Assembly: GCA_964589375.1 (NCBI GenBank)
Contig: CAZPSA010000001.1
Location: 1,410 to 65,409 of the forward strand
Reading direction: 5' to 3'
Source: an uncultured Clostridium sp.
GTDB lineage: Bacteria > Bacillota_I > Bacilli_A > RF39 > UBA660
DNA: 64,000 nt
Part shown: piece after piece, positions 1 to 64,000 of the stretch
Layout of the letters: each line of letters begins with the position of its first letter
How positions within the stretch are numbered: position 1 is the first letter of the stretch
Made by a program: the position numbers and the translations under genes
Notes under the pieces: model-generated
Told to the model about the DNA's origin: nothing
Database searches by the model: none
Seen by the model: only the letters and a program-made list of their open reading frames with translations

Positions 1-999
1 TGTTCCATCTCTTCTTATCCATGTATTTCTATTAGCATACATTGGTCCCCCACATTTAGGACACCTTAAAATTCCAGTTAACAAATGAGCTTTATTTTTA
101 CCAAATCTTGGAGGATTTGCAACGCCAGTTTTAAGTCTTTTTTTGTATGCTTTTTGCCATAATTCTTCATCAATTATAGCTTCATGTTGACCATCAGCTA
201 AAATATAGTTATCTTTGTTAACAGTCCTATATTGATTTTTAGTTCCTTTTATTTTTTCTCTTCCTCTTCTACCGAAAGCAATTTTACCATAATAAATAGG
301 ATTATCTATAATACGTTTAATTGTAGTAGGAGTCCATAATTCTAAATATCCATTATGGTGTGCTACTTTTTTTATTCCTTGATAATTTAAATATTTAGCT
401 ACTCCTCCTAACCCTAATCTTGTATTACTAAATATTTCAAATATTTTTTTAATTGCTTCAGCTTCTTCTTCAACAATATAGATTTTTCCATGTTCTAAAA
501 CATATCCATATGGAGCAAATCCTCCATTCCACAAACCTTGACGTGCTTTTTCTCTTCTACCATTCATGGTTTGTTCTATAATGTTTTCTCTTTCTATCTC
601 TGCTACAGCTGATAGAATCGATATTAATAGTTTACCACTTGTTTGTGAAGAATCAATGCCTTCATCAATACATATTAAATTAACATCATATGATTGTATA
701 AATTCTAATGAATTTAATATATCAGCTGCATTTCTTCCAAAACGAGATAGTTTATAAACCAAAACATAATCAACTTTTAAACCTTCATAAATATCTGTTA
801 GCATTCGTTGAAAACTTGGTCTTCCTTCAATTGATTTTCCAGACTTTCCTGCATCTTCATAAATGTTAACAACACTCATTCCTTCTCTCTCTGCAAATTT
901 AGTTAATCCTGTTCTTTGCCCATCAAGGCTAAAACCATCAATTTGCATTTCTGTACTAACTCTTAAATAGATGACACATTTTTTTCCTTCACGATTCAT
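1..999 (-). CDS. Large serine recombinase (TnpX/TndX/CcrB-like), first 333 codons; the C-terminus runs off the window
   Basis: Own translation from the ATG at 997-999 gives MNREGKKCVIYLRVSTEMQIDGFSLDGQ..., with the resolvase catalytic-Ser motif YxRVST. It continues with ...GKLLISILSAVAEIERENI..., a recombinase domain, and the Zn-ribbon LLTGILRCPKCGGPMY. The frame is open to base 1, and it is absent from the ORF track because there is no stop inside the window. Confidence 0.9.
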   Translation of the reverse strand, partial: MNREGKKCVIYLRVSTEMQIDGFSLDGQRTGLTKFAEREGMSVVNIYEDAGKSGKSIEGRPSFQRMLTDIYEGLKVDYVLVYKLSRFGRNAADILNSLEFIQSYDVNLICIDEGIDSSQTSGKLLISILSAVAEIERENIIEQTMNGRREKARQGLWNGGFAPYGYVLEHGKIYIVEEEAEAIKKIFEIFSNTRLGLGGVAKYLNYQGIKKVAHHNGYLELWTPTTIKRIIDNPIYYGKIAFGRRGREKIKGTKNQYRTVNKDNYILADGQHEAIIDEELWQKAYKKRLKTGVANPPRFGKNKAHLLTGILRCPKCGGPMYANRNTWIRRDGT

Positions 1000-1008
1000 A
1001 CTATGCTC

Positions 1009-1176
1009 CTATTTTTTTAAAATCCTGTTTCCATATTTTATTAATAAATAAGCAAGATATTCTACAAATTCTTCGTATCTTTCTTGTTCTTCTGGTGTAC
1101 TCATTTTTTTACTTATTTTGCTTTTTTTAGTTTTAGGTAATATTTCTTGCTTTTTTTCTTCTAGTAAATTACCTAT
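1009..1176 (-). CDS. Small 55-aa protein directly upstream of the recombinase (possible directionality or accessory factor); apparent ATA start
   Basis: A perfect SD AGGAGG (1185-1190) is followed after 8 nt by in-frame ATA-GGT-AAT. The open frame reads (I/M)GNLLEEKKQEILPKTKKSKISKKMSTPEEQERYEEFVEYLAYLLIKYGNRILKK. The first ATG (31-aa version) has no SD. It is too short for the ORF track. Confidence 0.3.
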   Translation of the reverse strand: MGNLLEEKKQEILPKTKKSKISKKMSTPEEQERYEEFVEYLAYLLIKYGNRILKK

Positions 1177-1221
1177 ACTCTTGTCCTCCTTTCTTTTGTG
1201 ATGACAGAGTATAAGTAGTTA

Positions 1222-1264
1222 CGCTACTAAAACTCCATCATCAGATGTATTTCTTTTAGTAGCG
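1222..1264. repeat. Perfect 11-bp inverted repeat CGCTACTAAAA / TTTTAGTAGCG with a 21-nt spacer
   Basis: Read directly at 1222-1232 and 1254-1264. It lies between a terminator and the SD of the recombinase-proximal small ORF. It could be an operator, a recombinase-associated site or an RNA hairpin. Confidence 0.6.
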
Positions 1265-1286
1265 CTCCTAGAGAACACGAACTAAT

Positions 1287-1318
1287 AAATATTAATAAAA
1301 GGGGATTTCATCTCCCCT
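1287..1318 (-). terminator. Rho-independent terminator after the 77-aa gene
   Basis: The minus strand reads AGGGGA-GATGAAA-TCCCCT followed by TTTTATTAAT. Confidence 0.55.
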
Positions 1319-1326
1319 AAATCAAG

Positions 1327-1560
1327 CTATTTAGTGTCATTCGACAAATTATTACAAGTTTCTTTTAACGCTTCATAGCCTGCATAAATTAAGTCAATTT
1401 TTCTAATGTTATGTTTTTCAAGAAACTCATTTATCTCATCATACTTTTCTTTTGGAAGTCTAGTATTAAATTGAGTAGTAGCCTTTAATCTTTCTTCCTT
1501 ATTTCTTTCTTCATAACTTCTTCTTGCATTTCTTAGTGGTGTATCTTCTTTTCTTGGCAT
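1327..1560 (-). CDS. Small ribbon-helix-helix-like protein (ICE accessory or regulator)
   Basis: The SD TAGGAGGAAT precedes the ATG. The segment QFNTRLPKEKYDEINEFLEKHNIRKIDLIYAGYEAL has a strand-helix-helix pattern typical of CopG/MobC-type proteins. Function is not established. Confidence 0.5.
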   Translation of the reverse strand: MPRKEDTPLRNARRSYEERNKEERLKATTQFNTRLPKEKYDEINEFLEKHNIRKIDLIYAGYEALKETCNNLSNDTK

Positions 1561-1572
1561 AACTAATTCCTC

Positions 1573-1689
1573 CTATTTTATTATTGCACTTACAAATAAT
1601 GTTGCTATATTTAATATAATATTACAAGCTAGTGCTACAACCATGATTCCAACTTTACCTATAAATCCTAATACTTTTAATACTTTCAT
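1573..1689 (-). CDS. 38-aa hydrophobic peptide, translationally coupled (ATGA overlap) to the upstream ORF
   Basis: Own translation gives MKVLKVLGFIGKVGIMVVALACNIILNIATLFVSAIIK. Its start overlaps the TGA of ORF 1686..1886, and its stop sits in the SD of the next gene. Confidence 0.4.
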   Translation of the reverse strand: MKVLKVLGFIGKVGIMVVALACNIILNIATLFVSAIIK

Positions 1690-1886
1690 TGTTTTTCTTC
1701 TCCTTCTTCTTTATTTACTAGGTTCTTTAATTCAGCTATAACTACAGAAATTTCTTTATCTAATATGTTTACGACTAATAAATATAAATCCATTTCTTGT
1801 GGCGAACAAAATTCATTCCCTAGTCTATATCTTATTTCATGTAATTTTTCTAATGTATCTACTTGATCTATTACTGCAACTTCCAT
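1686..1886 (-). CDS. Hypothetical 66-aa ICE protein
   Basis: ORF track entry, co-oriented and tightly packed in the operon. No motif recognised. Confidence 0.45.
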   Translation of the reverse strand: MEVAVIDQVDTLEKLHEIRYRLGNEFCSPQEMDLYLLVVNILDKEISVVIAELKNLVNKEEGEEKQ

Positions 1887-1900
1887 TTCTTAAGTTTCTC

Positions 1901-2314
1901 CTATTCTACATATACTAATTCATTTAATATGACTTCTTCAATTTCTTTTTGAATTGCATTTTCTATTTGAACATTCTTTAAGAAATCTTCAGTCTTTTGG
2001 TTTTCAGGTTTAGCTGATAGGTTATTATACATTACTTCATAAATCTCATCAGCTTGTTTGTCTATGTTATGCAAGTAAGTTGGTAAATTTCCACCTAGTG
2101 ATAAATACTTTCCAAAATTATGCTCTTCTAAATACTTTTTAGCAAGTGTTCCATACTTTCCATAGACATGTTTAACAGGTTTTACATTATTTTGATAAAT
2201 GATTATTTCCTCAACTGTTAGCCCTTCATCAGCTTCTACTTTTCTTAAAATTTCCGTTTTTAGCATATTTTCACCTATCATCCTTTCTACACTTATATTA
2301 TATCGTGATATCAC
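1901..2314 (-). CDS. TnpV-like protein (family first seen in Tn4451-type serine-recombinase elements)
   Basis: YGKYGTLAKKYLEEHNFGKYLSLGGNLPTYLHNIDKQADEIYEVM matches my memory of the TnpV pattern (GKYG..L..YL.EH...Y..L...G.L..HL..ID..A). The true start may be an internal Met. Confidence 0.55.
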   Translation of the reverse strand: MISRYNISVERMIGENMLKTEILRKVEADEGLTVEEIIIYQNNVKPVKHVYGKYGTLAKKYLEEHNFGKYLSLGGNLPTYLHNIDKQADEIYEVMYNNLSAKPENQKTEDFLKNVQIENAIQKEIEEVILNELVYVE

Positions 2315-2344
2315 GATAAAGTCAAGTATTATGTTAAATATTTT

Positions 2345-5300
2345 TTAACTTAATAAAATCGCAATTCCTTTAACTAAATAAGGTAAAGCAACCAAAATTA
2401 CAAAGATCGCAACGATACCAATTATGTAATTTACTAACATTTTTTTAGCTTTTACTTTGTCTTCATTCTTTTGTGCAACCGCATATGCTACACCCATTCC
2501 AATACTCCAAAGTCCAGCTGTTGCTGTAAAAACGTATATAATATAAGGACTATATTTATTAACTAAATCAATAATATAAGTTGCTACTTTATCATATTGA
2601 TCCCCAAGTGCTTCACTATAATTATCACCACAATCACTACATTTATATGTTCTTTCTACTACTCCATTTTTATTAGATTCATTTAAAAGTTGATAATTAT
2701 GTCCTGTAGCTGGAATGATAATTTCATATTCATCACCACATTTTGGACAATAATATCTTCTTTTTCCTTCATTAACACAGTCTGATTCTTTTAATATTTC
2801 AGTTTCATAAGCGTGCCCTACTGGTAATATTTCATTAGTTTGATATTCACTTGAACAAAACATACAACTATAAAATGTCCCTCCACTTTTAGTACAAGTT
2901 GGTTCACGATTAGTTTCTATATACTTATGTCCTATTGCTAAAGTGGTATTATTTTGATATGAGTCACCGCAATAACTACATTCATATTCAGTATATCCAT
3001 TTGTTGTACAAGTTGCTTCAACTACTGTTTTTACATAGTTATGACCAGATGCACTTACATAATTATCATAGTAAATATTACCACATAAAGAACATTCATA
3101 TTCAGTATATCCTTTATCTAAACATGTTGGAGTAACTGTTGTAGTCAAATAACTATGACTACCAAATCCAACACTTTCTGAATAAGTATAGCCACATAAA
3201 CTACATTTATATGTAATACTGCCTTCTTCTTCACAACTACCCACTTTATTAGTTATTTCATAATCATGACCTAAAACATCAACATAATTATCATCATATG
3301 AGTATCCACAATCTAAGCACTCATAATGAGTATATCCCTTATTCATACAATTTGCTTCGTATGTAGTTTCTTCATAATTATGAGGTAGTTTATCAATATA
3401 GTCTCCTTTCCATTCAGTTAAGCAAACATCACAGAAATATAATGTATAACCTTGTGATGAACAAGTAGGATTTACAACTTCTTTTTCAGTTTTATTATGG
3501 TCTCCAATTCCAGTCCAGTTTCCATTAATTACTACATCACAATATTTACATTTATTAATTGTATAACCTTCTTGTTGACATGTTGCTTCCACACTTCCTG
3601 CAACATAAAATTCATGATCTATTGCATCTACAACATTTCCTTCCCACTGTGTAAGACAGTAATCACAATGATATAAAGTATATCCATCTTCTTCACAAGT
3701 TGGAGCAACCACCTCAATTACAACAGGCACATGGTCTCCTATTCCAGTCCAGTTACCATTAATTACTACATCACAGTTTTTACATTTATTAATAGTATAA
3801 CCTTCAGCTTGGCAAGTTGCAGCAACACTTCCTGCAACATAAAACTCATGTTCTAAAGCATCTACATAATCACTTTTCCATTGATGTAAACAATATTCAC
3901 ATTGATATAAAGTGTATCCTTTTTCATCACAAGTTGGATTTACTACCTCAATTACTTCAGGAATGTGGTCACCAATTCCAGTCCAATTCCCATAAATTAC
4001 TCCATCACAAGTAAGACATTCATTAATCGAATAACCTTCTGCTAGACAAGTTGCTTCAACCCAACCAGTTATTACCCATTTGTGGTCGATAGTAACATTG
4101 TATGTTGTTGTCTTTCCATTTTGTGCAATAACAACAATTTCATAATCTCCTTCTTCAGTTAACTTACCACCGCTAAAATACTCCATTCCATTAACACCTA
4201 CTGTATAAGTGTTATCAAACCAAGTAAGCATATAGTGGTTTGTTTCTTCATCATATTGGATTAAAATTTCTGGTGCTTCTTGAGAAAATTCTACAAACTT
4301 TTCACCACTTCTATTTCCAAACTCATCTTCTGCATAAAAGTAATAAATACCCTCATCCATATCATAAGTTATATCAATATAATTATTACTCAATACACAA
4401 TAATCTAAATCATTTGGTCCTTTATAATAAAGTTCACAAACACTATCATCTTCAGCTGTTACTCTAAATTCAAATTGAGTAGTTGTTCCAAAAGTAGCAC
4501 CTTCTACAGTTAAAACTGGTGATTCATTATCAAGTGTTACTGAATAAGTTGATGAACGATTTCCTGCATAATCATAACAATAAAACGAATATTTACCACT
4601 TGCAAGATATTGAGTTGAAGTACTTGCTGCAACATAACTTGTAGCTCCTGGCATTAAAACATAAGCACTTCTTACTCCAGTTCCTGTTCCATTTACGGAA
4701 TAATAAATATAATCTCCACTTACAACAGATCCATCTGCAACAACTCCACTTTCAGTATAAAGTAACATTGTTGGTGCTTTAGTATCATAATTCATAGTTT
4801 TAATTAATGAATAGTTTCCTGCGTTATCTCTTGTTCTAAAATAATAAGTTCCATTAGTAGATACAAGAGTTAATACTTCAGTTGGATATTCTTCCCATAC
4901 ATTATCCATTGGAGTCTTCCATTCCATTATTTTTACTCCACTATCTGCATCTGTTGCACTATAAAAGAATTGAGCATTCGTATAAGCTGATGAAATAGTT
5001 ACTCCTTTTGAATTAGTAATTACTCCAGTAGGCGGTGTTTCATCATAATAAACATAATGGATTTCACTTTCGTTTCCACTATTGTCTACTGCATAAAATG
5101 AATATAATCCATTAACTCCATTTGTTATTTCACAAGGATTAGGACATGCAGTAAAACTAGTTGCATTTGGATTTTTAATATACAAGTTTTTAAGTCCACT
5201 TCCAGAGTCTGTGGCTGATACTTCAAAATCACTTATTTCATAATAAGTTTTAGATGTTGATGCACCAGTTATTACTGGAGCGTTCCCATCAACTTGAAAT

Positions 5301-5854
5301 GAATAAGTAACAGAAAACGTTGCTGATTGCTTTGTATAAACTGGATAACTTGTAAAATAATCTTCTCCATACCAAACTAAATTAATATAGTAAGATCCAT
5401 CTTCTAGATTTCCACTAAACAAAGTTGTAGGTTGAGATGCAGTTGTACTACTTGCTACAACTGTTCCATTTACATTTCTTACTGAATATGAATTAATCTT
5501 ATTTGTTCTATTAATATTATAATCAGTTTCTACTGCTATTGTAATATCATTAAAATCAAATAAATGTCCACTATTTGCAGTCTCTACAGTTGATGTATGA
5601 GATGAACCATAAATATATAATTCTAATGATCTTTGATTATGTCCACCAAAAGTAAGTGTTGTAGATGTTCCAGAAGTTACTTGTGGTGTACTCATTCCAT
5701 ACGAACTATAAGTTTCGGTATAATCCATATTTAAAATATATTTATTTGTAGATGCAGCATTTACCTCTACACAATTTGGTCTAATCACTACATTAGTAAT
5801 TAAAGCCAGTGTTAAAAATAATGATAAAAATAAACCTTTTAATACTTTTTTCAA
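2345..5854 (-). CDS. 1169-aa surface protein: signal peptide, Ig-like repeats, ~14 Cys3-His modules and a C-terminal pilin-like two-TM hairpin
   Basis: The N-terminus MKKVLKGLFLSLFLTLALI is a signal peptide. Repeated SATD(S/A)(G/D)SG(L/V)K motifs fit Ig-like domains (aa ~190-590). Residues 599-1080 are repeats of TC...GYT.Y.C..C..Y......GH. Residues 1095-1169 resemble the 99-aa protein at 9745..10044. Confidence 0.85.
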   Translation of the reverse strand: MKKVLKGLFLSLFLTLALITNVVIRPNCVEVNAASTNKYILNMDYTETYSSYGMSTPQVTSGTSTTLTFGGHNQRSLELYIYGSSHTSTVETANSGHLFDFNDITIAVETDYNINRTNKINSYSVRNVNGTVVASSTTASQPTTLFSGNLEDGSYYINLVWYGEDYFTSYPVYTKQSATFSVTYSFQVDGNAPVITGASTSKTYYEISDFEVSATDSGSGLKNLYIKNPNATSFTACPNPCEITNGVNGLYSFYAVDNSGNESEIHYVYYDETPPTGVITNSKGVTISSAYTNAQFFYSATDADSGVKIMEWKTPMDNVWEEYPTEVLTLVSTNGTYYFRTRDNAGNYSLIKTMNYDTKAPTMLLYTESGVVADGSVVSGDYIYYSVNGTGTGVRSAYVLMPGATSYVAASTSTQYLASGKYSFYCYDYAGNRSSTYSVTLDNESPVLTVEGATFGTTTQFEFRVTAEDDSVCELYYKGPNDLDYCVLSNNYIDITYDMDEGIYYFYAEDEFGNRSGEKFVEFSQEAPEILIQYDEETNHYMLTWFDNTYTVGVNGMEYFSGGKLTEEGDYEIVVIAQNGKTTTYNVTIDHKWVITGWVEATCLAEGYSINECLTCDGVIYGNWTGIGDHIPEVIEVVNPTCDEKGYTLYQCEYCLHQWKSDYVDALEHEFYVAGSVAATCQAEGYTINKCKNCDVVINGNWTGIGDHVPVVIEVVAPTCEEDGYTLYHCDYCLTQWEGNVVDAIDHEFYVAGSVEATCQQEGYTINKCKYCDVVINGNWTGIGDHNKTEKEVVNPTCSSQGYTLYFCDVCLTEWKGDYIDKLPHNYEETTYEANCMNKGYTHYECLDCGYSYDDNYVDVLGHDYEITNKVGSCEEEGSITYKCSLCGYTYSESVGFGSHSYLTTTVTPTCLDKGYTEYECSLCGNIYYDNYVSASGHNYVKTVVEATCTTNGYTEYECSYCGDSYQNNTTLAIGHKYIETNREPTCTKSGGTFYSCMFCSSEYQTNEILPVGHAYETEILKESDCVNEGKRRYYCPKCGDEYEIIIPATGHNYQLLNESNKNGVVERTYKCSDCGDNYSEALGDQYDKVATYIIDLVNKYSPYIIYVFTATAGLWSIGMGVAYAVAQKNEDKVKAKKMLVNYIIGIVAIFVILVALPYLVKGIAILLS
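3365..4060 (-). repeat. Three diverged tandem copies of a ~234-bp (78-aa, two Cys-module) unit inside the surface-protein gene
   Basis: Residues 599-830 read VEATCLAEGYSINEC..WTGIGDH..VVNPTCDEKGYTLYQCEYC..HEFYVAGS three times, at a visually high but uncomputed identity. Confidence 0.8.
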
Positions 5855-5856
5855 AA

Positions 5857-8487
5857 TTACATATCCTCCCTATTTTGTTCAAAAAGTTTTTTCACATAAT
5901 CACCTGTAGTTATCTTTATTGCAGCTCTTAATTCGGTTGAGCCAATAAAGAATACTTGTCCAGTTACAGCTGATATTATCATTCTTTGTTCTTCATCATT
6001 AAAACTATCTCCTGCCTTATAAATATCTAGTACATCTTTCATGTCTGGAGCTGATAGTTTAAAAATAAATGTATATTGACTATTTTTTAGAATTGTTGAA
6101 GTCTTACTTCTTAACTCTTCATTTCCATTCCAGTCTGCTATATTTTGAGTTGCTGGAATAAATGAACCATTATATTTTCGAATTCTTTTATTCATTTGAT
6201 AAAAGAAATCAAGTGCTATTGGAAATTTAGCATCAATGAAAAGGTGTGCTTCATCACAAACTATCATTGTTCTTAAATTGTTTCCATTTTTATTTAACTC
6301 TCTTGCATTAATTACTTCTTGTTCAATAAATCTAAAAATTAAAAGCATTTGTGCATTTGCAACTACATTATTCTTATTTGCAAACAATGATTGAAAGTTA
6401 AAATCAATTAAACTTGAATCAACTTCTAAAGTTGATGGTGCATTCCAAATATCAGAATATCTACCACTTACAAACTTTTGTAAATAAAGTTCTGCAGTTC
6501 TTAAATCTCTTAAAGTTAAAGAATCTAAATTAGTAGTATCTTTTGATTTTAACACATTTAAAAGGTCAGTAAATATTGGATAATCTTCTGCATGTAAATG
6601 AGTACAATCAGTAGTTTCAAGTATTCCTTTTTTCTCATATGCCTCTACTATTAAATTATTAATTAACTCAATTACATCATTACTTGCACCAACTAATACT
6701 ATCTTAAAGAAAGACTCTAACATCTTAAGATGTGTATTAAAGGTTACAACTGGATCTGCTCTTGTTCCATCTTCTGTTAAGATTTTATAAATATGAAATG
6801 GATTAATTCTTCCTTCTTTTGCATTACCAACATCTATTACATTTCCACTTAAATTTTTAGTTAGAGTGATGTATTCTGCTTCTGGGTCACAAATAATTAC
6901 TCTTGTGTTATTTGCCCACTCATTTGTAATTAAACTTTTTAAGAAAAATGATTTACCACTTCCACTTTTTCCAATTATCATTGCATTTGAATTTTGATAA
7001 AGGTTCCCTCTTTTCCATAAGTTAAAAATAAATGGATAATTATTGTTTTTATTTTCACCTAACATAATTCCACCTTCATCCATAACAAATGTTCTAACAA
7101 ATGGAAATACTGCAGCAAGTGATGAACTATTAATTCCTCTTTCTTGTTGAGTTAAAGTTGAAATAGGTGAGATGTTTGCTGACTTAAATCCTTCTACTTG
7201 TAAACCATATAAAGTTGAAGGTCTAAAGTTACCAAGTAACATTGCTCGTCTAACACTTTTTTTATAGTTAGAATCATCTAAATAATTATAAGCAGTCAGT
7301 GTTAAAGTCACATCAAATAGAGTTTCATTTTCAGCTTGTAAACTATCAAGTAAACTATTCATAGACTCTCTATGAATTTCAGCAGAATTTGCTTCACTTG
7401 CTTTTTCACTCATGATTTCTTTTGTTTCCATTTCTGAAATACATTTATCAATTCTTTTAATTGCTTTGTATTTTTCTACTGGTTTAAAATGTAATACTGC
7501 TTTTGTATTTGGGATATTAAATAATTCACTACCCCAAGCATTTTTAACACGTAGCGGAAAATCACTTACCGCAAGACAACTTGCATCTACTCCATCAATC
7601 ACATAATGATTTGAAAAGAATTCAACTTCATTTGGTTTAACCCAGTTTACTAATTCTTCATCACTAATATCTTTTACTTCTCTTTCATCAAAGTTTCTTG
7701 AATATGAGTATTTTAAAAATACAGCAACATCTCTTCTTTCTAAAATCTTTGTACTTATTCCACATTTATTAATTTCACTTGAAACATTAATTGTTGCGTT
7801 TTCTAAGTCAAGTTCATTCTTCCCATAAATGACGATATAAAAGTCAGATAGGTATTTCTTTCTTATATTATTAAGTCTATCAATTCTATCAATTCTTTCT
7901 CTTAAGATTTCACTTTTAATCTCTTTTAAAAACATGTCATATTCATTTTCTTTAACTTCAGTTAGTCTTTCAAATAACTCTTCAGAAAAATGATCTAAAT
8001 TAACTGGTCTATCAATCTTTACAATATCAGCACATTGTGTGCCATCAAGTTGTTTTAATGCACTAGCAAAGTAATTAATATCTGCATTTTGTTCTACTAA
8101 ATCTTCAATTCCAAAATTCTTTTGTCCTATTTTTATAACTCTACCAAAATATGAATTATTGTATTCAATAACACCATTTTCTTTAATATCTTTTAAAGCA
8201 ATTAAAGTATCAATATTTTCTTTTTCATTTGTAGATGTTTTAGAATATTTTTTCTTTGAGAATATAAACTTAACATTTTCAAATAAGAAAGAATAAAATA
8301 TTCCATCACTTGTAGGCATAAACATAATAACTGAAATAAGTAACATAATTATTGCAAATACCCAAGCATCCATAGTTATAGCAATAAATATAATTGCAAA
8401 TACTATTAATGCTACAATTATATCGGGCATTGAATAACACTTCCATACTGTATTTTTTACTTTTATCTTTTTAGGAATTATTCTCAT
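5857..8487 (-). CDS. VirB4/TraE-type conjugative ATPase with an N-terminal VirB3-like TM segment
   Basis: Walker A is IIGKSGSGKSFFLK and Walker B is MIVCDEAHLF. The N-terminal hydrophobic hairpin is IIVALIVFAIIFIAI...AIIMLLISVIMF. Size is 876 aa. Confidence 0.9.
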   Translation of the reverse strand: MRIIPKKIKVKNTVWKCYSMPDIIVALIVFAIIFIAITMDAWVFAIIMLLISVIMFMPTSDGIFYSFLFENVKFIFSKKKYSKTSTNEKENIDTLIALKDIKENGVIEYNNSYFGRVIKIGQKNFGIEDLVEQNADINYFASALKQLDGTQCADIVKIDRPVNLDHFSEELFERLTEVKENEYDMFLKEIKSEILRERIDRIDRLNNIRKKYLSDFYIVIYGKNELDLENATINVSSEINKCGISTKILERRDVAVFLKYSYSRNFDEREVKDISDEELVNWVKPNEVEFFSNHYVIDGVDASCLAVSDFPLRVKNAWGSELFNIPNTKAVLHFKPVEKYKAIKRIDKCISEMETKEIMSEKASEANSAEIHRESMNSLLDSLQAENETLFDVTLTLTAYNYLDDSNYKKSVRRAMLLGNFRPSTLYGLQVEGFKSANISPISTLTQQERGINSSSLAAVFPFVRTFVMDEGGIMLGENKNNNYPFIFNLWKRGNLYQNSNAMIIGKSGSGKSFFLKSLITNEWANNTRVIICDPEAEYITLTKNLSGNVIDVGNAKEGRINPFHIYKILTEDGTRADPVVTFNTHLKMLESFFKIVLVGASNDVIELINNLIVEAYEKKGILETTDCTHLHAEDYPIFTDLLNVLKSKDTTNLDSLTLRDLRTAELYLQKFVSGRYSDIWNAPSTLEVDSSLIDFNFQSLFANKNNVVANAQMLLIFRFIEQEVINARELNKNGNNLRTMIVCDEAHLFIDAKFPIALDFFYQMNKRIRKYNGSFIPATQNIADWNGNEELRSKTSTILKNSQYTFIFKLSAPDMKDVLDIYKAGDSFNDEEQRMIISAVTGQVFFIGSTELRAAIKITTGDYVKKLFEQNREDM

Positions 8488-9674
8488 TCTCCCCCACCTC
8501 CGGTATCTTCTGATTCCTCATCTTTCTTTTCTTCTACATATTTATCATTTTCATCTTGTTTTTCTTTCTTTTTGTTTTCATTTCTTTTATTAAGTCTTCT
8601 ACTCATTCCACTAATTCCTCTAATGATTTTACTTGCTGTTCCAAAAGTTAAAGCACTCGCAAATCTAGATCCATAGAAAGCACTTCTTAAGAAACTACCT
8701 CCTGCATGCATATCATCAGCTTGTCCAAATAATCTTGCAAATAATGTTTGACCGGCAGGAATTACTAAAGCTCCACCAATTATCATAAAGATTAAAAACA
8801 TTGAGTTTGCAAAGTTTGATACTCCTGGTATCTTCATCTTTGATATAAATGGTAAAATCAAAATAAAGATATTAACTGAAAAGACAGTACCATACGCTAA
8901 AACAATTTTAGTAATAAATGTTTCTCTCCATATTTTAAATCTTGCTCCATCATCAATAGCAATTGTTGACATTGAAACTGGTAAGACAATATAAAGTAAT
9001 ACAATTTCATATACTCTTTTAGCAAGATTTATAATAGCAACTACCATTGCAATCATTAGTCCAATTGATGCTATCATTGAAGGAAGATATAAGAATGTAT
9101 CTGGATTAACCATTCCATTATTTTTCCAACTTGTAGGCCAAATACCAAATGCTGCAGTATTATAATCACCAAAGATTTTTCTAACTGTTAAACTTGAAAT
9201 ATTAATTTCATTAATTGAATAACCATTTACCCAGTCACCAACACAAGCATTAAATATTGAGTTTGATAGTTTTGTTGTATTACCAATTTCAAAGATTTCT
9301 GAAACTAATACTAATATTGCATTTGATATTAAAATACCAAGAATTACAACAACAACCATTGCAAGTGTTCCAAGTAGTGCTAGAAAGAATTTTCCAATAA
9401 TAGTTGTAATATTTCTATTATTAGCTATCATATTCTTTACTAGAGCAACTATTGTAAATATGCAAGTTAGTCCTACTGCTAAAATAAATACACACCAAAA
9501 TATTGTACCAACTGTTGAGTCACCAACTATAAACTCAATAATATTAACTCTTTTCCCTTGATAAGTAACATCAGTTACTCCTGCAATAGCAGAAAAGATT
9601 TCCATAATACCATCAATAACTTTTAAGAACCAAAGAAATAAAAGTAAAATCAACTCTTGAAAAAATATAAGCAT
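8484..9674 (-). CDS. VirB6/TrbL-like polytopic T4SS membrane protein
   Basis: There are about 7 hydrophobic segments and a charged C-terminal tail (KRNENKKKEKQDENDKYVEEKKDEESED). It sits between the pilin-like gene and VirB4, with a 4-nt overlap with VirB4. Confidence 0.6.
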   Translation of the reverse strand: MLIFFQELILLLFLWFLKVIDGIMEIFSAIAGVTDVTYQGKRVNIIEFIVGDSTVGTIFWCVFILAVGLTCIFTIVALVKNMIANNRNITTIIGKFFLALLGTLAMVVVVILGILISNAILVLVSEIFEIGNTTKLSNSIFNACVGDWVNGYSINEINISSLTVRKIFGDYNTAAFGIWPTSWKNNGMVNPDTFLYLPSMIASIGLMIAMVVAIINLAKRVYEIVLLYIVLPVSMSTIAIDDGARFKIWRETFITKIVLAYGTVFSVNIFILILPFISKMKIPGVSNFANSMFLIFMIIGGALVIPAGQTLFARLFGQADDMHAGGSFLRSAFYGSRFASALTFGTASKIIRGISGMSRRLNKRNENKKKEKQDENDKYVEEKKDEESEDTGGGGE

Positions 9675-9705
9675 TGTTTTTCTCCTTTTCTTATTATATA
9701 TAGTA

Positions 9706-9734
9706 AAGGCGATAAGAGATTATCTTACCGCCTT
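9706..9734 (-). terminator. Hairpin (12-bp stem, one mismatch) just after the pilin-like gene; a possible partial terminator or attenuator
   Basis: The arms are AAGGCGATAAGA (9706-9717) and TCTTACCGCCTT (9723-9734), with loop GATTA. The downstream tract on the minus strand is only moderately T-rich. Confidence 0.4.
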
Positions 9735-9744
9735 GTATCAGAAG

Positions 9745-10044
9745 CTAGTTAGCTCCAATTCCTACCCAAGATGATAAGCCTTCAATTAATAATGGTGCAC
9801 CCATTGCGACAACGAAAATAATCACAATTCCAATAATCAAATTCTTAACCATATCACGAGCATTGATTTTTTCTTCATTTTTGTGTGCGATTGCAATTTT
9901 AATACCAACATAAGCACCCCATACAATAACAACTGCTGCTAGTGCCATAACAATATAAATCCAAAAACTATCCATTAATTCACTTAATTTTGTAACAATT
10001 GATTGCAAAGAATCATTTAAAGTAGCTTCCGCTAAAAACATCAT
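9745..10044 (-). CDS. TrbC/VirB2-like small two-TM T4SS protein (pilin-like)
   Basis: This 99-aa protein has two TM helices separated by the charged loop AHKNEEKINARDMVKN. It sits in the T4SS block. Confidence 0.5.
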   Translation of the reverse strand: MMFLAEATLNDSLQSIVTKLSELMDSFWIYIVMALAAVVIVWGAYVGIKIAIAHKNEEKINARDMVKNLIIGIVIIFVVAMGAPLLIEGLSSWVGIGAN

Positions 10045-10066
10045 AATTTTTTACCTCTTTCCTTTA

Positions 10067-11788
10067 TTATTTTTTCTTGTTTTTAATTTGCATAAATATA
10101 ATTGTTCCACCAACTAGTAAAACAACTAAAATTAATATTAATACTAGTGGTGTAGATGAACTTCCTTTACTATCATCTACATCATCATTTCCATCAGTAG
10201 GAGTATTATCTTCTACTGGTGTTTTATTTTCATCTTCACCATTATTTGGAGTATTAGAATTATCTTGATTATTATCACTGTTTCCAGTATCTCCATTAGG
10301 TGTATTCCCATTACTTGTTCCATTATCCCCACTTGGATTATTTACAGAACCCTGATTATTATTGTTGTTATTATTTTGATTATCATTTGTATTGTTTTGA
10401 TTACCATTTTGATTTTGTTGATTATTGTTTACATCATCATTTTGATTGTTATTACTATCATCAACATTTCCTCCATTATTAACATCATCTTGATTATTAT
10501 TATCATCCACTGGTGGTTTTACTGGAGTAGGCGGTTGTTGAGGAGTTGGTGGCGTTACTATAACATCATCCTCTTCTTCAACTTTATTTTCTATTTCAAA
10601 TTTAGTTAAAATAACTCCATAATCATTCACCACAATTATTTGATATTTCCCTTCTAAATTAGAATAGTCAATATACCCATAATCATTTACATTCATTGTA
10701 ATATTTGCTTGTCCAGTTTTTGAAAATATAATTTGTATTTTTGAATTATCTACATGATTACACTCACACCTATTGCTAACAAAGAATAACATTGCTTCTT
10801 TATTAAGTTCTGAATATAAAGTGTATGTATGTTCATGAACTGGTTCTTCCTTTTCATTATAGCCATTATCTTTACTTGTTGAAAAGTTGGATAAGTAACT
10901 ATAATTACACCTATTACAAACATGTTTAATACATCCAATAGTATCATTATCAGAATTTACTAATATTTCTGTAAACTCATGACCTAATGGATCTACATAA
11001 TCACTAACAAATCTATCACTACAAGTAGTACAAAAGTTTTCTTTGTATCCATAAGTTGCACAAGTTGGATCAATTATACGACTTCCATAATTATGACCAC
11101 TTGAGTTTACATAGTCAGCGATAAAGGAATATTGACAATTCTCACAATAATAACTTGTATATCCACCTTCAAAGCAAGTAGGAGCAATTACTTCAGTTAT
11201 ATAATCATGTCCTATCTTATCAATATAGTTATTGTTATACGAATAACTACAAGTAAGGCAACTATGTTTGGTATATCCATCTTCATCACAAGTTGGTGGA
11301 ATATCTACGCTTTCAAATGTATGACCTAGTTCATCTACATGGTCACTTGTATATTCGTGTCCACAAGTACTACAGAAATGTGTTGTATAGCCTTTATGAG
11401 TACAAGTTGGTTTAACTACAACTGACATATACTTATGACCTAGTGGTTCGCTTGTTTCATCTTTATAACTAAAGTTACACCTTACACATTCAAAAAGTGT
11501 ATGTTCTCCAGTTGTACATGTTGCATTTTTTAAAGTTTTTGTAAACTCATGACCTAATGCTTCAGTGTATTTATCTTTATAAGAATAATTACAAACTTTA
11601 CAAGTGAAAGTTGTATATCCTTGAGTAAGACATGTTGCATCTGTAACTAATTCTAAATAGTCATGACTACACTGTGTAAATGGATTTTCTTGAGCATTTA
11701 CTTTTAAACTATTGTTTCCAAAGATTAATGCAAATCCTATCACTAAAGTCATAAGTCCTAAAACAATATAGTTTCTAAATTTTCTCAA
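10067..11788 (-). CDS. 573-aa surface protein: signal peptide, 7 Cys3-His modules, N/D/Q/P/T-rich linker and C-terminal TM anchor
   Basis: The signal peptide is MRKFRNYIVLGLMTLVIGFALIF. Residues 40-300 carry modules TC..GYT...C..C.YSY.......GH. Residues 405-545 are low complexity, followed by the TM LVLILILVVLLVGGTIIF and KNKKK. Confidence 0.85.
   Translation of the reverse strand: MRKFRNYIVLGLMTLVIGFALIFGNNSLKVNAQENPFTQCSHDYLELVTDATCLTQGYTTFTCKVCNYSYKDKYTEALGHEFTKTLKNATCTTGEHTLFECVRCNFSYKDETSEPLGHKYMSVVVKPTCTHKGYTTHFCSTCGHEYTSDHVDELGHTFESVDIPPTCDEDGYTKHSCLTCSYSYNNNYIDKIGHDYITEVIAPTCFEGGYTSYYCENCQYSFIADYVNSSGHNYGSRIIDPTCATYGYKENFCTTCSDRFVSDYVDPLGHEFTEILVNSDNDTIGCIKHVCNRCNYSYLSNFSTSKDNGYNEKEEPVHEHTYTLYSELNKEAMLFFVSNRCECNHVDNSKIQIIFSKTGQANITMNVNDYGYIDYSNLEGKYQIIVVNDYGVILTKFEIENKVEEEDDVIVTPPTPQQPPTPVKPPVDDNNNQDDVNNGGNVDDSNNNQNDDVNNNQQNQNGNQNNTNDNQNNNNNNNQGSVNNPSGDNGTSNGNTPNGDTGNSDNNQDNSNTPNNGEDENKTPVEDNTPTDGNDDVDDSKGSSSTPLVLILILVVLLVGGTIIFMQIKNKKK
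10154..10576 (-). repeat. Low-complexity Asn/Asp/Gln/Pro/Thr-rich linker coding region
   Basis: Read from the translation (PPTPQQPPTPVKPP...NNNQDDVNNGGN...NNNNNNNQG...). It also generates the spurious plus-strand ORFs at 10077-10609. Confidence 0.9.
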
Positions 11789-11808
11789 ATAGTATCCTCC
11801 TTCTTTTA

Positions 11809-14025
11809 TTATTTTACTGCAAGGTCTTGAAGACGTAATAATTCTGGTAATGCCTCACCAGATATGTAGTCTGCTAGGTCTTGCATTTTTTGGGCTATGG
11901 TTTGGTCATAATTTTCCATTAACATATAAAGAATTGTTGCTTTATCTTCTAGTCTTGCTTCTTTAATTGTTTTTCTATCCCTACCATTTAACATTCTAGT
12001 AAGAATATCAATTTTCTTATGAATTTCATTTATGACTTTATCCCATTCTTTATCAAGTTCTAATAACTTGTCTTGATTACTCTCTTCTAGTATCACCTCT
12101 TGTTCATCTAGTTTATTGATTTCATCTAATATTCTATCTTCATCACTACTACCATTTTGAGTTACAATATCAAATACATAATCTTGCTTTTCAAAAAGTC
12201 TTGCTTCTCTTTTAGATACATCAGCTTTACCTTCTGGAAAGTAAACATCTTTTAACTCATATGATGGAGTAAACTTTGTCCAAATAGGTTCATATCCTCT
12301 AACCGATACAATAGCATCTCCTTTTTCATTACCATTAAGACGTTCTAACATTCCAATAGTAATTAATGGTTGATTACTTGCTCCAGTATTACTTGATGCA
12401 GGATTTTCAGCATTTGTATTAACTGAAAAGTTTTTAACCTTTTTCTGTCCACATAGTTCTGAAAACTCTTTTCTAGTATCTGGATCATCACTACCAATAA
12501 AGATTTTAACGTTACAGTTAGTTTTAATAATATCTCCAATGTCTTTTCCATATTTAGCAGTTAACTGACTAAATGATTGTAAAACAAATAAGAATCTTAT
12601 ACCTCTTGAACGAGCAACAGTTACCATACCTTCCATATTTTCAAATTTAGGTAAGTTACCAAATTCATCTAAAACAAAATATGTATTTCGTTTTAATATT
12701 GCAGTTTCACACTGATTTCTTCTTAAGTTAAGATTTGCTTTTTCAACAAGTTCTTTATACATTTGAGTAATAAATAATGTAACAAATCTATGTCTAGTAA
12801 ATCTTTCGTCCGGAACTATAATGAATACCGCATTTGGTTCTTCATCAAGATTTATAATATCTAAATCATTTTCTGATGTTAAAGATAAAATTCCATCATC
12901 AGATAATTGTTGCATATAACTATTTACTTCAGATAAATAACTTGTTAAAGTTTTATCACTTGTAATAAGTACAGTGTTTACAATTCCCCTAACTTTAGAA
13001 AACTCATCACGACCTTCAAGTAAATATTCTCTTAAAGCTGTAGTATCTTCACTACAATATTTAGTGATGTTATGATAGATATTGAAAAGTAGTAATTGTT
13101 TTTCTTCTACTTTCCCTTTGATGCAATCTTCACAAAGTGCTAAAACAAAACCAAAGATTAAGTTTCTTGCACCTTCTTCCCAAGTTGGTTGGTCTTTATT
13201 TTGTACAGGACATAATGTATAAACTAAATCTTGAGCGTTCTCATAGATTTCATCTTTCAATTCTTGAACTCTAGTTCTTGCATCTTTATAAGATAAAAAT
13301 GTTTCTCCTGCACCATAATACTTTCCATCTTTGTTTTGAAGATTGTTTTCTAAATCTTTAACTAGTTTAATACGCCTAATTAATACATTCATTGGATTCC
13401 ATCTAGCTGAAGAGTAAGGTTCTCTTAAATCTAACATTGAGATTTTATATCCTTCTTTTATTAACTGATTAGCATGTTTTTCATATAGTTCTTTCTTTGG
13501 GTCAGTTATAACAATAGAAGGTTTAGTTTTACATCTACCTAACACTTCAATATTTTGGTCAACAAATCCCGTTGTTTTACCACTTCCGGTAGTACCAACA
13601 ATTAATGCATGTAATTGACTTGTAGCAATTACTTCAACATTACTACCTTTCTTTTCTGCACCTATAACAATACCATCTTTTGAATATTTAAAATCTTTAA
13701 ATGTACTAACTTCAAACTCACGAAGTTTTCTTAACTTTTTAGTAGTTAACCATTCTGTATCTTCTAGATCATTTTCATTTAACGCAATGTTTTGAGCATC
13801 TATTCGATACATCATTAAATATCCAATAATAAGTAACCCACATACAACTCCAACTACTAAATAATAATTACGATTGTTTAATATAATTGAAATGCTATCT
13901 TTAGTAGTCAAATTAAATATTAGTAATATAAGTACTGCCATAAAGGTGAAGATAAATAACCAAAGAAGAATATCTAAACTTCGGGATTTTTTCTTTTTGT
14001 GCTTAAGGGCTTCATCTCTATTCAC
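11809..14025 (-). CDS. VirD4/TraG-type type IV coupling protein
   Basis: It has N-terminal TM helices, Walker A IVGTTGSGKTTGF and Walker B YFVLDEFGNLP. Size is 738 aa. Confidence 0.9.
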   Translation of the reverse strand: MNRDEALKHKKKKSRSLDILLWLFIFTFMAVLILLIFNLTTKDSISIILNNRNYYLVVGVVCGLLIIGYLMMYRIDAQNIALNENDLEDTEWLTTKKLRKLREFEVSTFKDFKYSKDGIVIGAEKKGSNVEVIATSQLHALIVGTTGSGKTTGFVDQNIEVLGRCKTKPSIVITDPKKELYEKHANQLIKEGYKISMLDLREPYSSARWNPMNVLIRRIKLVKDLENNLQNKDGKYYGAGETFLSYKDARTRVQELKDEIYENAQDLVYTLCPVQNKDQPTWEEGARNLIFGFVLALCEDCIKGKVEEKQLLLFNIYHNITKYCSEDTTALREYLLEGRDEFSKVRGIVNTVLITSDKTLTSYLSEVNSYMQQLSDDGILSLTSENDLDIINLDEEPNAVFIIVPDERFTRHRFVTLFITQMYKELVEKANLNLRRNQCETAILKRNTYFVLDEFGNLPKFENMEGMVTVARSRGIRFLFVLQSFSQLTAKYGKDIGDIIKTNCNVKIFIGSDDPDTRKEFSELCGQKKVKNFSVNTNAENPASSNTGASNQPLITIGMLERLNGNEKGDAIVSVRGYEPIWTKFTPSYELKDVYFPEGKADVSKREARLFEKQDYVFDIVTQNGSSDEDRILDEINKLDEQEVILEESNQDKLLELDKEWDKVINEIHKKIDILTRMLNGRDRKTIKEARLEDKATILYMLMENYDQTIAQKMQDLADYISGEALPELLRLQDLAVK

Positions 14026-14028
14026 ACT

Positions 14029-15081
14029 TTATTTTTCCTCCTTATCCTTTTTAGATTGTTTAATCCTTTCTTGTTTCATTTCCTCTTCGATTTCCTCTAA
14101 TCTTCTTGAAAAATCTCTTTCAAGTAATCTACTTTGGAAAGCAAATGACTGTAAGAATTTACCAAACATACTATTTACTTTCTTTTTGGAAATGATAATT
14201 CTACGTTTTAATTTTGTATCATTTGGCTTGTACTTTTTATTAAGGCTTCTTTCAAAATATTCAGGCTTTATTTTTCTTGCAAGATTAAGCACTAAATTAC
14301 CCTGTCTTCTGATATATTCTTCTTCTATGGTATCAATCATCTTTTTAGAATTATCATCTATTTTATAACCATACTTTTCTTTATTTCTTTCCATTTCTTC
14401 AAGTTTTACATTATCTTCAGAAAACAAATGAGTGGTATTAATTATTTCTTCTACTTTTTTCTTCATAGAACGTAAAGCCTTATAAAATTCATTATCAGCC
14501 TTTCGAGCTTCCCTATCATAACCTAGTAAAAGTGCAACTATGTTATCTACCCTTTCCCTATATGGCTCCATTTCTTCACTTCCATATGATAATCTTCCTT
14601 CTTGTGGTAGTTCTTTTACAAGTTCTAATAGTTCTTTTTTTACATCATCACTAGTAGTGATAGCAACATTAATGGCAGTCAATCCCTTAAGCTCTCGCAG
14701 TGCCTCCATTTTACTTTTATAGAAATGATCTGTTTCATCATCTAAATAAAGTCCTGCATTGATAAACATTTTATCTAATGCTCTTTTATCAATTTTCCCC
14801 TTACGCCTATATGTAATAGAACCATCATTTGCATAATATTTAGGTTCTTTTTCCCAAAACTGAAAATGTATATGTAAGTGATGTGGTCTATCTTTATGTA
14901 ATGCACACATCAAATCTATATTTTCTTCATGTAATGAAGCATCTTTAAAGAATTTTGAAAAAACATTTTTTATAAATCTTATACACTTTTCTGGATTATC
15001 AATTTTATAGCTTTCTTCTTCACTTAATGAAATGAAACCATGCCAAATAAAACCTTTGTTATTCTTAAGTCTTTCTTTCAT
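14029..15081 (-). CDS. Conjugative relaxase (HUH type, MobL/MOB_P-like); the ATG-initiated part only, see the finding on its N-terminal extension
   Basis: The His-cluster motif CALHKDRPHHLHIHFQFWE matches HxDx(3-4)HxH. It lies next to the coupling-protein gene, 3 nt apart. The frame stays open 255 nt upstream without ATG, GTG or TTG. Confidence 0.65.
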   Translation of the reverse strand: MKERLKNNKGFIWHGFISLSEEESYKIDNPEKCIRFIKNVFSKFFKDASLHEENIDLMCALHKDRPHHLHIHFQFWEKEPKYYANDGSITYRRKGKIDKRALDKMFINAGLYLDDETDHFYKSKMEALRELKGLTAINVAITTSDDVKKELLELVKELPQEGRLSYGSEEMEPYRERVDNIVALLLGYDREARKADNEFYKALRSMKKKVEEIINTTHLFSEDNVKLEEMERNKEKYGYKIDDNSKKMIDTIEEEYIRRQGNLVLNLARKIKPEYFERSLNKKYKPNDTKLKRRIIISKKKVNSMFGKFLQSFAFQSRLLERDFSRRLEEIEEEMKQERIKQSKKDKEEK

Positions 15082-15343
15082 TAGTTCAAGTTCAGCATCT
15101 GTTATTACTCCATTCCCATTAAATACTCTAGTTGATTTTTGTAAATATTCTAAAGCTGTGAAAGTATCATCAACTTTATCTTTTCTAGTAATATAATTTA
15201 AAAGGTTTTTACCACCAGTTAAATCATAAAATGCTCTATCTTCTTTGTGCTTTTGAATTTCACTTTCAGTTGCATTTGATTTTAGCTTATAAGGAGTGTA
15301 TCCAATATTAAATACAATATTTGAATTTCCTATTATTCTTCAC

Positions 15344-15838
15344 CTACTTTCTTAATTCATTTAAACCATTGATTTCATAATCAATTAAATAATCTGGTGT
15401 ATCTCTGTATGCACCTTTTTTAATTTTTTTAATGTCCACTTTACCACCTTCAATTTCAATTTCTTTTATTCCATATAGAGAACATAAAATTGATTTATTA
15501 ATAGTCACATTTAAAACTACTTCTTTTATTAAATTTGTAATTTGTGAGAAATAATTTTCATCAACACCATTAATTTTTCTAACCATTTTAACTGAAGAAT
15601 TACTTTCTTCTTTTTCTTCAACTATATTAAATAAGGAATTATATAGAATTGGAAATCCACATTTTAGTGCATCGTTAATTACTTTGTTAAACGATTTTTT
15701 ATACTCATCTAACTCCATAATTTTTTCAATATATTCCCATATTTCATCATCATTTATCCTTATATACTTTCTTGATTTTCTTTCATCTTTTTTGTTTTCT
15801 TCCATAAGATTGTCAAGAACAAGAAGTGAGTGTGTCAC
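15344..15838 (-). CDS. Hypothetical 164-aa protein upstream of the relaxase (possible relaxosome accessory)
   Basis: ORF track entry in operon position. No motif recognised. Confidence 0.45.
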   Translation of the reverse strand: MTHSLLVLDNLMEENKKDERKSRKYIRINDDEIWEYIEKIMELDEYKKSFNKVINDALKCGFPILYNSLFNIVEEKEESNSSVKMVRKINGVDENYFSQITNLIKEVVLNVTINKSILCSLYGIKEIEIEGGKVDIKKIKKGAYRDTPDYLIDYEINGLNELRK

Positions 15839-15846
15839 TTGCTTGA

Positions 15847-15893
15847 GCCAAACTTGTTTGGCAATCGAAAATGCAATAAACGTAGTTTGTTGC
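15847..15893. promoter_or_regulatory. Candidate oriT or operator: two adjacent inverted repeats
   Basis: IR1 is GCCAAAC-TT-GTTTGGC (15847-15862, perfect). IR2 is GCAATAAAC-GTA-GTTTGTTGC (15873-15893, 8/9). They lie in the only sizeable non-coding gap (15839-15951) next to the relaxase operon. Confidence 0.3.
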
Positions 15894-15951
15894 TTTTTCC
15901 TTATCCTGCCTATAAAATAAGCAAATTTGCAACACTTTTCCTACCTCTTTT

Positions 15952-16296
15952 TTAGTTCTTGGTGTCTCCTTCCATGATATTTTTGACTAGGTTTTTTAGT
16001 GGATTAGCTTCATTTTTTTCATCAATTACTAGGACAAATTCCCCTTTTTCTAATCTTCTTTTTTCAGCACTTTTAATTCCACCTAATCTTCCATACTCTC
16101 TACATTTAATATCTCTATCAATTTGTGTCTTGATTAAATTAAATGTTGATTTAATTGTTGCATCATTAGTTTCTGGAAGACGTCCTAAAAATACATAATC
16201 ACATAAGAATTTAATAAACTTTCCTGCTTGTTTATCATTCATTGCTTTAATAGAATTTGCATAACTTTCCTTAAACTTAAATCCATTTTCTTTCAT
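15952..16296 (-). CDS. Small phage/ICE-type DNA-binding-like protein (replisome-organiser-N-like; family name uncertain)
   Basis: MNDKQAGKFIKFLCDYVFLGRLPE...IKTQIDRDIKCREYGRLGGIKS resembles a pattern common in phage and ICE replication or accessory modules. Confidence 0.45.
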   Translation of the reverse strand: MKENGFKFKESYANSIKAMNDKQAGKFIKFLCDYVFLGRLPETNDATIKSTFNLIKTQIDRDIKCREYGRLGGIKSAEKRRLEKGEFVLVIDEKNEANPLKNLVKNIMEGDTKN

Positions 16297-16315
16297 TTAG
16301 AGTTCCTCCTTTCTT

Positions 16316-17974
16316 TTAAGTTTTTGAGTTTAGACCAAAATGTCTTTTTGAACCAATATTAAACTTAGGTGATTTTTCACTTGGTGCTTTTAATTCTTTG
16401 ATAAAGTTTGTTGCTCTCTCAGCCAAACGTTCATAAAGAGACATCGGTTTATTTTCATTAAATTGTCCAGATGATTTAAAGATTCTTAAAAGTTGTTCAG
16501 TATCTCCTCCAGTAAACATAGCTAATCTATTCATTAAAGATAGAGCATCTTTTTCAGAATTTCCTAATATACTTTTACCTTCATAAAGTTCTTTAAACTT
16601 TTCTCCATCTTTAGTAGTCATTGCTTTTTCTATAACATCTTTATCACTCATTCTAGTAAGTGAGTTTATTCCTCTTTCACTCATATCAATTTTTCTAGCA
16701 ACAACTTCTTCATTCTTATTACTTGCAACCTCACTTGGTTTTACAAACACTAACGATTTAGCTTCTTCAATGTTAAGTTCATTTTGAATATCTAAACTAA
16801 TTTGATTTAGTTCATCAATTGATACTTCTTTAAATGTTGAATTTTTATAGTAATCAAGTTCACTCATCTTATCAATTTCTTTTCTTAAAGCATCTACACT
16901 TGCAAAACCATGATTAACAAGTAAAGCTGTAGCACCTTTATCAGTTGTAGTGTAGGCTTTATAGACAATCTCACCATAAGCATTTTCACTTTCCACAATA
17001 GCATAATGCTCTATCTTTTTTTCTTCAGTTTTTTCTTTTGAGATAACATACTTTGAAATCTTATCAGCATCTGCTATTGCATTAAATAAAATGTTTGGAT
17101 CATCTTTAATTCCTTCATACCAGTGTTTAATGTAAGCACTGTTGTTTTGAATATGGTTTTCATCAATTGTTATACCTAATTCTTGTTCAATGAACAAAGA
17201 GGCAATTTCTGCTCTTAGTTCTTCAGTTGCATAACTTGGTGTTCCAAATCCACCACCCAAATCTCTATTTAACCTTTTTTCATGTCCAGTGGAATGACCA
17301 ACTTCATGAAGAGCAGTTGAATAAAATTCGTTGTAACTTAAAAATTTGTTCCTTTCTGGTAAATGAATCTCATCTTTTGATGGAATATAATAAGCATTAC
17401 TTCCACCATAAATTATTGGTGATTCATTTTTACTCCAGTAATCTAAGATATTTTCAGCTCTTACATTTTTTTCAGTTTCATTTAAAGTTGTCTCTTCTTT
17501 TTTAGGAAGTCCCTCAACTAAGTCACCATTAAATACTCTATAGTATCTTCTATGAGCATATAAGTTATCTCTTACATATTGTTCTTTTTCTTCAAGAGTC
17601 ATTCCTTCTAAAACTTTTCTATCAAATGTTTTTTTAGTATTCTTATCACGAAACTCAAAGAACTCAACAGTTACACCTTTACCTTTTCCTAAAGAATTAC
17701 CTTCTTCATCTTTTTTAAAACTATAACCATTTGATTCAATTTGGTGATACGTTAACCACCTATTATCTTGATAACCATTAGCCATACTAACTAAAGTTAG
17801 ATAGAAGTTATTAACTCCACGATATGGTTTTTTAGTACTAAATGATTCTGGAACTTCACTTTTCCATCCCGGTTTCCAAAGTCCAGTTCCTTCACTTAAA
17901 TTCTTTAATACCTCATCAATAATCTTTTGACGTTGAGGAGTTAGTTTATCGTACATTGTTTTTTCATTACTCAA
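16316..17974 (-). CDS. ardC: ArdC-type antirestriction protein (ssDNA-binding N-domain plus zincin metalloprotease) with an extra C-terminal helical module
   Basis: KPYRGVNNFYL marks the ArdC-N domain. ALHEVGHSTGHEKRLNRD is the HExxH zincin motif. The C-terminal aa 437-525 resemble the C-terminus of the neighbouring 3068-aa protein. The track start is a TTG. Confidence 0.8.
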   Translation of the reverse strand: MSNEKTMYDKLTPQRQKIIDEVLKNLSEGTGLWKPGWKSEVPESFSTKKPYRGVNNFYLTLVSMANGYQDNRWLTYHQIESNGYSFKKDEEGNSLGKGKGVTVEFFEFRDKNTKKTFDRKVLEGMTLEEKEQYVRDNLYAHRRYYRVFNGDLVEGLPKKEETTLNETEKNVRAENILDYWSKNESPIIYGGSNAYYIPSKDEIHLPERNKFLSYNEFYSTALHEVGHSTGHEKRLNRDLGGGFGTPSYATEELRAEIASLFIEQELGITIDENHIQNNSAYIKHWYEGIKDDPNILFNAIADADKISKYVISKEKTEEKKIEHYAIVESENAYGEIVYKAYTTTDKGATALLVNHGFASVDALRKEIDKMSELDYYKNSTFKEVSIDELNQISLDIQNELNIEEAKSLVFVKPSEVASNKNEEVVARKIDMSERGINSLTRMSDKDVIEKAMTTKDGEKFKELYEGKSILGNSEKDALSLMNRLAMFTGGDTEQLLRIFKSSGQFNENKPMSLYERLAERATNFIKELKAPSEKSPKFNIGSKRHFGLNSKT

Positions 17975-18113
17975 AACTTATCTTCACCTCCTCAACCATA
18001 ATTGGTTCTTCATCTTGAATTAAAAAGTCATCAGTATCAAAATAGTTTTCAAGTTCATCTAGACTTATACCTTTTGGAACAATGATTTCTTTTTGTATAA
18101 TTTCTTTATTCAT
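17967..18113 (-). CDS. 48-aa acidic peptide starting immediately after the stop of the giant gene
   Basis: Own translation gives MNKEIIQKEIIVPKGISLDELENYFDTDDFLIQDEEPIMVEEVKISFE. Its ATG abuts the TAG of the upstream gene, and its 3' end carries the SD (GAGGAGGTG) of ardC. Confidence 0.3.
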   Translation of the reverse strand: MNKEIIQKEIIVPKGISLDELENYFDTDDFLIQDEEPIMVEEVKISFE

Positions 18114-21100
18114 CTAACTACCCTTTCCAAAGAAACTTCCACTAGGTTTAACTACTTTTGGTGCTTCAGTTTTGGTGGGACGAAATCTTTCAGTTGTATC
18201 TCTTATTGCTTTAATTGCAGTTGACTCATAATAGTCTGGAGATTTTCCCGGTCTAAATAATCCACTTGTTGCAAATATTCTAATCATTTGTTCTTTATCA
18301 CCATTACACCAAAATGCTAGCCTATTCATTAAACTCATATCTGAATTACTATGATTATTTTGTAAGTCTTGTCCTTCATATAATGCTTTAAAAGTTTCTC
18401 CATGTTTAGAATTAATTGCTTTTTCTACAACATCTCTATCACTCATTAAAGATAAACCTTCTACACCCTCACCACATCCCATAAATGGTGTTCTTTTATC
18501 ACAAGTTGCTTCTAGTATTTTCTTTATTGGTAGGGCGTCAAAGTTTCTTAAACTATTAGACTCTTCATTTATTAAATCACCAGTCATTGCGATAAAGTGA
18601 GACTTTTGATAAAACTCTAAATCACCATTTCTTGAAAATGTTCTTAAATCCATTCCATTTGTTTTTCCAAATAAATGAACTCCATTTCCACTAATTGAAG
18701 TTTCTGCATATGTGTTATCACTAGCAAATAAAACCTCTTTTGTAAGCGGTGAGTATGATCCATCTTTTGTAATACACTTATCTAAATCAATACAACAAAT
18801 TCCATTCTTTCCATCTAACGCATAAGCTAATGTTTCACAATTATTTTCTCTTGCATATTTACATGCTTCATCAAAAGTTGTCCAAGTAGTTGGATCATCA
18901 CTTCTTGCAAACTTGCCTGTATGAACATCAATTAAGAATTTATCAAGGCGTCCTTTAGTTTCATTTTCTCTTGTCCTAACTACTACCCAGTTAGGCATTT
19001 TTTTCATTTCTTCAGGAACATTTGCCCTTAACACTTTTTCTCTTTCAACAAATGCATTATTTGTAACACTACTAGGTCTAACAAGACCAGATTCATAATC
19101 TTTTAAATCTTTTCCACCTACTTCACTAATAAACTCATCAACCTTTAAAATGATTTGTTCATTAGACTTATTCTTAAGTGTTATTTCCATATCATCTTGA
19201 AGATTAATTCTTAAATGAGTATCACTTGTATCTTTAATTAATTTATTAGGTAAATAATAACAAAAACCTTGATATGAACCATTTGGCATTTTAAATAAAC
19301 TAGACTCTTCATAAACACCAAGTCTTGCCTCTTTATTAACTGATACTACATTCCAGTTAGTATTTGATTTTCTATAATCATCAATATTTGATGAGTCCAT
19401 TTCTTCAATTAAATCAAATGGAGTAATTTTAGTTATTTCATTTGTTTCTCTATTTTTAACACTAATACTAAAATTGTCTGGTAAAGAGATTTTTAGTCTT
19501 CCATCTTTTAACTTATCATCTTCCACAAACCTATTAGGAATATAAAAGTCTTGACCTTTATACTTTGAATAATTAGGTAAAACAAATAAAGATGATGATT
19601 CATACTTTCCAATTCTTGACTCAACTGGAACAGATAAGGTAACCATTTCATTATAAGATTTAGGTGTCTCATAATCTTTGTCCATTGTTCCTCTAACTAA
19701 CTTTTCAAACTCTAACCCAGTAACAACCTTTTCTTTATCACCATTTCTTAAAATGATTTGTTCATTTTCTTCCACAATTAACTCTAAACAAAGTTCTCTT
19801 GAATCACTTTGTAAATCTGTAATCATTCTTCCTTGTTTGATCCTAGAATTAAACATATTGTAAGTATAACCACCATACTCTTCATGAGATGTAGGCATTC
19901 TTAAAAATGAATGATTATCATACTTTCTAATTAAAGCAGAAGTTGGAACATTTATCTTAAGCCAATTCTTCTTTTCACTTTCAACTTCATGATTTTCTTG
20001 CATAATGTTTTCTTCCTCCTTCACTAAATTTTTATTATATTTTTCGTTATAGCTAACAACTAGATTATTAATTTCAGAATAGTTTTCTATGCTTGAATAT
20101 TCTTCTTTTAAATAGTAATCAAATAAACTAGAAAGTATTGGTACATTTTCTCTAAATAACATTTCATATTCTTTATCATCTAAATTATTTTCTTCACTTG
20201 TAAGAAAGTCTTTTAGTTCAGTAAAGAAATGAATCTTATAACTTTCTTTAAATGCTTCATCATTTCCTTTTGATAAAATATCTTTTCTTAACTCTTCATA
20301 CTCATTTATCACCTTGTGTGAAACCATTTCTTTATAGAAATTATTCTTACTTAAGTATGTCTTTAACTCTTCATTATCCAAATTACTAATTAACTCATTT
20401 CTAATTTCTTCATTAGAAAATCCAAATTGTAAGATAACTCCTTTTCCAAAACTATCTTCAATTCTTTTACTAAATTCATCAGCTAACACTTTACCAAATC
20501 TTTTTTTATCATCACTACTAGACTCTCCAAGTGGTAAAACAAAACGTTTGATATATTCTTTTTCATTTGCATTCACATCTAAAAACTTTGTATGATCTTC
20601 TTCCATATAATCAAGCATTTCATTTACAACTTCACTTGATGTTGTAATAAAGTCAAGTCTTGTATTAAAGTAATCTTTAGCTTCATTACTTTTTAAAAAC
20701 TCAATCCACTCTGGTTTTTCTATTCCAAATAGTCCATCATGATTTTCTATATCACTATCATCATCAAGTTTACTTTCTGTATCATTAGGATATAATTTAT
20801 AAACATCAAGTCCTAACTTTCTCATCACATCTACACTATTAACTTTTATAGGTAACATTCCATTCCAACTATAACCATACTTATTCATCTCATCTTGACT
20901 CACTTCATATGATGGAAGAATATTAACTCTTAAACTTGCGACTTTATCGAATGGTTCAATAATTTCACTCTCCTTTATATCTTCTATAATAACTCCTCTA
21001 TAGTTGTTATTTTCATCTTCACTTATCACTACATCATCACTTTTATTTAAATCAAGTTCAGCATTAATTTCATTTAACTCAATCTGTAATTCTTCTAATT

Positions 21101-24100
21101 TTTCTTTATGTTCAAAAGGCATATCAACTTGCACTTTGGCATCACTTAAATCTTTCTTTAATTGTTCTAGTTTTCTTTCTACTCTATCTTCTCTTAAAGG
21201 AAACTCTTTAAAGAAATTATCAAGTCTAGTCATATTACCTATTGAACTTGTTCCAATATCCATTGTGTATCTTCCACTAGCAGATAAAGTAATAGAACGT
21301 TCTTGAGTAAGTAAGATAATCGGATTTAAACTTATTTTAAAACCATTATATTCAGCTATTACTTCATCATCTTTAGCTACCATTAAAGCATCACCTAATG
21401 CTTTAGTTCCTTCTTTTTTATCAGTATAATTAATACCTTTTACATTAATTAAAAAATCTTCACTATCTGGTTTATAAAGACTATTTAGTAAACTAATATC
21501 CTTTTTTAAGTTTTCTAAATATAACTCTTGTTTACTAATTGCAAGTGGTAGGTCACGTCTAATCTTATCTTGAAGAAGATATAAATTCTTTTTATACTGT
21601 CCTTCTAACACTTTTAGTCTTGCTATTTCAGTATCAAGTTCCATCTTTCTTTTAATTTTAGGGTTAGCGGCTGTTATTGCTTTAATCTCTGCAAAAGTTA
21701 AAGTTGCCTCATCTATATCATCAGCTTCTCTAATAGTTAGATTTCCATTATTTACTTGAGAAATAAATCTTTGTTTGTTTTCTAATATTTGATAAGAATA
21801 TGAGTCAAATGTTCTTTCAGTTACATAAGTATAAATTTCAACCTCACTATTTTGATTTCCTTGTCTTATAATTCTTCCTTCCCTTTGTTCCATATCACTT
21901 GGTCTATATGGTGTATCAAGATGGTGAAGAGCGATAAGTCTTTTTTGTACATTAGTTCCAGCTCCACACTTTTCAGTACTTCCAATTAAAACTCTAATCT
22001 CACCTTCATTAACCTTACTAAACAATGCTTGTTTTTGAAGATCACTATTTGCTTCATGAATGTAAGCTATTTCTTCTTTTGGAATACCTAAGATAGTTAG
22101 TTTATATTTAAGGTCATTATAAACATCAAAATCTTTTCCATATTCATAATCATCAAATGCACACTTTGGAGTAGAAAGATCACAAAATATAAGTTGTGTT
22201 CCTTTAAAATGGTTTGTCTTCTTATAGACTTCACTTACCCTATAAGCACATTCATTTAGTTTACTTCCCATTTCATCAACTGCATTTGGATCAAAACATC
22301 TAGGGTCAAGAGCTAACTTTTTACCATCAGATGTAACTTTAAGCATATTATCAATATGTGGATCAACTCCACCACCACTAATGGCTTCAGCTCTATCCGC
22401 AATTTCTTCAGCAAGTTCAATAATGTTTTCACTTGGTTTAAGTGTGATAACATTTCTTACTTGATTTGGAACATCAAGCTTTATCATGTCTTTTGTTTTA
22501 ACATCAGCAAAACTTCTATATAAAGTTAAAAGTTCAGGTAAATTTGTAAACTTTGCAAATCTAGTTTTTGCACGATACCCTTGTCCACTAGGTGACATTT
22601 CAAGAGATGTAATAGTTTCACCAAAATCTGCTGCCCATCCATCAAAATATGTAATTCCAAGTTCTTGTAATGTACGTGGCTGTAGATATGTTTGCATTGT
22701 ATACATTTCAGTCATTGAGTTAGATATTGGTGTACCAGTTGCAAAAACAATTCCTTTATCACCTTTATGAAGTTCATTAATATATTCACACTTTAACTGT
22801 AAGTCAGTAGCTCTTTGACTAGCAGCAGTTGAAATACCAGATACATTATTCATTTTTGTATATAAAAATAAATTCTTATAAAAATGAGCTTCATCTATAA
22901 ATAAGTAATCAACTCCTAAATTTTCAAATATTAGTACACTATCTTTCTTCCCTTCATCAAGAAGTTTTTTAAGACTTGTTTCTCTACTTTTTTTAATTCT
23001 TTCTAAATTTTTAATTGCGCCCCTAGGTACCCCATCAGTTTCCCAACCATTTCTAATACTTGCTTCAATTTTAGATATTTCTTCTTTAATCTTTCTAATT
23101 TGGCGTTCAGTTGAAATTGGAATTTTCGCAAATGAACTCTGTGCAATAATTACAGCATCCCAATCCCCTAGTGCAACTTTAGATACAAACTTTTCTCTAT
23201 TTGTTTTTTCTAAATCTTCTTTAGTTGCAATTAAAAGATTAGCATTAGGGTATAATGTTCTAAACTCATTTGCCCACTGTCTAACTAAATGATTAGGAAC
23301 TGCTATCATTGGTTTTTTAGCTAGTCCATACTGTCTTAACTTCATAGCAGCTGCACATATTGTATAAGTTTTACCTGCACCTACTACATGATGTAAAAGT
23401 GTATTTCCACTTGTGATAATTCTATGTACTGCATCTTTTTGATGATCTTTTAGTGTGATTGTTGGGTTCATTTCTGGAAACCTTAAGTAAGATCCATTAT
23501 ATGTTGGTAGTCTTATTTGATTAAATAAATTATTATATGTTTCTTCTAACATGTCACGTCTTTCTGGATCTTTAAAAATCCATTCTTTAAACATTTCTTT
23601 AATTCTATTTTGTTTTTCTCTAGCAGCAATTGTTTCTTCTTTATTTAAAACTCTTTTTTCTTTACCATCAACTTCAATGGTGTCATAAATACTAGTTGAT
23701 TTTAAATTAAGTGAATCTTCAAATAATCTAAAAGCAGAAGCTCGTGAAGTAGATAAACTTGCTATTTTTTGAGATCTAAATCCTCTTACATAATTAGCAG
23801 TTAAATCTACTCTATAGCTTGAATCATGTTTGTTATAAAAGACATCTATTCCACTAGCATAATAATAAGGAATATCTAGTGTTTCTACTAAGAAGTCTTT
23901 ATATATTTTTGTATCAATCCAACTTGCTCCAAGTCTTACAGCAATTTCAGTTGCTTTTAATGGAGGAGGTTGAACTTCTTCTAGAGCCTTAACATTCTTT
24001 TCAAATCCAAAGTTAGGATATGAGTTTTTATAATTAAATGCGGTAATTAGTTTCTTCTTTACATTTCCACTTAAATACTCTTCACTTGTTACAAAGCCAG

Positions 24101-27100
24101 AATATTTATCGTCAATCGTAATGAGTTCTGGATCACGAAATATACTACTACCAAGTTCTTTAATAATTGTGTCATAGTCTTTTTTAGTTAGACTTTCAAT
24201 ATAAGAAATATCAACTCTACCCAGTTCATTTTTAGAAATTTGTAATGCTTCAAATGAATCGTTTATGGATGTAATTTTCGTATATGGTCTAATTGTTCTT
24301 TTAAAATAAATATCAGCTTTAGTTGCAGTTTTTTTATCACTTGAAATAAATTCAGATGCAAATAAAAGTGAAGAGTCTCCATCATCTTTAAATAACTTTG
24401 TATTAACACTACTATTTAAGAATCCATACTTTTTCACAAACTCATCATACTTTTGATTTAGTTCTACTTGTTCAGTAGCTAACACTTCATCACTACAACC
24501 ACTAATTTGTAAATCAAGTATATTTCTTAAACTTTTTCTTAACTCAATCATCTTTGTTATTCTTATTAAAGCATCTTTTGGAGTTTTAGGAATTTCAACT
24601 TCCTCCATTTCATCATTTACTCTTTGATAAAGTTTATTATCAACTACTTTAAAGCAAAGATTTTTTAAATCATAATCAACTTCTATTCTTTCATTATTTG
24701 ATTCAATTAGTTCTTCATTAATACTTTTTTCAAAAATATCTTGTGGTAAAAGTTTTACTGCATCATCAAGTGCTGTACTTAATTCTCTTTCATCTGGAAT
24801 AACAGTTAAATCAATAGCTCCATATAAACCAAAATCTTCTTTTAGTGTTCCTAAAATCATTTCTTTGTGATTTATAAAGTAGTTATTAAGTTCATAACCA
24901 AATTCATTTTTTGATACTCCAAGCCACTCGGTGTTCTCAAGTGTTGCATTTATTGGAGTATCTCTTTTTTTAAGAAATAAAATATCAGCAACTGCTTCAG
25001 TTCCAGCTAGTTTTTTAAATGCAGTATTAGGTAATCTTATTGCTCCAATTAACTCAGCTCTATCTGCAATATATTTCCTTGCATTTTGACTTTGCTTGTC
25101 CATTGTTCCTTTACTTGTAATTACAGCAACAATTCCACCAGGTCTTACTTTATCTACTGATTTTGCAATAAAGTAATCGTGGATTAAAAGATTATATTTA
25201 TTGTAATCTTTGTCATAAACTGAATATCCTCCAAAAGGAACATTTCCAACCACTAAATCAAAATGATTATTTGGAAAAGTAGTGTCTTCAAAACCTTTAA
25301 TTTGAATATTAACATTTGGATAAAGTTTTTTAGCAATACGACCAGTAATATTATCTAGTTCAACTCCATATAGTTTGGAATCATTACTAATAACCTCTGG
25401 CATAAACCTAAAAAAGTTTCCTGTTCCCATTGATGACTCAAGAACTTTATTGCTTCCTTCAACACCAAACTTTTCTAGTGATTTATAAATTCCTTCTATT
25501 ACTTCACGAGATGTAAAGTGTGCATTTAATACACTTCCTTTTGCTCTTTCATAATCAACATCACTAAGTAGTGATTTAAGTTCAATGTACTCATTTTTCC
25601 ACTTTTCATTAAACTCATCAAATGCTTGAGCAAGTCCACCAAATCCAACATACTTAAGTAATACTTTTCTTTCTTCATCAGTAGGATTTCTATTTTCTTC
25701 ATAAAGTCTCTTTTGTAATTTAATAGCTTCAATATTGTTTTTAAATCTTTGTTTTAATCCACCAAGTTCTTCATCTTCTACTATTTCTTCAACTTCACTA
25801 ATTTCAACATGCTCTTCTTCAAAATTTTGTATTTCTTCTTCATCCTCAAATTCAACATTCTTACAATAATCACCATAGTAAACTACATCAATCCCATCTT
25901 CCATTACTTCAACATCAGCAACTTTAATACTATCTTCAAGGTGATATAAATATAGATCTAAATGCTTTCTTACAAAATCTTCATCTTCACCAAATTCATC
26001 AAAATAAGTAACCCAAGAAAGTGATGTTGTGTTATCTACTGCTTCTTCAATTTTTTCTTCAACTAAAGATTTTATCTTTTCATTAATATCTGGATTTTCT
26101 TTTATGAAGATAAACATATCTAGCCTATCTTTCTCATCAGCTGTTAAATAATTATCTTCATCTATTAAATCAGCAACATGAACTGCAACTTCATTCCATT
26201 TAAGAAATACTTTTGCATTATCATCTTCATGTTCTTTATCCTTATTTTCTAGATAAAGACCTTTAGAGTCATTCCACAAGTTATGAGTAGAATCACTCAT
26301 ACCACCTATTCCATATTCATCTTTAATAAATTTAGCAAAGTCTGAAAGTGTAGGATTTTTATGATACTCATAATAAATTCTTAATCTTCCATCTACAAAT
26401 CCACTACCATGTTTAATTCCCCATTCAATTAATTTTTCTTCTTTTATCTTCTCACTTGATACATCAAATAAAGTAAGTTCTTTTTTCTTTCTATCTTTAA
26501 TTCCAGTTTGCTTTGATTTAGACTTATTAGAAGAGTGTTCCTCTTTAACTAATATTTTTTCGTTTTCAATTTCCTCGTTAATGTCTATTGATTCAATTTC
26601 TTCATCAAATGATTCTTGTTCAAAATCATCAAGAAATTCTTCATGAATCTCATCAACATTAATTTCTTCTTCTTTTTCTAAACTAGACAGATATGCTTCT
26701 TCAATTTCTTTTTGTATCTCATGAGCTTTAAAATAAATTTCTTTAAATAGGTTTGCATTCTCATTTAATGAATAAGGAAGAGGATTAATATAAATATTAT
26801 CTTGATTAGGTTTATCAGTTTTTGAATATAAGATATAACTAATACCTTCAATTAATGACTTATTTCTAGTTAAGTCATTTGCAAGATAGTTATCATTTTC
26901 AAGATAATTTTTAATACCATTATGGATTTTTCTATAATCACTTCTTTCATCATTAATTAGGTTTGTATTATTAATTTCATCTAACCCAATTAATAATCTT
27001 TCTAATGGATAATAATATCTTGTAAATTCTTCTTTTCCATTTGTATCACTACTATCAAATAAATATCTTTTATATCCATTTGTATCATAATATGGAATCC

Positions 27101-27320
27101 CTTTTGCTCCTCTATTAATCCTTCTTCCTATTTCATTCCACTCTTCAAATGAATGACAAATTTCTAAATCATTTCTTTGAATAATTACTTGACATGCAGT
27201 ATGAAGAGTAATGTGTGGATTAATTGATGTAAAGTGATAAAAAGATTTAAGCTTTGAACTATTCCTTAGCATTTCATCTATTAGTTCATTTCTTTTGCTT
27301 AATCTTTTCACTTCATTCAT
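18114..27320 (-). CDS. 3068-aa polyvalent conjugative-element protein: ArdC-N-like, N6-adenine DNA methyltransferase, SNF2/DEAD helicase, repeat modules, AEP prim-pol and a PriCT-like tail
   Basis: The methylase (aa ~520-800) has VLESSMGTGNFF (SAM motif I) and VVGNVPFG (motif IV). The helicase (aa ~1285-1860) has HHVVGAGKTYT, FIDEAHFYKN, CGAGTN and EQREGRIIRQG. The prim-pol (aa ~2765-2935) has CCIDLDKC and SISGNGVHLF. Confidence 0.9.
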   Translation of the reverse strand: MNEVKRLSKRNELIDEMLRNSSKLKSFYHFTSINPHITLHTACQVIIQRNDLEICHSFEEWNEIGRRINRGAKGIPYYDTNGYKRYLFDSSDTNGKEEFTRYYYPLERLLIGLDEINNTNLINDERSDYRKIHNGIKNYLENDNYLANDLTRNKSLIEGISYILYSKTDKPNQDNIYINPLPYSLNENANLFKEIYFKAHEIQKEIEEAYLSSLEKEEEINVDEIHEEFLDDFEQESFDEEIESIDINEEIENEKILVKEEHSSNKSKSKQTGIKDRKKKELTLFDVSSEKIKEEKLIEWGIKHGSGFVDGRLRIYYEYHKNPTLSDFAKFIKDEYGIGGMSDSTHNLWNDSKGLYLENKDKEHEDDNAKVFLKWNEVAVHVADLIDEDNYLTADEKDRLDMFIFIKENPDINEKIKSLVEEKIEEAVDNTTSLSWVTYFDEFGEDEDFVRKHLDLYLYHLEDSIKVADVEVMEDGIDVVYYGDYCKNVEFEDEEEIQNFEEEHVEISEVEEIVEDEELGGLKQRFKNNIEAIKLQKRLYEENRNPTDEERKVLLKYVGFGGLAQAFDEFNEKWKNEYIELKSLLSDVDYERAKGSVLNAHFTSREVIEGIYKSLEKFGVEGSNKVLESSMGTGNFFRFMPEVISNDSKLYGVELDNITGRIAKKLYPNVNIQIKGFEDTTFPNNHFDLVVGNVPFGGYSVYDKDYNKYNLLIHDYFIAKSVDKVRPGGIVAVITSKGTMDKQSQNARKYIADRAELIGAIRLPNTAFKKLAGTEAVADILFLKKRDTPINATLENTEWLGVSKNEFGYELNNYFINHKEMILGTLKEDFGLYGAIDLTVIPDERELSTALDDAVKLLPQDIFEKSINEELIESNNERIEVDYDLKNLCFKVVDNKLYQRVNDEMEEVEIPKTPKDALIRITKMIELRKSLRNILDLQISGCSDEVLATEQVELNQKYDEFVKKYGFLNSSVNTKLFKDDGDSSLLFASEFISSDKKTATKADIYFKRTIRPYTKITSINDSFEALQISKNELGRVDISYIESLTKKDYDTIIKELGSSIFRDPELITIDDKYSGFVTSEEYLSGNVKKKLITAFNYKNSYPNFGFEKNVKALEEVQPPPLKATEIAVRLGASWIDTKIYKDFLVETLDIPYYYASGIDVFYNKHDSSYRVDLTANYVRGFRSQKIASLSTSRASAFRLFEDSLNLKSTSIYDTIEVDGKEKRVLNKEETIAAREKQNRIKEMFKEWIFKDPERRDMLEETYNNLFNQIRLPTYNGSYLRFPEMNPTITLKDHQKDAVHRIITSGNTLLHHVVGAGKTYTICAAAMKLRQYGLAKKPMIAVPNHLVRQWANEFRTLYPNANLLIATKEDLEKTNREKFVSKVALGDWDAVIIAQSSFAKIPISTERQIRKIKEEISKIEASIRNGWETDGVPRGAIKNLERIKKSRETSLKKLLDEGKKDSVLIFENLGVDYLFIDEAHFYKNLFLYTKMNNVSGISTAASQRATDLQLKCEYINELHKGDKGIVFATGTPISNSMTEMYTMQTYLQPRTLQELGITYFDGWAADFGETITSLEMSPSGQGYRAKTRFAKFTNLPELLTLYRSFADVKTKDMIKLDVPNQVRNVITLKPSENIIELAEEIADRAEAISGGGVDPHIDNMLKVTSDGKKLALDPRCFDPNAVDEMGSKLNECAYRVSEVYKKTNHFKGTQLIFCDLSTPKCAFDDYEYGKDFDVYNDLKYKLTILGIPKEEIAYIHEANSDLQKQALFSKVNEGEIRVLIGSTEKCGAGTNVQKRLIALHHLDTPYRPSDMEQREGRIIRQGNQNSEVEIYTYVTERTFDSYSYQILENKQRFISQVNNGNLTIREADDIDEATLTFAEIKAITAANPKIKRKMELDTEIARLKVLEGQYKKNLYLLQDKIRRDLPLAISKQELYLENLKKDISLLNSLYKPDSEDFLINVKGINYTDKKEGTKALGDALMVAKDDEVIAEYNGFKISLNPIILLTQERSITLSASGRYTMDIGTSSIGNMTRLDNFFKEFPLREDRVERKLEQLKKDLSDAKVQVDMPFEHKEKLEELQIELNEINAELDLNKSDDVVISEDENNNYRGVIIEDIKESEIIEPFDKVASLRVNILPSYEVSQDEMNKYGYSWNGMLPIKVNSVDVMRKLGLDVYKLYPNDTESKLDDDSDIENHDGLFGIEKPEWIEFLKSNEAKDYFNTRLDFITTSSEVVNEMLDYMEEDHTKFLDVNANEKEYIKRFVLPLGESSSDDKKRFGKVLADEFSKRIEDSFGKGVILQFGFSNEEIRNELISNLDNEELKTYLSKNNFYKEMVSHKVINEYEELRKDILSKGNDEAFKESYKIHFFTELKDFLTSEENNLDDKEYEMLFRENVPILSSLFDYYLKEEYSSIENYSEINNLVVSYNEKYNKNLVKEEENIMQENHEVESEKKNWLKINVPTSALIRKYDNHSFLRMPTSHEEYGGYTYNMFNSRIKQGRMITDLQSDSRELCLELIVEENEQIILRNGDKEKVVTGLEFEKLVRGTMDKDYETPKSYNEMVTLSVPVESRIGKYESSSLFVLPNYSKYKGQDFYIPNRFVEDDKLKDGRLKISLPDNFSISVKNRETNEITKITPFDLIEEMDSSNIDDYRKSNTNWNVVSVNKEARLGVYEESSLFKMPNGSYQGFCYYLPNKLIKDTSDTHLRINLQDDMEITLKNKSNEQIILKVDEFISEVGGKDLKDYESGLVRPSSVTNNAFVEREKVLRANVPEEMKKMPNWVVVRTRENETKGRLDKFLIDVHTGKFARSDDPTTWTTFDEACKYARENNCETLAYALDGKNGICCIDLDKCITKDGSYSPLTKEVLFASDNTYAETSISGNGVHLFGKTNGMDLRTFSRNGDLEFYQKSHFIAMTGDLINEESNSLRNFDALPIKKILEATCDKRTPFMGCGEGVEGLSLMSDRDVVEKAINSKHGETFKALYEGQDLQNNHSNSDMSLMNRLAFWCNGDKEQMIRIFATSGLFRPGKSPDYYESTAIKAIRDTTERFRPTKTEAPKVVKPSGSFFGKGS
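19116..19967 (-). repeat. Three tandem ~85-95-aa protein modules inside the polyvalent gene
   Basis: The three copies start WLKINVPTSALIRKYDNHSFLRMP..., MVTLSVPVESRIGKYESSSLFVLPN... and WNVVSVNKEARLGVYEESSLFKMPN... Each ends in a ...I.L.N....E.I....EF/FD... strand pattern. Confidence 0.75.
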
Positions 27321-27607
27321 TTACTCATATTCCCCCCTTTCCTAAATGCTTCACTAATAATTTTGTTCTTAATTTTAAGTGAAGGAAAGTAGATAATATC
27401 AATTGCATTACTTGCTCCTACTAAATAGATTAATGATTTAATTTGATGCTTATTAAAGGTTTCATGTTCTGATAACTTTCTTTTAAGTTCTCCAATACTA
27501 ATTCCTAATCTTTTAGCAACATATGGTAATGTATAATTATTTTCATAGATCCATTTTTTAAGTTTTTTCTTTTTTAATGAATAACTATAAACTTTTTTAT
27601 TATCCAT
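27317..27607 (-). CDS. Small helix-turn-helix protein (ICE regulator), 4-nt overlap with the polyvalent gene
   Basis: YTLPYVAKRLGISIGELKRKLSEHETF is HTH-like. The SD GGAGGA lies 6 nt before the internal ATG at 27607, so I prefer that start to the track start at 27655. Confidence 0.6.
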   Translation of the reverse strand: MDNKKVYSYSLKKKKLKKWIYENNYTLPYVAKRLGISIGELKRKLSEHETFNKHQIKSLIYLVGASNAIDIIYFPSLKIKNKIISEAFRKGGNMSK

Positions 27608-27704
27608 AACTTGTCCTCCACTTAAAACTTTTAAAGAGAAAAAATATCCCCTCACTATATATGGAAAGTTAGGTGCAAAAACTTAAACGTTTTTTAGAAA
27701 AAAT

Positions 27705-28148
27705 TTAAAAATTTTTTAAATTTTTTTTCAAATTATTTAAAGCTCTCTCTAAAGTAATAGAAATACAAGCTTCTGATACTCCTAATTCTATTGAAACTTC
27801 TCTTTGTGTCTTTTCTTCAAAGAATATTTTAATAATAATTTCTTTTTGTCTTGGTCTTAATTTTTCTATTGCTTCATGTAATTTTTTATTAAATTCTTCT
27901 TTTTCTAATTCTTGTTGTTCTATTAATTCAATTTCATCTTCACTTATACTTGTATCAGCAAGTTCAAATCCATACTTTTGATTTAAGTATTCTAATGATA
28001 CAGTTCTTGCGTGATATGTTTTATCTTGTTTAAGTTGTCTTTCAAACTCTTTATTTAACTCCTCAATTAACTTTTCTTCATCAATATTTTCAGTTTCAAT
28101 TTCAATTGAATATTTAGTAGTCACTTTATAAATAACTTTCTTTTTCAT
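27705..28148 (-). CDS. Sigma-70 family (ECF-like, region 4) sigma factor, first gene of the ICE operon
   Basis: LRPRQKEIIIKIFFEEKTQREVSIELGVSEACISITLERALNNLKKNL is a typical sigma region-4 HTH. This parallels the sigma-like Orf7 of Tn916-type elements. Confidence 0.7.
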   Translation of the reverse strand: MKKKVIYKVTTKYSIEIETENIDEEKLIEELNKEFERQLKQDKTYHARTVSLEYLNQKYGFELADTSISEDEIELIEQQELEKEEFNKKLHEAIEKLRPRQKEIIIKIFFEEKTQREVSIELGVSEACISITLERALNNLKKNLKNF

Positions 28149-28158
28149 AATAAAAAAA

Positions 28159-28210
28159 CCTCCTTGTGAATTTCTAAATTTTCAAAAAAACTTAAAAATC
28201 CGCAAGGAGG
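28159..28210 (-). promoter_or_regulatory. Anti-SD hairpin able to sequester the sigma-factor ribosome-binding site
   Basis: On the minus-strand RNA, CCUCCUUG (from 28203-28210) can pair with the SD CAAGGAGG (from 28159-28166). This is 8 bp around a 36-nt A/U-rich loop, and the ATG is at 28146-28148. Confidence 0.4.
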
Positions 28211-28240
28211 CCCACGAATATAAAAATTAATACAAATTCT

Positions 28241-28291
28241 GCAAACAAAAAGGCAATCATAGTTAGATACTAGGTATCTAGCCATAATTGC
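28241..28291 (-). terminator. Strong hairpin plus U-tract (attenuator/terminator) between a leader ORF and the sigma gene
   Basis: The minus RNA reads GCAAUUAUGGCUAGAUAC-CUA-GUAUCUAACUAUGAUUGC, an 18-bp stem with two G-U pairs and one mismatch. It is followed by CUUUUUGUUU. Confidence 0.55.
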
Positions 28292-28326
28292 TAGTTTATT
28301 TAAAATATTTAATTGTATAATACAGT

Positions 28327-28389
28327 CTACGTATTATCATAGCAACCGCTACGTATTTGAAGCGGCGTAATGTCGTTTGTCCAACGCAT
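28327..28389 (-). CDS. 20-aa leader-type ORF with a strong SD upstream of the attenuator
   Basis: AAAGGAGGG is followed after 8 nt by ATG. The peptide is MRWTNDITPLQIRSGCYDNT. This stretch is visibly more GC-rich than its surroundings. Confidence 0.3.
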   Translation of the reverse strand: MRWTNDITPLQIRSGCYDNT

Positions 28390-28566
28390 TATTTAATCCC
28401 TCCTTTGTAATCTTATTTAAAAAGATTATAAATTTTAAGATTTTAATATTAATGCGTATAATCTAAAACTATACTGCATATAATATTAGTTTATACACTA
28501 ATATTATAACATTAAGACAAGTAAAATATTTGTTATTTTTTATCGTTTAATTTATAATTTTTTCTT

Positions 28567-29034
28567 CTATTTATAATAATTATTAAAAATAATATCTTGT
28601 GGACTAAAAATAGATATATTTTTTTCAATAAACTTTCCTTTACAATGGTTATAATTTGCATAATCATAAAGATATGTATTTACTGCAATTTCACTAACAG
28701 GAAATAAACTTATAAGTTCTATTGGAATCATTACCTTAATTGTATTTTGTTCATAATTTATAATAATATCTTTATTATTTGAATCCTCTGAAATCTCCTC
28801 TAATAAATTATCTATTACTCCATCATCATCTGGAATTAATGTGTTCTTAGAAATAATTATATTACCTTTTTTTATATAAAGCGATATATTATATATATTC
28901 ATAAATTCAATATCAATTATTTCAATACAAATTATATTATTTCTAATAGTATCTTGTTCAAACATTATTATAAAATAATCCGTATTTAAGTCATAATTAA
29001 TTAAATAATTTACTATGTTTTGACATTTTTTCAT
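28567..29034 (-). CDS. Hypothetical 155-aa cytoplasmic protein, last gene of the RiPP cluster
   Basis: ORF track entry, 2 nt after the ABC gene. It has no TM segment or recognisable motif. Confidence 0.5.
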   Translation of the reverse strand: MKKCQNIVNYLINYDLNTDYFIIMFEQDTIRNNIICIEIIDIEFMNIYNISLYIKKGNIIISKNTLIPDDDGVIDNLLEEISEDSNNKDIIINYEQNTIKVMIPIELISLFPVSEIAVNTYLYDYANYNHCKGKFIEKNISIFSPQDIIFNNYYK

Positions 29035-29036
29035 AT

Positions 29037-30779
29037 TTAATCATACTCCTTTTTTTGTATATTAAATAATTTATAAAAATATCCTCTCTTAGAATATAAT
29101 TCATTAAAAGTTCCCATTTCAACAATTTCACCGTTGTTTAAGACAATAATTTTATCTGCTTTTTTTGTGAATCCAAGTCTATGAGATATTGCTATTATCG
29201 TTGAATCACTTTTTTCTTCATAAAAATTTTTATAGAACTCAATTTCATCTTTTGGATTCATTGAAGATGTTGGTTCATCTAAAATATAGATTTGCGATTT
29301 TTCATCAAGTAGAGACCTTGCAATTGATATTTTTTGCCATTCTCCCATAGACAAAGATTGTCCATTTTCATTAATATTACCTATCTCAGTATACAAACCA
29401 TTAGTAAGAGATTGGACTTTGCTACTAAGTTTAACACTATCAAGACTTTTCATTATTTTTTCATGACTATAATCATTTTTATACAAATTAATATTATCAA
29501 TTAATTTGCTTTGAATATAGAAAATATCTTGTGTTACTATATTAGTAACAGACCTTAAAAATTTTTGGTCATAAATTTCTTCATCACTTACAACTGTTAT
29601 TTTCCCAATAAAATTATCATAAATTCCACTTAAAACATTCGCTAAAGTAGTTTTCCCACTTCCATTTTCTCCAACAATTGCTATTTTTTCGCCTTTTTTA
29701 ATAATTAAATCAATATTCTTTAATACATAATTTTCCATATTCGGATATTTATAACTAATACCTTTTAATTCAATATAAGAAAATACATTTTTATTGTCTT
29801 CAAATATATCTTGTTGATATTCTAAGACTTCGTTTATTTTATTAATATACTCTTTGTTAACTCTGTAATCTGACATTGAAAAAGTAAATTCAATAATAGA
29901 AGATCTTAACCAGAAAATCAATGATAGTATTGTTCCGATATAGCCTAACTCTAATTTTTGATTTATTATATTATAAATAGTTGTTAAAATTATAATTGCG
30001 CTAATTATTCCATAAAAAATATCAGGTAAAATAATATATTTATATTGAAAATTTGTATTTTTTTTCCCTAATTTCACATATTCTTTTTCAGTTTTATCGA
30101 GTTTTTTTTCTATATACTTCAATGAATTATTAACAAATATATCTTGATACGCAAATAAATTCTTTGTTATAGTACTAATATAATTTTTTCTCTTTCTTAT
30201 TAAGTCAAACTCTTTATTATTGAAATTTATTTTATCACTTGCTTTATATGAAATATATCCATAACATATTAATATTGGAATCAGAGTGAATGCAAATATT
30301 ATATTAATTTTTGATAATAAAATAAAATAAATGATAAACTGAAAAAGACTTCTTAATATATCTACTGATTTATAAATTAAATTATCAGATACAGAACCTA
30401 TATTACTTTGTGCTAAATATAATTTATTTAAAGTATTATAATCTAAAAAGTAATTATAGTTTATGTTTTTTACATTGTCATTGAGTTTTTTTTCACAACA
30501 TATATTAATTTTACTACTATATTTTTTTTGTTTAATAGATAATAAATAGTTTAGAAAAGAATTTGCAATAATCAATGATATATATATTAATACTATTTTA
30601 ACATTAAAAATCATTTCTTCCTTATTATTTTCATTAATAGAATTTAATATATTAATGAATTTTTCATTTATTGATATATTATAAAAAGTAAATAATGAGA
30701 TTATAATTGTACAAATGAATAAAAATATATATTTGCGATGTTCTAGCGCTTTAAAACCAATTTTTTGTATTTTTTTCAT
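29037..30779 (-). CDS. ABC exporter, fused permease plus ATPase (half-transporter B)
   Basis: Six hydrophobic segments are followed by Walker A GENGSGKTT, signature LSMGEWQK and Walker B IYILDEPTS. The start was moved to the ATG at 30779, preceded by the SD GGAGG. Confidence 0.85.
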   Translation of the reverse strand: MKKIQKIGFKALEHRKYIFLFICTIIISLFTFYNISINEKFINILNSINENNKEEMIFNVKIVLIYISLIIANSFLNYLLSIKQKKYSSKINICCEKKLNDNVKNINYNYFLDYNTLNKLYLAQSNIGSVSDNLIYKSVDILRSLFQFIIYFILLSKINIIFAFTLIPILICYGYISYKASDKINFNNKEFDLIRKRKNYISTITKNLFAYQDIFVNNSLKYIEKKLDKTEKEYVKLGKKNTNFQYKYIILPDIFYGIISAIIILTTIYNIINQKLELGYIGTILSLIFWLRSSIIEFTFSMSDYRVNKEYINKINEVLEYQQDIFEDNKNVFSYIELKGISYKYPNMENYVLKNIDLIIKKGEKIAIVGENGSGKTTLANVLSGIYDNFIGKITVVSDEEIYDQKFLRSVTNIVTQDIFYIQSKLIDNINLYKNDYSHEKIMKSLDSVKLSSKVQSLTNGLYTEIGNINENGQSLSMGEWQKISIARSLLDEKSQIYILDEPTSSMNPKDEIEFYKNFYEEKSDSTIIAISHRLGFTKKADKIIVLNNGEIVEMGTFNELYSKRGYFYKLFNIQKKEYD

Positions 30780-30789
30780 ATAACCTCCA

Positions 30790-32607
30790 TTATATATCAT
30801 ATAACTCTTTTTGCATATTATATGTTTTATAATATTCACCTTTAAGCTTTAATAATTCTTCATGAGTTCCATTTTCTATGATTTTCCCTTCCTTCATCAT
30901 ATATATTTTATCTGCAATTTTTGCAAACGGAATTCTATGAGAAATAATTATAGTGGTACAATATGTTGATATAGTTTTAACAAAATCCAAAATTTCTTTT
31001 TCTTTTTCTGGATCTATTGAAGCTGTAGGTTCATCCAAAATAAAGATTTGCCTATTTGAAGCCATCGCTCTAGCCAAAATAATCTTTTGCCATTCACCTC
31101 CACTTAAATCAACTCCATCAGAAAAAAGATTCTTATCCATATTTGTATATAATCCATTGGGTAATTTTTCTATTATACTCTTGATCAAAAAATTTTCTTT
31201 CACTTCTTCAATTTTTTCGTTGTTATTAATATTCTTTACATCACTAATCAAAATATTTTCATATAATTTAAAAGAGTATTTATAATAATCTTGAAAAGCA
31301 CATCCATACATATGATTAATTTCAGTTTTATCCAATTTCTTTCCGTTTAAAAAAATTTCTCCACCATAATTCTTTAAAATTCCTAATATTATTTTTGATA
31401 AAGTAGTTTTACCACTTCCATTTTCTCCTAAAATACTTATAACTTCTCCTTTATGTATATCGATATTAATACCATCTAAGGCATTTACATCTCCATTAAT
31501 ATATTTGTAATTAATATTTCTTAACGATAAATGTTGAAATTCTATATTATCATTTACCTCTAATTTGTGATCATTATCATTTAAAAGTATATCATATTCA
31601 TCAACATATAAAGAACTTTTTACAGTCTTAGTAATAGTTTTTGAAAAATAAGTCAATGACGATAATGAAGATTTATAAATAGTAAATAAATATATAGCAA
31701 CTGACAAATTAATATGTTCGTTAATATTCATATAAACTATAAAAAACATGCCTAAATAAATTAAAATCATTCTAATAATATCTAATTTATATTTAGCTTT
31801 TTTTTCTTTAATTTTGTTTTTTAAGTACAAATCATTATATTCGTCAATAAGTTCACTACACTTTTCATATATTTCATCTTCAATATTTAGGGATTTTAAT
31901 TTAAAATTATTTTTATCGTTAAAAATCAAAGAATTATAATAATCTTTCTTCCTTTGTATAGGAATTATATTCTTTTCAAATTCAATAACTTTTTTATTAA
32001 TTTTCAAATCATATATTGTTCTAAAAACTAAATATAAAGCTGAAATAATGCCCAAAGTAATACTATATCTAAATACTAATATAACATATATTATTTTACT
32101 TGAAAACAACATTATGGTAGCATATAACAAACTTCTAAAAAATCTTACAATCTCATTTTTTTTGTTATAACAAAATTCTATTTTAGAATAATCTTTTTGA
32201 TTCAACATACTATCATATTTAATATTACTTATGTGATTATTCATCATTTTTTTAGTTAATTTCGATCCAAATAAACTAAAATAATAAATATCTAAATATT
32301 GAGTAAATAATGATATGATAGGTTGAAATATAAAACTAGAAAAACTGATTAGTATCGTTATAATGATAAGTTCCATACCTATGCTATAAGATATATTTAA
32401 TTGTTCAATTAATATTGTTTGTAAAATTGGAAATAAAAAACTAGTGGCTGTTAAAATAATGTACAAAACTATCCATAAAACACTCAGTAGAGGTGCATAT
32501 TTAAATGATAATACTATGATACTAAATATATTCTTTAATACTTTCTTTAATTTTTTCATAACATATTTATTAAGAAAATTCAATTTCCTCAAATCGTATT
32601 GATGCAT
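30790..32607 (-). CDS. ABC exporter, fused permease plus ATPase (half-transporter A)
   Basis: Motifs are GENGSGKTT, LSGGEWQK and IFILDEPTA. The true start may be the internal Met at 32559. There is no C39 peptidase domain. Confidence 0.85.
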   Translation of the reverse strand: MHQYDLRKLNFLNKYVMKKLKKVLKNIFSIIVLSFKYAPLLSVLWIVLYIILTATSFLFPILQTILIEQLNISYSIGMELIIITILISFSSFIFQPIISLFTQYLDIYYFSLFGSKLTKKMMNNHISNIKYDSMLNQKDYSKIEFCYNKKNEIVRFFRSLLYATIMLFSSKIIYVILVFRYSITLGIISALYLVFRTIYDLKINKKVIEFEKNIIPIQRKKDYYNSLIFNDKNNFKLKSLNIEDEIYEKCSELIDEYNDLYLKNKIKEKKAKYKLDIIRMILIYLGMFFIVYMNINEHINLSVAIYLFTIYKSSLSSLTYFSKTITKTVKSSLYVDEYDILLNDNDHKLEVNDNIEFQHLSLRNINYKYINGDVNALDGINIDIHKGEVISILGENGSGKTTLSKIILGILKNYGGEIFLNGKKLDKTEINHMYGCAFQDYYKYSFKLYENILISDVKNINNNEKIEEVKENFLIKSIIEKLPNGLYTNMDKNLFSDGVDLSGGEWQKIILARAMASNRQIFILDEPTASIDPEKEKEILDFVKTISTYCTTIIISHRIPFAKIADKIYMMKEGKIIENGTHEELLKLKGEYYKTYNMQKELYDI

Positions 32608-34051
32608 AAGGATTTTTATCTAATATCTCTAGTGTTTTCATCATTCTGTTATATACATATTTTTTCTCACTAATACAATCATGTTCATTTATATCTTTCC
32701 AACATTTTCTACATAATCTAACAGCCCAGCATTTATTACATTTTACATTTGATTTTTCAAATTTTCTTACAAAAGTAAATAATTTTTCATAGTTAAACCC
32801 ATTTTTAATATTTCCAAATGTAAGCATCTTTTTATTAAACAATATCTTTTCGCAAGGTGAGAAATCTCCATCAATGGTTACAAACAATCTTCGTTGACAA
32901 ATTGTGCAGCATCCTGTAGGCCAAAACTTATTATCATTTTTTAATTTTATTGGTGAATTTACAAAATATGGCGTTAAAACCTTATCTATTGTTTTAATTA
33001 TATCAGATTTTTCTAATTTTTTATTTGACATGTCTATTGATGAAATATAGTCATAATATTTTTTCAAAAATCCTTCAGAATATGTAATATCATCCACATT
33101 ATAAGTTATTTTGTTATTTTCTATTTCTTTCAATAAATTTTTTGCACAATTTTCATCATATCCTTTAACTATATCGGTAAAACTATGATAGTTATTAGGA
33201 AAAGTATCCTTAAAGAATTTTAAAACATGTTCTTGATATTTTAGCTTAGGAATGACAGAATTAAATTGTATTTTTTCATAGAATTCTGGATACTTATCTT
33301 TTATATTCCTTAAATTTTTCATTATAATATCATGAGTTGGTTTATTATTAACTAGAACTCTTCCAGCATCATGTATCCATTTCGGCCCATCTAAACTAAC
33401 TAAGATTGAAAATTTTTCTTTGACTAAAAATTCAAGTATGTCATCTTTCAATAGAATACCATTAGTTGTTAATCCATAATTAATATTCTTTTGAGGATAT
33501 TTTTCCCTTATATAATTTACGCATTTTTTTATTAGTTCAAATGCAAGTAATGGTTCACCACCATAAAATGATAATGTCACTTGATTATTATTTACTGATT
33601 GTTTCATAAAAAAATCAATACTATCCAATGCTATATCATCTTTCATCATTTTATTTTCGTATCGTGAATCCTTCAAATACATTTCAGAAAATACACAATA
33701 TTTACATCTTAAATTACATTGGCTAGTAACTTCTAATATCAAATGTTTCATATCATGTTGAATTACATCTTTTAAATTTTTATTATCATATTTATATTCT
33801 GGTTTACCAAAATTATAACCCACCAAAATTTTATAATTATTTTCAAGCATTAAATCAGCTAAAAATTTGTACCCTTTTAAATGTTTTTCAACAATTTCAT
33901 TTGGTATTTCTTGTCCTACTTCTATTTGACTTCTTGCTTCTACTATTAATTGATAACTATCCTTGGGAACTCTTATATATTCATGACTAAAAGTATCATA
34001 AATGAAATAATTATTATCAATTTTAAAAACTTCACATATTGGTAATCTCAT
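32570..34051 (-). CDS. Radical SAM / SPASM-domain peptide maturase
   Basis: The radical-SAM motif is EVTSQCNLRCKYCVF (CX3CX2C), followed by SFYGGEPLL. The C-terminal Cys-rich SPASM region is GCCTICQRR...SPCE...VKCNKCWAVRLCRKCW. It lies immediately downstream of the two precursor genes. Confidence 0.85.
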   Translation of the reverse strand: MRLPICEVFKIDNNYFIYDTFSHEYIRVPKDSYQLIVEARSQIEVGQEIPNEIVEKHLKGYKFLADLMLENNYKILVGYNFGKPEYKYDNKNLKDVIQHDMKHLILEVTSQCNLRCKYCVFSEMYLKDSRYENKMMKDDIALDSIDFFMKQSVNNNQVTLSFYGGEPLLAFELIKKCVNYIREKYPQKNINYGLTTNGILLKDDILEFLVKEKFSILVSLDGPKWIHDAGRVLVNNKPTHDIIMKNLRNIKDKYPEFYEKIQFNSVIPKLKYQEHVLKFFKDTFPNNYHSFTDIVKGYDENCAKNLLKEIENNKITYNVDDITYSEGFLKKYYDYISSIDMSNKKLEKSDIIKTIDKVLTPYFVNSPIKLKNDNKFWPTGCCTICQRRLFVTIDGDFSPCEKILFNKKMLTFGNIKNGFNYEKLFTFVRKFEKSNVKCNKCWAVRLCRKCWKDINEHDCISEKKYVYNRMMKTLEILDKNPYASIRFEEIEFS

Positions 34052-34095
34052 TGTTTCTCCTTTCTAGGTATACTCTAAAGCGGGAATAGTGTTAA

Positions 34096-34236
34096 TTATC
34101 TGCCGTAGTTTCCTTCATCACTTTTTTGTCCATCTTCGTATTGATCATCGTCATTTGTACCCGTACAAATACAACCACAAGCAAAGACATTTTTGTTAAT
34201 TTTTTTTATAATTCCGTATATTTTTTCGTTCTTCAT
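34096..34236 (-). CDS. RiPP precursor peptide A2 (46 aa)
   Basis: The SD GGAGAG is followed after 8 nt by ATG. The peptide is MKNEKIYGIIKKINKNVFACGCICTGTNDDDQYEDGQKSDEGNYGR. The track shows it only as the tail of a longer 76-aa ORF. Confidence 0.7.
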   Translation of the reverse strand: MKNEKIYGIIKKINKNVFACGCICTGTNDDDQYEDGQKSDEGNYGR

Positions 34237-34249
34237 AAAAGGCACTCTC

Positions 34250-34396
34250 CTATGCATAAGCTCCAGAAGATAAATAATTACTTCTTGTATCACTTGTTGG
34301 CTTCCCCTTTGAATAAGAGCATGCACATGTGCAACTACATCCCATCAATGAAACCACATTATTTTTATATTTTTTTACTATTCCATATACTTTCAT
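34250..34396 (-). CDS. RiPP precursor peptide A1 (48 aa)
   Basis: The SD AGGAG is followed after 9 nt by ATG. The peptide is MKVYGIVKKYKNNVVSLMGCSCTCACSYSKGKPTSDTRSNYLSSGAYA. It shares the YGI(V/I)KK..(K/N)NV leader and CxCxC core with A2, and is not in the ORF track. Confidence 0.7.
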   Translation of the reverse strand: MKVYGIVKKYKNNVVSLMGCSCTCACSYSKGKPTSDTRSNYLSSGAYA

Positions 34397-34446
34397 TTAT
34401 ATAATCTCCTAACTTTAGTTTTTCACTTTTCCCGCTTTTTAAGTAT

Positions 34447-36075
34447 CTAAGGTAGTATATATTTCAAATATTGAATATCATGAATAATAGGAATATTCAA
34501 TATTTTTGAATTATTTTGAATTTCCTTTTTTATAGTATTTCTTTCCTTTTGGGTATCTATAAATAATCTTCTATATTTATTTTCTCTAAGGTCATAAATA
34601 TCATATAAATTATTTGTAAGATAAATCGCACTAACGTTTTTACCTGTTATACAATTTATAAATCCAACAAAACATTGTAATTTTTCAGCATTATCATTTA
34701 AATTTGCAACAATAACTACACGATCTGCTTCTATCTCTAAAAAGTTCTTGATGTTATCTTTATAATCAGACGTATCTTTATTATTCCTTATTAGATTATT
34801 ATAATAAAATATAAATTCGCGATTAATTGCTTCATTAAATTCATCATTTTTATAATGTAAAAGTTCCATTCCTTTGTTTGTAGATACAATTACCTTATTA
34901 TCATTATGTTCATAAAATTCTTTTTCTACTTCGTATAAATCATTCATAAAGCCAGTATGAACAAACACTATTTTTTCTTGATTATTTTTAGAATAATCAT
35001 AACTCTTATTAAAATATAAAATACCCTTATTATCTATAACATTATTACATATTTTTGTTAATGTGAATTTATCTAATTTAAAATCACCAAATAAAAAGCA
35101 ATCCTTCTTTAGATTAATAAATTCCATTAATTGATTGTATATGTCAACATTTTTTTCAAATGATAAAATAATGATATTTTTATAATTTTTTATATTATCA
35201 ATTGAATAACAATCAATATCTGTTATTAGGCTGTTGATGCACACTTCCGAATTCATTTCATCCCCTATAACTATATTTGAAAGAAAAATTTTTGATACAT
35301 TATATTTAATGTTAATATTTGACTTTAAATAATTTTTTAATATATTATAAGTATATCTATCATGAATATATATACATGTTTCTTCTCTTAAAATAGTACC
35401 TACTTTATTAATTAAACCATAATTGTAATTCGATAACATGGCTATTATTTCATCATATTTTTTAGTCGTTTTAAGATTTTTCGCTATGATGGACCCCACA
35501 TATGCTGTTGCATAACTACTTCCCATTGTTGTAACTGTCTTTTCACCGATTTTAAAATACCATTTTCCATTTGCAATTATATTATCATTTTCAAAATCAT
35601 ACAAAATATTATTATTAAAACCAGGTCCTGATTTTACAGATATTACATTCTTAAATTTTGCGGGTAATAATGTATTTTCAAAATTTTGTGATGCTACGAT
35701 TATTATACCATTTAAACATGCTTTTTCACATATAATCTGTAATTTTTTAATTAATTCTCCATCTTCAATATTATTTTCTTTAAATCCACAGCTAATATTT
35801 AAAACATTAACTTTCTTCTCAATACACCATTCAATAGCAGCAATTAATTCTTCAATTGTACAAGTTAATTCATCGTGAAATACTTTAACACTATATAATT
35901 CTACGTTTTTATTGAAATTTTTATAAATATTTGCTACTAATGTCCCATGATTAATCAAATCAACATCATAATCATCTTCAAATCTATTTATTTTCTCTCC
36001 GTCATAAAAGATGGTTATACCATTAACTATATCTTTTATTCCACTATCAATAATTGCTACTTTTATGTTTTCCAT
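34447..36075 (-). CDS. Cytoplasmic S8 (subtilisin-like) serine peptidase with a ~350-aa C-terminal extension; a likely leader or follower peptidase
   Basis: The catalytic triad motifs are VAIIDSGI (Asp), NHGTLVANI (His) and MGSSYATAYV (Ser). There is no signal peptide. Confidence 0.75.
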   Translation of the reverse strand: MENIKVAIIDSGIKDIVNGITIFYDGEKINRFEDDYDVDLINHGTLVANIYKNFNKNVELYSVKVFHDELTCTIEELIAAIEWCIEKKVNVLNISCGFKENNIEDGELIKKLQIICEKACLNGIIIVASQNFENTLLPAKFKNVISVKSGPGFNNNILYDFENDNIIANGKWYFKIGEKTVTTMGSSYATAYVGSIIAKNLKTTKKYDEIIAMLSNYNYGLINKVGTILREETCIYIHDRYTYNILKNYLKSNINIKYNVSKIFLSNIVIGDEMNSEVCINSLITDIDCYSIDNIKNYKNIIILSFEKNVDIYNQLMEFINLKKDCFLFGDFKLDKFTLTKICNNVIDNKGILYFNKSYDYSKNNQEKIVFVHTGFMNDLYEVEKEFYEHNDNKVIVSTNKGMELLHYKNDEFNEAINREFIFYYNNLIRNNKDTSDYKDNIKNFLEIEADRVVIVANLNDNAEKLQCFVGFINCITGKNVSAIYLTNNLYDIYDLRENKYRRLFIDTQKERNTIKKEIQNNSKILNIPIIHDIQYLKYILP

Positions 36076-36084
36076 AACCTATCC

Positions 36085-36978
36085 TTATATTTCTTTTATT
36101 TTATTATTTAAATACTCAATATTTCCAGTTAAATCATCTGTACGAATAAAAGTATATTTATTTATTAAATAATCAAGTTCAATAGATTTTATAAAATCAG
36201 ATTTTTTTAAATCAAAATTATAAAGTAAATTATTTTTTATTTTTTTATAACTATTTATTTCTGGATTAAATGAGTTTTCTACACCTTTAGTACAAAAAAT
36301 AATTCCTTTTACAAGTCCCTTTTTACATATATTTTTTACATAATATCTTTCTTTTGTTAAAATCTCTTCATTATCAATATATTTGGGTTTTATCCCTCTT
36401 AATAAAGATTTTGTCTTTTCATTGGCATTGATTCCGCTAAATATACCCTCTACATAGATCGAATTATCTTTTTTATATATAATACACATGTCATCACTAA
36501 TTAAATTATAACCTTTATTTAAAATCATTCCTAAACTTATTGTGGACTTTCCAGCATGTTTCTCGCCAACAATTAGAAATGCTTCACCATTTTTTTCAAT
36601 TGCTGTTGCATGTAATATAATTAAATCTAATTTATTTTTATAATGTTCAGCTATTTTATTCATTACATATCTTCTATAACTATAATAACTATCATTATCA
36701 AGTGTAAGCATATAATTATCCTTATTATTTCTCAAAATAATATTATCACAACTAACATTATAGTCTAATATAATATTTTTTTTGAATACATCTATTTTAT
36801 TTTTATACATTATTTTTATATTCATTTTATCAATATTACTATTAGTATCGTGATATAATTCTTTTTTTAAAAAGTTATATATATTTAATGAATTTGTTTC
36901 AATTTTAAATTTGTCATCATCTATTATAAAGTAACATTTCTTCATTTTTAAATTCCTTATATTTATTATATTTTTCAT
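36085..36978 (-). CDS. HPr-kinase/phosphorylase-related kinase (HprK C-terminal-domain-like)
   Basis: LHATAIEKNGEAFLIVGEKHAGKSTISLGMILNKGYNLISDDMCII has the P-loop and following DD typical of HprK-related kinases seen in peptide-modification clusters. The start may be the internal Met at 36945. Confidence 0.65.
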   Translation of the reverse strand: MKNIINIRNLKMKKCYFIIDDDKFKIETNSLNIYNFLKKELYHDTNSNIDKMNIKIMYKNKIDVFKKNIILDYNVSCDNIILRNNKDNYMLTLDNDSYYSYRRYVMNKIAEHYKNKLDLIILHATAIEKNGEAFLIVGEKHAGKSTISLGMILNKGYNLISDDMCIIYKKDNSIYVEGIFSGINANEKTKSLLRGIKPKYIDNEEILTKERYYVKNICKKGLVKGIIFCTKGVENSFNPEINSYKKIKNNLLYNFDLKKSDFIKSIELDYLINKYTFIRTDDLTGNIEYLNNKIKEI

Positions 36979-37984
36979 TTATTGTATCATCTTCATCATA
37001 ATTTAATAATTTAAATTTAAAAAGTTTTTTTAATATATTACAATCACTAAATTCAGTACAACTCATATTACAAATATAATTATATTCACAATTTTTACAT
37101 TTTTTATTATTGCATTTTCCATTTAATGAGCATTTTTTGATCATCCCCAAATTATCAATATATATATACTCACTATTAAATCCACAATCTATATTTGGAT
37201 ATATACTTGGCCAATTTAGTACTTTTATATAATTTGAATAGTTATAACTATATTTCAAAATATACATTGAAATATTTATATATGAATCAACAAGTAGCTT
37301 AGTGTCAACAACCTGATTGATTTCATGAAATATAAATGGAGAAAAAATTAATCCTATATTATTATTAATACATTCGATACAAATTTTTTCCAAATCATTA
37401 TTTATTCTTGGTAAAACAGAAATTTTATGGTTTAATAAATCATTTTTATTTTCTATTATACTTTCAATTTTTTCAACATAAAAAACAATATTGAAAATAT
37501 TAAAATACTTAAATTTTTTTAAAATTTCAAAATTTTCAATTTTTGTGAAAATTGTTAAACTTGATGAAATATCATATATTTTATTAAAATAATTTTCCAA
37601 TAATTTTATATTTTCAAATTTTTCAATGTAAATAAATATTTTATCAACCAAACTACTATTTGCTATATTTTTTATACAATTATACACATTTTTTATTTCA
37701 TATGTTTTTTTTGTTAAATCTACAATGATTTTTTTCTCTAATGCTTTTGAAGATACAATGTAATCATCCAGATTGCTATTTTTAATATTTAAAAATTCTT
37801 CTTCAAATAAATATTCTAATGCTTCATTATATAATTCATTAGAATATTTATATTCTTTTAACTCAGCAATCAATTTTGCTATTTCATCGCTAATCAAAAC
37901 ATATTTATGATTTTTTAAATTCATCAATAAATATATTTCATTATCTATTTTTGACATTCTTACATCTTTACTCAAATAATACAT
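36917..37984 (-). CDS. PqqD/RRE-like N-terminus plus SPASM-type Cys-rich C-terminus, lacking the radical-SAM CX3CX2C motif
   Basis: The N-terminus SKIDNEIYLLMNLKNHKYVLISDEIAKLIAELKEY is RRE-like. The C-terminus is CGFNSEYIYIDNLGMIKKCSLNGKCNNKKCKNCEYNYICNMSCTEFSDC. No CxxxCxxC occurs anywhere in the 355 aa. Confidence 0.55.
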   Translation of the reverse strand: MYYLSKDVRMSKIDNEIYLLMNLKNHKYVLISDEIAKLIAELKEYKYSNELYNEALEYLFEEEFLNIKNSNLDDYIVSSKALEKKIIVDLTKKTYEIKNVYNCIKNIANSSLVDKIFIYIEKFENIKLLENYFNKIYDISSSLTIFTKIENFEILKKFKYFNIFNIVFYVEKIESIIENKNDLLNHKISVLPRINNDLEKICIECINNNIGLIFSPFIFHEINQVVDTKLLVDSYINISMYILKYSYNYSNYIKVLNWPSIYPNIDCGFNSEYIYIDNLGMIKKCSLNGKCNNKKCKNCEYNYICNMSCTEFSDCNILKKLFKFKLLNYDEDDTINEKYNKYKEFKNEEMLLYNR

Positions 37985-37986
37985 AT

Positions 37987-38682
37987 CTAATCCTCATCAA
38001 ATAATATCTTAAATAATTTTTCAGGGCATTCAAGCATCATTTTATATATAACAAAGTGTGATGTATCTTTATAATCCATGCGTTTTACCTCATCATCTAT
38101 ATATATAAAATCAGCATTTGGGTAAGACATTATAATAGGAGAATGCGTTACAACTATTATTTGGGTATCTTTTTGTTTTGACAGTTCATTTATTATACTT
38201 AATAATCTGAGTTGATTTTGAGGAGATAAAGCATTTTCCGGCTCATCTAACAAAAATATTCCTTCTTTAAAAGAATCAAATAATTCTAAAAAGCTTTCTC
38301 CATGAGACAATTCACTAAATTTTTTTCTATAATAAGCCAAAATTTGCGGATCGGATTCAATATAATTATAGTAAGAATTAAACGTATCACTTCTAAAATA
38401 AAAACCTTTTTTAGTTTTATATGACCAAGATAATTTTATGTCCTGTATTTGTCTTAAATTTTCTGTTGATTTATAATTACTATTTTTGTTTCCACCTAAT
38501 ATATTAAAACCAACATTGTCAGCTATATATTTTAAAATTGTTGATTTTCCACAACCATTTTCCCCAGATATTATTGTAACATTATTCTTAAACTTAATGC
38601 TAAAACCATCTTTGAATATTTTAATATTATATGGATAAGTATTTTCATTTTTCGATTCAACTGCTATTTCTTTAAGAATCAT
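37987..38682 (-). CDS. Stand-alone AAA/ABC-type ATPase (no permease domain)
   Basis: Walker A is ISGENGCGKSTILKYIA, Walker B is IFLLDEPENALSP, and the H-loop is VVTHSP. Confidence 0.7.
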   Translation of the reverse strand: MILKEIAVESKNENTYPYNIKIFKDGFSIKFKNNVTIISGENGCGKSTILKYIADNVGFNILGGNKNSNYKSTENLRQIQDIKLSWSYKTKKGFYFRSDTFNSYYNYIESDPQILAYYRKKFSELSHGESFLELFDSFKEGIFLLDEPENALSPQNQLRLLSIINELSKQKDTQIIVVTHSPIIMSYPNADFIYIDDEVKRMDYKDTSHFVIYKMMLECPEKLFKILFDED

Positions 38683-40201
38683 ATATGTTATTTCCTTTCT
38701 TTATAATTACTGGCTGCTCAGTATATGATATATGTTGAAGACTATTTGTAATTTTATTACCATCTATCTCATGTATAATGAAATTTAGTCCTACATTTGA
38801 GTTATAATTTATATCTAACTTTTCCATATCAATTTCAAATTCAAAGCTACCATTTTTTATATTTGGTTTAATATATTCTATTATTTTTGCTCTCTTTTCT
38901 CTTGAATAATCATATTTTACTTCATCTCTTCCAAGCATAGTTTCAGTCATAAATAATTTATCCTTTTTGATCCTTATCATTAATGGATAAAATGGTTTAA
39001 TAAATTCATTAAATGAATTTTTAAAATATAATTGAATATAAATTGCAAAATGGTCTGGTCTTTTATTATTATAGAAATCTAAATTTAAATAAAACTTTTT
39101 ATCAATGACTGTCAAACTATAATTTATGGGTTTATCCCCTAAATTTTTGATAAAACTTTCGTTGTTATTTAGATAATTTTTATTTGATGCTCCAATTAAG
39201 AACTCACTATAAGTATATTTACTTAAAAAATCAATAATTTCATCTTTAAAAAAATATCTATAAATCAAAGGGATATTCCATTTTATTCTACCAATATCTA
39301 CTAAGTCATGTTTCTTATAGTCAATTAATTCTTTTGGAAAAAAAGATAAAAATTCTATGATCCATTCTTCTTGATATATTTCATACATTCTCAAAAAAAC
39401 TAGTCTAATTTTATGAATCAACTTATATTTATGTGCATAATCTAGTATTTTATTCCAATCTAATAAATTATAATTTTTCTTAACAAAACAACATATATCT
39501 ACTAGATATTGCAAAATATATCTTTTTGAAAATTGTAAGGAAAAAATATTTTCAGTAAAATAGTAATAATAATTAATTAATAATAAAAATGTATTATTAA
39601 GGTCAAATGTTTTTACTTCCATTTTATCATATTGTATAATTTTTTGTTCACAATTTATATTATAAATCTGAGTTTTTTCACTATTCTTTAATTCTATTAC
39701 CATCTTTTGGTTGTCAAAAATAATTGGTAATGAAATTTCACCATGTATATTTTCTAAATTTTCATTAAAATCAAAATAACATTTGAATTTTTGTTTTATA
39801 ATTGAAATAAATTTTTGCTTTTCATAAGAATCATTTATAACAATATCTATATCAGAATACATTCTTTTATTTTGCTCACCATATATCAGAGTATTTAATA
39901 TTTTCCCTTTATATATACTATATTTTATATTATTCTCATTTAATAATTTCACAACTTCAAAGAAAAATTCATCGTATGTTTTATAAAATGACAGATACTT
40001 ATTTTTTATTCCCGTAATTACATTTTGATATGGTTTAAAAATATCTAAATCTATTATTTTTTCATAATAATGAAAAAATAATTTATGTTCAATTAGAATA
40101 TCAATAACTTCATCACAATCTATATATTTAATATCATCACCTAAACAATTTATATTGTCCTTAATTAATGAAATTACAAATTTATGATTGATATTTAACA
40201 T
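38672..40201 (-). CDS. Pol-beta-superfamily nucleotidyltransferase-like protein (the uncharacterised NTase family common in RiPP clusters)
   Basis: YKGKILNTLIYGEQNKRMYSDIDIVINDS fits the pattern hG-x(9-13)-DxD. It is the first gene of the cluster, at 509 aa. Confidence 0.55.
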   Translation of the reverse strand: MLNINHKFVISLIKDNINCLGDDIKYIDCDEVIDILIEHKLFFHYYEKIIDLDIFKPYQNVITGIKNKYLSFYKTYDEFFFEVVKLLNENNIKYSIYKGKILNTLIYGEQNKRMYSDIDIVINDSYEKQKFISIIKQKFKCYFDFNENLENIHGEISLPIIFDNQKMVIELKNSEKTQIYNINCEQKIIQYDKMEVKTFDLNNTFLLLINYYYYFTENIFSLQFSKRYILQYLVDICCFVKKNYNLLDWNKILDYAHKYKLIHKIRLVFLRMYEIYQEEWIIEFLSFFPKELIDYKKHDLVDIGRIKWNIPLIYRYFFKDEIIDFLSKYTYSEFLIGASNKNYLNNNESFIKNLGDKPINYSLTVIDKKFYLNLDFYNNKRPDHFAIYIQLYFKNSFNEFIKPFYPLMIRIKKDKLFMTETMLGRDEVKYDYSREKRAKIIEYIKPNIKNGSFEFEIDMEKLDINYNSNVGLNFIIHEIDGNKITNSLQHISYTEQPVIIKKGNNIYDS

Positions 40202-40438
40202 AAATCCTTAAACTCCTCAACTTTCCTTTTTTTTCAAAAATATACTAATTATTCTAATATAATAAATTATTAATTCTAAGTAGTTAATTTTACTAACAAT
40301 AATTTATCTAAAATATCTATTAAACTAAGCTTATAAATTTTTATTTTATCATTTTCATACATCGTAATTTATAACTCAAAAATTAATTTATTAATTTTGG
40401 AACCTTTTAAATTGATTTATATATATATATATGAAAAA

Positions 40439-41572
40439 TTATTTATATTTTTCTAATTCATTTATTTTGTCTAATTGTTCCCATGGAAGATTATCTTTTC
40501 CAAAATGACCATAGTTAGTAGTCAATTTATAAATTGGTCTTCTTAAACCCAAATGATTAATGATTCCTTTTGGGCTTAATACAAATGTTTTTCTAATAGC
40601 ATCAATTATTTCTAAATCAGATACTTTTGCAGTTCCGTAAGTTTTAACCATTATTGAAGTTGGTTCTGATACACCAATTGCATAACTTAATCCAATTTCA
40701 ATTTTTTCAGCAAAACCAGCTGCAACTAAGTTTTTAGCGATATATCTTGCCATATAGGCACCACTTCTATCTACCTTAGATGGATCTTTACCACTAAACG
40801 CTCCACCACCATGTCTTGCATATCCACCATATGTATCAACAATTATTTTTCTTCCAGTTAATCCACTGTCTCCTTTAGGTCCACCAATAACAAATCTTCC
40901 TGTTGGATTAATGTAGTATTTAGTGTTTTCATCTAATAATTCATTAGGTAAAACAGCTTTAATAACGTTATTTAATACAAATTCTCTTACTTCTTCAATT
41001 GTAACATCTTCACTATGTTGAGTTGAAACAACAACATTATCAATTCTTACAATTTTATTATTATCATATTCTACGCTAACTTGAGCTTTTCCATCAGGTC
41101 TTAAGAAATCAACCATTTTACTTTTTCTACATTCTGTTAATCTTCTTGTTAATCTATGTGCAAACATAACAGGTGCTGGCATATATTCTGGTGTTTCGTT
41201 ACTAGCAAATCCAAACATCATCCCTTGATCTCCGGCTCCATCATCAGAGTTTACTCCCATAGCAATATCTGGTGATTGTTTGTCTAAAGCAACAAGTACG
41301 GCTAAATTTTCGGCGTCAAATCCTAATTTTCCTCTGTTATATCCAATTTCATCAACTGTTTCTCTAACAATTTTTTGAATATCCACATTAGCTTTTGATG
41401 TAACTTCTCCTATAACCATTACTAATCCTGTAGTAGCACATACTTCGCAAGCTACATGAGCATTTTTATCTTGCTCTAAATAAGCATCTAAAATACAATC
41501 AGAAATTTTATCGCAAACTTTATCAGGATGTCCTTCTGTAACAGATTCCGATGTAAATACTTCCTTTATCAT
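40439..41572 (-). CDS. metK: S-adenosylmethionine synthetase
   Basis: [51 protein letters not shown] and other canonical MetK motifs are present. Confidence 0.95.
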
Positions 41573-41574
41573 AA

Positions 41575-41982
41575 CTACTCATTAATAATTACACTAGAAC
41601 CAATGTAAAATATATTACTAATTTCACCAGTTACATTAGTTATAGTTTGTTGATTTTCAATTATGGTAATAACAACTGTACCAACATTGTTTTCATCGGC
41701 ACTACACAACAAATAATTTGTTGATTCATTAAGATCAACAACTAAAATTTCACATGTCCCAATTATTTCTTCATTTCCACGAACGCAATTTGTTAAATAT
41801 CCTATTTTTGTCTCATCATCAATAGAAACATAGAATTCATTATTACTTAATGATAAAACATCAACTCTATCAGGGTTTTCATCTTTAACAATTGTTACTC
41901 TAGCAGCATTTACTTTAATTGTACCAATGTATAATGTAAAAACTAAAACTAATAAAAATATTTTTAAAATTCTTTTTTTCAT
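41575..41982 (-). CDS. Small secreted protein (signal peptide), 2 nt upstream of metK
   Basis: [26 protein letters not shown] is a signal peptide, and the SD AGGAGGAGAAT precedes the ATG. Confidence 0.6.
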
Positions 41983-42082
41983 ATTCTCCTCCTTATGAAT
42001 TCGCTTACATTATACCAATTAAAAATACACATGTCAACCAATTTAATATCAATAAAATTGAGCATTTTTTATATGTTTTAGT

Positions 42083-42114
42083 AAAAAAAAAAAAAAAAGC
42101 CCAAATTGTTGGGC
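42083..42114 (-). terminator. Rho-independent terminator after the 375-aa regulator-like gene
   Basis: The minus strand reads GCCCAA-CAAT-TTGGGC followed by a T16 tract (plus-strand A16 at 42083-42098). Confidence 0.75.
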
Positions 42115-42143
42115 TTAAATTCGACACTTTTTGCCATTTTTTT

Positions 42144-43271
42144 CTATTTCTGCCTATTTTTAAAATTTTTCAAAATTTTAATTAATGGACCCATAATTGG
42201 GTACTTTGAAAGATCTGAAAGTGTAGTTTTTATTGGATTTTCCAAATAATCATTTAATAATATAAAATATTTTTTATCATCATCATCTGCATATTCAATA
42301 TTTTCATTATAAAAACTTAAATACTCTTTTCTGTCGATTTTAAATAAAGATACTAACAAACATGTAATTAGAGTAAAATTCATTTTTTCATAATTCTTAA
42401 TTTTATCATTAACATCATTATATCTTTCTAATGCTACTAAAGCAACAGTTTCAAAAATTATAGCAGATTCTATTTCATAATCACTAAAATCAATAGATTT
42501 CAAATACAAAATTTGTTTCTCAGCTATATTAAGGCATTCATCATAATTTCCTATATACAAATAGGAACTCATAATTGTTCTATTTACTGAAATAATTCTC
42601 TTGAAATTTAAATCTTTATATAAAATATCTTGAGCACACTTCCCAAAAAAAATGGCTTCAATATATTTTTTTTCAGAATAACATTTAGATGCTACAATTT
42701 GATATGACATAGCATTTTTATAATTATGTCTCCATTCATCACTTAATATAATATCAGAATCAAAGAATAAATTTAATATTTCAAAAATTTCTTTTAATTC
42801 AAATATAAAGAAATCATAATACTTTTTTACATCTTCATATAATTCATAATAATTTTGCTTAACATATGATATTGACTTGTGATTATTTACAAGCATAAAA
42901 AGTTTTATTAATTTAATTACAGGAGCTAATAATGTATTTTCCCCTAGTAATTTATTTAAAAATGTTAAATCATCATCATACGAATCATAAATTCTGTAAT
43001 ACATATTGTAATATATTTCATTGATTTTTGATTCTAATAGTTCGACTAATGATGTCTCTGGAATGATAAATCCAAAATGATTGGATAATTGCTTTATAAT
43101 GTTTTTCCCAACTTTTTGTTCATAATCACGTGATCTTCTATATGAACTATTGTTGATAAATAACTCAGCAAATATTTCTTCTTTTCTTATATCATTTATT
43201 TTTAAATAAATATCAAAAAAATAAAAATATATTCTTGACCCTTTATATTCAGAAATATTAATTTTTTTCAT
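42144..43271 (-). CDS. Helical-repeat (TPR/RNPP-like) putative transcriptional regulator
   Basis: The protein is all-helical and repeat-like, with a possible N-terminal HTH. The SD AAGGAG lies 7 nt before the ATG at 43271, which I prefer to the track start at 43331. Assignment is weak. Confidence 0.35.
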   Translation of the reverse strand: MKKINISEYKGSRIYFYFFDIYLKINDIRKEEIFAELFINNSSYRRSRDYEQKVGKNIIKQLSNHFGFIIPETSLVELLESKINEIYYNMYYRIYDSYDDDLTFLNKLLGENTLLAPVIKLIKLFMLVNNHKSISYVKQNYYELYEDVKKYYDFFIFELKEIFEILNLFFDSDIILSDEWRHNYKNAMSYQIVASKCYSEKKYIEAIFFGKCAQDILYKDLNFKRIISVNRTIMSSYLYIGNYDECLNIAEKQILYLKSIDFSDYEIESAIIFETVALVALERYNDVNDKIKNYEKMNFTLITCLLVSLFKIDRKEYLSFYNENIEYADDDDKKYFILLNDYLENPIKTTLSDLSKYPIMGPLIKILKNFKNRQK

Positions 43272-43371
43272 AAACCACTCCTTATTAATATCTATAAGTA
43301 AAATTATATCATAATCATAAATAAATAACAAATAATAAAAATATATATCATAAGAAATTTACAAAAATTTC

Positions 43372-43403
43372 AACATAAAACGCAGTCAATTAATGACTAC
43401 GTT
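43372..43403 (-). terminator. Rho-independent terminator downstream of the nucleotide-enzyme operon
   Basis: The minus strand reads AACGTAGTCA-TTAA-TTGACTGCGTT (one G-T wobble) followed by TTTATGTTG. It lies ~265 nt after the last ORF. Confidence 0.45.
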
Positions 43404-43667
43404 AATGTTATTACTTAATTTATTTCTTAATAAAATTTTTCAATTCCTTCAATTTGACAATTTTTCAAACTACATATAAAATTATTCTTTGTTCCTTTGG
43501 ATTGATTAACAGCATCATCAATTTCCATAATTATAATATTTGTTTTTTATTAGCATCACAAATAGTATTTATTCTAAACTTATTTTAACACTCAATTTTA
43601 ATTATACTTTCTCTTTTTGACTTAATAAGTTCTAACACGCATAGCAAATGCTCATAGTAAACATCAT

Positions 43668-44126
43668 TTATAAGTTGCAAATATATAAAACTAAAAAAAC
43701 TATGAAACCTATTAATCCAGAGAAAAAGAAAAATCCGTAAATTAATTTAAGAATCCTTGACCAACTTGGATGCTTTTTTGCTGTTTGTGATAATGTTTTC
43801 ATATTATACTCTGTAAAATTAAAAACGCATTTTTCATTTTCTATATTTAATGATTGTTCTATCTTTTGCAAAACATGTTCAGAAGATTTAATCATTTGTC
43901 TCATTCGATAATCCATTAAATAAAAACACACTGAAAAAAAACTTATAGATAGAGATGCAAACAATCCAATTAATCTATTTAAATTGGAAGAAAGAATAGC
44001 TAATAAGCCAGTAACAAATAAACTTTCAATAACAATGCAAAAATTCAAAACTTGAATTCGTTGAGAAGCATGTATTTCAAAATGTTTAAGCGCATTATCC
44101 ATTAAAATTTTATCTTTTTCATCCAT
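43668..44126 (-). CDS. 152-aa three-TM membrane protein, last gene of the operon (candidate effector)
   Basis: The TM segments are VLNFCIVIESLFVTGLLAILS, LIGLFASLSISFFSVCFYLM and ILKLIYGFFFFSGLIGFIVFLVLYI. It overlaps the upstream kinase gene by 8 nt. Confidence 0.7.
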   Translation of the reverse strand: MDEKDKILMDNALKHFEIHASQRIQVLNFCIVIESLFVTGLLAILSSNLNRLIGLFASLSISFFSVCFYLMDYRMRQMIKSSEHVLQKIEQSLNIENEKCVFNFTEYNMKTLSQTAKKHPSWSRILKLIYGFFFFSGLIGFIVFLVLYICNL

Positions 44127-44682
44127 AAATATTATTCCTTTTTATGATATTTTCTATTTCATTAATAATATTGTCCAATTTTTTCATTCCATTTATAACT
44201 ATCCAAGAAGAGTCATTAGAAACAATATTCATATACTCTTCTCTTACTTTATATAAAAGTAATTTATCTTTTTCAATATTATCAGGATTTATTGCACGAC
44301 TCAAGCTTTCTTCTGGTGTAATATCTATAAAAATTTTTAAATCTGGTTCTGGCATATCCTTTTCTAACAAATACATCAATTCTCTATCCAATCCTCTTGC
44401 AATCCCATATGCAATGGCAGAATATTTATATCTAGTAGATATAACAACGTTATTTTCAGATAATGCAATTAATTTATTTTTTTTACTTAACCTTTCACAA
44501 GAAAATAGTAATTGTAAAGATAAGGGGTCAAATTGTTTTTCATATAATTTTAATTTTATTAATTTACCTATATCACTATTATAATCCGGAAAATCAATTA
44601 TTACATAATTATTCTTTAATAACAAGTGTTGTGCAATTGTATTTTTACCACAATTATCAATTCCTTCTAAAACTATTAACAT
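44119..44682 (-). CDS. Thymidylate-kinase-like P-loop kinase, type I (eukaryote/virus-like), with atypical motifs
   Basis: LIVLEGIDNCGKNT is the P-loop, with GKN where GK(S/T) is usual. FPDYNSDIGKLIK and LLFSCERL fit a type I dTMP kinase. STRYKYSAIAYG carries TRY in place of DRY. Confidence 0.65.
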   Translation of the reverse strand: MLIVLEGIDNCGKNTIAQHLLLKNNYVIIDFPDYNSDIGKLIKLKLYEKQFDPLSLQLLFSCERLSKKNKLIALSENNVVISTRYKYSAIAYGIARGLDRELMYLLEKDMPEPDLKIFIDITPEESLSRAINPDNIEKDKLLLYKVREEYMNIVSNDSSWIVINGMKKLDNIINEIENIIKRNNIYG

Positions 44683-44683
44683 C

Positions 44684-45262
44684 TCATTTAATCTCCTTCA
44701 TTTTTTTTACAAAATAATCCACATCATCATTATTGTTAACATCCAAGTTACTTATATCAATAACTGGTATATTATATTGTTCAACTACTTCATTAAACAT
44801 GTTATCTAAATCAATAATATAATTATAAGAATTTAACTCACTTTCCCTATTTCTCATTTTAATACGATTAATTAATTCAACAGAATTACAGTATAAATAT
44901 ACAACATTAATATCAATAAGTTCTAATATATTTTCAAATAATGAATTACAAATTTGGAATTCTTCTGCTGACAATATGTTTTTATTAAACATATATTTTG
45001 TAAATACTAGATGGTGTGAAAGTATAGATGAATCAATCAAACATAATTGCTTACATGATTGTGACTTATTATATAATTCAATCCAACTAATATAAAATTC
45101 TAACTGAGTAAAAAAAGCATTTTGTCCTGTTTTCCAATATTCATTTAAATGTGTTACTGCAGTCAAGTCTTCACATATAACATTATACCCTTTTTGAGAT
45201 AAAACTTTTCCCCAAGAAGTCTTTCCACAACCAATATTCCCCATCAAAACTAAAGGTTTCAT
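44684..45262 (-). CDS. Deoxynucleoside-kinase-like P-loop kinase
   Basis: LVLMGNIGCGKTS is the P-loop, QLEFYISW is dNK-like, IDSSILS replaces the usual DRS motif, and RIKMRNRESE is the Arg-rich lid. Confidence 0.6.
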   Translation of the reverse strand: MKPLVLMGNIGCGKTSWGKVLSQKGYNVICEDLTAVTHLNEYWKTGQNAFFTQLEFYISWIELYNKSQSCKQLCLIDSSILSHHLVFTKYMFNKNILSAEEFQICNSLFENILELIDINVVYLYCNSVELINRIKMRNRESELNSYNYIIDLDNMFNEVVEQYNIPVIDISNLDVNNNDDVDYFVKKMKEIK

Positions 45263-45813
45263 TGCTCATTACCTTGAAATGCTATTTTTTTTGCCAAAGA
45301 TAATGTTTGTATTATTAATTTTTTAGCATTCTTGTTATATCGTATTGATGAAGGATGGTATGTACAAATTAAAACTGAATCTTTATAATTATAAGTATTA
45401 TCAATCAAATCAACTAACTTAACAGTTTTATCATTTAAAAAGAATTTAGAAGCAGCTAAACCTAAACAAATTATAACCTTGGGCTTAATTATATCTATTT
45501 GCTGTTTAATATATGTAGAACATTTATCAATAATTTTCCCAGTTGGCGTGGCATTATGAGGCATTCTACATTTTATAATATTTGTTAAATATAATTTTTC
45601 TCTTTCTAAATTTGATTCTTGTAAGCAAGCATCTAAAATGGCTCCACCTTTCCCTATAAAAGGGCGTCCATAAATATCATTCAATTCTCCCGGTCCCTCT
45701 CCAACAATCATTATTCTAGAATCAATAGGTCCTTCTCCTGGAACAGTGTTTATTCTAGTTTTACATAACTCACATTCTACACATAATTTAATTTTTTCTA
45801 TTACTTCTTTCAT
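45259..45813 (-). CDS. Family-4 uracil-DNA glycosylase-like protein
   Basis: CVECELCKTR...VGEGPGELNDIYGRPFIGKGGAILD...IIKCRMPHNATP...CTYHPSS. This gives the GEGPG motif, the PF(I/V)G.(A/G)G motif, the HPS motif and the Fe-S-type Cys pattern. Confidence 0.75.
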   Translation of the reverse strand: MKEVIEKIKLCVECELCKTRINTVPGEGPIDSRIMIVGEGPGELNDIYGRPFIGKGGAILDACLQESNLEREKLYLTNIIKCRMPHNATPTGKIIDKCSTYIKQQIDIIKPKVIICLGLAASKFFLNDKTVKLVDLIDNTYNYKDSVLICTYHPSSIRYNKNAKKLIIQTLSLAKKIAFQGNEQ

Positions 45814-46298
45814 ATACCCTCCTTTTCAATTCTTAGTAACTTTAATTTTAATAATAATTCATGTTCATCACAATATATGCCTAAGGATTGTTTTAATCCA
45901 CCAGCAATGAATTGATCAACATAAAATGTTTGATTGTCAACACCTCTTTTATTTGGATCCGGAATCGTTTTTAATCTAATATCAGTAATTAATCCAATGC
46001 AACCATAATATTTCTTAGAGTTTACATATTTTGATAAGCAGTCCATAAAACCTGATTCCCACATTGTTCCATTATCAAGCGAAATTCTACACAAAAATAC
46101 ATTACACTTCAACAATTCTTCAATATCACAATTATAGATTTTTTCTGAAGTTATATCACCTCTTGTTTTATCATTTATTGAATCATTATCATTTGGACAA
46201 TAGACTTCAAACCCCTCGGATAAAAATAAATCTCTTAGATAATGATTATAATTAATATCATTTGTACAAAACATGGGTCCTCCAATATAAATTTTCAT
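45810..46298 (-). CDS. Nucleoside 2-deoxyribosyltransferase family protein
   Basis: MKIYIGGPMF starts the protein, and DNGTMWESGF carries the catalytic Glu context. The SD GGGAGGA precedes the ATG at 46298. Confidence 0.75.
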   Translation of the reverse strand: MKIYIGGPMFCTNDINYNHYLRDLFLSEGFEVYCPNDNDSINDKTRGDITSEKIYNCDIEELLKCNVFLCRISLDNGTMWESGFMDCLSKYVNSKKYYGCIGLITDIRLKTIPDPNKRGVDNQTFYVDQFIAGGLKQSLGIYCDEHELLLKLKLLRIEKEGI

Positions 46299-46322
46299 AT
46301 ATCCTCCCAAAAATTTAAATTT

Positions 46323-47615
46323 TTAAAAAATTCTCTTACCTTTTACATATTTAGCCAAAATATTTTCATTAGTAGATAGATAAATTAACCGTTGCAATCT
46401 TTCTTCTATACTTAAATCACTAAAATATTTTAAACTACTATCATCTAATACTAAAGCATCAAATTCATAATTTTCTTCAAAACTTCCCACATTATTTGAG
46501 AAAAATTTTCCCCCACCTTTAGTTGCAATATAAAACGCTTCATTAAAAGAAAGAGGTTTGTAATTTGAATCCACATATTTATAATACATTTTAGAAGTTT
46601 GAATCGCACTAACAATTGCTTGAAACATAGATAATGAATGACCCCCACAAATATCAGTACCCAATCCCACATTTATATCTAAGGATAAGTACTTTTTTAT
46701 TGGTGCTAATCCAGATGTTAAATTAATATTAGAAGATGGACAATGAGCAATAAAAACTTTATTGTTTTTCAACAACTCAATTTCTTTGCTCGGTGAATAA
46801 ACACAATGAGCCATAATTATCTTCTTTGTATCCGAATTCATAGTATTATCATCCAAAATTCCGGTTTTTTTAAATATTTCCCCAATGCAACAACTATAAT
46901 CATGAATAGTCCTGACAGCTTTTATTTCACTCAATGTCTCAGACATATGAGATTGTAGTGGTAGTTTATATGTTTTGTATAGTTCTCCTATTTGAAAAAT
47001 CATTTTTTTTGTACACGAGGGAATAAAACGAGGTGTTATTATAGGAAAAGTTCTAGAAAACTTATGTAAATTGTTTTCAATCCATTTTCTTGTATCAAAT
47101 AAAACACATTCTGTGTCATCACCATCATAATTAACATAAGAATCGTTATCCATATTTACCAAACCTACATAGCTAACAATACCACTATCTTCCATTTGTT
47201 TCATTAACAATTCAGTTGCTTCTATATGTGCAGTAGCAAAAATAACTGCTCTCGTAGTAGCACTTTTCTTTAATTCATCCACGAATAAAGAATATACTTT
47301 TTTAGCATATTCAATATCTTTAAATTTACTTTCTTCATTATATATATATTTTGAAAGCCATTCCAACAATTCACAATCTAGATTAATTCCCCTATTATTA
47401 TATTGTGATGCATGTAAATGGAGATCAATCATACCAGGAATTATTATTTTGTCATTATAATCAATAATTTCATAATTTTGATATTCAATTGGGATCCGAG
47501 AAAATACTCCCTTGCATATTCCTTCTTGACAGACCACATAATTATTTTGAAAAATTGATAAATTTTTTTTCCCTGTTGAAAAACAAATATTACCTTTAAG
47601 AATAAAATTGTTCAT
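46323..47615 (-). CDS. Guanine-deaminase-type amidohydrolase
   Basis: Motifs are PGMIDLHLHASQY (HxH), QSHMSETLSE, MAHCVYS, AHCPSSNINLTSG and GLGTDICGG. Confidence 0.8.
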   Translation of the reverse strand: MNNFILKGNICFSTGKKNLSIFQNNYVVCQEGICKGVFSRIPIEYQNYEIIDYNDKIIIPGMIDLHLHASQYNNRGINLDCELLEWLSKYIYNEESKFKDIEYAKKVYSLFVDELKKSATTRAVIFATAHIEATELLMKQMEDSGIVSYVGLVNMDNDSYVNYDGDDTECVLFDTRKWIENNLHKFSRTFPIITPRFIPSCTKKMIFQIGELYKTYKLPLQSHMSETLSEIKAVRTIHDYSCCIGEIFKKTGILDDNTMNSDTKKIIMAHCVYSPSKEIELLKNNKVFIAHCPSSNINLTSGLAPIKKYLSLDINVGLGTDICGGHSLSMFQAIVSAIQTSKMYYKYVDSNYKPLSFNEAFYIATKGGGKFFSNNVGSFEENYEFDALVLDDSSLKYFSDLSIEERLQRLIYLSTNENILAKYVKGKRIF

Positions 47616-47759
47616 ATGACACCTTATAGTTCTAATATTTTTTAACCAAAATATTTATTGTAAAAATTAGTATTATAAATATTATTTTAAATAATCTTAA
47701 TTAATTAAGCAACATTTAGTATTTTTGAATATTTTATGACTTTAATAAAACATCTTACA

Positions 47760-48833
47760 TTATTTATAAATAAGATCTAAAGATTCAAATCTAATATTGT
47801 TTATAATTGTTCGACATTCTGGATAACCAGTACAACCAACAAACCACTTTTCGTTATCATTATTAAAACGTATTGCTAACAAATTATTACATTCAGGACA
47901 TGTGTAATACATTTGTTCAACATAATCAGCCCTATGTACATTCTTGCTAAAAGTTAACCATATAACTTTTTTTGCTCCATTACTATATAAAACTCTTGTA
48001 ATAGTACATAATGTCGCACTTGAAGTCAACACGTCATCCACTAATAAAATAATCTTATTGTTTATATTTATATTTGCATTTATACTAAAGCAATCCTTCA
48101 TTATCGCCATCTTCTTATCATAGCTCAATCCTTTTGTTTCCTTATAATCTTTTTGTAATATGACAGGATTAGTATTACATAATTTTTCAAATCTATCTTT
48201 TTTATTTTTTCTACATGGAACATATGCGACTAAATCATAACTGAATAAGCCAAGAGATATAAAGTAATCCAAGCAATTTTTATAAAACATTTTAGTTTTG
48301 TCATCAGCATATTTACATTTAATGATTTTTGATGAATAAATGTTTAAATTATCATTTGAATAATCTTTAGGAAAATATCTACCTATTGAATAATGATCAA
48401 CTGTTTCAATACAAAAATTATCATTTTCAAATAAAATATTATATATTTCAGTAGTTTTTATATAAGAAGTTTCTTTATTTGAAGGAATAATATAATTATT
48501 ATAAACATATGACTCGCCATAAAGTGAAATAATTTTTTTTGATATAAAATCTTCTACAGAACGAACTTTAGCGTCTACTTGTATTTCATCAGATTTCCAG
48601 ACTAAATCATCAGTAATTTTAACCATTATAGGAGAATATAATTTTCCATCAATAGTATATTTAGTGTTATTATTTCCCCTAGTCAAGAAAATAATTTTAT
48701 AAAATAAATATGATTTAGTATATTCTTTATAATCCATATAATCTTTTACTACATCAAAGTTTTTATATTTATTTGTAATATCAATAAACTCTTCAGTTTG
48801 TATTGTGCTTGCATCTAATATTATCCTTTTCAT
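47760..48833 (-). CDS. ComF-type phosphoribosyltransferase with an unknown ~140-aa N-domain and a C-terminal topoisomerase-type C4 zinc ribbon
   Basis: The PRPP loop is KIILLVDDVLTSSATL, and a ComF-like DLVAYVPCRKNKKDRF is present. The C-terminal CPECNNLLAIRFNNDNEKWFVGCTGYPEC is a Zn ribbon. Confidence 0.7.
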   Translation of the reverse strand: MKRIILDASTIQTEEFIDITNKYKNFDVVKDYMDYKEYTKSYLFYKIIFLTRGNNNTKYTIDGKLYSPIMVKITDDLVWKSDEIQVDAKVRSVEDFISKKIISLYGESYVYNNYIIPSNKETSYIKTTEIYNILFENDNFCIETVDHYSIGRYFPKDYSNDNLNIYSSKIIKCKYADDKTKMFYKNCLDYFISLGLFSYDLVAYVPCRKNKKDRFEKLCNTNPVILQKDYKETKGLSYDKKMAIMKDCFSINANININNKIILLVDDVLTSSATLCTITRVLYSNGAKKVIWLTFSKNVHRADYVEQMYYTCPECNNLLAIRFNNDNEKWFVGCTGYPECRTIINNIRFESLDLIYK

Positions 48834-49717
48834 TTTTTATATAACTCCAATATTAATTTTAATAATTCATCATAATTTTCAAATTTATACACTAAATTAT
48901 AATCATTTTTAAATTTTGTTGGCCAACTATTGTTTGGATTGATAAATACATTGTTCGGGACAAATAATGGTCTTCCATTTTTTAAAGTACTTCTTGCTTG
49001 ACTTATTGTCCCGCTTGTATCACTTGCTTCAATTACAATTGTAGCACTAGAAATAGCACTCATGACATAATTTCTTCTAAGGAAATTCCATTTTAGTGTA
49101 TTTTCAAAAAAAGCATATTCTGTAACTAATAATCCATATTTTCCTATATAGTTTTGCAATTCCATATTCTTTTTAGGATAATATTTTCGCAATGGAGTTC
49201 CAATGACTGCTATTAATTTTTTATATCCTTTTTTTGCCACCTCATCATGTGTAATATAGTCCACACCCTCTGCTAAACCCGAAACAATTGTTATATTATT
49301 GTGAGCTAAAAAATTTGCAATTCTTTGAGCATTTCTAACACCAGTTTCACTTGGATGTCTAGTACCAACAACACTAATACTTTTCTCATTTAACAATTCT
49401 CTATTTCCGTTATAGAATAATACAATAGGACATTCATCTACCATAAACACTTGATGTGGAAAATCGTTATCTTTAAAATACATAATTTTACCATTAATAT
49501 TTTCATCAAAAACACTATTTGCATTTTCAATTATTTTTTCATTAACGTTCTCGTATAAATCTTTTATGTCTCTCGACAAAATTAAAGAACACTTTTCGAA
49601 AGATTCATCAATATAATCATAATACTTAAGAAATATATTTCTAGCTTTTGATCTATTAGATTTTACCAATTGCAATATTATAAAATAATTAATTATTCTA
49701 TTTTTTCGTGCTTGCAT
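48830..49717 (-). CDS. DprA/Smf-like Rossmann (SLOG superfamily) protein
   Basis: ISVVGTRHPSETGVRNAQRIANFLAHNNITIVSGLAEGVDYITH...IAVIGTPL..YYPKKN...FLRRNYVMSAISSATIVIEASDTSGT matches DprA motifs. The SD AAAGGAG precedes the start. Confidence 0.8.
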   Translation of the reverse strand: MQARKNRIINYFIILQLVKSNRSKARNIFLKYYDYIDESFEKCSLILSRDIKDLYENVNEKIIENANSVFDENINGKIMYFKDNDFPHQVFMVDECPIVLFYNGNRELLNEKSISVVGTRHPSETGVRNAQRIANFLAHNNITIVSGLAEGVDYITHDEVAKKGYKKLIAVIGTPLRKYYPKKNMELQNYIGKYGLLVTEYAFFENTLKWNFLRRNYVMSAISSATIVIEASDTSGTISQARSTLKNGRPLFVPNNVFINPNNSWPTKFKNDYNLVYKFENYDELLKLILELYKK

Positions 49718-49875
49718 AAAATAACTCCTTTCTTAAGTATATAATATTTTTCAAAGCAAAAAGAAGGTGCCTGCGGAACATAATCCAGACCGGGAGCCAA
49801 ACTATTCATATAAGAGAATTCCCCTATGCTCATCAGCATTAAAGCTTCAGTTATTTTTTTAACTATTGCTTTCAT
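49693..49875 (-). CDS. 60-aa protein with a very strong SD, overlapping the dprA-like start by 25 nt
   Basis: AAGGAGGTG is followed after 6 nt by the ATG at 49875. The peptide begins MKAIVKKITEALMLMSIGEFSYMNSLAPGLDYVPQAPSFCFEKYY... No motif recognised. Confidence 0.45.
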   Translation of the reverse strand: MKAIVKKITEALMLMSIGEFSYMNSLAPGLDYVPQAPSFCFEKYYILKKGVILCKHEKIE

Positions 49876-49965
49876 ATGAACCACCTCCTTTTGACATTGC
49901 ATAATGTCTTATGCATTATAATTATATCATATTTTGTATTTTTTTAAAATATAAATACTTAAATT

Positions 49966-50163
49966 TCATAATAACAGTTTTTCGATAGTAACATTTAATA
50001 CTTCTAATAATTTTCCTATTTTATTTAAATTATGCAAACATATATCAGCTTCCCATTTATATATAGTTTGTCTGCTAACTCCTATTAACTCAGCTAATTC
50101 TTCTTGACTAATTTTTTTGCTTTTTCTAATTGTTTCTAAATTAGTACTAAAATTAATTTTCAT
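49966..50163 (-). CDS. Xre-family helix-turn-helix regulator (ImmR/CapH-like)
   Basis: LETIRKSKKISQEELAELIGVSRQTIYKWEAD is a classic Xre HTH. It overlaps the upstream peptidase gene by 11 nt. Confidence 0.8.
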   Translation of the reverse strand: MKINFSTNLETIRKSKKISQEELAELIGVSRQTIYKWEADICLHNLNKIGKLLEVLNVTIEKLLL

Positions 50164-50638
50164 ATAAATACTTTTTTATATACTCTTCCACAAGTCTTTG
50201 AAATTTTTTATCTTCATACTTGAAAAATATATTATATCTTATTAAATAAAACTGACTAAAAGCAAAAGCGTCAAGTTCAATTGCTTGCAATGAATAATCA
50301 TTATATTCATTTGAATTTACGTCAATATTAGCCGAAGATTTAGCCTGTGCTAGTTCTTCTTTCCATATTCTAGCAAGTTTGTCATTCATTAGATTAGCGT
50401 AGTATATTTGAAATATGTGCCTCATTTCATGAGTAATACATTTAGCTGATTCAATAAAGTTATTTTCATATTTAATATTTATTACAATTTTAGGAATAGA
50501 TTTTAGTAGTAATCTACTATCATCTACTTCTAAATTTTCGTATTCTATTGGTATTAAATCAATACCTAAGTAGTCTGCTACTTCTTCTGATAATTTTATT
50601 AATTTGTGTTTTATATCTATCATTATTACTTCCTTCAT
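50153..50638 (-). CDS. ImmA/IrrE-family zinc metallopeptidase (CapP-like)
   Basis: CITHEMRHIFQ is the HExxH motif, with a downstream E...DAFAF segment (LQAIELDAFAFSQFY). Confidence 0.75.
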   Translation of the reverse strand: MKEVIMIDIKHKLIKLSEEVADYLGIDLIPIEYENLEVDDSRLLLKSIPKIVINIKYENNFIESAKCITHEMRHIFQIYYANLMNDKLARIWKEELAQAKSSANIDVNSNEYNDYSLQAIELDAFAFSQFYLIRYNIFFKYEDKKFQRLVEEYIKKYLYEN

Positions 50639-50656
50639 TTAATATTTTATAAAGTC

Positions 50657-50665
50657 ATTATATCA
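50657..50665 (-). promoter_or_regulatory. Extended -10 promoter element (TGATATAAT) for the peptidase/HTH-led operon
   Basis: The minus strand reads TGATATAAT, with a weak -35 (TGGAAT) 17 nt upstream. The ATG is ~20 nt downstream. AT-rich DNA makes chance matches common. Confidence 0.35.
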
Positions 50666-50685
50666 TAAACAAAAATGTTATTCCA

Positions 50686-50723
50686 TTAAAAAATAAGAAG
50701 AGACTTACCAAATATCTCTTCTT
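50686..50723 (-). terminator. Rho-independent terminator insulating the operon from upstream transcription
   Basis: The minus strand reads AAGAAGAGA-(11-nt loop)-TCTCTTCTT followed by ATTTTTTAAT. Confidence 0.5.
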
Positions 50724-51040
50724 ACTTAGTTTATTTTTATAAGGTTTTTATGTTCGACGCACTGAGGTTAAGACTAATTATGACCTTTATACTGTCTTTC
50801 CACACTCTATGTCTATAGCCATCTTCAGTTATTATAAACGTAGAATACCTGCATTTATGCCTAAAATGTCCTATTTTTATGGTGTTTTCCTCTATTTTTG
50901 GTATGTAAGTTACATACTCCTCACATGTGTCATTACGACAAAAAGTGAATTTTTATGAGTTTATAAAACAAAAAGTGTTAAATGTTACTTACAGTATTCA
51001 TAACCTAATATTAATATTTGAATAAAAGACTATTTATTAT

Positions 51041-51430
51041 TTATAATTCTATGTTATATTCTTTACATTTTTCTATTGATAAATCATGATCTTGTAGAGC
51101 TGATTTTTTATACCAATATTTTGCTTTTTCTAAATCCTTTTCTCCACAAAGACCTTCTTCATAAATCCAAGCTAAGTTACATTGTCCATCTCTATCTCCA
51201 TGTTCAGCAGAACGAGTTGTCCAATATAGTGCTTTTCTTAAGTCCTTTTCTGTTCCAATACCTTCAAGATATGCAAATCCAACTTGACATTCAGCTAACG
51301 CATATGATGTTTCTTCAGCAATAACTAGATATCCTTCAAACCATTTCTTCATATCTTTTTCCCAGTATTGATCTAAATCCAAACATCTATCTAATTCTTT
51401 ACATGGTTTATAATAACTACTTGCCATCAT
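51041..51430 (-). CDS. Sel1-like repeat (SLR) protein
   Basis: The repeats GFAYLEGIGTEKDLRKALYWTTRSAEHGD and NLAWIYEEGLCGEKDLEKAKYWYKKSA fit Sel1. Confidence 0.75.
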   Translation of the reverse strand: MMASSYYKPCKELDRCLDLDQYWEKDMKKWFEGYLVIAEETSYALAECQVGFAYLEGIGTEKDLRKALYWTTRSAEHGDRDGQCNLAWIYEEGLCGEKDLEKAKYWYKKSALQDHDLSIEKCKEYNIEL

Positions 51431-51846
51431 TATTTCTCCTCGTTAAATGCATTAGCCCAATAAAAAGGACTTAATTCTTCTAATGTTTTAAAAATTATTT
51501 CATTGTTTGGATTTGTTACTGCAACCTTAACATCTTTCCCCCAATAATATAATCTTTCTTGACATATACCACAAGCGGTAAGTATAGCAGGCATCTCATT
51601 TTCATTTTGTCTAGACATACACAACGAATGAGTGATATGTAAATTAAACTTTTGTGCTTCACACATCGCTCCAGTTTCCATACATAATTCAGCAGAAGCG
51701 TTAGGAGATTCTAAATATACACTAATTAAATATTCTCCTTCTTTAGTGTACATTATTGCACAACCACCCCATCCTGTTGGATATCTATGGTTTATAAAAA
51801 CTAATGCTTTATCATACATTTCTTGCCCAATTTTTATATCATCCAT
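51430..51846 (-). CDS. Cytidine/blasticidin-S-deaminase-like zinc deaminase
   Basis: ELCMETGAMCEA is a C-x-E motif and LTACGICQERL is a CxxC motif. The small ~138-aa size resembles homotetrameric CDA/BSD enzymes. Confidence 0.55.
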   Translation of the reverse strand: MDDIKIGQEMYDKALVFINHRYPTGWGGCAIMYTKEGEYLISVYLESPNASAELCMETGAMCEAQKFNLHITHSLCMSRQNENEMPAILTACGICQERLYYWGKDVKVAVTNPNNEIIFKTLEELSPFYWANAFNEEK

Positions 51847-51851
51847 AAATA

Positions 51852-52793
51852 TTAAATCTCCTTTACTATGTCTTTCACATTTTCATGAGTGCATTTATCT
51901 AAAAACTCATTAGTATCCATCCATTGAACAGATATCATTCTTTCTTCTTTAGGAATAGGATTTCCCTCTTCTTTTACATTAAAAAGAAATGGAACAATGG
52001 TTTTCCTAATTAATTTATTAGAAGGAGTTAAAAACTCATAAGAATACGATGTTAATTCTTTAACCAAATCATCTTTAGTAATAACAATATTTGTTTCTTC
52101 ATAACATTCTCTAATAGCTGTTTCAATTATTGATTCATTTTCTTCTTTATGACCTTTAGGCAATGATACTGTTTCTTTCCCATAAATCATTTCATTTGTC
52201 GAAAGAATTTTTCCATTACACATTACTACTGCCATTGCACTTAATTCGATTTTAGCTTTAGTAGGATTTATGAACTCTTCAATCATTGTTTTTAATTCAT
52301 CTACTTCTAAAATTGAATCTTTTAATTTTAAGTTATAGTTGTGTCTTTCAACACCTAGCACATGATTAGTGTATCTAGTGCTTTCAAACCATTTTTCAAA
52401 ACAAGGTATGAAATCAGGGGATTTTTTTGAATCACCATAAATCCCTATGATAAATAATCTTTTAACAAGATTTTCACATTTATCTTCGTTGTTCATAAAG
52501 TAATCTTGACATCTTTCATTTAAAACAAAATACAATGACGAAGGATTTCCACAATACATTGGAACAATAAAAACAACTTTTTGATAGTTAGGAATGTCAT
52601 CTAAAAGATTATAAATATCATCATTTCGATATTTACAACAATTATCAAAACATTCATAATCGCAATTACTGCAACTATTAACATTTAAATCTCTAAAATA
52701 TATAATTTTATCTTCCTCTTTTGCTAGATGTCTTGCAATTTCATCACAATTACCATCTTTTCTAGCTGAGAAACTAATTAATAATTTTTTCAT
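51852..52793 (-). CDS. Fusion of a flavodoxin-like (Cys-rich, iron-sulfur flavoprotein-like) domain and a NUDIX hydrolase
   Basis: The N-terminus MKKLLISFSARKDGNCDEI...CSNCDYEC...VFIVPMYCGN is flavodoxin-like. The Nudix box is PKGHKEENESIIETAIRECYEETNIV. Confidence 0.65.
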   Translation of the reverse strand: MKKLLISFSARKDGNCDEIARHLAKEEDKIIYFRDLNVNSCSNCDYECFDNCCKYRNDDIYNLLDDIPNYQKVVFIVPMYCGNPSSLYFVLNERCQDYFMNNEDKCENLVKRLFIIGIYGDSKKSPDFIPCFEKWFESTRYTNHVLGVERHNYNLKLKDSILEVDELKTMIEEFINPTKAKIELSAMAVVMCNGKILSTNEMIYGKETVSLPKGHKEENESIIETAIRECYEETNIVITKDDLVKELTSYSYEFLTPSNKLIRKTIVPFLFNVKEEGNPIPKEERMISVQWMDTNEFLDKCTHENVKDIVKEI

Positions 52794-52816
52794 ATTGTAC
52801 TCCTTGCTCGTTAGGG

Positions 52817-53260
52817 TTATTGTCTATTTAGTACTACCAAAATCTTATTATAATCATTCCATAATCTTTCATCATTTCTAATGTCATAATATTTCTTAAG
52901 AACAATATTATCAAAGATATCATTATATATGGCACCATCTCCAATATAAATATCATCATAAGACCTTATAATCCAATTCAATTGCTTAAATGTTATGTCT
53001 ATCACGAATCCATCAACAACGAGCCATTCATGATTAAATTTGTTTTCTGGAACGCCATCATCATAAAATCCATTATACCTTTCTACACGAAAATCATAAT
53101 TTTTTTTAAGATAATACCAAAGTAAATCACAAGCATCGTCACAACAACCTATTGGAAAGTTTGACATTCTATCCTTTCTCTCAAACAATCCACTAAACTT
53201 TACTTCTATTATTGAATTATAAAATTTATTTACAATTGAATATAGTTCATTAAATTTCAT
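52817..53260 (-). CDS. Hypothetical protein with a possible papain/transglutaminase-like Cys-His-Asp core
   Basis: GCCDDACDLLWYYL, NHEWLVVDGFVIDIT are spaced like a Cys...His...Asp catalytic arrangement. The SD GGAAGGA precedes the ATG at 53260. Assignment is weak. Confidence 0.35.
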   Translation of the reverse strand: MKFNELYSIVNKFYNSIIEVKFSGLFERKDRMSNFPIGCCDDACDLLWYYLKKNYDFRVERYNGFYDDGVPENKFNHEWLVVDGFVIDITFKQLNWIIRSYDDIYIGDGAIYNDIFDNIVLKKYYDIRNDERLWNDYNKILVVLNRQ

Positions 53261-53371
53261 ACAAAATCCTTCCAATATTATGTCTTACTTTTTTCATTTT
53301 TGTCATCAATAATTATAACATTTTTCATATTATTAATCTAATATTTTAAATAATAAAAATATTTTATTTTG

Positions 53372-53407
53372 TAAAAAAAGGCAAGAACAATTATAGTTCA
53401 ATGCCTT
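53372..53407 (-). terminator. Rho-independent terminator after the rRNA methyltransferase gene
   Basis: The minus strand reads AAGGCATTGAAC-TATAATT-GTTCTTGCCTT (one bulge) followed by TTTTTTT. Confidence 0.6.
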
Positions 53408-53413
53408 GTATTT

Positions 53414-55096
53414 TTATATCATTTTAAAATGCTTTAAAGCATCAACAATCATTTCTTCTTTTTCTTTTGTACAATTAGGTTGACGTGAATTTTCACTTTT
53501 TGGCTTGTTATAACATTCTCTTTCTATGATTCCATATTTTGTTTTTATTTGAGCAATATTTAATGAAGATACTTTAACATTGTATTTATTTAAAATATAT
53601 TCTTTAATTTCTGGATATGACGCTCCTTCTGGTTCTTTTCTAGAATCCACATCTTCAACAACTTTCTTAATAAGTTTCTTCCCTTTTTCGTTATCAAAAT
53701 TAAGATTTACGTTAACTTTGGAGTTATTACTTTTGTGGGACAACAAGACAACCGTTTCAACGTTACAAGTTTGAGGGAACATGTCTAATGGTTGAATCTG
53801 TAATATATGATATTTCTTTTGTAAATGATTACAGTTTTTAGCAAGGGTTGCGGTATTACAAGAAACATAAACTATTTTCTTTACAGGAAATTGTTGTAAA
53901 TAATTTATTAATCTTAAATCTAGTCCTGCTCTTGGTGGATCTACCACTAAAACATCAGGAATAAAGCCTTCTTTACGCCACTTAGTTAAACAAGTAATAA
54001 TATCTCCTGAATAAAATCTTGCATTAGATACATTATTCAATTTAGCATTTTGAATAGCATTTTTAATTCCTTCTTTATTAATATCAATGCCTCTAACCTC
54101 ATCAACATATTTACTAAGCCAAATACCAATAGTGCCTACTCCACAAAAAGCATCTACTACTTTTTCTTCTTTATGTAGTTTTGCGACATTCACAATTGTA
54201 CTATATAGTTTTTCTGTTTGTTCACAGTTTAATTGAAAAAAGGCTGTTGGTAATAATTCAAATTTATAAGGTCCAAGTTTTTCACAGATTGTATCATTAC
54301 CTACTACTTTAAAAGTATCTGTTCCAAAATTTTCAATAGCATCAGGATTATCATTAATACTAACATAAATACTTTTTACTTTATCAATTTTTATTAAATC
54401 AGAAGCAATATTAATTGTTCTTTGATCTTTTTTAAATAGTATTAAAGTAACTTGAATATCACCAGTAATACTTGAACTTCTAATTACAAGGTGTCTTAAT
54501 ATTCCTTCTTTAGATTTAGGATTATAAGCTATTACTTGATATTTAGTTAAAAATTCACATATTTCTTTTACTGCTTTTCTAATATCTTCTCTTTCAACTA
54601 AACAATCTTCAATATAAACAAGTTTATTTGAATCAAAAGCATAAAGTCCGGTTACAAGTTTTTCACCATCATATCTAACTGGAAGTTTGGCTTTATTACG
54701 GTAATGCCATGGATTTTCTTGAATAATTGTATCTTTAAATATTTTAGGATTAAGTGTTCCATTATAATATCTTGAAAATGATTCTTCAACAATTTGTTTT
54801 TTTAATTTACCTTGTTCTTCATATTTAATATGAAGTAACTGACATCCACCACATTGTTCATAGTACTTACATGGGGGCGTCACTCTATTGGGTGATGTTG
54901 TTTTAAACTTTATCGCCTTACCAATCGCATATTTTTCTTTAACATCCAACATTCTAACTACTACTTCTTCAGAAGGAATTGTAAAAGGAACAAATACCGC
55001 AAGTCTTTTATAATATCCAATTCCTTCACCATTAATTCCTGTTCTTTTAATTGTAAGTAATACTTCTTGATTTTTGTTTAATACATTTGGGCCCAT
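53414..55096 (-). CDS. RumA/RlmCD-type 23S rRNA (uracil-C5)-methyltransferase (TRAM plus Fe-S plus SAM MTase) with a ~100-aa C-terminal extension
   Basis: TIKRTGINGEGIGYY is the TRAM domain and CKYYEQCGGCQLLH is the Fe-S Cys cluster. DAFCGVGTIG is the SAM motif and VVDPPRAGL is also present. The canonical end near VETVVLLS is followed by ~100 extra residues. Confidence 0.85.
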   Translation of the reverse strand: MGPNVLNKNQEVLLTIKRTGINGEGIGYYKRLAVFVPFTIPSEEVVVRMLDVKEKYAIGKAIKFKTTSPNRVTPPCKYYEQCGGCQLLHIKYEEQGKLKKQIVEESFSRYYNGTLNPKIFKDTIIQENPWHYRNKAKLPVRYDGEKLVTGLYAFDSNKLVYIEDCLVEREDIRKAVKEICEFLTKYQVIAYNPKSKEGILRHLVIRSSSITGDIQVTLILFKKDQRTINIASDLIKIDKVKSIYVSINDNPDAIENFGTDTFKVVGNDTICEKLGPYKFELLPTAFFQLNCEQTEKLYSTIVNVAKLHKEEKVVDAFCGVGTIGIWLSKYVDEVRGIDINKEGIKNAIQNAKLNNVSNARFYSGDIITCLTKWRKEGFIPDVLVVDPPRAGLDLRLINYLQQFPVKKIVYVSCNTATLAKNCNHLQKKYHILQIQPLDMFPQTCNVETVVLLSHKSNNSKVNVNLNFDNEKGKKLIKKVVEDVDSRKEPEGASYPEIKEYILNKYNVKVSSLNIAQIKTKYGIIERECYNKPKSENSRQPNCTKEKEEMIVDALKHFKMI

Positions 55097-55199
55097 ACTA
55101 CACCTCTTTCATAATAGATTATACCACAAGATTTGATTTTTTGCATTTGATGTGGTATAATTATTAATAAATGTTACAAGATAATATAAAGGAGTTAAT

Positions 55200-55922
55200 A
55201 TGGAAGAAAATAAAAATGTGAATATAGATATAAAGAAACAAAAGACAAGAAGATTAGTTGTATTACTTAGTAGTCTAGGGGTTGTCATTTTATTTGTTCT
55301 TGCTTTTATCTTTGTATTTCAACAACCTAAAGTGGTAAAATTTGAAAATCTAAAGGGAAATAAAATAGATGATGTCGCATTAACTGAAGATGGATATATT
55401 TCAAAAGAAGATTTATCTAAAATTAATAATAAAATTAATTCATTTACCGTTAATGATAATGCAAATTCTACAAATGTAGTATGGGACTTTAAGGGATGGT
55501 ACTTAGATCAATCATTTAATAATCCTATTAGTGATATTGCGACTTATAAGTTTACATCTACAACTACTCTTTTCGCAAAGTGGACTTTACATCGTTATCA
55601 AATAACTTATGATTTTGGTGGAATTAAAATTACAAATGAAAATAAATTACCGAAAGAATATGTTGCTAAACACACCTTCCCAGAAGACTGGAGTAACTCG
55701 GATAAAGATAATGTTTGGAAAGCCGATTTTGATTATAGTAATGGGGTTCCAAGCTTTAATGAAAGTAAAGCTTTACTAGGTATTGATTTAGTAAATCCTA
55801 TTCCATCAAGAAGCGCCTATACTTTTGTTGGATGGTATACTGAACCTGAATTTATTAATAAAATTGAAAGATTAGATAATGTAAATCCTAAAGATATTAC
55901 CTTATATGCTAAATTTGAATAA
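55200..55922 (+). CDS. Membrane-anchored protein with Listeria-Bacteroides-type repeats
   Basis: The N-terminal TM is LVVLLSSLGVVILFVLAFIFVF. The repeats are FKGWYLDQSFNNPI and FVGWYTEPEFINKI. Confidence 0.7.
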   Translation: MEENKNVNIDIKKQKTRRLVVLLSSLGVVILFVLAFIFVFQQPKVVKFENLKGNKIDDVALTEDGYISKEDLSKINNKINSFTVNDNANSTNVVWDFKGWYLDQSFNNPISDIATYKFTSTTTLFAKWTLHRYQITYDFGGIKITNENKLPKEYVAKHTFPEDWSNSDKDNVWKADFDYSNGVPSFNESKALLGIDLVNPIPSRSAYTFVGWYTEPEFINKIERLDNVNPKDITLYAKFE

Positions 55923-55925
55923 TTA

Positions 55926-55950
55926 AAAAGCCTCCATTGGAGACTTTTTT
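55926..55950. terminator. Weak bidirectional hairpin between convergent genes
   Basis: AAAAGCCTCCATTGGAGACTTTTTTT forms a short imperfect stem flanked by A and T runs. Confidence 0.35.
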
Positions 55951-55954
55951 TATA

Positions 55955-56704
55955 CTATAAATCTAAAACAGTTCTAAAAGAATAACCCTGATTTTTAATC
56001 TCATCAATAATTTCACCAAGTGCTAAGCTATTAGTTTTCGATACTGAATGAAGTAAAATAATCGCTCCATTATGTAAGTTATCAATTACACTTTTAATCG
56101 CTTTATCAACTGATGCTTGATGTGAACTATCCCAATCACAATAGGCAATAGACCAAAATACCGTCTTATAACCTAGTTCTTGAACATTCTTTAATGCATC
56201 TTTTGTAAATTCACCCTCAGGTGGTCTAAAGTATCTAGCAAGTTGATATCCAGTAAGATCAAAATATGCATTATTTAACTTTTCTAAATCTTCTTTTAAT
56301 TCCTTCTTAGATAAGGTTTGAATCTTTTTATGACTATATGAGTGATTACACATAACATGACCTTCAAGTCTCATACGATAAGTTAAATCACTAAATCTTT
56401 TAACAAAATCACCTGTTATAAAAAAACTCGCCTTTACATCTTTTTCTTTTAAAGTATTAAGAATATTATCAAGTTCGCCATTATCATACCCTGCATCAAA
56501 GGTTAAATAAACAATTTTTTTCGAGGTATCACCAACATAAAAGGATGAGGTACCATCTAACAAACTTTGGTATTTACCAATATCTGGGGTTAAGTGATGA
56601 GGATTTCTTTTAAATCCAAAACCAGCTGCTTCAACATTCATAGTATATAGGGAAAATAAGATTGTGAACAAACACGTAAGAATAAAGATTTTTTTCTTAA
56701 TCAT
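55955..56704 (-). CDS. pdaA: NodB-family polysaccharide deacetylase, PdaA-like (delta-lactam-biosynthetic de-N-acetylase type)
   Basis: GFGFKRNPHHLTPDIG, IVYLTFDAGYDNG, ASFFITGDF, HVMCNHSYSH, RPPEGEF, VFWSIAYCDW and ILLHSVS closely parallel B. subtilis PdaA as I remember it. Confidence 0.7.
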   Translation of the reverse strand: MIKKKIFILTCLFTILFSLYTMNVEAAGFGFKRNPHHLTPDIGKYQSLLDGTSSFYVGDTSKKIVYLTFDAGYDNGELDNILNTLKEKDVKASFFITGDFVKRFSDLTYRMRLEGHVMCNHSYSHKKIQTLSKKELKEDLEKLNNAYFDLTGYQLARYFRPPEGEFTKDALKNVQELGYKTVFWSIAYCDWDSSHQASVDKAIKSVIDNLHNGAIILLHSVSKTNSLALGEIIDEIKNQGYSFRTVLDL

Positions 56705-56743
56705 TGTTTTACCTCGCTTTGTTCATAATTATTATATCCAATA

Positions 56744-57496
56744 TTACTTATTTATTTCATACCTTTTTTTGGTAAAGTAATAATGAAGACAAACAACATA
56801 AACAAACGATAAAACAATTAAATATAACCAAAAAATAAATAACATAAGTGAAGATGTAGTTCCATATAATACATCATAATTATTTAATTTAAGAATATAA
56901 TTAACATAATAATATACAATAGTTAAAATATACCAAATTAAAGTAATTAATAAACTTATAAAAAAAGTCTGCTTAAATTTAATTTTAATCGGAACAACTA
57001 CCTTATATAAAAAGCCAAGAATTAAACTAATTGAAATAAATTGTAATAAAAATTGAAGAATTAGCATTACATAATATTCATTTATTTGTAATATATTTTT
57101 GAAAAAATATAAAAAATAAATTACAAAAGCAATTTGTGCAGTAATAATAATTAATAAAATAACCATTAAAATAATACTTCTTATTTTTCTACTTATTCTT
57201 GGTCTTCTTTTTTCTTCTTGATATATTACATCTGATGAAATATGTAGTTCATTTATAAACTTTGATGATACCCATATAATCGATATTACTAAAGATATAA
57301 GTGAAATTATATTCTTTGTATTAGAAAATTGATAGTCAGGTAGAAAATCAATTTGTAAAAATTTAAAGATATTACTTAATAATACCATTATGGGAATGAT
57401 AATAAATAATAAATAAAAAGTGATTGATGCTGCTAAGGTACTAGGATTAACTTCATTTAGGTATTTGGAAAGTTCCTTAAGTTGTTTCTTTTTCAT
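56744..57496 (-). CDS. YihY/BrkB-family polytopic membrane protein
   Basis: LAASITFYLLFIIIPIMVLL and about six TM segments. Confidence 0.6.
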   Translation of the reverse strand: MKKKQLKELSKYLNEVNPSTLAASITFYLLFIIIPIMVLLSNIFKFLQIDFLPDYQFSNTKNIISLISLVISIIWVSSKFINELHISSDVIYQEEKRRPRISRKIRSIILMVILLIIITAQIAFVIYFLYFFKNILQINEYYVMLILQFLLQFISISLILGFLYKVVVPIKIKFKQTFFISLLITLIWYILTIVYYYVNYILKLNNYDVLYGTTSSLMLFIFWLYLIVLSFVYVVCLHYYFTKKRYEINK

Positions 57497-57556
57497 GTCA
57501 TTCTCCTTTAAAAGATAAGCTGTTATATACTAAAAAAGTAATATAACAGCATTTTT

Positions 57557-58810
57557 TTATTTCATATAATTTTCAATATCTTTTACTTCTTTAATGATAT
57601 CTTTTGATAATAGGATTGCTTTACCTTTAGTAATTAAAATATTATCTTCAATACGAATACCAATATTTTCTTCAGGTATATAAAGACCTGGTTCAATAGT
57701 AATGACCATTCCTTCTTTTAATCCCATATTACTATGTGATGGATCATGAACATCTAATCCAAGAGAATGACCAATTGAATGGAAATAATATTTAATTAAT
57801 TCACTATCTTCTTTAATTATACCAAGGCTTTTTAATCCATCAGCTAATAATTTTTTTGCATAATCATTTAGATCTTTCCAACTCATTCCATCAGTTGCAT
57901 ATTCAATACATAACTTATTAGTATTTAATACGACTTCATATATTGCTTTTTGACGATCTGTAAATTTACCAGATACTGGGAATGTTCTTGAAATATCACT
58001 TGAATAATGTTTTGTGTAACATCCAACATCCATTAAAAGAAGTGAATCATTGATAATGTCACAATTGTTATCATCATAATGTAAGACTGTTGCATTATGT
58101 CCTGCAGCAATAATATCATTGAATGATAATGACTTACCCTCTTTAATAATTTGGAAATCATGATATGCATTAGCAATACTTTCATTTGAAAGTTCTTGGT
58201 GATGAATCATTACATTATAAATTGCATTTTTAGTAGTACTGATACTTTGTTTAATTAATTCAACTTCTGCTTCATTCTTGCACATTCTTAGTTCAACAAT
58301 TTCATTATAGCAATTTTTAATTACAATACTAGGGTATTTATCTTTTATTTTTCTAGCATATTCAAGACCAAAAGTATTATATAGTTTTAAATTTCTTTGT
58401 TCTAAATCAAGATATATTGTTTTGGCTTCATTTAAACCATAACGATTAGATTGATATAAGCCTTCTACTTTACTATCAAATAAATTTAAGTCAAAAATAT
58501 TTTTAGTATTTATTCCTGATATCTTAGATGCTTCTTCAAAAGATAGGGTCGCACCTAACCATTTTGCTTTTTCCACATCTACCTTTTCAATAAATAGCCA
58601 TTCTAAATATTTTTCATCAAATTTACCAATCACAAGAATAACTTCAGCTTGGTCAATGCCAGTTAAATAATAGAAATTATTATTAACAACATAATCATAA
58701 ACAGCATCAGCTGATTTAAATACATCATAACCTGAATGTATAATAGCAATACTATTATTGTCTAATTTTTCAAATAAATGTTTACGATTTAAAGAAAGAT
58801 AATTATTCAT
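57557..58810 (-). CDS. Xaa-Pro aminopeptidase (M24B)
   Basis: Metal-ligand motifs are LLMDVGC..YSSDISRTFP, HSIGHSLGLDVHD, VITIEPGLY and GIRIEDN. Confidence 0.85.
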   Translation of the reverse strand: MNNYLSLNRKHLFEKLDNNSIAIIHSGYDVFKSADAVYDYVVNNNFYYLTGIDQAEVILVIGKFDEKYLEWLFIEKVDVEKAKWLGATLSFEEASKISGINTKNIFDLNLFDSKVEGLYQSNRYGLNEAKTIYLDLEQRNLKLYNTFGLEYARKIKDKYPSIVIKNCYNEIVELRMCKNEAEVELIKQSISTTKNAIYNVMIHHQELSNESIANAYHDFQIIKEGKSLSFNDIIAAGHNATVLHYDDNNCDIINDSLLLMDVGCYTKHYSSDISRTFPVSGKFTDRQKAIYEVVLNTNKLCIEYATDGMSWKDLNDYAKKLLADGLKSLGIIKEDSELIKYYFHSIGHSLGLDVHDPSHSNMGLKEGMVITIEPGLYIPEENIGIRIEDNILITKGKAILLSKDIIKEVKDIENYMK

Positions 58811-59811
58811 TATTTAGTACTTCCTTTCTTAACAGTAGTTGTAATTGATTTAGGATCATAGTAGTTTTCTAAAACTAAAGCAAATTGATTCATTACTGTA
58901 ACTGCTTGTTTTAAAGTAATTGTATCAAGAACAAGTCCTAAGATATTTTCATGAAATTTATCATGTTCTTTTAAGACTTTCTTTGCTTTTTGAGTTGTAC
59001 TAACTAGAATAATACGATGGTCCATTTCATGTCTAATTCTTAATAGATATCCTTTTTGAACTAATCGATTAATACTAATAGTAAGTGAACCAACAGTTAC
59101 TTTTAATTTTTTTGCTATTAAAGACATTGGTTTATTATTATTTTGGTCTACCATTTCAATTACATGCAATTCACCAATTGTTAAATCTTGGATAAGTTTT
59201 GTATCCATGGTTTTTTCTTCAATAACATTTGTTAAATTAGCGATATAAGTAAAAGCTTCTGATAATTTCTTATAAAGTGGTTTTTCTTCTTTCGTCCATA
59301 CTTTAACTTTTTTAGGTGTAGGTCTAACAATTATAGTAGGTTCTGTATTTTTTTCTTTTTCCTTTTTTGTTTCTTCTTTCGGTTCTCTTTTTGGAGGTTC
59401 GATTGTAAGAGATTTCGAACTAACCTTAGGAAGGGGATTTTCTGAAGGTTTTCTTCCACGTTTTTTTGTTTCTATTCCAAGTGTTGTATCAAGAGAATCA
59501 GTTTTGTTTTCAATAACATCATCTGCCATATTAACAGTTGGTTCTGAAACTTTAATTATTTTGGCTGGTGACTTTTTAATAATAACTGGTTGTTTTAGTG
59601 TAGTTTCAGCTTTTTTAGTTGTTTTTTTCGTTGTTGTTTTTTTGGTTGTTGTTTTCTTAGTTGTTGCTTTCTTAGTTGTTGCTTTAGTTGCTGTCTTTTT
59701 TTCAACTACTTTCAAAGTACCAGTTTTAGGGTCTATCTTTGTTTTGGTTGTAGCCTTTTTTGTTGTAGTTTTTTTAGGGGTTACCTTTTTTACTTCTTCT
59801 ATATTTTCCAT
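58810..59811 (-). CDS. MarR-family regulator with a ~170-aa Lys/Thr/Pro-rich N-terminal extension
   Basis: The C-terminal LTIGELHVIEMVDQNNNKPMSLIAKKLKVTVGSLTISINRLVQKGYLLR is a winged HTH. The N-terminus carries KKTTTKKATTK-type repeats. Confidence 0.75.
   Translation of the reverse strand: MENIEEVKKVTPKKTTTKKATTKTKIDPKTGTLKVVEKKTATKATTKKATTKKTTTKKTTTKKTTKKAETTLKQPVIIKKSPAKIIKVSEPTVNMADDVIENKTDSLDTTLGIETKKRGRKPSENPLPKVSSKSLTIEPPKREPKEETKKEKEKNTEPTIIVRPTPKKVKVWTKEEKPLYKKLSEAFTYIANLTNVIEEKTMDTKLIQDLTIGELHVIEMVDQNNNKPMSLIAKKLKVTVGSLTISINRLVQKGYLLRIRHEMDHRIILVSTTQKAKKVLKEHDKFHENILGLVLDTITLKQAVTVMNQFALVLENYYDPKSITTTVKKGSTK
59600..59785 (-). repeat. Low-complexity Lys/Thr repeat coding region in the MarR gene
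   Basis: TPKKTTTKKATTKTK...TKATTKKATTKKTTTKKTTTKKTTKKAE. It produces the spurious plus-strand ORF 59504..59827. Confidence 0.9.
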
Positions 59812-59871
59812 AATATCACCTCTTTAGTTTTATTATAAAACAATTTTAGTTTAAAGTCAAATATTTTACTT

Positions 59872-59905
59872 TTGAAAATAAAAAGCATATTTATAAAAAA
59901 TATGC
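59872..59905 (-). terminator. Rho-independent terminator after acpP
   Basis: The minus strand reads GCATATT-TTTTATA-AATATGC followed by TTTTTATTTTC. Confidence 0.55.
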
Positions 59906-59916
59906 CTTTATAATTT

Positions 59917-60147
59917 CTAGTTTTGATGCTCTTCAATATATTTTACTAAATCGCCAACTGTTTTAATTGCTTGTGCAGATGTATCATCAATTTCCATTCC
60001 ATATTCTTCTTCTAATGAAAACATGATTTCAACAGCATCTAGTGAATCAGCACCTAAATCTTCAACAAGTCTTGTTTCCATTGTAATACTTGCTACATCT
60101 TTGTCTAATTCTTTTGCGATTATTTCAGCAACTTTTTCAAATACCAT
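59917..60147 (-). CDS. acpP: Acyl carrier protein
   Basis: LGADSLDAVEIMFSLEEEYGMEI carries the phosphopantetheine Ser in a DSL motif. Size is 76 aa. Confidence 0.9.
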   Translation of the reverse strand: MVFEKVAEIIAKELDKDVASITMETRLVEDLGADSLDAVEIMFSLEEEYGMEIDDTSAQAIKTVGDLVKYIEEHQN

Positions 60148-60149
60148 AA

Positions 60150-62459
60150 TTATTCTCCTTTAGTTTCTTTCTTATCTTTTTTATTTTTTTTAGGCGTTTC
60201 AGGAGTCTTTTCATTTGGGTCAATCATTGTAAGTTGTAAACGACTCTTCTTAAGGTCAACATCTAATACCCATACTTTAACTATTTGACCAACACTAACA
60301 GCATCAAGTGGATGTTTAATATAACCTTTTGACATTTTTGAAATATGTACTAAACCATCATCTTTAACACCACAGTCAACAAACGCACCAAAGTCAACTA
60401 CGTTACGTACTGTACCTTGTAATTCCATACCAGCTTTTAAGTCTTCTAAATGTAAGACATCACTTCTTAGTACTGGAGTTTCAATGTCATCACGTGGGTC
60501 ACGAAGTGGTGAAACAAAGGCTTCTAAAATATCATTTAATGTATATTCACCAACATTTAATTCTTCAACCATTTGTTTCTTTTCATTATCAGTAACAGCC
60601 TTAACTTTTTCAACTAACTCTGTAGTTCCTAAATCAGCTGAAGTAAAGCCTAATTTATTTAAGATAGTACGAGCAATTTCATAACTTTCAGGGTGTATTC
60701 CTGTCATATCAAGAGGTTCTGTGCCATCAACAATTCTTAAGAAACCAATTGCTTGTTCTAAGGCTTTAGGTCCAACCCCTTTTACTTTAATATCTTCTCT
60801 TGTAACAAAACGACCATTAGCATCACGATGAGCAACAATTTTCTTTGCGGCACCAGCATTAAGACCTGCAACATATTGTAGTAAAGATACAGAAGCAGTA
60901 TTAATATTTACACCAACTTGGTTAACAGCCGTTTCAACAACGAAATCTAATGATTCAGTTAATTTACTTTGGGTTACGTCATGTTGATATTGGCCAACAC
61001 CAATTGCTTTTGGTTCAATTTTAACTAGTTCTGATAATGGGTCTTGTAAACGACGAGCGATTGATACCGCAGAACGTTCTTCAACTGAGTAATCAGGGAA
61101 CTCATCACGAGCAAGATCTGATGCTGAATAAACAGATGCACCGGCTTCATTAACAATAATATATTTAACAGGACGATCAACTTTCTTTAATTGTTCAGCA
61201 ACGAAACTTTCAGTTTCACGGCTGGCTGTACCATTACCAATTGCAACTACTTCAACATTATGTCTAACAACTAAATCTAAGAAAATGTTAATTGCATTTT
61301 CATATCTTCCAGGAGGAACCACTTCACCTTTTTGTTTTTGGTGAGGATACATTACACTCTTTTCAAGTACTTTACCTGTAGCATCAACTACACATAATTT
61401 ACAACCAGTACGATAAGCTGGGTCAACACCTAAAACGGTTTTTCCTTTCATTGGAGCTTGTAATAAATAATTTCTTAAGTTTTCTCCAAAAATATGAATA
61501 GCTTGGTCTTCAGCTTTATCTTTAAGTTCTGCTCTAATTTCACGAACAACAGCTGGTTTAATTAAACGATCATAACCATCTTCACAAGCTTCTTTTACAA
61601 GTTCAGCTGTAAGTGATTTCATATTATCATCACCAATTTTATCTTTTAAGATATACATAATAATAAAATCACGATTTTCAACTATAGATACTTTAATAAC
61701 TTTTTCAGCTTCTGCACGATTTAAGGCAAGTATACGATGAAGTTTAATTGTTTTAATTGGTTCTTCATAATCATAATACATTTCGTAAACTTTCTTTTCA
61801 TCTAAAGTTTCATCTTTAACTTCAGATTTCATTTTTGCGAAATTAACATAATTATTTTTAATCCAAGTACGATATCTAGGTTCATCAGATACGATTTCAG
61901 CAATAATATCTTTTGCACCTTGAAGAGCTTCTTGAGCATTCTTAACAATTAAGCCTTCCTTCTTCATTGCTTCGATTTCTTCATCAGTTTTACCTTCTAA
62001 ATTAGTAACATATTTAGAAGCTTCTTCTAAAACATCACCTTCAGTTGGATAACTTAATAAATATTCAGCAAGAGGTTCTAAGCCTTTTTTCTTAGCATCG
62101 GTAGCACGAGTCTTTTTCTTTTCCTTAAATGGACGATATATATCTTCAATTTCAGATAATTTACTAGCAACAATAATTGCTTGTCTAATTTCATCTGTTA
62201 ATTTTCCTTTTTCTTCAATTAGTCGCATTACGTCTTCTTTACGTGCTGCTAACTTTTGTCCGTATTCCCATTCTTGATAAATGGCTCTAATTTGTTCTTC
62301 ATCAAGGTTGCCTGTAACTTCTTTACGATAACGAGCAATGAAAGGAACGGTTGCACCTTGTTCAATCAATTGTAATACAGCATTAATTTGCGTAATTTTT
62401 ACATTTTGTTCTTTAGATATTTTCGCAAGTAATGCCTCATTAATGTAATTATTTTCCAT
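60150..62459 (-). CDS. tex: Tex-family transcription accessory protein (HTH, YqgF, HhH and S1 domains)
   Basis: VPFIARYRKE is present, with a C-terminal S1 domain GTVRNVVDFGAFVDCGVKDDGLVHISKM. The start was placed at ATGs 62459/62462 after the SD AGGAGG, because the track start (62558) lies inside the promoter. Confidence 0.9.
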   Translation of the reverse strand: MENNYINEALLAKISKEQNVKITQINAVLQLIEQGATVPFIARYRKEVTGNLDEEQIRAIYQEWEYGQKLAARKEDVMRLIEEKGKLTDEIRQAIIVASKLSEIEDIYRPFKEKKKTRATDAKKKGLEPLAEYLLSYPTEGDVLEEASKYVTNLEGKTDEEIEAMKKEGLIVKNAQEALQGAKDIIAEIVSDEPRYRTWIKNNYVNFAKMKSEVKDETLDEKKVYEMYYDYEEPIKTIKLHRILALNRAEAEKVIKVSIVENRDFIIMYILKDKIGDDNMKSLTAELVKEACEDGYDRLIKPAVVREIRAELKDKAEDQAIHIFGENLRNYLLQAPMKGKTVLGVDPAYRTGCKLCVVDATGKVLEKSVMYPHQKQKGEVVPPGRYENAINIFLDLVVRHNVEVVAIGNGTASRETESFVAEQLKKVDRPVKYIIVNEAGASVYSASDLARDEFPDYSVEERSAVSIARRLQDPLSELVKIEPKAIGVGQYQHDVTQSKLTESLDFVVETAVNQVGVNINTASVSLLQYVAGLNAGAAKKIVAHRDANGRFVTREDIKVKGVGPKALEQAIGFLRIVDGTEPLDMTGIHPESYEIARTILNKLGFTSADLGTTELVEKVKAVTDNEKKQMVEELNVGEYTLNDILEAFVSPLRDPRDDIETPVLRSDVLHLEDLKAGMELQGTVRNVVDFGAFVDCGVKDDGLVHISKMSKGYIKHPLDAVSVGQIVKVWVLDVDLKKSRLQLTMIDPNEKTPETPKKNKKDKKETKGE

Positions 62460-62529
62460 CATTTTCCTCCTATTTTGTAACCATATAGTATATATTTTAC
62501 TATAGCTGTAATTTTTGTACAGCTTAAAT

Positions 62530-62558
62530 ATTATACCATATTTTCTTCCTTTTAGCAA
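62530..62558 (-). promoter_or_regulatory. Near-consensus sigma-A promoter of tex
   Basis: The minus strand reads TTGCTA, a 17-nt spacer, then TATAAT, with TG at the extended -10 position (TGGTATAAT). Confidence 0.55.
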
Positions 62559-62608
62559 ACAATTAGCCTATCTGAAATCTATATAATAATCTTTTGTTTT
62601 TTTAAAAT

Positions 62609-63268
62609 TTATTCAGAAAAATGGTCATTTACTATTTTTAAAACATTCCATAAAATATAAATAGTTTGTTTTTGTCTAATTTCATTACGTGAGCCACTTA
62701 CTTTATATGATGCTACATATTCACATTTTTTATTTAAAATATTTGTTATAATAGCAAAATCAAAAGTTCCATCTTTTATATCTTTAGTATTTCCCCCAGC
62801 TCTTCCCGTAACACTAACAGAAATTGACGCATTACTTAATTTATGTACTCCTTCTGCCATTTCTTTAGCCACTTCTTTTGAATAAACACTATATTTTTCA
62901 AGGGTTGTTTTTTTTACACCAAGTATTTTTTCTTTAGCACATTCACTATATGTTACATAACTTTCATTGATAACACTAGATGCGCCTGGAACATTAATAA
63001 TTGTTGAAGCAAGCATTCCGCCTGTACATGATTCACCAAAACTAATTGTTAAATTATTTTTCTTTAAGGCATCTACTAAAAGTGCTTCTAAGCTTATCCC
63101 CATAAAGCCAATAACATATTGTTTATTTTTTTCTAAGAATTCTTGATAACTTAAAAAATCAGTAAAATACCAAGTAACCGTATTTAAAGATGTTTTAAAG
63201 GGAATTCTTTCTTTATACCATAATAATAATGATTCATAATCTATTGTAACTATCTCTAATTCATTCAT
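62609..63268 (-). CDS. CinA C-terminal-domain (PncC-type nicotinamide-nucleotide amidohydrolase) protein with a ~55-aa N-terminal extension
   Basis: ISFGESCTGGMLASTIINVPGASSVINESYVTYS and SVSVTGRAGG are typical CinA-C motifs. Confidence 0.75.
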   Translation of the reverse strand: MNELEIVTIDYESLLLWYKERIPFKTSLNTVTWYFTDFLSYQEFLEKNKQYVIGFMGISLEALLVDALKKNNLTISFGESCTGGMLASTIINVPGASSVINESYVTYSECAKEKILGVKKTTLEKYSVYSKEVAKEMAEGVHKLSNASISVSVTGRAGGNTKDIKDGTFDFAIITNILNKKCEYVASYKVSGSRNEIRQKQTIYILWNVLKIVNDHFSE

Positions 63269-63358
63269 ACATTTTCACTCCATTTATTAAGTATTATAAC
63301 ACATTACTTTTAATTTTTTTTATTTTTTGCTATACTATAGTTATAGGAGATAAATGCT

Positions 63359-63964
63359 ATGAATACAATAAATGGTGAAATTGTAAATACACTTGAAATA
63401 AATAAAAGTACATTTATTACATACCTTAAACACGCAACTGAAGTTGAAGATGCGAAAGACTACGTTCAATATGTAAAAGCCATTCATCCAAACGCTACTC
63501 ACCATATTGTGGTAATGACAATTGGTAAAACTGGTGAATACGGACAAGCAAATGACGATGGAGAACCAAGTGGTACTGCTGCCCTTCCCGCTCTTGATGT
63601 TTTTAGAAAAAATGATATCACTAATTTTGTTTGTGTTATTGTTAGATATTTTGGAGGAATTAAACTAGGAGCAGGGGGACTTGTTAGAGCTTATTCTAAG
63701 TCCGCAAGCGAAGCTTTAAAATTATTACCGATAACTCCAATTATTGAGTATACTAATGTCAGTCTAACTTTTGATTATAGTTTTTTAAATCTTTTAGAAA
63801 ATCGCTTAAGTGATGTTGAAATAATAAACAAGAGCTTTAGTGATTCTGTTACTTTTATATTAAAATGTCCTAAGACAAATGTTAATAGTATTATTTCAAA
63901 AATTGTATCTTTAACAAATAATTTAATCAAATATCAAATATTAGAAAACAACGAAAAAGGATGA
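63359..63964 (+). CDS. YigZ/IMPACT-family protein (UPF0029)
   Basis: KSTFITYL, ATHHIVV, DDGEPSGTAALPALDV and VIVRYFGGIKLGAGGLVRAY. Confidence 0.85.
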   Translation: MNTINGEIVNTLEINKSTFITYLKHATEVEDAKDYVQYVKAIHPNATHHIVVMTIGKTGEYGQANDDGEPSGTAALPALDVFRKNDITNFVCVIVRYFGGIKLGAGGLVRAYSKSASEALKLLPITPIIEYTNVSLTFDYSFLNLLENRLSDVEIINKSFSDSVTFILKCPKTNVNSIISKIVSLTNNLIKYQILENNEKG

Positions 63965-63990
63965 TTTAATCATCCTTATTTATTTTCTTT
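63957..63990 (+). terminator. Rho-independent terminator of the YigZ gene (overlaps its TGA)
   Basis: AAGGATGAT-TTA-ATCATCCTT (9-bp stem) followed by ATTTATTTT. Confidence 0.6.
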
Positions 63991-64000
63991 CTTTTTAGAA

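Follow-up and report, generated by a model that had tools for sequence, protein, structure and literature searches.

A variable adhesin-like protein with a pilin-like C-terminal module is encoded in a conserved family of type IV secretion loci of gut Bacilli and Clostridia

The stretch of DNA analysed here (the window, 64,000 nucleotides) carries a conjugation operon of the mycoplasma-ICE type on its reverse strand. The original prediction was that a giant adhesin-like protein of 1169 aa ends in a copy of a 99-aa T4SS pilin-like protein encoded nearby, and both open reading frames are present as it had them. The features of the locus are as follows, with the basis of each assignment in brackets.

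2345..5854, (-), gene of the 1169-aa fusion protein, TTG start 5854-5852, stop 2347-2345 (ORF list)
2348..2626, (-), C-terminal pilin-like module of the fusion, residues ~1077-1169 (BLASTP, profile matches, AF2 helices)
2429..2473, (-), loop QKNEDKVKAKKMLVN of the module, residues 1128-1142 (alignment columns, charge count)
2627..4084, (-), stalk of 12 Cys-rich repeats of ~38-39 aa (C-x9-C-x2-C ... H), residues ~591-1076 (regex count and spacing)
4085..5755, (-), N-terminal ectodomain, tandem beta-sandwich (Ig-like / OmpL47-type), residues ~34-590 (AF2, NCBIfam, Foldseek)
5756..5854, (-), Sec-type signal peptide, residues 1-33, MKKVLKGLFLSLFLTLALITNVVIRPNCVEVNA↓AS (sequence reading)
5857..8487, (-), 876-aa VirB4 ATPase with N-terminal TM segments, mycoplasma-ICE type (NF045975, Pfam)
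8484..9674, (-), 396-aa polytopic VirB6-like protein, MMCAP2_0566 / Mbov_0396 family (NF045848)
9745..10044, (-), 99-aa stand-alone pilin-like protein, putative major subunit (PF18895 match)
10067..11788, (-), 573-aa sibling surface protein (signal peptide, 6 Cys repeats, low-complexity stalk, single TM, KKK tail)
11809..14025, (-), 738-aa VirD4-type coupling protein (PF02534, E = 1.4e-46)
14029..15081, (-), 350-aa MobP3-like putative relaxase (NCBIfam NF041499, E = 2e-16, under the cut-off; syntenic in related loci)

The 99-aa pilin gene lies between the VirD4 gene and the VirB6-like and VirB4 genes, and the order VirD4, surface protein, pilin, VirB6-like, VirB4, fusion, TnpV was found in every locus long enough. 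The VirB6-like protein scored well above the cut-off of NCBIfam NF045848 (186 bits; cut-off 90). VirB4 matched the Pfam TraG P-loop/AAA_10 families, and its score with NF045975 (Mbov_0397 family; 578 bits) was just below the cut-off of 590. In the 573-aa surface protein a Sec signal peptide and a C-terminal TM anchor are present and a lipobox is absent; its repeats are of the type found in the fusion's stalk, with 33% identity. Its single-TM anchor was used below as an internal control for a plain anchor. The fusion gene lies directly 3′ of virB4, a position that is constant in all related loci. A GGGAGGA sequence (5870-5864) within the 3′ end of virB4 (stop codon 5859-5857) precedes its TTG codon, and the fusion gene is probably translationally coupled to virB4.

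The signal peptide of the fusion was modelled by AF2 as a helix (residues 7-21) with low pLDDT, and a basic n-region, a hydrophobic h-region and an AxA-like site were found in 48 of the 50 complete homologous fused ORFs. The N-terminal ectodomain is all-beta in the AF2 model (pLDDT 80-92), passes the cut-off of the NCBIfam OmpL47-type domain NF047446 (50.4 bits; cut-off 40), and matched the GhpA grappling hook, the SiiE adhesin and S-layer arrays in Foldseek. It is also the fastest-evolving region of the protein, with an identity between loci of 28-40%. The Cys-repeat stalk was predicted to form beta-hairpin repeats (pLDDT 55-75). No LPXTG-like motif was detected in either the 1169-aa or the 573-aa surface protein, a motif scan revealed no class III signal motif (G-[FMLIV]-[TS]-L-x-E), and no VirB5-family match to the 1169-aa protein was obtained with Pfam (E ≤ 0.1) or in the NCBIfam scan. 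The signal peptides, the AF2 model and the Foldseek matches support the view that the 1169-aa protein is an exported beta-sandwich array resembling giant adhesins or surface fibres, and the earlier description of it as adhesin-like is retained. Its fold and variability suggest adhesin activity.

The C-terminal module comprises an acidic helix (residues 1086-1100), a TM helix (1102-1129), a basic loop and a second TM helix (1133-1168), with low AF2 confidence in the full-length model (pLDDT 50-65). It had been described as a two-TM hairpin at 2348-2572. These positions do correspond to residues 1095-1169, but the homologous part is longer (2348-2626) and consists of three helices: an acidic/amphipathic helix precedes the hairpin, and the whole spans residues ~1077-1169. 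BLASTP with composition-based statistics aligned residues 1083-1165 with residues 9-91 of the 99-aa protein without gaps (29/83 identical, 35%; E = 4e-18). In the 50-residue core from which the resemblance had been noticed, 22 of the 50 positions are identical (44%), including KNE(E/D)K and IIGIV.IFV, so the alignment claimed was borne out.

Hairpins of two TM helices have a biased composition, and on its own the fused module gave weak matches to NF045849 and PF18895, below the gathering threshold of 26.6 for the latter (17 bits for the window protein, 21-26.2 bits for its relatives). Both facts would suit a chance resemblance of hydrophobic hairpins, or an artefact of assembly or gene calling. 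The Smith-Waterman score of the module against the 99-aa protein was 160. Whole-sequence shuffles scored 30.8±5.6 (z = 22.9), and shuffles confined to the helix, loop and helix segments 40.1±8.7 (z = 13.7), with a maximum of 82 among 2000; the other membrane segments of the window scored just 26-38. Furthermore, the same unbroken fusion frame recurs in 49 genome assemblies that are independent of each other, and across ~70 different clusters formed at 50% identity. The BLASTP result, the shuffles and the recurrence across assemblies refute chance or artefact, a reading that we consider practically negligible. The similarity goes beyond that of unrelated hydrophobic hairpins, and true homology rather than a generic hydrophobic resemblance is supported.

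The 99-aa protein passes the threshold of Pfam PF18895 T4SS_pilin (29.9 bits, E = 6e-7; gathering threshold 26.6). Its best NCBIfam match was the Mbov_0395 pilin-like conjugal transfer family, with a score of 26.6 that is below the cut-off of 40. AF2 predicted a helical hairpin (residues 2-55/59-94; pLDDT 81). The protein has no cleavable leader, and its charge is -3 on the N-side and +1 in the loop. We found 1981 close homologues, and in some loci the gene is present as a tandem duplicate. Cluster look-up returned no database names, save an evidently wrong ‘succinate dehydrogenase cytochrome b subunit’ on the pilin. A tblastn search of 72,556 plasmids with the 99-aa pilin gave no match; the pilin-like family resides in chromosomal elements of poorly cultured gut bacteria. 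The pilin gene lies beside those of VirB4 and the VirB6-like protein in the window and in 34 syntenic loci. The assignment of the small protein to the T4SS is thus upheld by the PF18895 match, the Mbov_0395-type best match and synteny with VirD4, VirB6-like and VirB4 genes.

VirB2/TraA pilins have an N-out/loop-in/C-out topology in the membrane. Since the ectodomain of the fusion is Sec-exported, TM1 should run out-to-in, the KNEDK loop should be cytoplasmic, and TM2 should run back outward. Both termini of the fused module are therefore predicted to lie outside and its loop in the cytoplasm, which fits the net charge of +3 of QKNEDKVKAKKMLVN. From its homology and charge bias, the 99-aa protein is likely to have the same topology. 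We also considered the ectodomain as a giant cleavable ‘leader’ of a propilin. This was rejected: TM1 runs out-to-in, and the junction (…CGDNYSEALGDQYDKV…), which is conserved, has no signal-peptidase-type site.

The module had also been called VirB2-like. No match to PF04956 (canonical pilins) was obtained at E ≤ 0.1. When the module sequence profile was compared with all PDB chains no pilin was recovered, just chance matches to GPCRs and ninjurin, and hhalign of the pilin profile against F-plasmid TraA gave a probability of 0.2%. A Foldseek comparison of the AF2 pilin model with the PDB, in which simple hairpins are poorly discriminated, had a best E of 2.3 and no pilin among the 17 listed matches. 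The label ‘VirB2-like’ comes from Pfam/NCBIfam family names and topology; on these it stands, but no link in sequence or fold to canonical VirB2/TraA was obtained.

The original prediction proposed a search for other adhesin-pilin fusions in T4SS loci, and such fusions proved to be widespread. A fused-type module was present in 80/80 related loci from gut Bacilli and Clostridia genomes. In 49 of these the frame is complete (422-1319 aa), with the module at its end, and directly follows virB4; of the remainder, 27 run off the end of a contig and only 4 are short or decayed. Two loci have in-frame stops between ectodomain and module, which means either that some genomes can do without the fusion or that these copies are in decay. 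Similarly, among the 150 best cluster representatives, drawn from 1.84 billion proteins, ~70 have a length of 300 aa or more and carry the module at their very C-terminal end. P0126, the nearest homologue in the databases, is 94% identical to the query protein and its 90%-identity cluster has 155 members; members of the locus family abound in the gut metagenomes of humans and animals. In contigs of other samples the similarity breaks off at the virB4/fusion boundary and returns at the module. Relatives and the mosaic pattern were present in contigs of RNA-labelled public runs, which, being searched as contigs and the RNA status of several being uncertain, report presence and not expression levels.

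Comparison of the modules gave two clean clades, with identities of 71% within the fused type, 70% within the free type and 34% between them. The residues invariant in both include W, G and A of TM1, N-E-x-K of the loop and F, P, L and G of TM2; the acidic N-helix, too, is conserved in the two paralogues. Judged by their sequences, fused and free modules are old paralogous clades. When the conservation of regions was compared over 23 non-identical loci, identity was 73% for the fused module, 80% for VirB4, 69% for the VirB6-like protein and 83% for the 99-aa pilin, and 39% for the ectodomain and 41% for the single-TM anchor of the 573-aa sibling. These values and the counts of loci and representatives support the view that the module is conserved like a part of the machine, unlike a plain anchor, and that the fusion is a conserved core gene of its T4SS family.

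The reading we favour, to which we would give about an even chance, is that the 1169-aa protein is a modular minor pilin, i.e., a T4SS-docked adhesin that is VirB5-like in function. The VirB6-like/VirB4 machinery would handle the fusion via its module as it handles the free pilin-like subunit, and the same structure of pilin, be it a pilus, short stalk or channel collar, would incorporate the fusion in one copy or a few. Given its bulk, the ectodomain would fit only at the distal end or at low density, and at the distal end this variable domain would bind to the surface of recipients and determine the specificity of mating. The fusion would then be a functional analogue of the VirB5 tip protein, made from a pilin paralogue. 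The homology of module and pilin, the conservation of the module and the requirement for CDS19, its positional counterpart in mycoplasma ICEs, in ICE transfer (PMC6030558, PMC6813540) count in favour of this reading; the reviews that deny Gram-positive systems VirB2 and VirB5, the failure to match solved pilins and the in-frame stops of two loci count against it. We infer that the module may enter the filament or channel, and the data suggest that recipient recognition may be wired into the transfer machine.

Alternatively, the hairpin could stay in the membrane and bind the VirB6-like/VirB3-4 complex or membrane-resident pilin laterally, so that the adhesin would stand beside the channel with no filament or stalk. 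This is possible, if on the unlikely side. Specific intramembrane contacts would explain the conservation of the module equally well, the ectodomain and Cys-repeat stalk alone are long enough to project from the surface, and Gram-positive T4SSs are not known to form pili (PMC12857230, PMC4027160). It has been proposed that VirB6 N-termini resemble pilins (PMC9905601). Weak NCBIfam cross-matches link the hairpin of the pilin to the one at the N-terminus of the VirB6-like family models, a resemblance that would fit the packing of helices against each other within the membrane; when the module profile was compared with the VirB6-like protein of the window by hhalign, there was no real match. However, lateral docking accounts neither for the retention in the operon of a separate, very abundant free pilin, 83% conserved and sometimes duplicated in tandem, nor for the conservation of the acidic, extracellular N-helix in fused and free modules alike.

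In the channel module of mycoplasma ICEs (MICE), a ~550-aa surface protein (CDS14) is followed by TM proteins of 95-121 aa (CDS15) and 357-400 aa (CDS16), the ~930-aa VirB4 (CDS17) and CDS19, a large protein of 1424-1517 aa with TM domains (PMC6813540). The recombinase of MICE, CDS22, is of the DDE (Mutator-like) type. The corresponding products of the window, of 573, 99, 396, 876 and 1169 aa, match this series in order and size, and CDS19 is by position the counterpart of the fusion. Unlike MICE, the loci studied here are hosted by gut Bacilli and Clostridia and not by mycoplasmas, and their surface protein is no lipoprotein, whereas CDS14 is one. By family scores, which are above the cut-off for the VirB6-like protein (186/90), just below it for VirB4 (578/590) and well below it for the pilin (26.6/40), the T4SS of the window is related to the MICE module but falls short of strict membership.

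Another conceivable role is exclusion or self-recognition, in which the variable ectodomain, kept at the T4SS by the pilin module, would sense carriers of the element and block redundant transfer instead of promoting adhesion. Proteins of this kind tend to be exposed on the surface, specific to their element and highly variable, and the ectodomain fits that pattern. We nevertheless judge this role improbable, because the size and the fibre-like Ig array suit adhesins and because the gene lies within the core channel operon, apparently coupled in translation to virB4. Furthermore, CDS15, CDS16, CDS17 and CDS19 are all needed for ICEA transfer, and the requirement for the positional counterpart CDS19 in transfer from the donor is unexpected of an exclusion factor (PMC6030558).

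Specific donor-recipient contact in the conjugation of Gram-positive and wall-less bacteria is poorly understood, and this locus family offers a concrete candidate: its VirB6-like and VirB4 genes are flanked by those of a pilin-like subunit and of a variable adhesin with a pilin-type anchor. If the module co-assembles with the free subunit, the coupling of recipient recognition to channel assembly would be explained. The ectodomain would then be likely to determine the host range of a major class of mobile elements in the gut, and CDS19 of mycoplasma ICEs, essential and long unexplained, would gain a possible role. More tentatively, and with rather low credence, we propose that a widespread conjugative-element family of monoderm gut Firmicutes, and perhaps the related mycoplasma ICEs, build a VirB2-like pilin polymer tipped by a pilin-adhesin fusion, with the roles of VirB2 and VirB5 in one product and a hypervariable ectodomain that sets the recipient range. 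Such a polymer would contradict the statement that Gram-positive T4SSs outside Patescibacteria are without pilins and tip proteins. No description of an adhesin-pilin fusion of this kind was found in the literature searched.

Among known systems, the module resembles VirB2/TraA, PF18895 proteins, the VirB2-like arrays of Patescibacteria and archaeal CedA1/TedC in having two hydrophobic helices, a short charged loop and an amphipathic helix ahead of them. PF18895 serves as a VirB2 proxy (PMC12102498). According to reviews, VirB2 and VirB5 are absent from Gram-positive T4SSs, Patescibacteria excepted (PMC12857230, PMC4027160). No pilus or pilin polymer is known for any Firmicute T4SS, the present family included. 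In the literature searched, no VirB2-type pilin with such an ectodomain, no adhesin-VirB2 fusion and no Firmicute VirB2-like pilin is described. As with VirB2/TraA-type pilins, the module genes lie beside those of VirB4 and a VirB6-like protein, and the predicted topology is N-out/loop-in/C-out. Unlike VirB2/TraA, the host is a Firmicute, the free protein is leaderless, and one paralogue bears an N-terminal ectodomain of 420-1300 aa.

In the virB operon virB5 directly follows virB4, as the fusion gene does here. VirB5 is a soluble helical protein of ~220 aa that is neither a pilin paralogue nor membrane-anchored. The fusion, in contrast, is built on a pilin paralogue and is membrane-anchored, and no homology to VirB5 was found; the likeness is confined to position and proposed function. 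As for VirB5, the proposed role is that of a distal adhesive component that may initiate assembly on VirB6; the model of VirB5 at the distal end, possibly initiating assembly on VirB6, is summarised in PMC12857230. Gram-positive conjugation adhesins, such as PrgB of pCF10 and the thioester-domain adhesin of pLS20, have an Ig-like stalk and are presumed promoters of mating-pair formation (PMC8092201). The fusion shares with them the Ig-like stalk and the encoding of a large surface protein in a conjugation operon. They are attached to the wall by LPXTG/sortase, whereas the fusion lacks LPXTG and is anchored by a paralogue of a T4SS subunit.

Modular type IV pilins (Streptococcus sanguinis PilB/PilC) and bulky tip pseudopilins (GspK) likewise join a pilin module to a bulky domain on or at the tip of a fibre. 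In type IV pilins the pilin module is N-terminal and carries a class III signal peptide. The module of the fusion differs in being C-terminal, in the absence of a class III motif and in its T4SS machinery, and the filament systems are unrelated. What the fusion has in common with modular type IV pilins is the design principle: a pilin module that fits a filament is fused to a bulky functional domain.

The conjugative element occupies window positions ~1300-28000 on the minus strand, and its genes run in this order:

18114-27320, minus strand: 3068-aa polyvalent SNF2/methyltransferase protein
16316-17974, minus strand: ArdC-metallopeptidase protein
14029-15081, minus strand: MobP3-like putative relaxase
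11809-14025, minus strand: VirD4 coupling protein
10067-11788, minus strand: 573-aa surface protein with Cys repeats and one TM anchor at the C-terminus
9745-10044, minus strand: 99-aa pilin-like protein
8484-9674, minus strand: 396-aa polytopic VirB6-like protein
5857-8487, minus strand: VirB4 ATPase
2345-5854, minus strand: 1169-aa fusion protein
1901-2314, minus strand: TnpV

The gene for the 1169-aa protein starts with a TTG five bases after the virB4 stop, and its GGGAGGA lies within the virB4 3′ end; hence, it belongs to the core channel operon. The region's strongest match to a sigma-70-like promoter (TTGACT-17-TATAAT, 11/12; 2297-2325, minus strand) is found just 3′ of the fusion stop, within the listed GTG-start ORF of TnpV, and this position suggests that TnpV may use a later start codon and be transcribed separately. 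No VirB1-like peptidoglycan hydrolase or VirB8-like gene was recognised by Pfam or NCBIfam in the transfer operon (1200-15500), which fits kinship with the ICEs of wall-less mycoplasmas but is odd for walled Clostridia carriers. The 3068-aa protein has methyltransferase-like and SNF2/ResIII helicase parts and an NrS-1 polymerase HBD at its C-terminus, and the 552-aa product of 16316-17974 combines ArdC-N with a zincin metallopeptidase and likewise has an NrS-1 HBD-like segment at its end. Proteins of both kinds typically travel with the transferred DNA as anti-restriction/establishment cargo. Past ~28.5 kb the G+C content drops to about 20%, and ordinary chromosomal genes follow (e.g., a radical-SAM/peptidase/ABC cluster and metK). 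The very AT-rich cluster just beyond the element (29037-40201, minus strand; 19-24% G+C) encodes two ABC transporters, a radical-SAM enzyme, an S8 subtilase, an HPr-kinase-like protein and a nucleotidyltransferase, and resembles a locus that makes and exports a RiPP of the sactipeptide or ranthipeptide type.

The original prediction held that the 1169-aa protein ends, at 2348-2572, in a copy of the 99-aa T4SS pilin-like hairpin. BLASTP with composition-based statistics confirmed the terminal similarity: residues 1083-1165 of the large protein aligned without gaps to residues 9-91 of the small one (35% identity, E = 4e-18), and 22 of the 50 residues of the core quoted in that prediction were identical. 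The Smith-Waterman score of the pair was 160, versus 30.8 +/- 5.6 for free shuffles, 40.1 +/- 8.7 for shuffles confined within each helix or loop segment, which preserve the hydrophobic pattern, and 26-38 for the remaining membrane segments of the window. The similarity reflects homology and not generic hydrophobicity. The homologous unit also takes in the preceding acidic helix (LGDQYDKVATYIIDLVNKY versus LNDSLQSIVTKLSELMDSF) and covers residues ~1077-1169 (2348-2626), so that the module lies where it had been placed, but is longer.

The 99-aa protein is a T4SS component, as had been proposed. It scored above the Pfam gathering threshold for PF18895 'T4SS_pilin' (29.9 vs 26.6 bits), and its best NCBIfam match, under the cut-off, was the 'Mbov_0395 family pilin-like conjugal transfer protein'. 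The adjacent VirB6-like protein belongs to the MMCAP2_0566 family (186 bits, cut-off 90), and the neighbouring VirB4, with 578 bits, falls just short of the cut-off of 590 for the VirB4 model of mycoplasma ICEs (both NCBIfam). There were 1981 close homologues at E <= 0.001, and the 120 best listed were mostly 80-99% identical. JGI labels two close homologues, P0116 and P0119, 'succinate dehydrogenase/fumarate reductase cytochrome b subunit'; for so small and hydrophobic a protein this name is almost certainly wrong. Searches for canonical VirB2/TraA gave nothing: PF04956 did not match in Pfam, a profile search of PDB sequences returned no canonical pilin, the confident AF2 hairpin model had no useful Foldseek match, and hhalign detected no signal between F TraA and the pilin profile. 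The term 'VirB2-like' therefore rests on curated family names, genomic context and topology, and not on a sequence or fold link to the canonical proteins. The 99-aa pilin also weakly matched positions ~50-115 of three VirB6-like NCBIfam models (Mbov_0396, MMCAP2_0566 and pLS20_p028; E = 2e-5 to 1e-3), which echoes the remark that VirB6/CedA N-termini resemble their pilins (PMC9905601); direct hhalign of the module profile with the window's VirB6-like protein (8484-9674) was negative.

The 1169-aa protein and 48 of 50 complete homologues carry a Sec-type signal peptide, and neither an LPXTG motif nor a class III signal peptide was found in it. In an AF2 model built with 26 homologues, residues 36-590 form all-beta domains (pLDDT 80-92), residues 600-1084 a row of beta-hairpin repeats (pLDDT 55-75), and residues 1086-1100, 1102-1129 and 1133-1168 three C-terminal helices (pLDDT 50-65). 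NCBIfam recognised OmpL47-type beta-barrel domains, and in Foldseek the closest structures were surface arrays that resemble fibres (GhpA grappling hook, SiiE giant adhesin, S-layer proteins). The stalk (2627-4084, minus strand) consists of 12 C-x9-C-x2-C units spaced by 38-39 aa, and six repeats of the same type occur in the 573-aa protein (10800-11650, minus strand). The repeat of both surface proteins has a conserved His/Gly-His, matches no Pfam family, and could be an extracellular zinc-knuckle or a disulfide-stapled beta-hairpin stalk repeat. Precomputed hits for PF02920, the DNA-binding domain of Tn916 integrase, among homologues look spurious, as does a weak zf-CHY match.

The fusion is a conserved feature of the whole T4SS family. 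Scanning one genome per species (GTDB) yielded 80 loci; their genomes, nearly all metagenome-assembled, come from gut Bacilli and Clostridia (Christensenellales, Borkfalkia and Coproplasma among them), and the module profile detected a fused-type module in every locus. A complete open frame ends in the module in 49 loci (422-1319 aa, median 833), the frame runs off the contig in 27, and only four have short frames (two with in-frame stops, two decayed). All 34 loci that reach far enough upstream have one or two free ~100-aa pilin genes, and the gene order never varies: VirD4, surface protein, pilin, VirB6-like, VirB4, fusion, TnpV. The two in-frame stops separate ectodomain from module in independent loci, L021 (TAA at 8356-8358, 71 codons upstream of the module) and L074 (TAG at 10019-10021, inside LGDQYE*V; cultured isolate Pumilibacter intestinalis CLA-AA-M10), and could stem from a decaying gene, an error of sequencing or a natural separation of the two parts. 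The free pilin gene is tandemly duplicated in five loci (L018, L027, L051, L052 and L065).

Searched exhaustively with the profile, 1.84 billion cluster representatives yielded 389 clusters at E <= 0.001. Among the best 150, about 70 were 300-1373 aa long and had the module at the extreme C-terminus, about 12 formed a 280-aa class with a small ectodomain, and the remainder were free pilins or fragments; no meaningful database name was found for these proteins. Members of the ~280-aa class (e.g., P0259) have a module of the free type rather than the fused type, preceded by a signal peptide and an ectodomain of ~170 aa; P0181 holds two pilin modules in one 212-aa chain, and P0271 looks like a pilin/VirB6-like deletion chimera. 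Evidently, the pilin module tolerates N-terminal additions of many sizes.

The modules from the loci fell into two clean clades, fused-type (mean identity 71%) and free-type (70%), with 34% between them. Both clades keep, without exception, W, G and A of the first TM helix, the loop motif N-E-x-K, an M, and, from the second helix, F, P, L and G. Across 23 complete, non-identical loci, mean pairwise identity was 83% for the free pilin, 80% for VirB4, 73% for the fused module, 69% for the VirB6-like protein, 41% for the single-TM anchor of the 573-aa sibling protein, and 39% for the fusion ectodomain, the most variable product of the operon. The fused module thus evolves as the machine components do, and unlike a generic anchor. 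The same mosaic is seen in contigs from unrelated samples, which share at least 90% similarity through virB4, break at 5827-5859, and return to it at 2345-2659, over the module.

With an exported ectodomain ahead of it, the module's first TM helix must cross out-to-in, which would leave the loop QKNEDKVKAKKMLVN (net +3) in the cytoplasm and bring the second helix back to the outside. Outside termini and a cytoplasmic loop are the membrane topology of VirB2/TraA pilins. By homology, the free 99-aa protein, with acidic flanks and a slightly basic loop, is predicted to adopt the same topology. The best explanation, which we hold about as likely as not, is that the module makes the T4SS handle the 1169-aa protein as a pilin subunit. 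It would then enter the same pilin-based assembly as the 99-aa protein, at the distal end or sparsely owing to its bulk, and display its variable adhesin to recipients. The analysis shows homology, T4SS membership, export, conservation and a family-wide distribution; from these and the predicted orientation of the module we infer co-assembly and recipient binding, so the original interpretation is partly supported. The main rival, in which the hairpin stays within the bilayer and only tethers the adhesin next to the channel, is possible but less likely.

The role proposed for the 1169-aa protein is analogous to that of VirB5, whose gene also follows virB4 immediately. Gene order and sizes of the operon match the mycoplasma ICE channel module, which comprises CDS14 (surface protein, ~550 aa), CDS15 (95-121 aa, TM), CDS16 (357-400 aa, TM), CDS17 (VirB4, ~930 aa) and CDS19 (1424-1517 aa, TM-containing) (PMC6813540). 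Insertion in each of cds15, 16, 17 and 19 abolished ICEA transfer (PMC6030558). An exclusion function of the 1169-aa protein is less likely, indeed improbable, because its positional counterpart in the mycoplasma ICE is required in the donor. Monoderm T4SSs have been stated to lack VirB2 and VirB5 homologues, with Patescibacteria as the sole exception (PMC12857230, PMC4027160, PMC9905601, PMC12102498), and literature searches turned up no T4SS adhesin described as anchored by a pilin. The design resembles that of modular type IV pilins, although these belong to an unrelated filament system and their modules have the opposite polarity. The 1169-aa protein would be a VirB2-like pilin module that bears an adhesin at its N-terminus, within a conjugation system of monoderm type.

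Follow-up and report, generated by a model that had tools for sequence, protein, structure and literature searches.

An eleven-gene mobile cassette

The window, by which we mean the whole 64,000-nt stretch of DNA analysed here, contains 11 minus-strand ORFs between positions 28567 and 40201; an ORF check recovered all of them at the coordinates given in the initial annotation. They encode, from first to last, a nucleotidyltransferase (NTase), a soluble ATPase, a SPASM-only protein, an HprK-like kinase, an S8 protease, two precursor peptides, a radical SAM maturase, two ABC half-transporters and a 155-aa protein. The eleven genes are co-oriented, as that annotation had proposed, and make up one 11.7-kb minus-strand cassette; the annotation's reading of the locus as a radical-SAM RiPP operon is supported by the analysis below.

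The limits of the conserved mobile cassette were placed at 28538..40238 (no strand assigned) on the basis of blastn colinearity, unrelated flanks and G+C content. The 11.7 kb form a single, gapless-looking blastn alignment at 93.4% identity with loci L001-L006 and L022, while the flanks of the window copy are unrelated to theirs. Hundreds of metagenome contigs carry the cassette at 93% identity, and the interval is colinear across many independent contigs. Its G+C content is 19-24%, compared with 25-30% in the surrounding element. The metagenome copies are chromosomal and flanked by two IS3-family copies, with neighbouring genes whose proteins are named 'Firmicutes bacterium CAG:313' or Acholeplasmatales; the window copy is cargo of a conjugative element. 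Purifying selection acts on all 11 genes, with dN/dS against the 93% variant of 0.06-0.17 in ten of them and 0.43 in the gene for the 155-aa protein. Given these colinear copies in independent contigs and the low dN/dS, the cassette is more than a chance array of ORFs. This operon of a gut bacterium is real and mobile and, judging from its sequence, should yield two cysteine-cross-linked ribosomal peptides.

Precursors, maturase, protease and exporter

Two Cys-rich precursors had been proposed, and both were confirmed as short genes with their own ribosome-binding sites (RBS). Precursor A (48 aa, MKVYGIVKKYKNNVVSLMG-CSCTCACSYSKGKPTSDTRSNYLSSGAYA; 34250..34396, minus strand, as are all genes below) follows an AGGAG RBS and is annotated as a gene in every related contig; 45 of its 48 residues are identical in the 93% variant (dN/dS 0.12). 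Precursor B (46 aa, MKNEKIYGIIKKINKNVFA-CGCICTGTNDDDQYEDGQKSDEGNYGR; 34096..34236) starts at an internal ATG of a 76-aa ORF, preceded by a GGAGAG RBS, and its core is unchanged in all variants (dN/dS 0.06). The two share the leader motif K-[VI]-Y-G-I-[VI]-K-K-x3-N-V and a leader, CxCxC and tail layout, as in CLI_3235/CcpM clusters. The tail of A ends in ...SSGAYA and that of B in ...GNYGR; numerous Ser and Thr residues adjoin the Cys residues of A, and B is poor in both. An NCBIfam search returned no match to TIGR04065 for either peptide.

The radical SAM/SPASM maturase (493 aa; 32570..34051) matches PF04055 and PF13353, with a sub-threshold match to SPASM (19.1 bits, cut-off 21.5). It carries the motif CNLRCKYC and seven SPASM cysteines, and these seven together with C112, C116 and C119 are invariant among 22 homologues. 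Its best NCBIfam match is TIGR04068 (CcpM), at 314 bits and thus below the cut-off of 500, followed by the RumMC sactisynthase, lachnocin, TIGR04148 (radical SAM peptide maturase) and PapB ranthisynthase families. The nearest relatives are CcpM proteins (30-36% identity); CLI_3235 precursors adjoin them, and an S8 protease and an ABC exporter are found in most such clusters. The TIGR04066 and TIGR04069 partners were found nowhere in the 64,000-nt window. By these family relationships, the core of the cluster belongs with the CcpM/CLI_3235 'Cys-rich peptide' system, of which it is a divergent version. The initial annotation could name no RiPP class for the product, a view that the analysis does not support: a radical SAM enzyme, a cytoplasmic S8 protease, an exporter and a leader of about 19 aa followed by alternating cysteines are CcpM/CLI_3235-like.

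The subtilisin-like S8 protease (542 aa; 34447..36075; PF00082, catalytic domain at residues 3-215) has QhpE as its best NCBIfam match (95 bits, cut-off 165). With catalytic residues D10, H43 and S186, the sequence begins right at the catalytic Asp region, without an N-terminal extension; no signal or TM segment was detected, in agreement with its earlier designation as cytoplasmic. Its homology to the S8 protease of CcpM clusters is confined to the catalytic domain, and the C-terminal region of about 330 aa beyond that domain has no assigned function. The enzyme is presumed to be the leader peptidase. It had also been counted among the unusual parts of the cluster, which it is not, as S8 proteases are standard in most CcpM-family clusters examined.

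Half-transporter 1 (589 aa; 30790..32559, from the ATG used by its orthologues, the ORF extending to 32607) has an ABC_tran domain and N-terminal TM segments. MsbA is its best NCBIfam match, with bacteriocin/NHLP-type exporter families among the top matches and no C39 peptidase domain found by NCBIfam (dN/dS 0.13). Half-transporter 2 (580 aa; 29037..30779, ORF to 30839), recognised from Pfam/NCBIfam matches and TM segments, is about 30% identical to the first, and the two probably form a heterodimer. The final gene encodes the 155-aa protein (28567..29034), which has no assigned function and matched nothing in Pfam, NCBIfam or PADLOC. Every cassette copy that extends far enough to span it retains it, and it is the least constrained gene (83% amino acid identity, dN/dS 0.43).

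The nucleotidyltransferase-kinase module

The four genes upstream of the protease are tightly packed or overlapping: the NTase stop runs 11 nt into the ATPase gene, 2 nt separate the ATPase gene from that of the SPASM-only protein, the latter overlaps the kinase gene, and the S8 gene starts 9 nt past the kinase stop. The NTase (509 aa; 38672..40201) matches PF14907 (NTP_transf_5) over residues 27-267 (47 bits, cut-off 31.2), beyond which lies a C-terminal extension of about 240 aa with no assigned fold (dN/dS 0.17). The whole PF14907 region aligns with the NTase of a Neobacillus lasso cluster (L018), and the Asp-x-Asp core stretch SDIDIVI aligns with GDIDIYV in a second cluster, L028 (SRR24884222_3231). 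The ABC-type P-loop ATPase (231 aa; 37987..38682; Pfam AAA_15 and AAA_21) has Walker A (GENGCGKST), signature-like (LSHGE), Walker B (LLDEP) and H-loop (THS) motifs and is among the most conserved proteins of the cassette (dN/dS 0.07). No TM segment or membrane domain was found in it, and its matches in PDB and PADLOC are to generic nucleotide-binding domains (NBDs) only.

The HprK-like kinase (286 aa; 36085..36945, ORF extendable to 36978) scores below the cut-off on every model (PF07475, 26.8 bits; TIGR04352, 37; TIGR04249 ScmC, 19.9), and can be aligned to HprK structures over their catalytic core. Residues H112, K133 (in G-K133-S) and D151-D152 are invariant over four homologues, and the same His/Lys/Asp/Asp set is essential in lasso kinases (PMC9266682). 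In reference genomes, the most closely related kinases are encoded in Bacillales loci and share 42-49% identity with it across the catalytic core. The locus that was annotated, L018, proved to be a lasso cluster comprising a PF14907 NTase, a lasso cyclase, a PqqD-type B1 and a B2. Pairs of HprK-like and PF14907 enzymes have been found experimentally to phosphorylate and then glycosylate a C-terminal Ser (PMC9266682, PMC8498205). Together with the PF14907 pairing, these relatives and studies support the initial assignment of kinase and NTase to lasso-tailoring families, and a kinase/NTase module is otherwise known only from lasso peptides. No homologue of lasso cyclase, B1 or B2 occurs anywhere in the window; the initial annotation had already noted the absence of a lasso cyclase and a B-protease. 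For lasso kinases, the one established rule of specificity is a C-terminal Ser (PMC8498205), and neither precursor ends in this residue.

The SPASM-only protein (355 aa; 36917..37984) belongs to a near-orphan family and has no match in Pfam or NCBIfam. It contains a C-terminal SPASM-type pattern (C267-x12-G-x4-C285...C296-x2-C299-x5-C305-x3-C309) and no CxxxCxxC, so that its description as SPASM without a radical-SAM motif was correct (dN/dS 0.14). The pattern is kept in the sole other lineage, P0124 (36% identity in alignment A1, 39% by phmmer), and hhalign brings it into register with the SPASM domain of CcpM (E = 0.096), a similarity at the level of the motif only. Central beta/alpha repeats were noted. 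Both structure models obtained for this question were poor; the AF2 model (pLDDT 53) is of low confidence and shows helices only, and its TIM-barrel and radical-SAM-like Foldseek matches are not significant. The further label of RRE is unsupported, given this model, no match to PqqD/RRE models in NCBIfam/profile searches and no similarity to the lasso B1 protein. A SPASM protein with a degenerate radical-SAM motif adjoining a maturase predicted to be active (L031) provides a precedent.

Adjacency of the SPASM-only and kinase genes is retained in a lineage that is 36-46% identical (L011). The very divergent L028 cluster pairs an NTase, a SPASM-only protein and an HprK-like kinase with a CcpM-like maturase (471 bits on TIGR04068, just below the cut-off of 500), TIGR04066 and TIGR04069 partners and a precursor that terminates in Ser. 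As so divergent a cluster pairs the same enzymes with CcpM, the module is a recurrent CcpM accessory and not a hitch-hiker. Of the roughly ten CcpM-like neighbourhoods that were examined, only one has it. The 355-aa protein has no significant sequence similarity to the 393-aa protein of L028, and the two are equated by architecture and position. The tailoring set is unusual, as initially claimed, in that NTase, ATPase, SPASM-only protein and kinase are extra in a CcpM-type cluster, but kinase, NTase and SPASM-only protein are found together in L028 as well.

A proposed pathway and its relation to known systems

Taken as a whole, the cassette is best explained, with moderate confidence, as a horizontally mobile, bacteriocin-like RiPP operon in which CcpM-like cross-linking is joined by an accessory kinase/NTase tailoring module. 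The sequences show which genes are present, their motifs, selection and mobility, how their families are related, and that the module recurs with CcpM; we infer all chemical steps and the roles of the ATPase, SPASM-only and 155-aa proteins. Against the explanation stand the maturase score (314 versus 500 bits), a kinase below every cut-off, precursors without a TIGR04065 match or a Ser C-terminus, a SPASM-only protein with no RRE match and only motif-level similarity to SPASM domains, its lack of significant similarity to the L028 protein, the low frequency of the module among the CcpM-like neighbourhoods, and a product that is predicted only. The maturase would bind both precursors, each with its common leader of about 19 residues, alternating-Cys core and hydrophilic tail, and create thioether cross-links from their cysteines, of either the sactionine or the ranthionine type. 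The QhpE-like cytoplasmic protease would cleave off the leader, and the two half-transporters would act as a heterodimeric exporter, possibly with a role in immunity.

We consider it unlikely that the maturase makes no thioethers, with the alternating cysteines undergoing other radical chemistry or staying thiols or disulfides for metal binding, and with the phospho-Ser/Thr made by the kinase as an intermediate (for example, eliminated to give lanthionine-like rings) and not the final decoration. In favour of this reading, precursor A is rich in Ser and Thr beside its cysteines, the searchable literature holds no published cross-link map for any CcpM product, and even for pseudomycoidin biochemical work has yet to settle what the PF14907 enzyme does (PMC9266682). 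However, the best-scoring characterised families are mostly thioether-forming (RumMC, PapB, QhpD, SCIFF), no lyase or cyclase-like protein was found with Pfam or NCBIfam, and Ser and Thr are scarce in precursor B.

In the preferred, thioether-forming pathway, the upstream block would provide this CcpM subfamily with accessory tailoring. If the enzymes act as their lasso-peptide counterparts do, the kinase may phosphorylate the linear precursor on a Ser (or Thr) of its C-terminal tail, and the PF14907 enzyme may then attach a hexose or nucleotide to that phosphate. The SPASM-only protein, as a radical-SAM paralogue minus the SAM cluster, would have a non-catalytic role: it may be a partner or scaffold of the maturase, as TrnD is to TrnC in two-peptide thuricin CD, where a dispensable second radical-SAM activity and two precursors give a precedent (PMC12093266), and alternatively or also a peptide-presenting subunit of the kinase.

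The four genes may instead leave the peptide unmodified and serve self-protection or regulation, for example through modification of a cell component or of the peptide's target, or through sensing of the peptide, so that the product is a plain CcpM-type cross-linked peptide; this, too, seems improbable. The precursors do lack the C-terminal Ser that characterised lasso kinases need (PMC8498205), Pfam, NCBIfam and TM checks revealed no dedicated immunity gene in the cassette, and generic soluble NBDs like the ATPase are common in non-biosynthetic systems. Pairs of HprK-like and PF14907 enzymes, however, have so far been tied functionally to peptide tailing alone (PMC9266682), and the tightly packed module lies directly before protease and precursor genes here and recurs in L028 beside a CcpM system whose precursor ends in Ser. 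An unrelated defence or toxin-antitoxin-like module on the same transposon is very improbable: although the ATPase matches many PADLOC ATPase models (e.g. GajA, PtuA, AriA) and L023 has the NTase, ATPase and SPASM-only protein minus the remaining cluster, the matches cover generic P-loop ends only, and PADLOC gave no defence match for the NTase, kinase or SPASM protein. L023 is truncated, with a SPASM gene that is fused and mutated (C309W), and is not a stand-alone unit, and CcpM-like maturases accompany the module in two clusters that share just 25-32% identity between their proteins.

Among known systems, CcpM/CLI_3235 (TIGR04068, TIGR04065, TIGR04066, TIGR04069), exemplified by the SacP23 cluster of Paenibacillus polymyxa (PMC10731318), resembles the window in several respects: the family and nearest homologues of the maturase, a QhpE-like S8 protease without extension at the N-terminus, an ABC exporter, frequent location on mobile DNA and precursor design (leader of about 19-20 aa, alternating-Cys core, hydrophilic tail). 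The window differs in its maturase score, in having no TIGR04065 match, TIGR04066 or ACP-like TIGR04069, and in its four extra genes, two dissimilar precursors and two half-transporters. L028 shares the PF14907 NTase, which there too has a long C-terminal extension and is followed immediately by a SPASM-only protein lacking CxxxCxxC, and it also has an HprK-like kinase with the H/K/D/D residues, a precursor that contains Cys, a CcpM-like maturase and an ABC exporter; unlike the window, it has TIGR04066, TIGR04069 and a single, Ser-ended precursor, its 9.4-kb contig bears no S8 protease or soluble ATPase, and its proteins are 25-32% identical to the window's or not alignable. The Bacillota systems for phosphorylated or phosphoglycosylated lasso peptides (paeninodin PadeK, ThcoK, pseudomycoidin PsmK/PsmN) share the HPr-kinase homologue and PF14907 nucleotidyltransferase, whereas the window has no cyclase, B1, B2 or Ser-ended precursor, and a radical SAM enzyme as scaffold enzyme. 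Thuricin CD (TrnA/TrnB, TrnC/TrnD) likewise has two different precursors, a thioether-type radical SAM enzyme and a second protein of that family, which works in a complex and whose radical chemistry is not strictly needed (PMC12093266). TrnD is still an active radical SAM enzyme, whereas the SPASM-only protein has lost the SAM-cluster motif altogether and adjoins the kinase, not the maturase, with which a complex is only proposed. The database-defined SynChlorMet (SCM) cassette combines the HprK-like ScmC with radical SAM/SPASM and PqqD-like proteins; the window kinase matches ScmC, HprK_rel_A and HprK_rel_B ('HprK-related kinase A/B' of NCBIfam/TIGRFAMs) weakly, at 20-37 bits against cut-offs of 125-200. 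To our knowledge, these cassettes occur in Proteobacteria, Chlorobi and Archaea, and have no identified precursor. CcpM is a little-studied family, to which this operon adds a divergent relative with a kinase/nucleotidyltransferase module.

Gene content, conservation and mobility of the cassette

The ORF listing places eleven co-oriented genes on the minus strand from 40201 to 28567, and together with the Pfam and NCBIfam searches it confirms the gene content given in the initial annotation, the sole exception being the RRE label of the third product. The first gene encodes a nucleotidyltransferase (NTase) of 509 aa, in which residues 27-267 match PF14907 (NTP_transf_5) with 47 bits, above the gathering score of 31.2. 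It is followed by genes for a 231-aa ATPase (AAA_15/AAA_21, with an ABC-type P-loop), a 355-aa protein with no Pfam or NCBIfam match, which we refer to as the SPASM-only protein, a 286-aa kinase that matches HPr-kinase families, all sub-threshold, and a 542-aa S8 protease (Peptidase_S8; top NCBIfam match QhpE). Two small genes, each with a good ribosome-binding site, encode precursor A (MKVYGIVKKYKNNVVSLMGCSCTCACSYSKGKPTSDTRSNYLSSGAYA) and precursor B (MKNEKIYGIIKKINKNVFACGCICTGTNDDDQYEDGQKSDEGNYGR); a 493-aa maturase (Radical_SAM, Fer4_12, SPASM), two ABC half-transporters of about 590 aa each (ABC_tran with N-terminal TM segments) and a 155-aa protein with no Pfam or NCBIfam match complete the series. 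The NTase stop and ATPase start overlap by 11 nt, the ATPase stop is followed at 2 nt by the SPASM-only gene, the 3' end of which overlaps the kinase start, and 9 nt separate the kinase stop from the S8 gene. A scan for promoters and terminators was uninformative in this AT-rich DNA and found no internal terminator, and an Rfam scan of the whole window returned no family above threshold.

Many independent metagenome contigs carry the block 28538-40238 as a single colinear unit, 93.4% identical, between flanks that bear no relation to those of the window. In a codon-level comparison of two variants, dN/dS was 0.43 in the 155-aa gene and 0.06-0.17 in the other ten, among them the kinase, the SPASM-only gene and both precursors. 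The eleven genes are genuine and constrained, and the cluster is both widespread in metagenome assemblies and mobile. On a 1.7-Mb contig (L012), directly oriented copies of a 1.78-kb IS3-family element, 99.8% identical, lie either side of the cassette (L012:520-2296 and 15572-17348), an arrangement that looks like a composite transposon; because the cassette is bracketed by near-identical IS copies, many assemblies end as contigs of about 13 kb. Flanking chromosomal proteins of L012 are named 'Firmicutes bacterium CAG:313' and 'Acholeplasmatales bacterium'; the former name is gut-derived and several metagenome records have names like those of human-gut cohorts, which suggests a gut environment for the cassette. 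This IS-flanked variant has two extra small ORFs upstream of the NTase gene (L012:2903-3115 and 3620-3817; 70 and 65 aa, no family), and only a remnant corresponding to the 3' end of the 65-aa ORF, 86% identical, is found in the window at 40288-40353.

The window copy of the cassette is without an IS and is housed in a conjugative element that encodes a VirB4/TraG-like ATPase (5857-8487), a type IV coupling protein (11809-14025) and an ArdC-like antirestriction protein/metallopeptidase (16316-17974), all on the minus strand; the window belongs to a conjugative plasmid or ICE. At 19-24%, the G+C content of the cassette is below that of its surroundings. A near-identity DNA search of plasmid and phage collections gave no match for the cluster or for the left 25 kb. 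The element also carries a 3068-aa ORF (18114-27320, minus strand), in which methyltransferase-like, SNF2/helicase-like and primase-like regions can be seen by eye. A small sigma-70 region 4 protein (27705-28148, minus strand), encoded just downstream of the cassette boundary, is part of the element backbone and not of the cassette; an ECF sigma factor is listed for the SacP23 CcpM cluster too. Beyond the limits of the conserved cassette, 237 nt upstream of the cluster and co-oriented with it, is an intact metK (SAM synthetase; 40439-41572, minus strand), which may be a source of SAM for the radical SAM enzyme. Its only DNA matches, which are also the only match of the right flank in the near-identity search, are metK genes of Clostridium perfringens plasmids, at 75% identity. 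A 395-aa protein encoded two genes further upstream (42144-43331, minus strand) has no Pfam match. A decayed copy of the cassette (L023:5163-8759) retains the NTase, ATPase and SPASM-only genes at 97% identity to the window; its SPASM-only gene carries C309W in the SPASM motif and is fused after residue 344 to unrelated DNA of higher G+C, and a truncated metK N-terminus adjoins the cluster.

The maturase and its CcpM relatives

The initial annotation could name no RiPP class for the predicted product and listed the S8 protease in what it called an unusual tailoring set; comparison with the relatives of the maturase supports neither statement. The maturase has the SAM-cluster motif CxxxCxxC (CNLRCKYC, residues 112-119) and seven SPASM cysteines (C382, C400, C438, C441, C447, C450 and C459) that are invariant among 22 homologues. 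PF04055 matches above its cut-off and the Pfam SPASM model only weakly (19.1 bits, cut-off 21.5). The score against the CcpM model TIGR04068 (314 bits) is below the cut-off of 500, yet this is by far the best-scoring family, ahead of RumMC sactisynthase, lachnocin, TIGR04148, PapB, QhpD and SCIFF maturases. Beyond an orthologue at 92% identity, the best relatives are 30-36% identical, and all of those named in their source are called CcpM. In the neighbourhoods compared (L007-L009, L024, L025 and L027) we found CLI_3235 precursors (TIGR04065), a TIGR04066 protein and a small ACP-like protein and, in most of them, an ABC exporter and an S8 protease without N-terminal extension; the same set of precursor, TIGR04066 protein, ACP-like protein, S8 protease and ABC exporter has been described for the SacP23 cluster (PMC10731318). 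The window shares with these operons a subtilisin-like, presumed leader protease, an ABC exporter and precursors with a short leader and alternating cysteines: CLI_3235 and window peptides alike run from a leader of about 19-20 residues through CxCxCxC to a hydrophilic tail. A tail motif of both window precursors and one CLI_3235 peptide, 'K-S-D-x-N-Y' ([KT]-S-D-x(1-3)-N-Y-like; 34096-34396 against L007:9742-9930), was rejected as probable chance, as other CLI_3235 peptides are without it. The core can thus be named as CcpM-like and the S8 protease is standard in most of these clusters, so the cluster is more ordinary than had been thought.

Mapping onto a known RiPP family is, however, incomplete. 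Neither window precursor matches TIGR04065 even at E<=10; the L007 and L009 precursors do so at 1e-7 to 1e-10. TIGR04066 and TIGR04069, the latter the ACP-like partner, are absent from the cluster proteins by NCBIfam and from the whole window by tblastn with the L007 and L028 partners (E<=0.05). Given these absences, the TIGR04065-negative precursors and the sub-cut-off maturase, we file the core as a divergent relative of CcpM systems rather than a member; it probably functions as they do, to judge from family, neighbourhood and precursor build. Since no cross-link map for any CcpM product was found in the searchable literature, CcpM-type peptides are an uncharacterised branch of radical-SAM RiPPs and the 'thioether' assignment, with Cys sulfur linked to C-alpha as in sactipeptides or to C-beta/gamma as in ranthipeptides, rests on homology to RumMC, PapB, QhpD and SCIFF maturases. 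Maturase chemistry other than thioether formation is an alternative that we consider unlikely.

The accessory genes

The kinase and NTase had been assigned to families that tailor lasso peptides, in a cluster said to have no lasso cyclase or B-protease, and both observations are upheld. His112, Walker-A Lys133 and Asp151-Asp152 of the kinase are invariant in alignment with P0123, a kinase from the lasso-like locus L010, and match HprK structures; published work on lasso-peptide kinases found all four residues indispensable (PMC9266682). Scores are below cut-off for both TIGR04352 (HprK-related kinase A; 37 bits, cut-off 200) and TIGR04249 (ScmC; 19.9 bits, cut-off 125), and in a word-indexed search the kinase is a near-orphan outside its own species, its single remote match adjoining an Asn-synthetase-type gene. 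A kinase profile scanned against 185,579 reference genomes found five loci: three in Bacillales, one in a Planctomycetia MAG (L019) and one, irrelevant here, that belongs to a PTS/rpoN operon and encodes a true HprK. The one Bacillales locus annotated (L018, Neobacillus) is a lasso cluster with a PF14907 NTase (208 bits), lasso cyclase, kinase, PqqD B1, B2, ABC exporter and a Ser-ending precursor; as it pairs both families in a lasso cluster, the origin claimed for kinase and NTase holds. Lasso cyclase, B1 and B2 were not found among the cluster proteins, nor in the whole window by tblastn with the L018 versions. The structure model of the kinase was unusable (pLDDT 35). The ATPase is a minimal soluble NBD of no specific family, with generic matches only in PADLOC.

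In a full HMMER search of 1.84 billion representative proteins, homologues of the 355-aa protein came from a single other lineage (P0124), apart from a fragment. P0124 is 39% identical to it by phmmer (36% in alignment A1), and its gene is followed by that of a kinase 45% identical to the window kinase. The two proteins conserve C267-x12-G280-x4-C285 and C296-x2-C299-x5-C305-x3-C309, and there is no CxxxCxxC in their alignment. By hhalign, the cysteines of the 355-aa protein line up with the CcpM-set SPASM domain, although not significantly (E 0.096), and the SPASM models PF13186 and TIGR04085 do not match it. Its AF2 model (pLDDT 53) has a central beta/alpha repeat, with TIM-barrel and radical-SAM matches in Foldseek that are non-significant (all E>0.006). 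At the level of motifs, these results support a putative SPASM-only, rSAM-degenerate protein. They do not support an RRE: no PqqD/RRE model matches, there is no similarity to lasso B1, and the N-terminus consists of helices only in this low-confidence model. BLASTP was negative for the protein as a paralogue of either the maturase or TIGR04066. In metagenomes, a SPASM-only profile found nothing, and the sole matches to a degenerate pattern written by hand were one more copy of the cassette and a truncated remnant. A different rSAM cluster on Clostridium estertheticum plasmid pCEST-001C (L031:8598-11733), adjoining an agr quorum-sensing locus, encodes a 52-aa peptide rich in Gly, Ala and Cys, a radical SAM protein and a 'SPASM domain-containing protein' of 339 aa. 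The last has CxxC where CxxxCxxC is expected, and hence a degenerate SAM-cluster motif, and is paired with an active rSAM maturase; the window locus is therefore not alone in having, beside a maturase, a SPASM protein that lacks a working rSAM site.

Three of the accessory genes recur in L028, a 9.4-kb contig found among the closest relatives of the maturase. Its genes encode, in order, a PF14907 NTase (524 aa), which aligns with that of the window across the catalytic Asp-x-Asp core; a 393-aa protein without CxxxCxxC, the positional analogue of the 355-aa protein, with a sub-threshold SPASM match (TIGR04085, E 0.0025); an ABC exporter; a 301-aa HprK-like protein (LHS...GKS...GDD; tblastn match to the window kinase, E 2e-5); a Cys-containing precursor of 53 aa ending in ...LYSGS; CcpM (471 bits); and a TIGR04066 and then a TIGR04069 protein. 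This independent recurrence in a very divergent cluster is the strongest evidence that the trio of NTase, SPASM-only protein and kinase assists CcpM-type maturation and did not come to lie there by chance, and it makes a hitch-hiking module the weakest of the alternatives. A module serving immunity or regulation is also unlikely, to the same degree as different maturase chemistry. The precursors of L018 and L028 both end in Ser, so that L028 fits the C-terminal Ser rule of lasso kinases; the two window precursors, which end in ...SSGAYA and ...GNYGR, do not, and we speculate that either an internal Ser/Thr is used or a Ser is exposed by trimming.

Proposed maturation and comparison with known systems

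In the pathway that we favour, the maturase, guided by the leader, would cross-link both peptides through thioethers, the S8 protease would take off the leader and the ABC heterodimer would export the peptides; the kinase would phosphorylate a tail hydroxyl and the PF14907 enzyme would decorate that phosphate further. A tentative extension, which we consider rather unlikely as a whole, is that the cluster, L028 and the divergent SPASM-only/kinase pair of L011 form an undescribed RiPP subclass, in which a lasso-type kinase and its PF14907 partner also phosphorylate thioether Cys-rich peptides and phospho-glycosylate or nucleotidylate them, with the SAM-cluster-less SPASM pseudo-enzyme as an obligatory scaffold, and whose two-peptide product here spreads through conjugation and IS3 composite transposition between Acholeplasmatales-like Bacillota of the gut. 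The literature searched contained no paper linking HPr-kinase-like enzymes to radical-SAM thioether RiPPs. The window locus and L028 indicate that a subset of CcpM systems recruited a kinase/nucleotidyltransferase pair for which lasso peptides are the only other known setting; if true, this would be the first such tailoring chemistry on a radical-SAM scaffold, and the cluster is a concrete system in which hybrid tailoring can be tested. As the carrier lineage is uncultured, with a small genome, and the cassette is doubly mobile, the product may matter in gut competition.

Compared with known systems, the window cluster is a CcpM-like RiPP in which the TIGR04066/TIGR04069 partners are exchanged for, or supplemented by, a lasso-type kinase/NTase module and a SPASM pseudo-enzyme. 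The SPASM-only protein would act as a non-catalytic partner, for which thuricin CD provides a precedent: its two precursors need the TrnC-TrnD complex, in which only the radical chemistry of TrnC is strictly essential (PMC12093266). As a putative natural SPASM protein without a radical-SAM site, the 355-aa protein bears on how rSAM paralogues such as TrnD work.

Follow-up and report, generated by a model that had tools for sequence, protein, structure and literature searches.

Gene organization of the locus

Two short tandem ORFs, A1 and A2, lie within a compact operon of the window, which is the whole stretch of 64,000 nucleotides that was analysed (Table 1). The sequence-only reading had described both ORFs, and they were recovered on the minus strand with the positions and translations it gave. 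The operon spans 11.7 kb and has the order NTP_transf_5, ATPase, 355-aa protein, HPr-kinase-like protein, S8 protease, A1, A2, radical SAM/SPASM maturase, two ABC exporters and 155-aa protein, with all genes tightly packed on one strand. The radical SAM gene starts 44 nt after the end of A2, in agreement with the earlier placement of the precursors directly upstream of it. The DNA of the window is very AT-rich (~23% G+C).

Table 1. Coordinates of A1, A2 and the surrounding features in the window
Feature	Coordinates	Strand	Length	Remarks
Sigma-70 region-4-like protein	27705..28148	minus	147 aa	Pfam Sigma70_r4
Conserved cassette	28538..40238	minus	11.7 kb	93.4% identity to metagenome contigs L086 and L094
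155-aa protein	28567..29034	minus	155 aa	final gene of the conserved block
ABC exporter half-transporter 2	29037..30839	minus		
ABC exporter half-transporter 1	30790..32607	minus		TMD + NBD, without C39 peptidase domain
Radical SAM/SPASM maturase	32570..34051	minus	493 aa	Pfam Radical_SAM, Fer4_12, SPASM
A2 precursor gene	34096..34236	minus	46 aa	ATG, stop TAA
A1 precursor gene	34250..34396	minus	48 aa	ATG, stop TAG
S8 protease, subtilisin-like	34447..36075	minus	542 aa	Pfam Peptidase_S8 2e-12
HPr-kinase-like P-loop protein	36085..36978	minus	297 aa	length from first ATG
355-aa protein	36917..37984	minus	355 aa	Cys-rich C-terminus (...KKCSLNGKCNNKKCKNCEYNYICNMSC...)
AAA_15/AAA_21 ATPase	37987..38682	minus	231 aa	soluble, ABC-like; Pfam
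NTP_transf_5 (PF14907) nucleotidyltransferase	38672..40201	minus	509 aa	Pfam 3.2e-12

The conserved cassette sits in a different genomic context in L086 and L094 than in the window, and an IS3-family element coincides with the downstream cassette break in L001, L086 and L094. The operon is mobile. The T4SS coupling protein shares at most 30% identity with Bacillota plasmids, and a look-up of the exact metK gave no record. A search of viral contigs found no close relative, the best match having 27% identity, and the viral contigs searched gave no evidence of a phage-borne cluster.

The S8 protease has its S8 domain at residues 3–215, followed by a C-terminal extension of ~320 aa without a family match. 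It is QhpE-like, although its 95 bits fall short of the cut-off of 165. A syntenic S8 gene is present in L036, L098–L102, L103 and the canonical loci of the CLI_3235/CcpM family, and the enzyme is presumed to be the leader peptidase. The 355-aa protein gave zero family matches. Its N-terminus adopts a β-β-β-α-α arrangement in a single-sequence AF2 model, which is poor beyond the first ~60 residues, and might be RRE-like; the syntenic 337- and 341-aa proteins of L036 and L098 have a pattern in common with it, though the similarity is not significant. Homologues of the ATPase with 34–39% identity were found in L036 and L098–L102. At the other end of the block, the 155-aa protein evolves fastest (dN/dS of 0.43) and has no predicted TM segments. 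The Sigma-70-like protein has a homologue (E 4e-9) at the end of the L098 cluster and is a possible cluster regulator, with uncertain membership in the cluster.

A1 and A2 are conserved tandem precursor genes

Both precursor genes have the good Shine-Dalgarno sites that the sequence-only reading had ascribed to them. The site of A1 is AGGAG, 9 nt 5' of the ATG, and that of A2 is GGAGAG, 8 nt 5' of the ATG and overlapping the A1 stop. No attenuator-like hairpin was detected between A2 and the radical SAM gene (z = -0.68), and a 13-bp inverted repeat 5' of A1 is not kept in L086. A1 and A2 were both called by the gene callers in public assemblies.

Local alignment of A1 with A2 gave a BLOSUM62 score of 62, compared to 21.7 ± 4.5 for shuffled sequences, with none of the 20,000 shuffles reaching 62; for the leader alone, the observed score was reached in 4 of 20,000 shuffles. 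The C.C.C pattern is present in only two of the 978 window ORFs, namely A1 and A2. The lengths of both ORFs are unchanged in the ~93%-identical cassette copies (L001, L086 and L094), among which A1 and A2 showed 14.5 synonymous versus 6.5 non-synonymous differences. The dN/dS values were 0.12 for A1 and 0.06 for A2, with 0.07–0.17 for the flanking genes, and purifying selection acts on A1 and A2 as it does on their neighbours. These data support the assignment of A1 and A2 as genuine tandem precursor genes of the adjacent radical SAM/SPASM maturase.

Peptide layout

The conserved N-terminal leader and the alternating Cys block noted earlier as common to A1 and A2 were both found again. The leader is basic, has ~18–19 residues and follows the pattern [YF]G[IV][IV][KR][KM]..NK... 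The proposed shared YGI(V/I)KK leader was confirmed as a common leader, but not in its Tyr, a polymorphic position at which A2 has either Y or F. In A1, the leader (~residues 1–18/19) is followed by the core GCSCTCACS and the tail SYSKGKPTSDTRSNYLSSGAYA, and in A2 a leader of the same kind is followed by the core ACGCICTGTNDDDQYEDGQKSDEGNYGR. The A1-type peptide has four Cys and a predicted core net charge of +2, as opposed to three Cys, an acidic composition and a predicted core net charge of -5 in the A2-type. The predicted cores of the A1/A2 clade have 28–30 aa, and the tail after the Cys block has 22 aa in both A1 and A2. Both the point at which the leader gives way to the core and the function of the tail are inferred.

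The tails had been described as completely different, which holds for A1 versus A2 overall. However, both tail types have an invariant Tyr at position -2 or -3, close to the C-terminus, A1 ending in ...GAYA and A2 in ...NYGR. Within each tail type, orthologues share 42–48% identity, compared to ~30% between the types. The A2-type has the conserved motif C.GT(N/D)D(D/E)xQ..DG...G.YG, and the A1-type has the conserved end YLSSG.YA.

Relatives and distribution

We searched 1.84 billion representative proteins exhaustively with a profile and found only four more relatives of A1/A2. An S8 gene adjoins all four, and a homologous radical SAM gene (34–42% identity) adjoins the relatives wherever the contig is long enough (L098–L103). 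The presence of homologous small ORFs next to related maturases was the sequence-only reading's own test, and such ORFs were found in other loci. A tandem pair of an A1-type and an A2-type gene is present in three lineages (window, L096/L097 and L103), the A1 orthologues being P0126 (L096) and a 56-aa ORF of L103, and the A2 orthologues P0125 (L096) and P0128 (L103). Two tandem A1-like paralogues are present in L098–L102. The sequences suggest that A1-type and A2-type peptides form two distinct groups of orthologues, which are retained together in tandem.

A scan of genome contigs with the single maturase sequence returned nothing, and one with an alignment returned 80 distant CcpM-like loci, with the HPrK/NTase set only in L036. 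The word-indexed protein search gave one match to the HPrK-like protein (92% identity); with the A1/A2 profile, its only matches were A1, a variant of it with 92% identity and P0124, a 40-aa peptide that has only the A1 leader in common with A1. Metagenome searches with HPrK alignments gave first nothing and then one additional 94% copy. Neither A1 and A2 nor their relatives had a meaningful match in local scans against Pfam and NCBIfam. The cluster is rare.

The maturase and the CLI_3235/CcpM family

The maturase has a CxxxCxxC motif formed by C112, C116 and C119, and its N-terminus is RRE-like, with β3-α3 at residues 6–71 in the AF2 model. CteB (5WHY/5WGG) was the best fold match in the PDB. 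The nearest curated families were CcpM (314 bits), RumMC (208), PapB (160), QhpD (148) and the SCIFF maturase (133), all of which are Cys-thioether formers. A radical SAM/SPASM maturase with an RRE adjoins a Cys-containing precursor here, which is one trait of radical SAM thioether RiPPs; the other is Cys S-to-C(α/β/γ) thioether cross-linking of the mature peptide. Since structures have yet to be solved for products of the CcpM family, thioether chemistry in A1/A2 is a prediction from homology.

We compared the system with the CLI_3235 family, whose precursor model is TIGR04065 (cut-off of 26 bits). The Clo7bot maturase has a different model, TIGR04334. The canonical precursors of L002, L006 and L018 scored 31–44 bits on TIGR04065; neither A1 nor A2 matched it, even at E <= 10. 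PF27803 was not matched, the precomputed Pfam entry being '-' for the 48- and 46-aa genes. With an HMM built from 15 canonical precursors, A1 ranked first among the 978 window ORFs (E 2.4e-4) and A2 had an E value of 0.5. CLI_3235 precursors resemble A1 and A2 in the basic leader of ~19 aa, the alternating-Cys block and the polar tail of 17–33 aa, and a leader of 19 residues is present in A1, A2 and six of 13 tabulated precursors of the canonical type. CcpM loci likewise have the order S8–precursor–radical SAM gene plus an ABC exporter, and among the curated families it is CcpM that gives the window maturase its highest score.

However, the maturases of the subfamily (window, L103 and L098 lineages) reached only 291–314 bits on the CcpM model TIGR04068, below its cut-off of 500, with 314 bits for the window maturase and 291–294 for its relatives, compared to 616 for the canonical P0003. 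TIGR04066 (peptide maturation system protein) and TIGR04069 (ACP-related) are absent among the cassette proteins, and both are present in the canonical L002 and in the SacP23 cluster (PMC10731318). The cassette instead has the HPrK-like protein, NTP_transf_5, the AAA ATPase and a Cys-rich protein of 340–355 aa. Furthermore, CLI_3235 precursors have 5–7 Cys as opposed to 3–4 in the A1/A2 subfamily, which maintains a pair of distinct precursor types. A1, A2 and their maturase thus stay under all curated cut-offs. By these sequence comparisons, the A1/A2 system is a sister clade of CLI_3235/CcpM, and the curated criteria do not place it inside that family. Expression in B. subtilis of the CLI_3235/TIGR04068 cluster for SacP23 from Paenibacillus polymyxa gave activity against Gram-positive bacteria, and that study established no cross-links (PMC10731318). 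In the literature searched, CcpM is mentioned solely as an annotated family, for example in PMC9062424.

Candidate tailoring enzymes

The HPr-kinase-like protein, which public assemblies call as 286 aa with a start at 36945, has an intact Walker A motif (GEKHAGKST). Its match to Hpr_kinase_C is weak (26.8 bits versus a gathering score of 33.3), it scored 37 bits on TIGR04352 (cut-off of 200), and its matches to HprK_rel_A and ScmC, including the precomputed PF27840 ScmC, are weak as well. Homologues with 32% identity occupy the identical position in L036 and L098–L102. The NTP_transf_5 protein contains SDIDIV, which matches the DxD motif characteristic of nucleotidyltransferases, and its family is also found in L036 (3.9e-13) and L098–L101. 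The genes for the HPrK-like protein, the ATPase and NTP_transf_5 occur together in every locus complete on that side (window, L086/L094, L036 and L098–L102). As an HPr-kinase-like gene is present in every complete locus of the subfamily, some tailoring of the peptides is plausible, and the HPr-kinase-like and NTP_transf_5 proteins are candidate tailoring enzymes. The lasso peptides paeninodin and pseudomycoidin are tailored by an HPr-kinase homologue and a nucleotidyltransferase, and those HPr-kinase homologues from RiPP clusters that have been characterised modify a Ser at the C-terminus (PMC8498205). A C-terminal Ser was found in none of the nine subfamily peptides.

Proposed pathway and alternatives

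We consider it probable that A1 and A2 are two substrate peptides of one maturase, encoded by a mobile 11.7-kb thioether RiPP operon that makes a tailored two-peptide product. The maturase would bind the basic leader through its N-terminal RRE domain and would then link the 3–4 Cys of the G/A-C-x-C-x-C block by intramolecular thioethers to acceptors within the conserved polar tail. This would give a hairpin of the sactipeptide or ranthipeptide kind, with the tail as the acceptor half of the core and not a follower. The S8 protease would cut the leader off after the hydrophobic or aromatic residue preceding G/A-C, predicted to be M19 in A1 (...SLM|GC) and F18 in A2 (...NVF|AC), and the two ABC half-transporters would carry the products out. 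The cationic A1-type and acidic A2-type products would probably act jointly as a two-peptide bacteriocin or signal. The HPrK-like and NTP_transf_5 proteins would probably add a phosphate-based or a nucleotidyl/glycosyl decoration, the best candidate sites being the invariant near-C-terminal Tyr or the neighbouring Ser.

A different role for the tails is possible, if rather unlikely, namely that they are chiefly substrates of the HPrK-like protein. Phosphorylation of Ser/Thr (or Tyr), perhaps extended by the nucleotidyltransferase, would then be the key modification and the Cys block would be secondary. The co-occurrence of the HPrK-like and NTP_transf_5 genes with the precursors in all complete loci, the lasso-peptide precedent (PMC8498205) and the conserved Tyr or Ser-rich C-terminal end are consistent with such a role, and the sequence-only reading had regarded the A1 tail as an obvious kinase substrate. 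However, tails with 20–45% Ser/Thr are equally common in canonical loci without a kinase gene. The A2-type tail is acidic and poor in Ser/Thr, and a C-terminal Ser is absent from A1, which ends in Ala, and from A2, which ends in Arg. In addition, the Hpr_kinase_C match falls below the gathering score, and the Cys block and the radical SAM gene are the most conserved elements.

From the mid-peptide position of the Cys block, the sequence-only reading had concluded that A1 and A2 may have both a leader and a follower. The product would in that case be the CxCxC block alone, for example a small Cys-derived metallophore or a cross-linked minipeptide, and the leader and tail would be recognition or solubility sequences removed by the S8 protease. 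The central Cys block, the large uncharacterised C-terminal domain of the S8 protease and the strong divergence between the A1 and A2 tails agree with this arrangement, which we nevertheless regard as improbable. Polar tails of 17–33 aa are normal in the CLI_3235 family, where long tails are universal, and in the subfamily the tails are conserved within each orthologue group, with specific motifs and an invariant penultimate Tyr. Moreover, the nearest characterised enzyme families need acceptors distal to the Cys residues, and a 7-residue CxCxCxC offers few. As the tail types are conserved among orthologues, a tail that is part of the modified core fits better than a discarded follower.

That A1 and A2 are chance ORFs or a non-coding spacer, with the maturase substrate encoded elsewhere, would suit DNA of ~23% G+C and the lack of a match in curated peptide families, but its probability is negligible, being effectively refuted by the dN/dS of 0.06–0.12, the Shine-Dalgarno sites, the significant A1–A2 paralogy and the orthologous pairs with 42–48% identity beside homologous maturases in independent lineages.

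Within the preferred pathway, in which both peptides are cross-linked by one maturase, a further suggestion is tentative and in our view doubtful: the system would be the first radical SAM thioether RiPP family that is also phosphorylated and/or nucleotidylated or glycosylated, by the HPrK-like and NTP_transf_5 proteins at the near-C-terminal Tyr or adjacent Ser, and whose products form an obligate cationic/anionic pair spread by mobile elements. Although CcpM/CLI_3235 is catalogued as a radical-SAM RiPP family and is large, it has no solved product structures. The compact 28–30-aa cores with 3–4 Cys and the two natural substrate types per enzyme make the cross-link chemistry directly testable. 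Within the literature searched, the association of an HPr-kinase-like protein with PF14907 has a precedent only in lasso peptides, and its constancy here suggests that this set of tailoring genes can move from one RiPP class to another. Should the cationic and acidic peptides work jointly, they would represent a new type of two-component bacteriocin on mobile elements of low-GC anaerobes.

Comparison with other known systems

CteB (SCIFF/thermocellin), PapB (freyrasin), RumMC (ruminococcin C) and QhpD (QHNDH) resemble the window maturase in combining the radical SAM and SPASM domains with an N-terminal RRE and in having a Cys-rich substrate. The closest structural likeness is to CteB, and the S8 protease is similar to QhpE, which removes the leader in the QhpD system. 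However, the identity with sactipeptide and ranthipeptide maturases is only 20–30%. The CxxxD repeats of freyrasin and the SCIFF motif are also unlike the CxCxC of A1 and A2 with its adjacent Cys.

Lachnocin is represented by an NCBIfam entry only, and we found no papers on it. Its models have cut-offs of 40 bits for the peptide (NF038169) and 550 bits for the radical SAM protein (NF038170). The window maturase scored 208 bits against the latter cut-off, and neither A1 nor A2 matched NF038169. For the maturase of L036, the distant HPrK-containing locus, the lachnocin model gave the highest score (324 bits), and the precursor of L036 is of similar size and layout.

The Firmicutes clusters for the lasso peptides paeninodin and pseudomycoidin resemble the cassette in that a RiPP operon encodes a putative nucleotidyltransferase together with an HPrK-like P-loop protein. 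In contrast to them, the cassette lacks genes for a lasso cyclase or a B-protein, A1 and A2 do not have the C-terminal Ser that those kinases require, and the HPrK-like protein is only weakly similar to the curated HprK-related families.

Thuricin CD (Trn-α/Trn-β) has two Cys-containing precursors in tandem beside radical SAM genes and thioethers of the hairpin type. It uses two dedicated radical SAM enzymes and a CxxxCxxxC spacing, as opposed to one maturase, a CxCxC spacing and oppositely charged cores in the A1/A2 system. In the latter, two distinct precursor types are conserved together, as is characteristic of two-peptide bacteriocins.

A1 and A2 are real genes

The two tandem ORFs proposed in the sequence-only reading were found on the minus strand, matching it exactly in position and translation. 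The ribosome-binding sites, which it had judged good, were also confirmed: AGGAG lies 9 nt ahead of the A1 ATG, and GGAGAG, overlapping the A1 stop codon, lies 8 nt ahead of the A2 ATG. The radical SAM (rSAM) maturase gene (493 aa) starts 44 nt past A2. The local BLOSUM62 score between A1 and A2 was 62, compared to 21.7 ± 4.5 for shuffled sequences, and was reached by 0 of 20,000 shuffles; that of the leader alone was matched in 4 of 20,000. The resemblance is not due to chance. A C.C.C pattern was found in only two of the 978 window ORFs, A1 and A2.

Copies of the cassette at ~93% nucleotide identity were present in several metagenome contigs (L001, L086, L094), and L087-L093 were nearly identical copies. 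The length and order of A1 and A2 were kept in every copy. Comparison of the pair in the window with that in L086 gave 14.5 synonymous and 6.5 non-synonymous differences, with dN/dS values of 0.12 for A1 and 0.06 for A2, compared to 0.07-0.17 for the surrounding enzymes. Amino-acid variation was conservative: A2 has Y or F in its "YGI" motif and D or E in its tail, and A1 varies at a few mid-tail positions. Both ORFs were also called by public gene callers.

The RNA fold of the inverted repeat upstream of A1 was unremarkable (z = -0.95), and its second arm has two mismatches in L086. In the ENA contig L095 (L095:1063-1185, matching window 34347-35457), homology to the window ends inside A1 after codon 17; the A1 leader is joined to unrelated sequence (database protein P0124), followed by an ORF with a Zn-ribbon. 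Either A1 was disrupted by an insertion here or the assembly is chimeric.

A mobile cassette

All genes from 40201 down to 28567 are encoded on the minus strand, and neighbouring genes overlap or are separated by no more than 50 nt.

Features of the cassette, in gene order, and of its flanks
Feature	Window position	Details
metK (SAM synthetase)	40439-41982 (with next gene)	TIGR01034, 590 bits; directly upstream of cassette, outside conserved block
Stretch common to window, L086 and L094	28538..40238
1, NTP_transf_5 nucleotidyltransferase		PF14907
2, AAA_15/21 ATPase		soluble
3, unknown protein	36917-37984	355 aa
4, HPr-kinase-like (HPrK-like) protein		P-loop
5, S8 subtilase		long C-terminal extension; best NCBIfam match QhpE
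Perfect 13-bp inverted repeat	34466-34505	AAATATTGAATAT-N14-ATATTCAATATTT; inside S8 gene 3' end, 70-110 nt upstream of A1
6, A1	34250..34396	minus strand; 48 aa
7, A2	34096..34236	minus strand; 46 aa
8, rSAM/SPASM enzyme
9-10, two ABC half-transporters		no peptidase (C39) domain
11, unknown protein	28567-29034	155 aa; last gene
Sigma-70 region-4-like protein	27705-28148	small; just outside 93% homology block
Conjugative-element backbone	1-28000	same strand as cassette
SNF2 helicase/methyltransferase giant	18114-27320	backbone; 3068 aa, NrS-1 polymerase HBD domain
ArdC + zincin MPTase	16316-17974	backbone
VirD4 CD1115-type coupling protein	11809-14025	backbone
VirB4/TraG-like ATPase	5857-8487	backbone

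The G+C content is 19-24% across the block, compared to 25-30% around it. The block sits in different upstream contexts, next to metK in the window and to unrelated small ORFs in L086; on the downstream side, it is followed by an IS3-family element in the other copies. Because the copies share one block in differing contexts, with an IS3 edge and a conjugative neighbour, the cluster behaves as mobile cargo. The 135-aa protein encoded after metK has an N-terminal hydrophobic stretch, a possible signal peptide, and a weak uridine-phosphorylase-like match.

A homologue of the sigma-70 region-4-like protein (E 4e-9) ends the related L098 cluster (L098:15955-16422), and an ECF sigma gene is likewise present in the SacP23 cluster. 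This protein may be a cluster regulator or mere mobile-element baggage. The 155-aa protein showed a dN/dS of 0.43, compared to 0.06-0.17 for the rest of the cassette, with no family match and no predicted TM segment.

The 355-aa protein has syntenic counterparts at L036:3703-4716 and L098:6270-7295. No statistically detectable similarity was found among the three (337-355 aa), yet they have a common N-terminal pattern (Y..[SA]K…D…L[IL][MI]N.K) and C-terminal motif (KKC…C..C.Y..C…C). A single-sequence structure model of the 355-aa protein opens with beta-beta-beta-alpha-alpha. These proteins may represent a fast-evolving RRE/Cys-rich accessory protein.

Paired precursors in related loci

Word-indexed searches returned near-identical copies only, and an exhaustive HMMER search of 1.84 billion representative proteins with an A1+A2 profile yielded only four relatives at E < 0.001. 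L096/L097 carry an S8 gene, a 46-aa A1-type peptide (…GCACTCTC…EEYLSSGDYA) and, 3 nt on, a 44-aa A2-type peptide (…GCGCQCKGTDDETQRKDG…GRYG). L103 encodes an S8 protease, a 56-aa A1-type and a 44-aa A2-type peptide (…CVCSGTNDEDQARDG…GSYGD), a maturase 42% identical to that of the window and an ABC protein. L098-L102 encode an ATPase, a 341-aa unknown protein, an HPrK-like protein (32% identity), an S8 protease, two tandem 51-aa precursors, a maturase (34% identity), an ABC protein and NTP_transf_5, with genes for integrase, recombinase, PcfJ and toxin-antitoxin systems in the flanks. L036, from a Clostridia MAG, is more distant and has the same accessory set with a single precursor. The homologous pairs beside S8 and maturase genes in L103, and beside S8 in L096/L097, bear out the earlier proposal of tandem precursors for the adjacent rSAM enzyme.

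Identity was 42-48% within A1-type and 45-48% within A2-type orthologues, as opposed to ~30% across types. The duplication is thus older than the split of these lineages, and both members of the pair have been kept. Four features recur in all nine subfamily peptides: the leader core [YF]G[IV][IVL][KR][KM]; the Cys block, which starts with G/A-C; the residue immediately preceding it, which is hydrophobic or aromatic; and a Tyr two or three residues from the C-terminal end. The A2-type gene of L096/L097 (L096:1004-1138, L097:972-1106) contains an in-frame TGA where database protein P0125 has Trp (…VNKWVYG…); this points either to decoding of TGA as Trp in that organism, by the Mollicutes-like genetic code 4, or to a pseudogene. 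In the window, TGA is the stop in 14 of 64 long ORFs.

Maturase and proposed pathway

The maturase has a CxxxCxxC motif (C112/C116/C119) and C-terminal SPASM cysteines. Among curated families, it matched CcpM (Cys-rich peptide maturase, TIGR04068) best, scoring 314 bits where the cut-off is 500 bits, followed by RumMC, lachnocin rSAM, PapB, QhpD and SCIFF maturase. All these families form Cys thioethers, except that of lachnocin, which is uncharacterised. Residues 6-71 form a confident beta3-alpha3 domain (AlphaFold model, 40 homologues, pLDDT 77), a predicted RRE fold, which binds leaders in such enzymes. By sequence and fold, the best PDB matches were the thioether synthase CteB (5WGG and 5WHY).

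We propose that the maturase RRE binds the shared leader and that the N-terminus of the 355-aa protein may contribute to this binding. The maturase would then join three to four Cys to acceptors within the conserved tail, and the product would be a hairpin like those of sactipeptides and ranthipeptides; such links would explain tail conservation within each type. The S8 protease would remove the leader, a hydrophobic P1 residue being suited to subtilases, and the ABC pair would export the products. The predicted cores are oppositely charged (A1 +2, A2 -5) and conserved as a pair, suggesting a two-peptide product.

HPrK-like and NTP_transf_5 genes were present in every locus whose sequence was complete on the relevant side. 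The only RiPP counterparts of these enzymes to have been characterised act on lasso-peptide precursors, where they phosphorylate the C-terminal Ser and add hexose to the phosphate (PMC8498205). None of the nine subfamily peptides ends in Ser, so the site must differ here, if tailoring occurs. The invariant near-terminal Tyr and adjacent Ser are obvious, if speculative, candidate sites.

Comparison with the CLI_3235/CcpM family

Canonical CcpM loci (L002-L006, L014, L018 and others) show the same S8-precursor-rSAM arrangement. However, their precursors match TIGR04065/PF27803 ("CLI_3235 family bacteriocin precursor"), their maturases, at 616 bits, exceed the TIGR04068 cut-off, and they contain TIGR04066 and the ACP-like TIGR04069, both absent from the window cassette. 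A1 and A2 matched neither TIGR04065, PF27803 nor the lachnocin peptide model, no subfamily peptide matched any NCBIfam model, and the subfamily maturases scored (window, L103, L098) reached 291-314 bits on TIGR04068. With our own HMM from 15 canonical precursors, A1 ranked first among all window ORFs (E 2.4e-4) and A2 was only marginal (E 0.5), the signal coming mostly from the Cys block. By curated criteria, the system falls outside the CLI_3235/CcpM family, of which it is the nearest relative.

Canonical precursors consist of a basic leader (most often exactly 19 residues), an alternating-Cys block and a 17-33-residue polar tail, Ser/Thr-rich (up to 45%) or acidic. A mid-peptide Cys block with an extended polar tail is thus the rule in this family, also in loci without a kinase gene. 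The earlier suggestions that the central block may imply a follower, and that the Ser/Thr-rich tail of A1 is an obvious kinase substrate, are therefore not supported as stated. A tail motif, S-D-x(1-3)-N-Y, occurs in A1 (TSDTRSNY), A2 (KSDEGNY) and a canonical precursor (KSDKNY; L002:7742-7930).

Expression of the cluster of one family member, SacP23, in B. subtilis gave anti-Gram-positive activity, with cross-links not determined (PMC10731318); elsewhere in the literature CcpM is an annotated family only (PMC9062424). The window system offers a good, compact way into a RiPP family that is uncharacterised, rather than being a categorically new system. It forms a rare and mobile clade, sister to the CLI_3235/CcpM radical-SAM RiPPs, in which a two-precursor design is conserved and a kinase-like/nucleotidyltransferase module is present.
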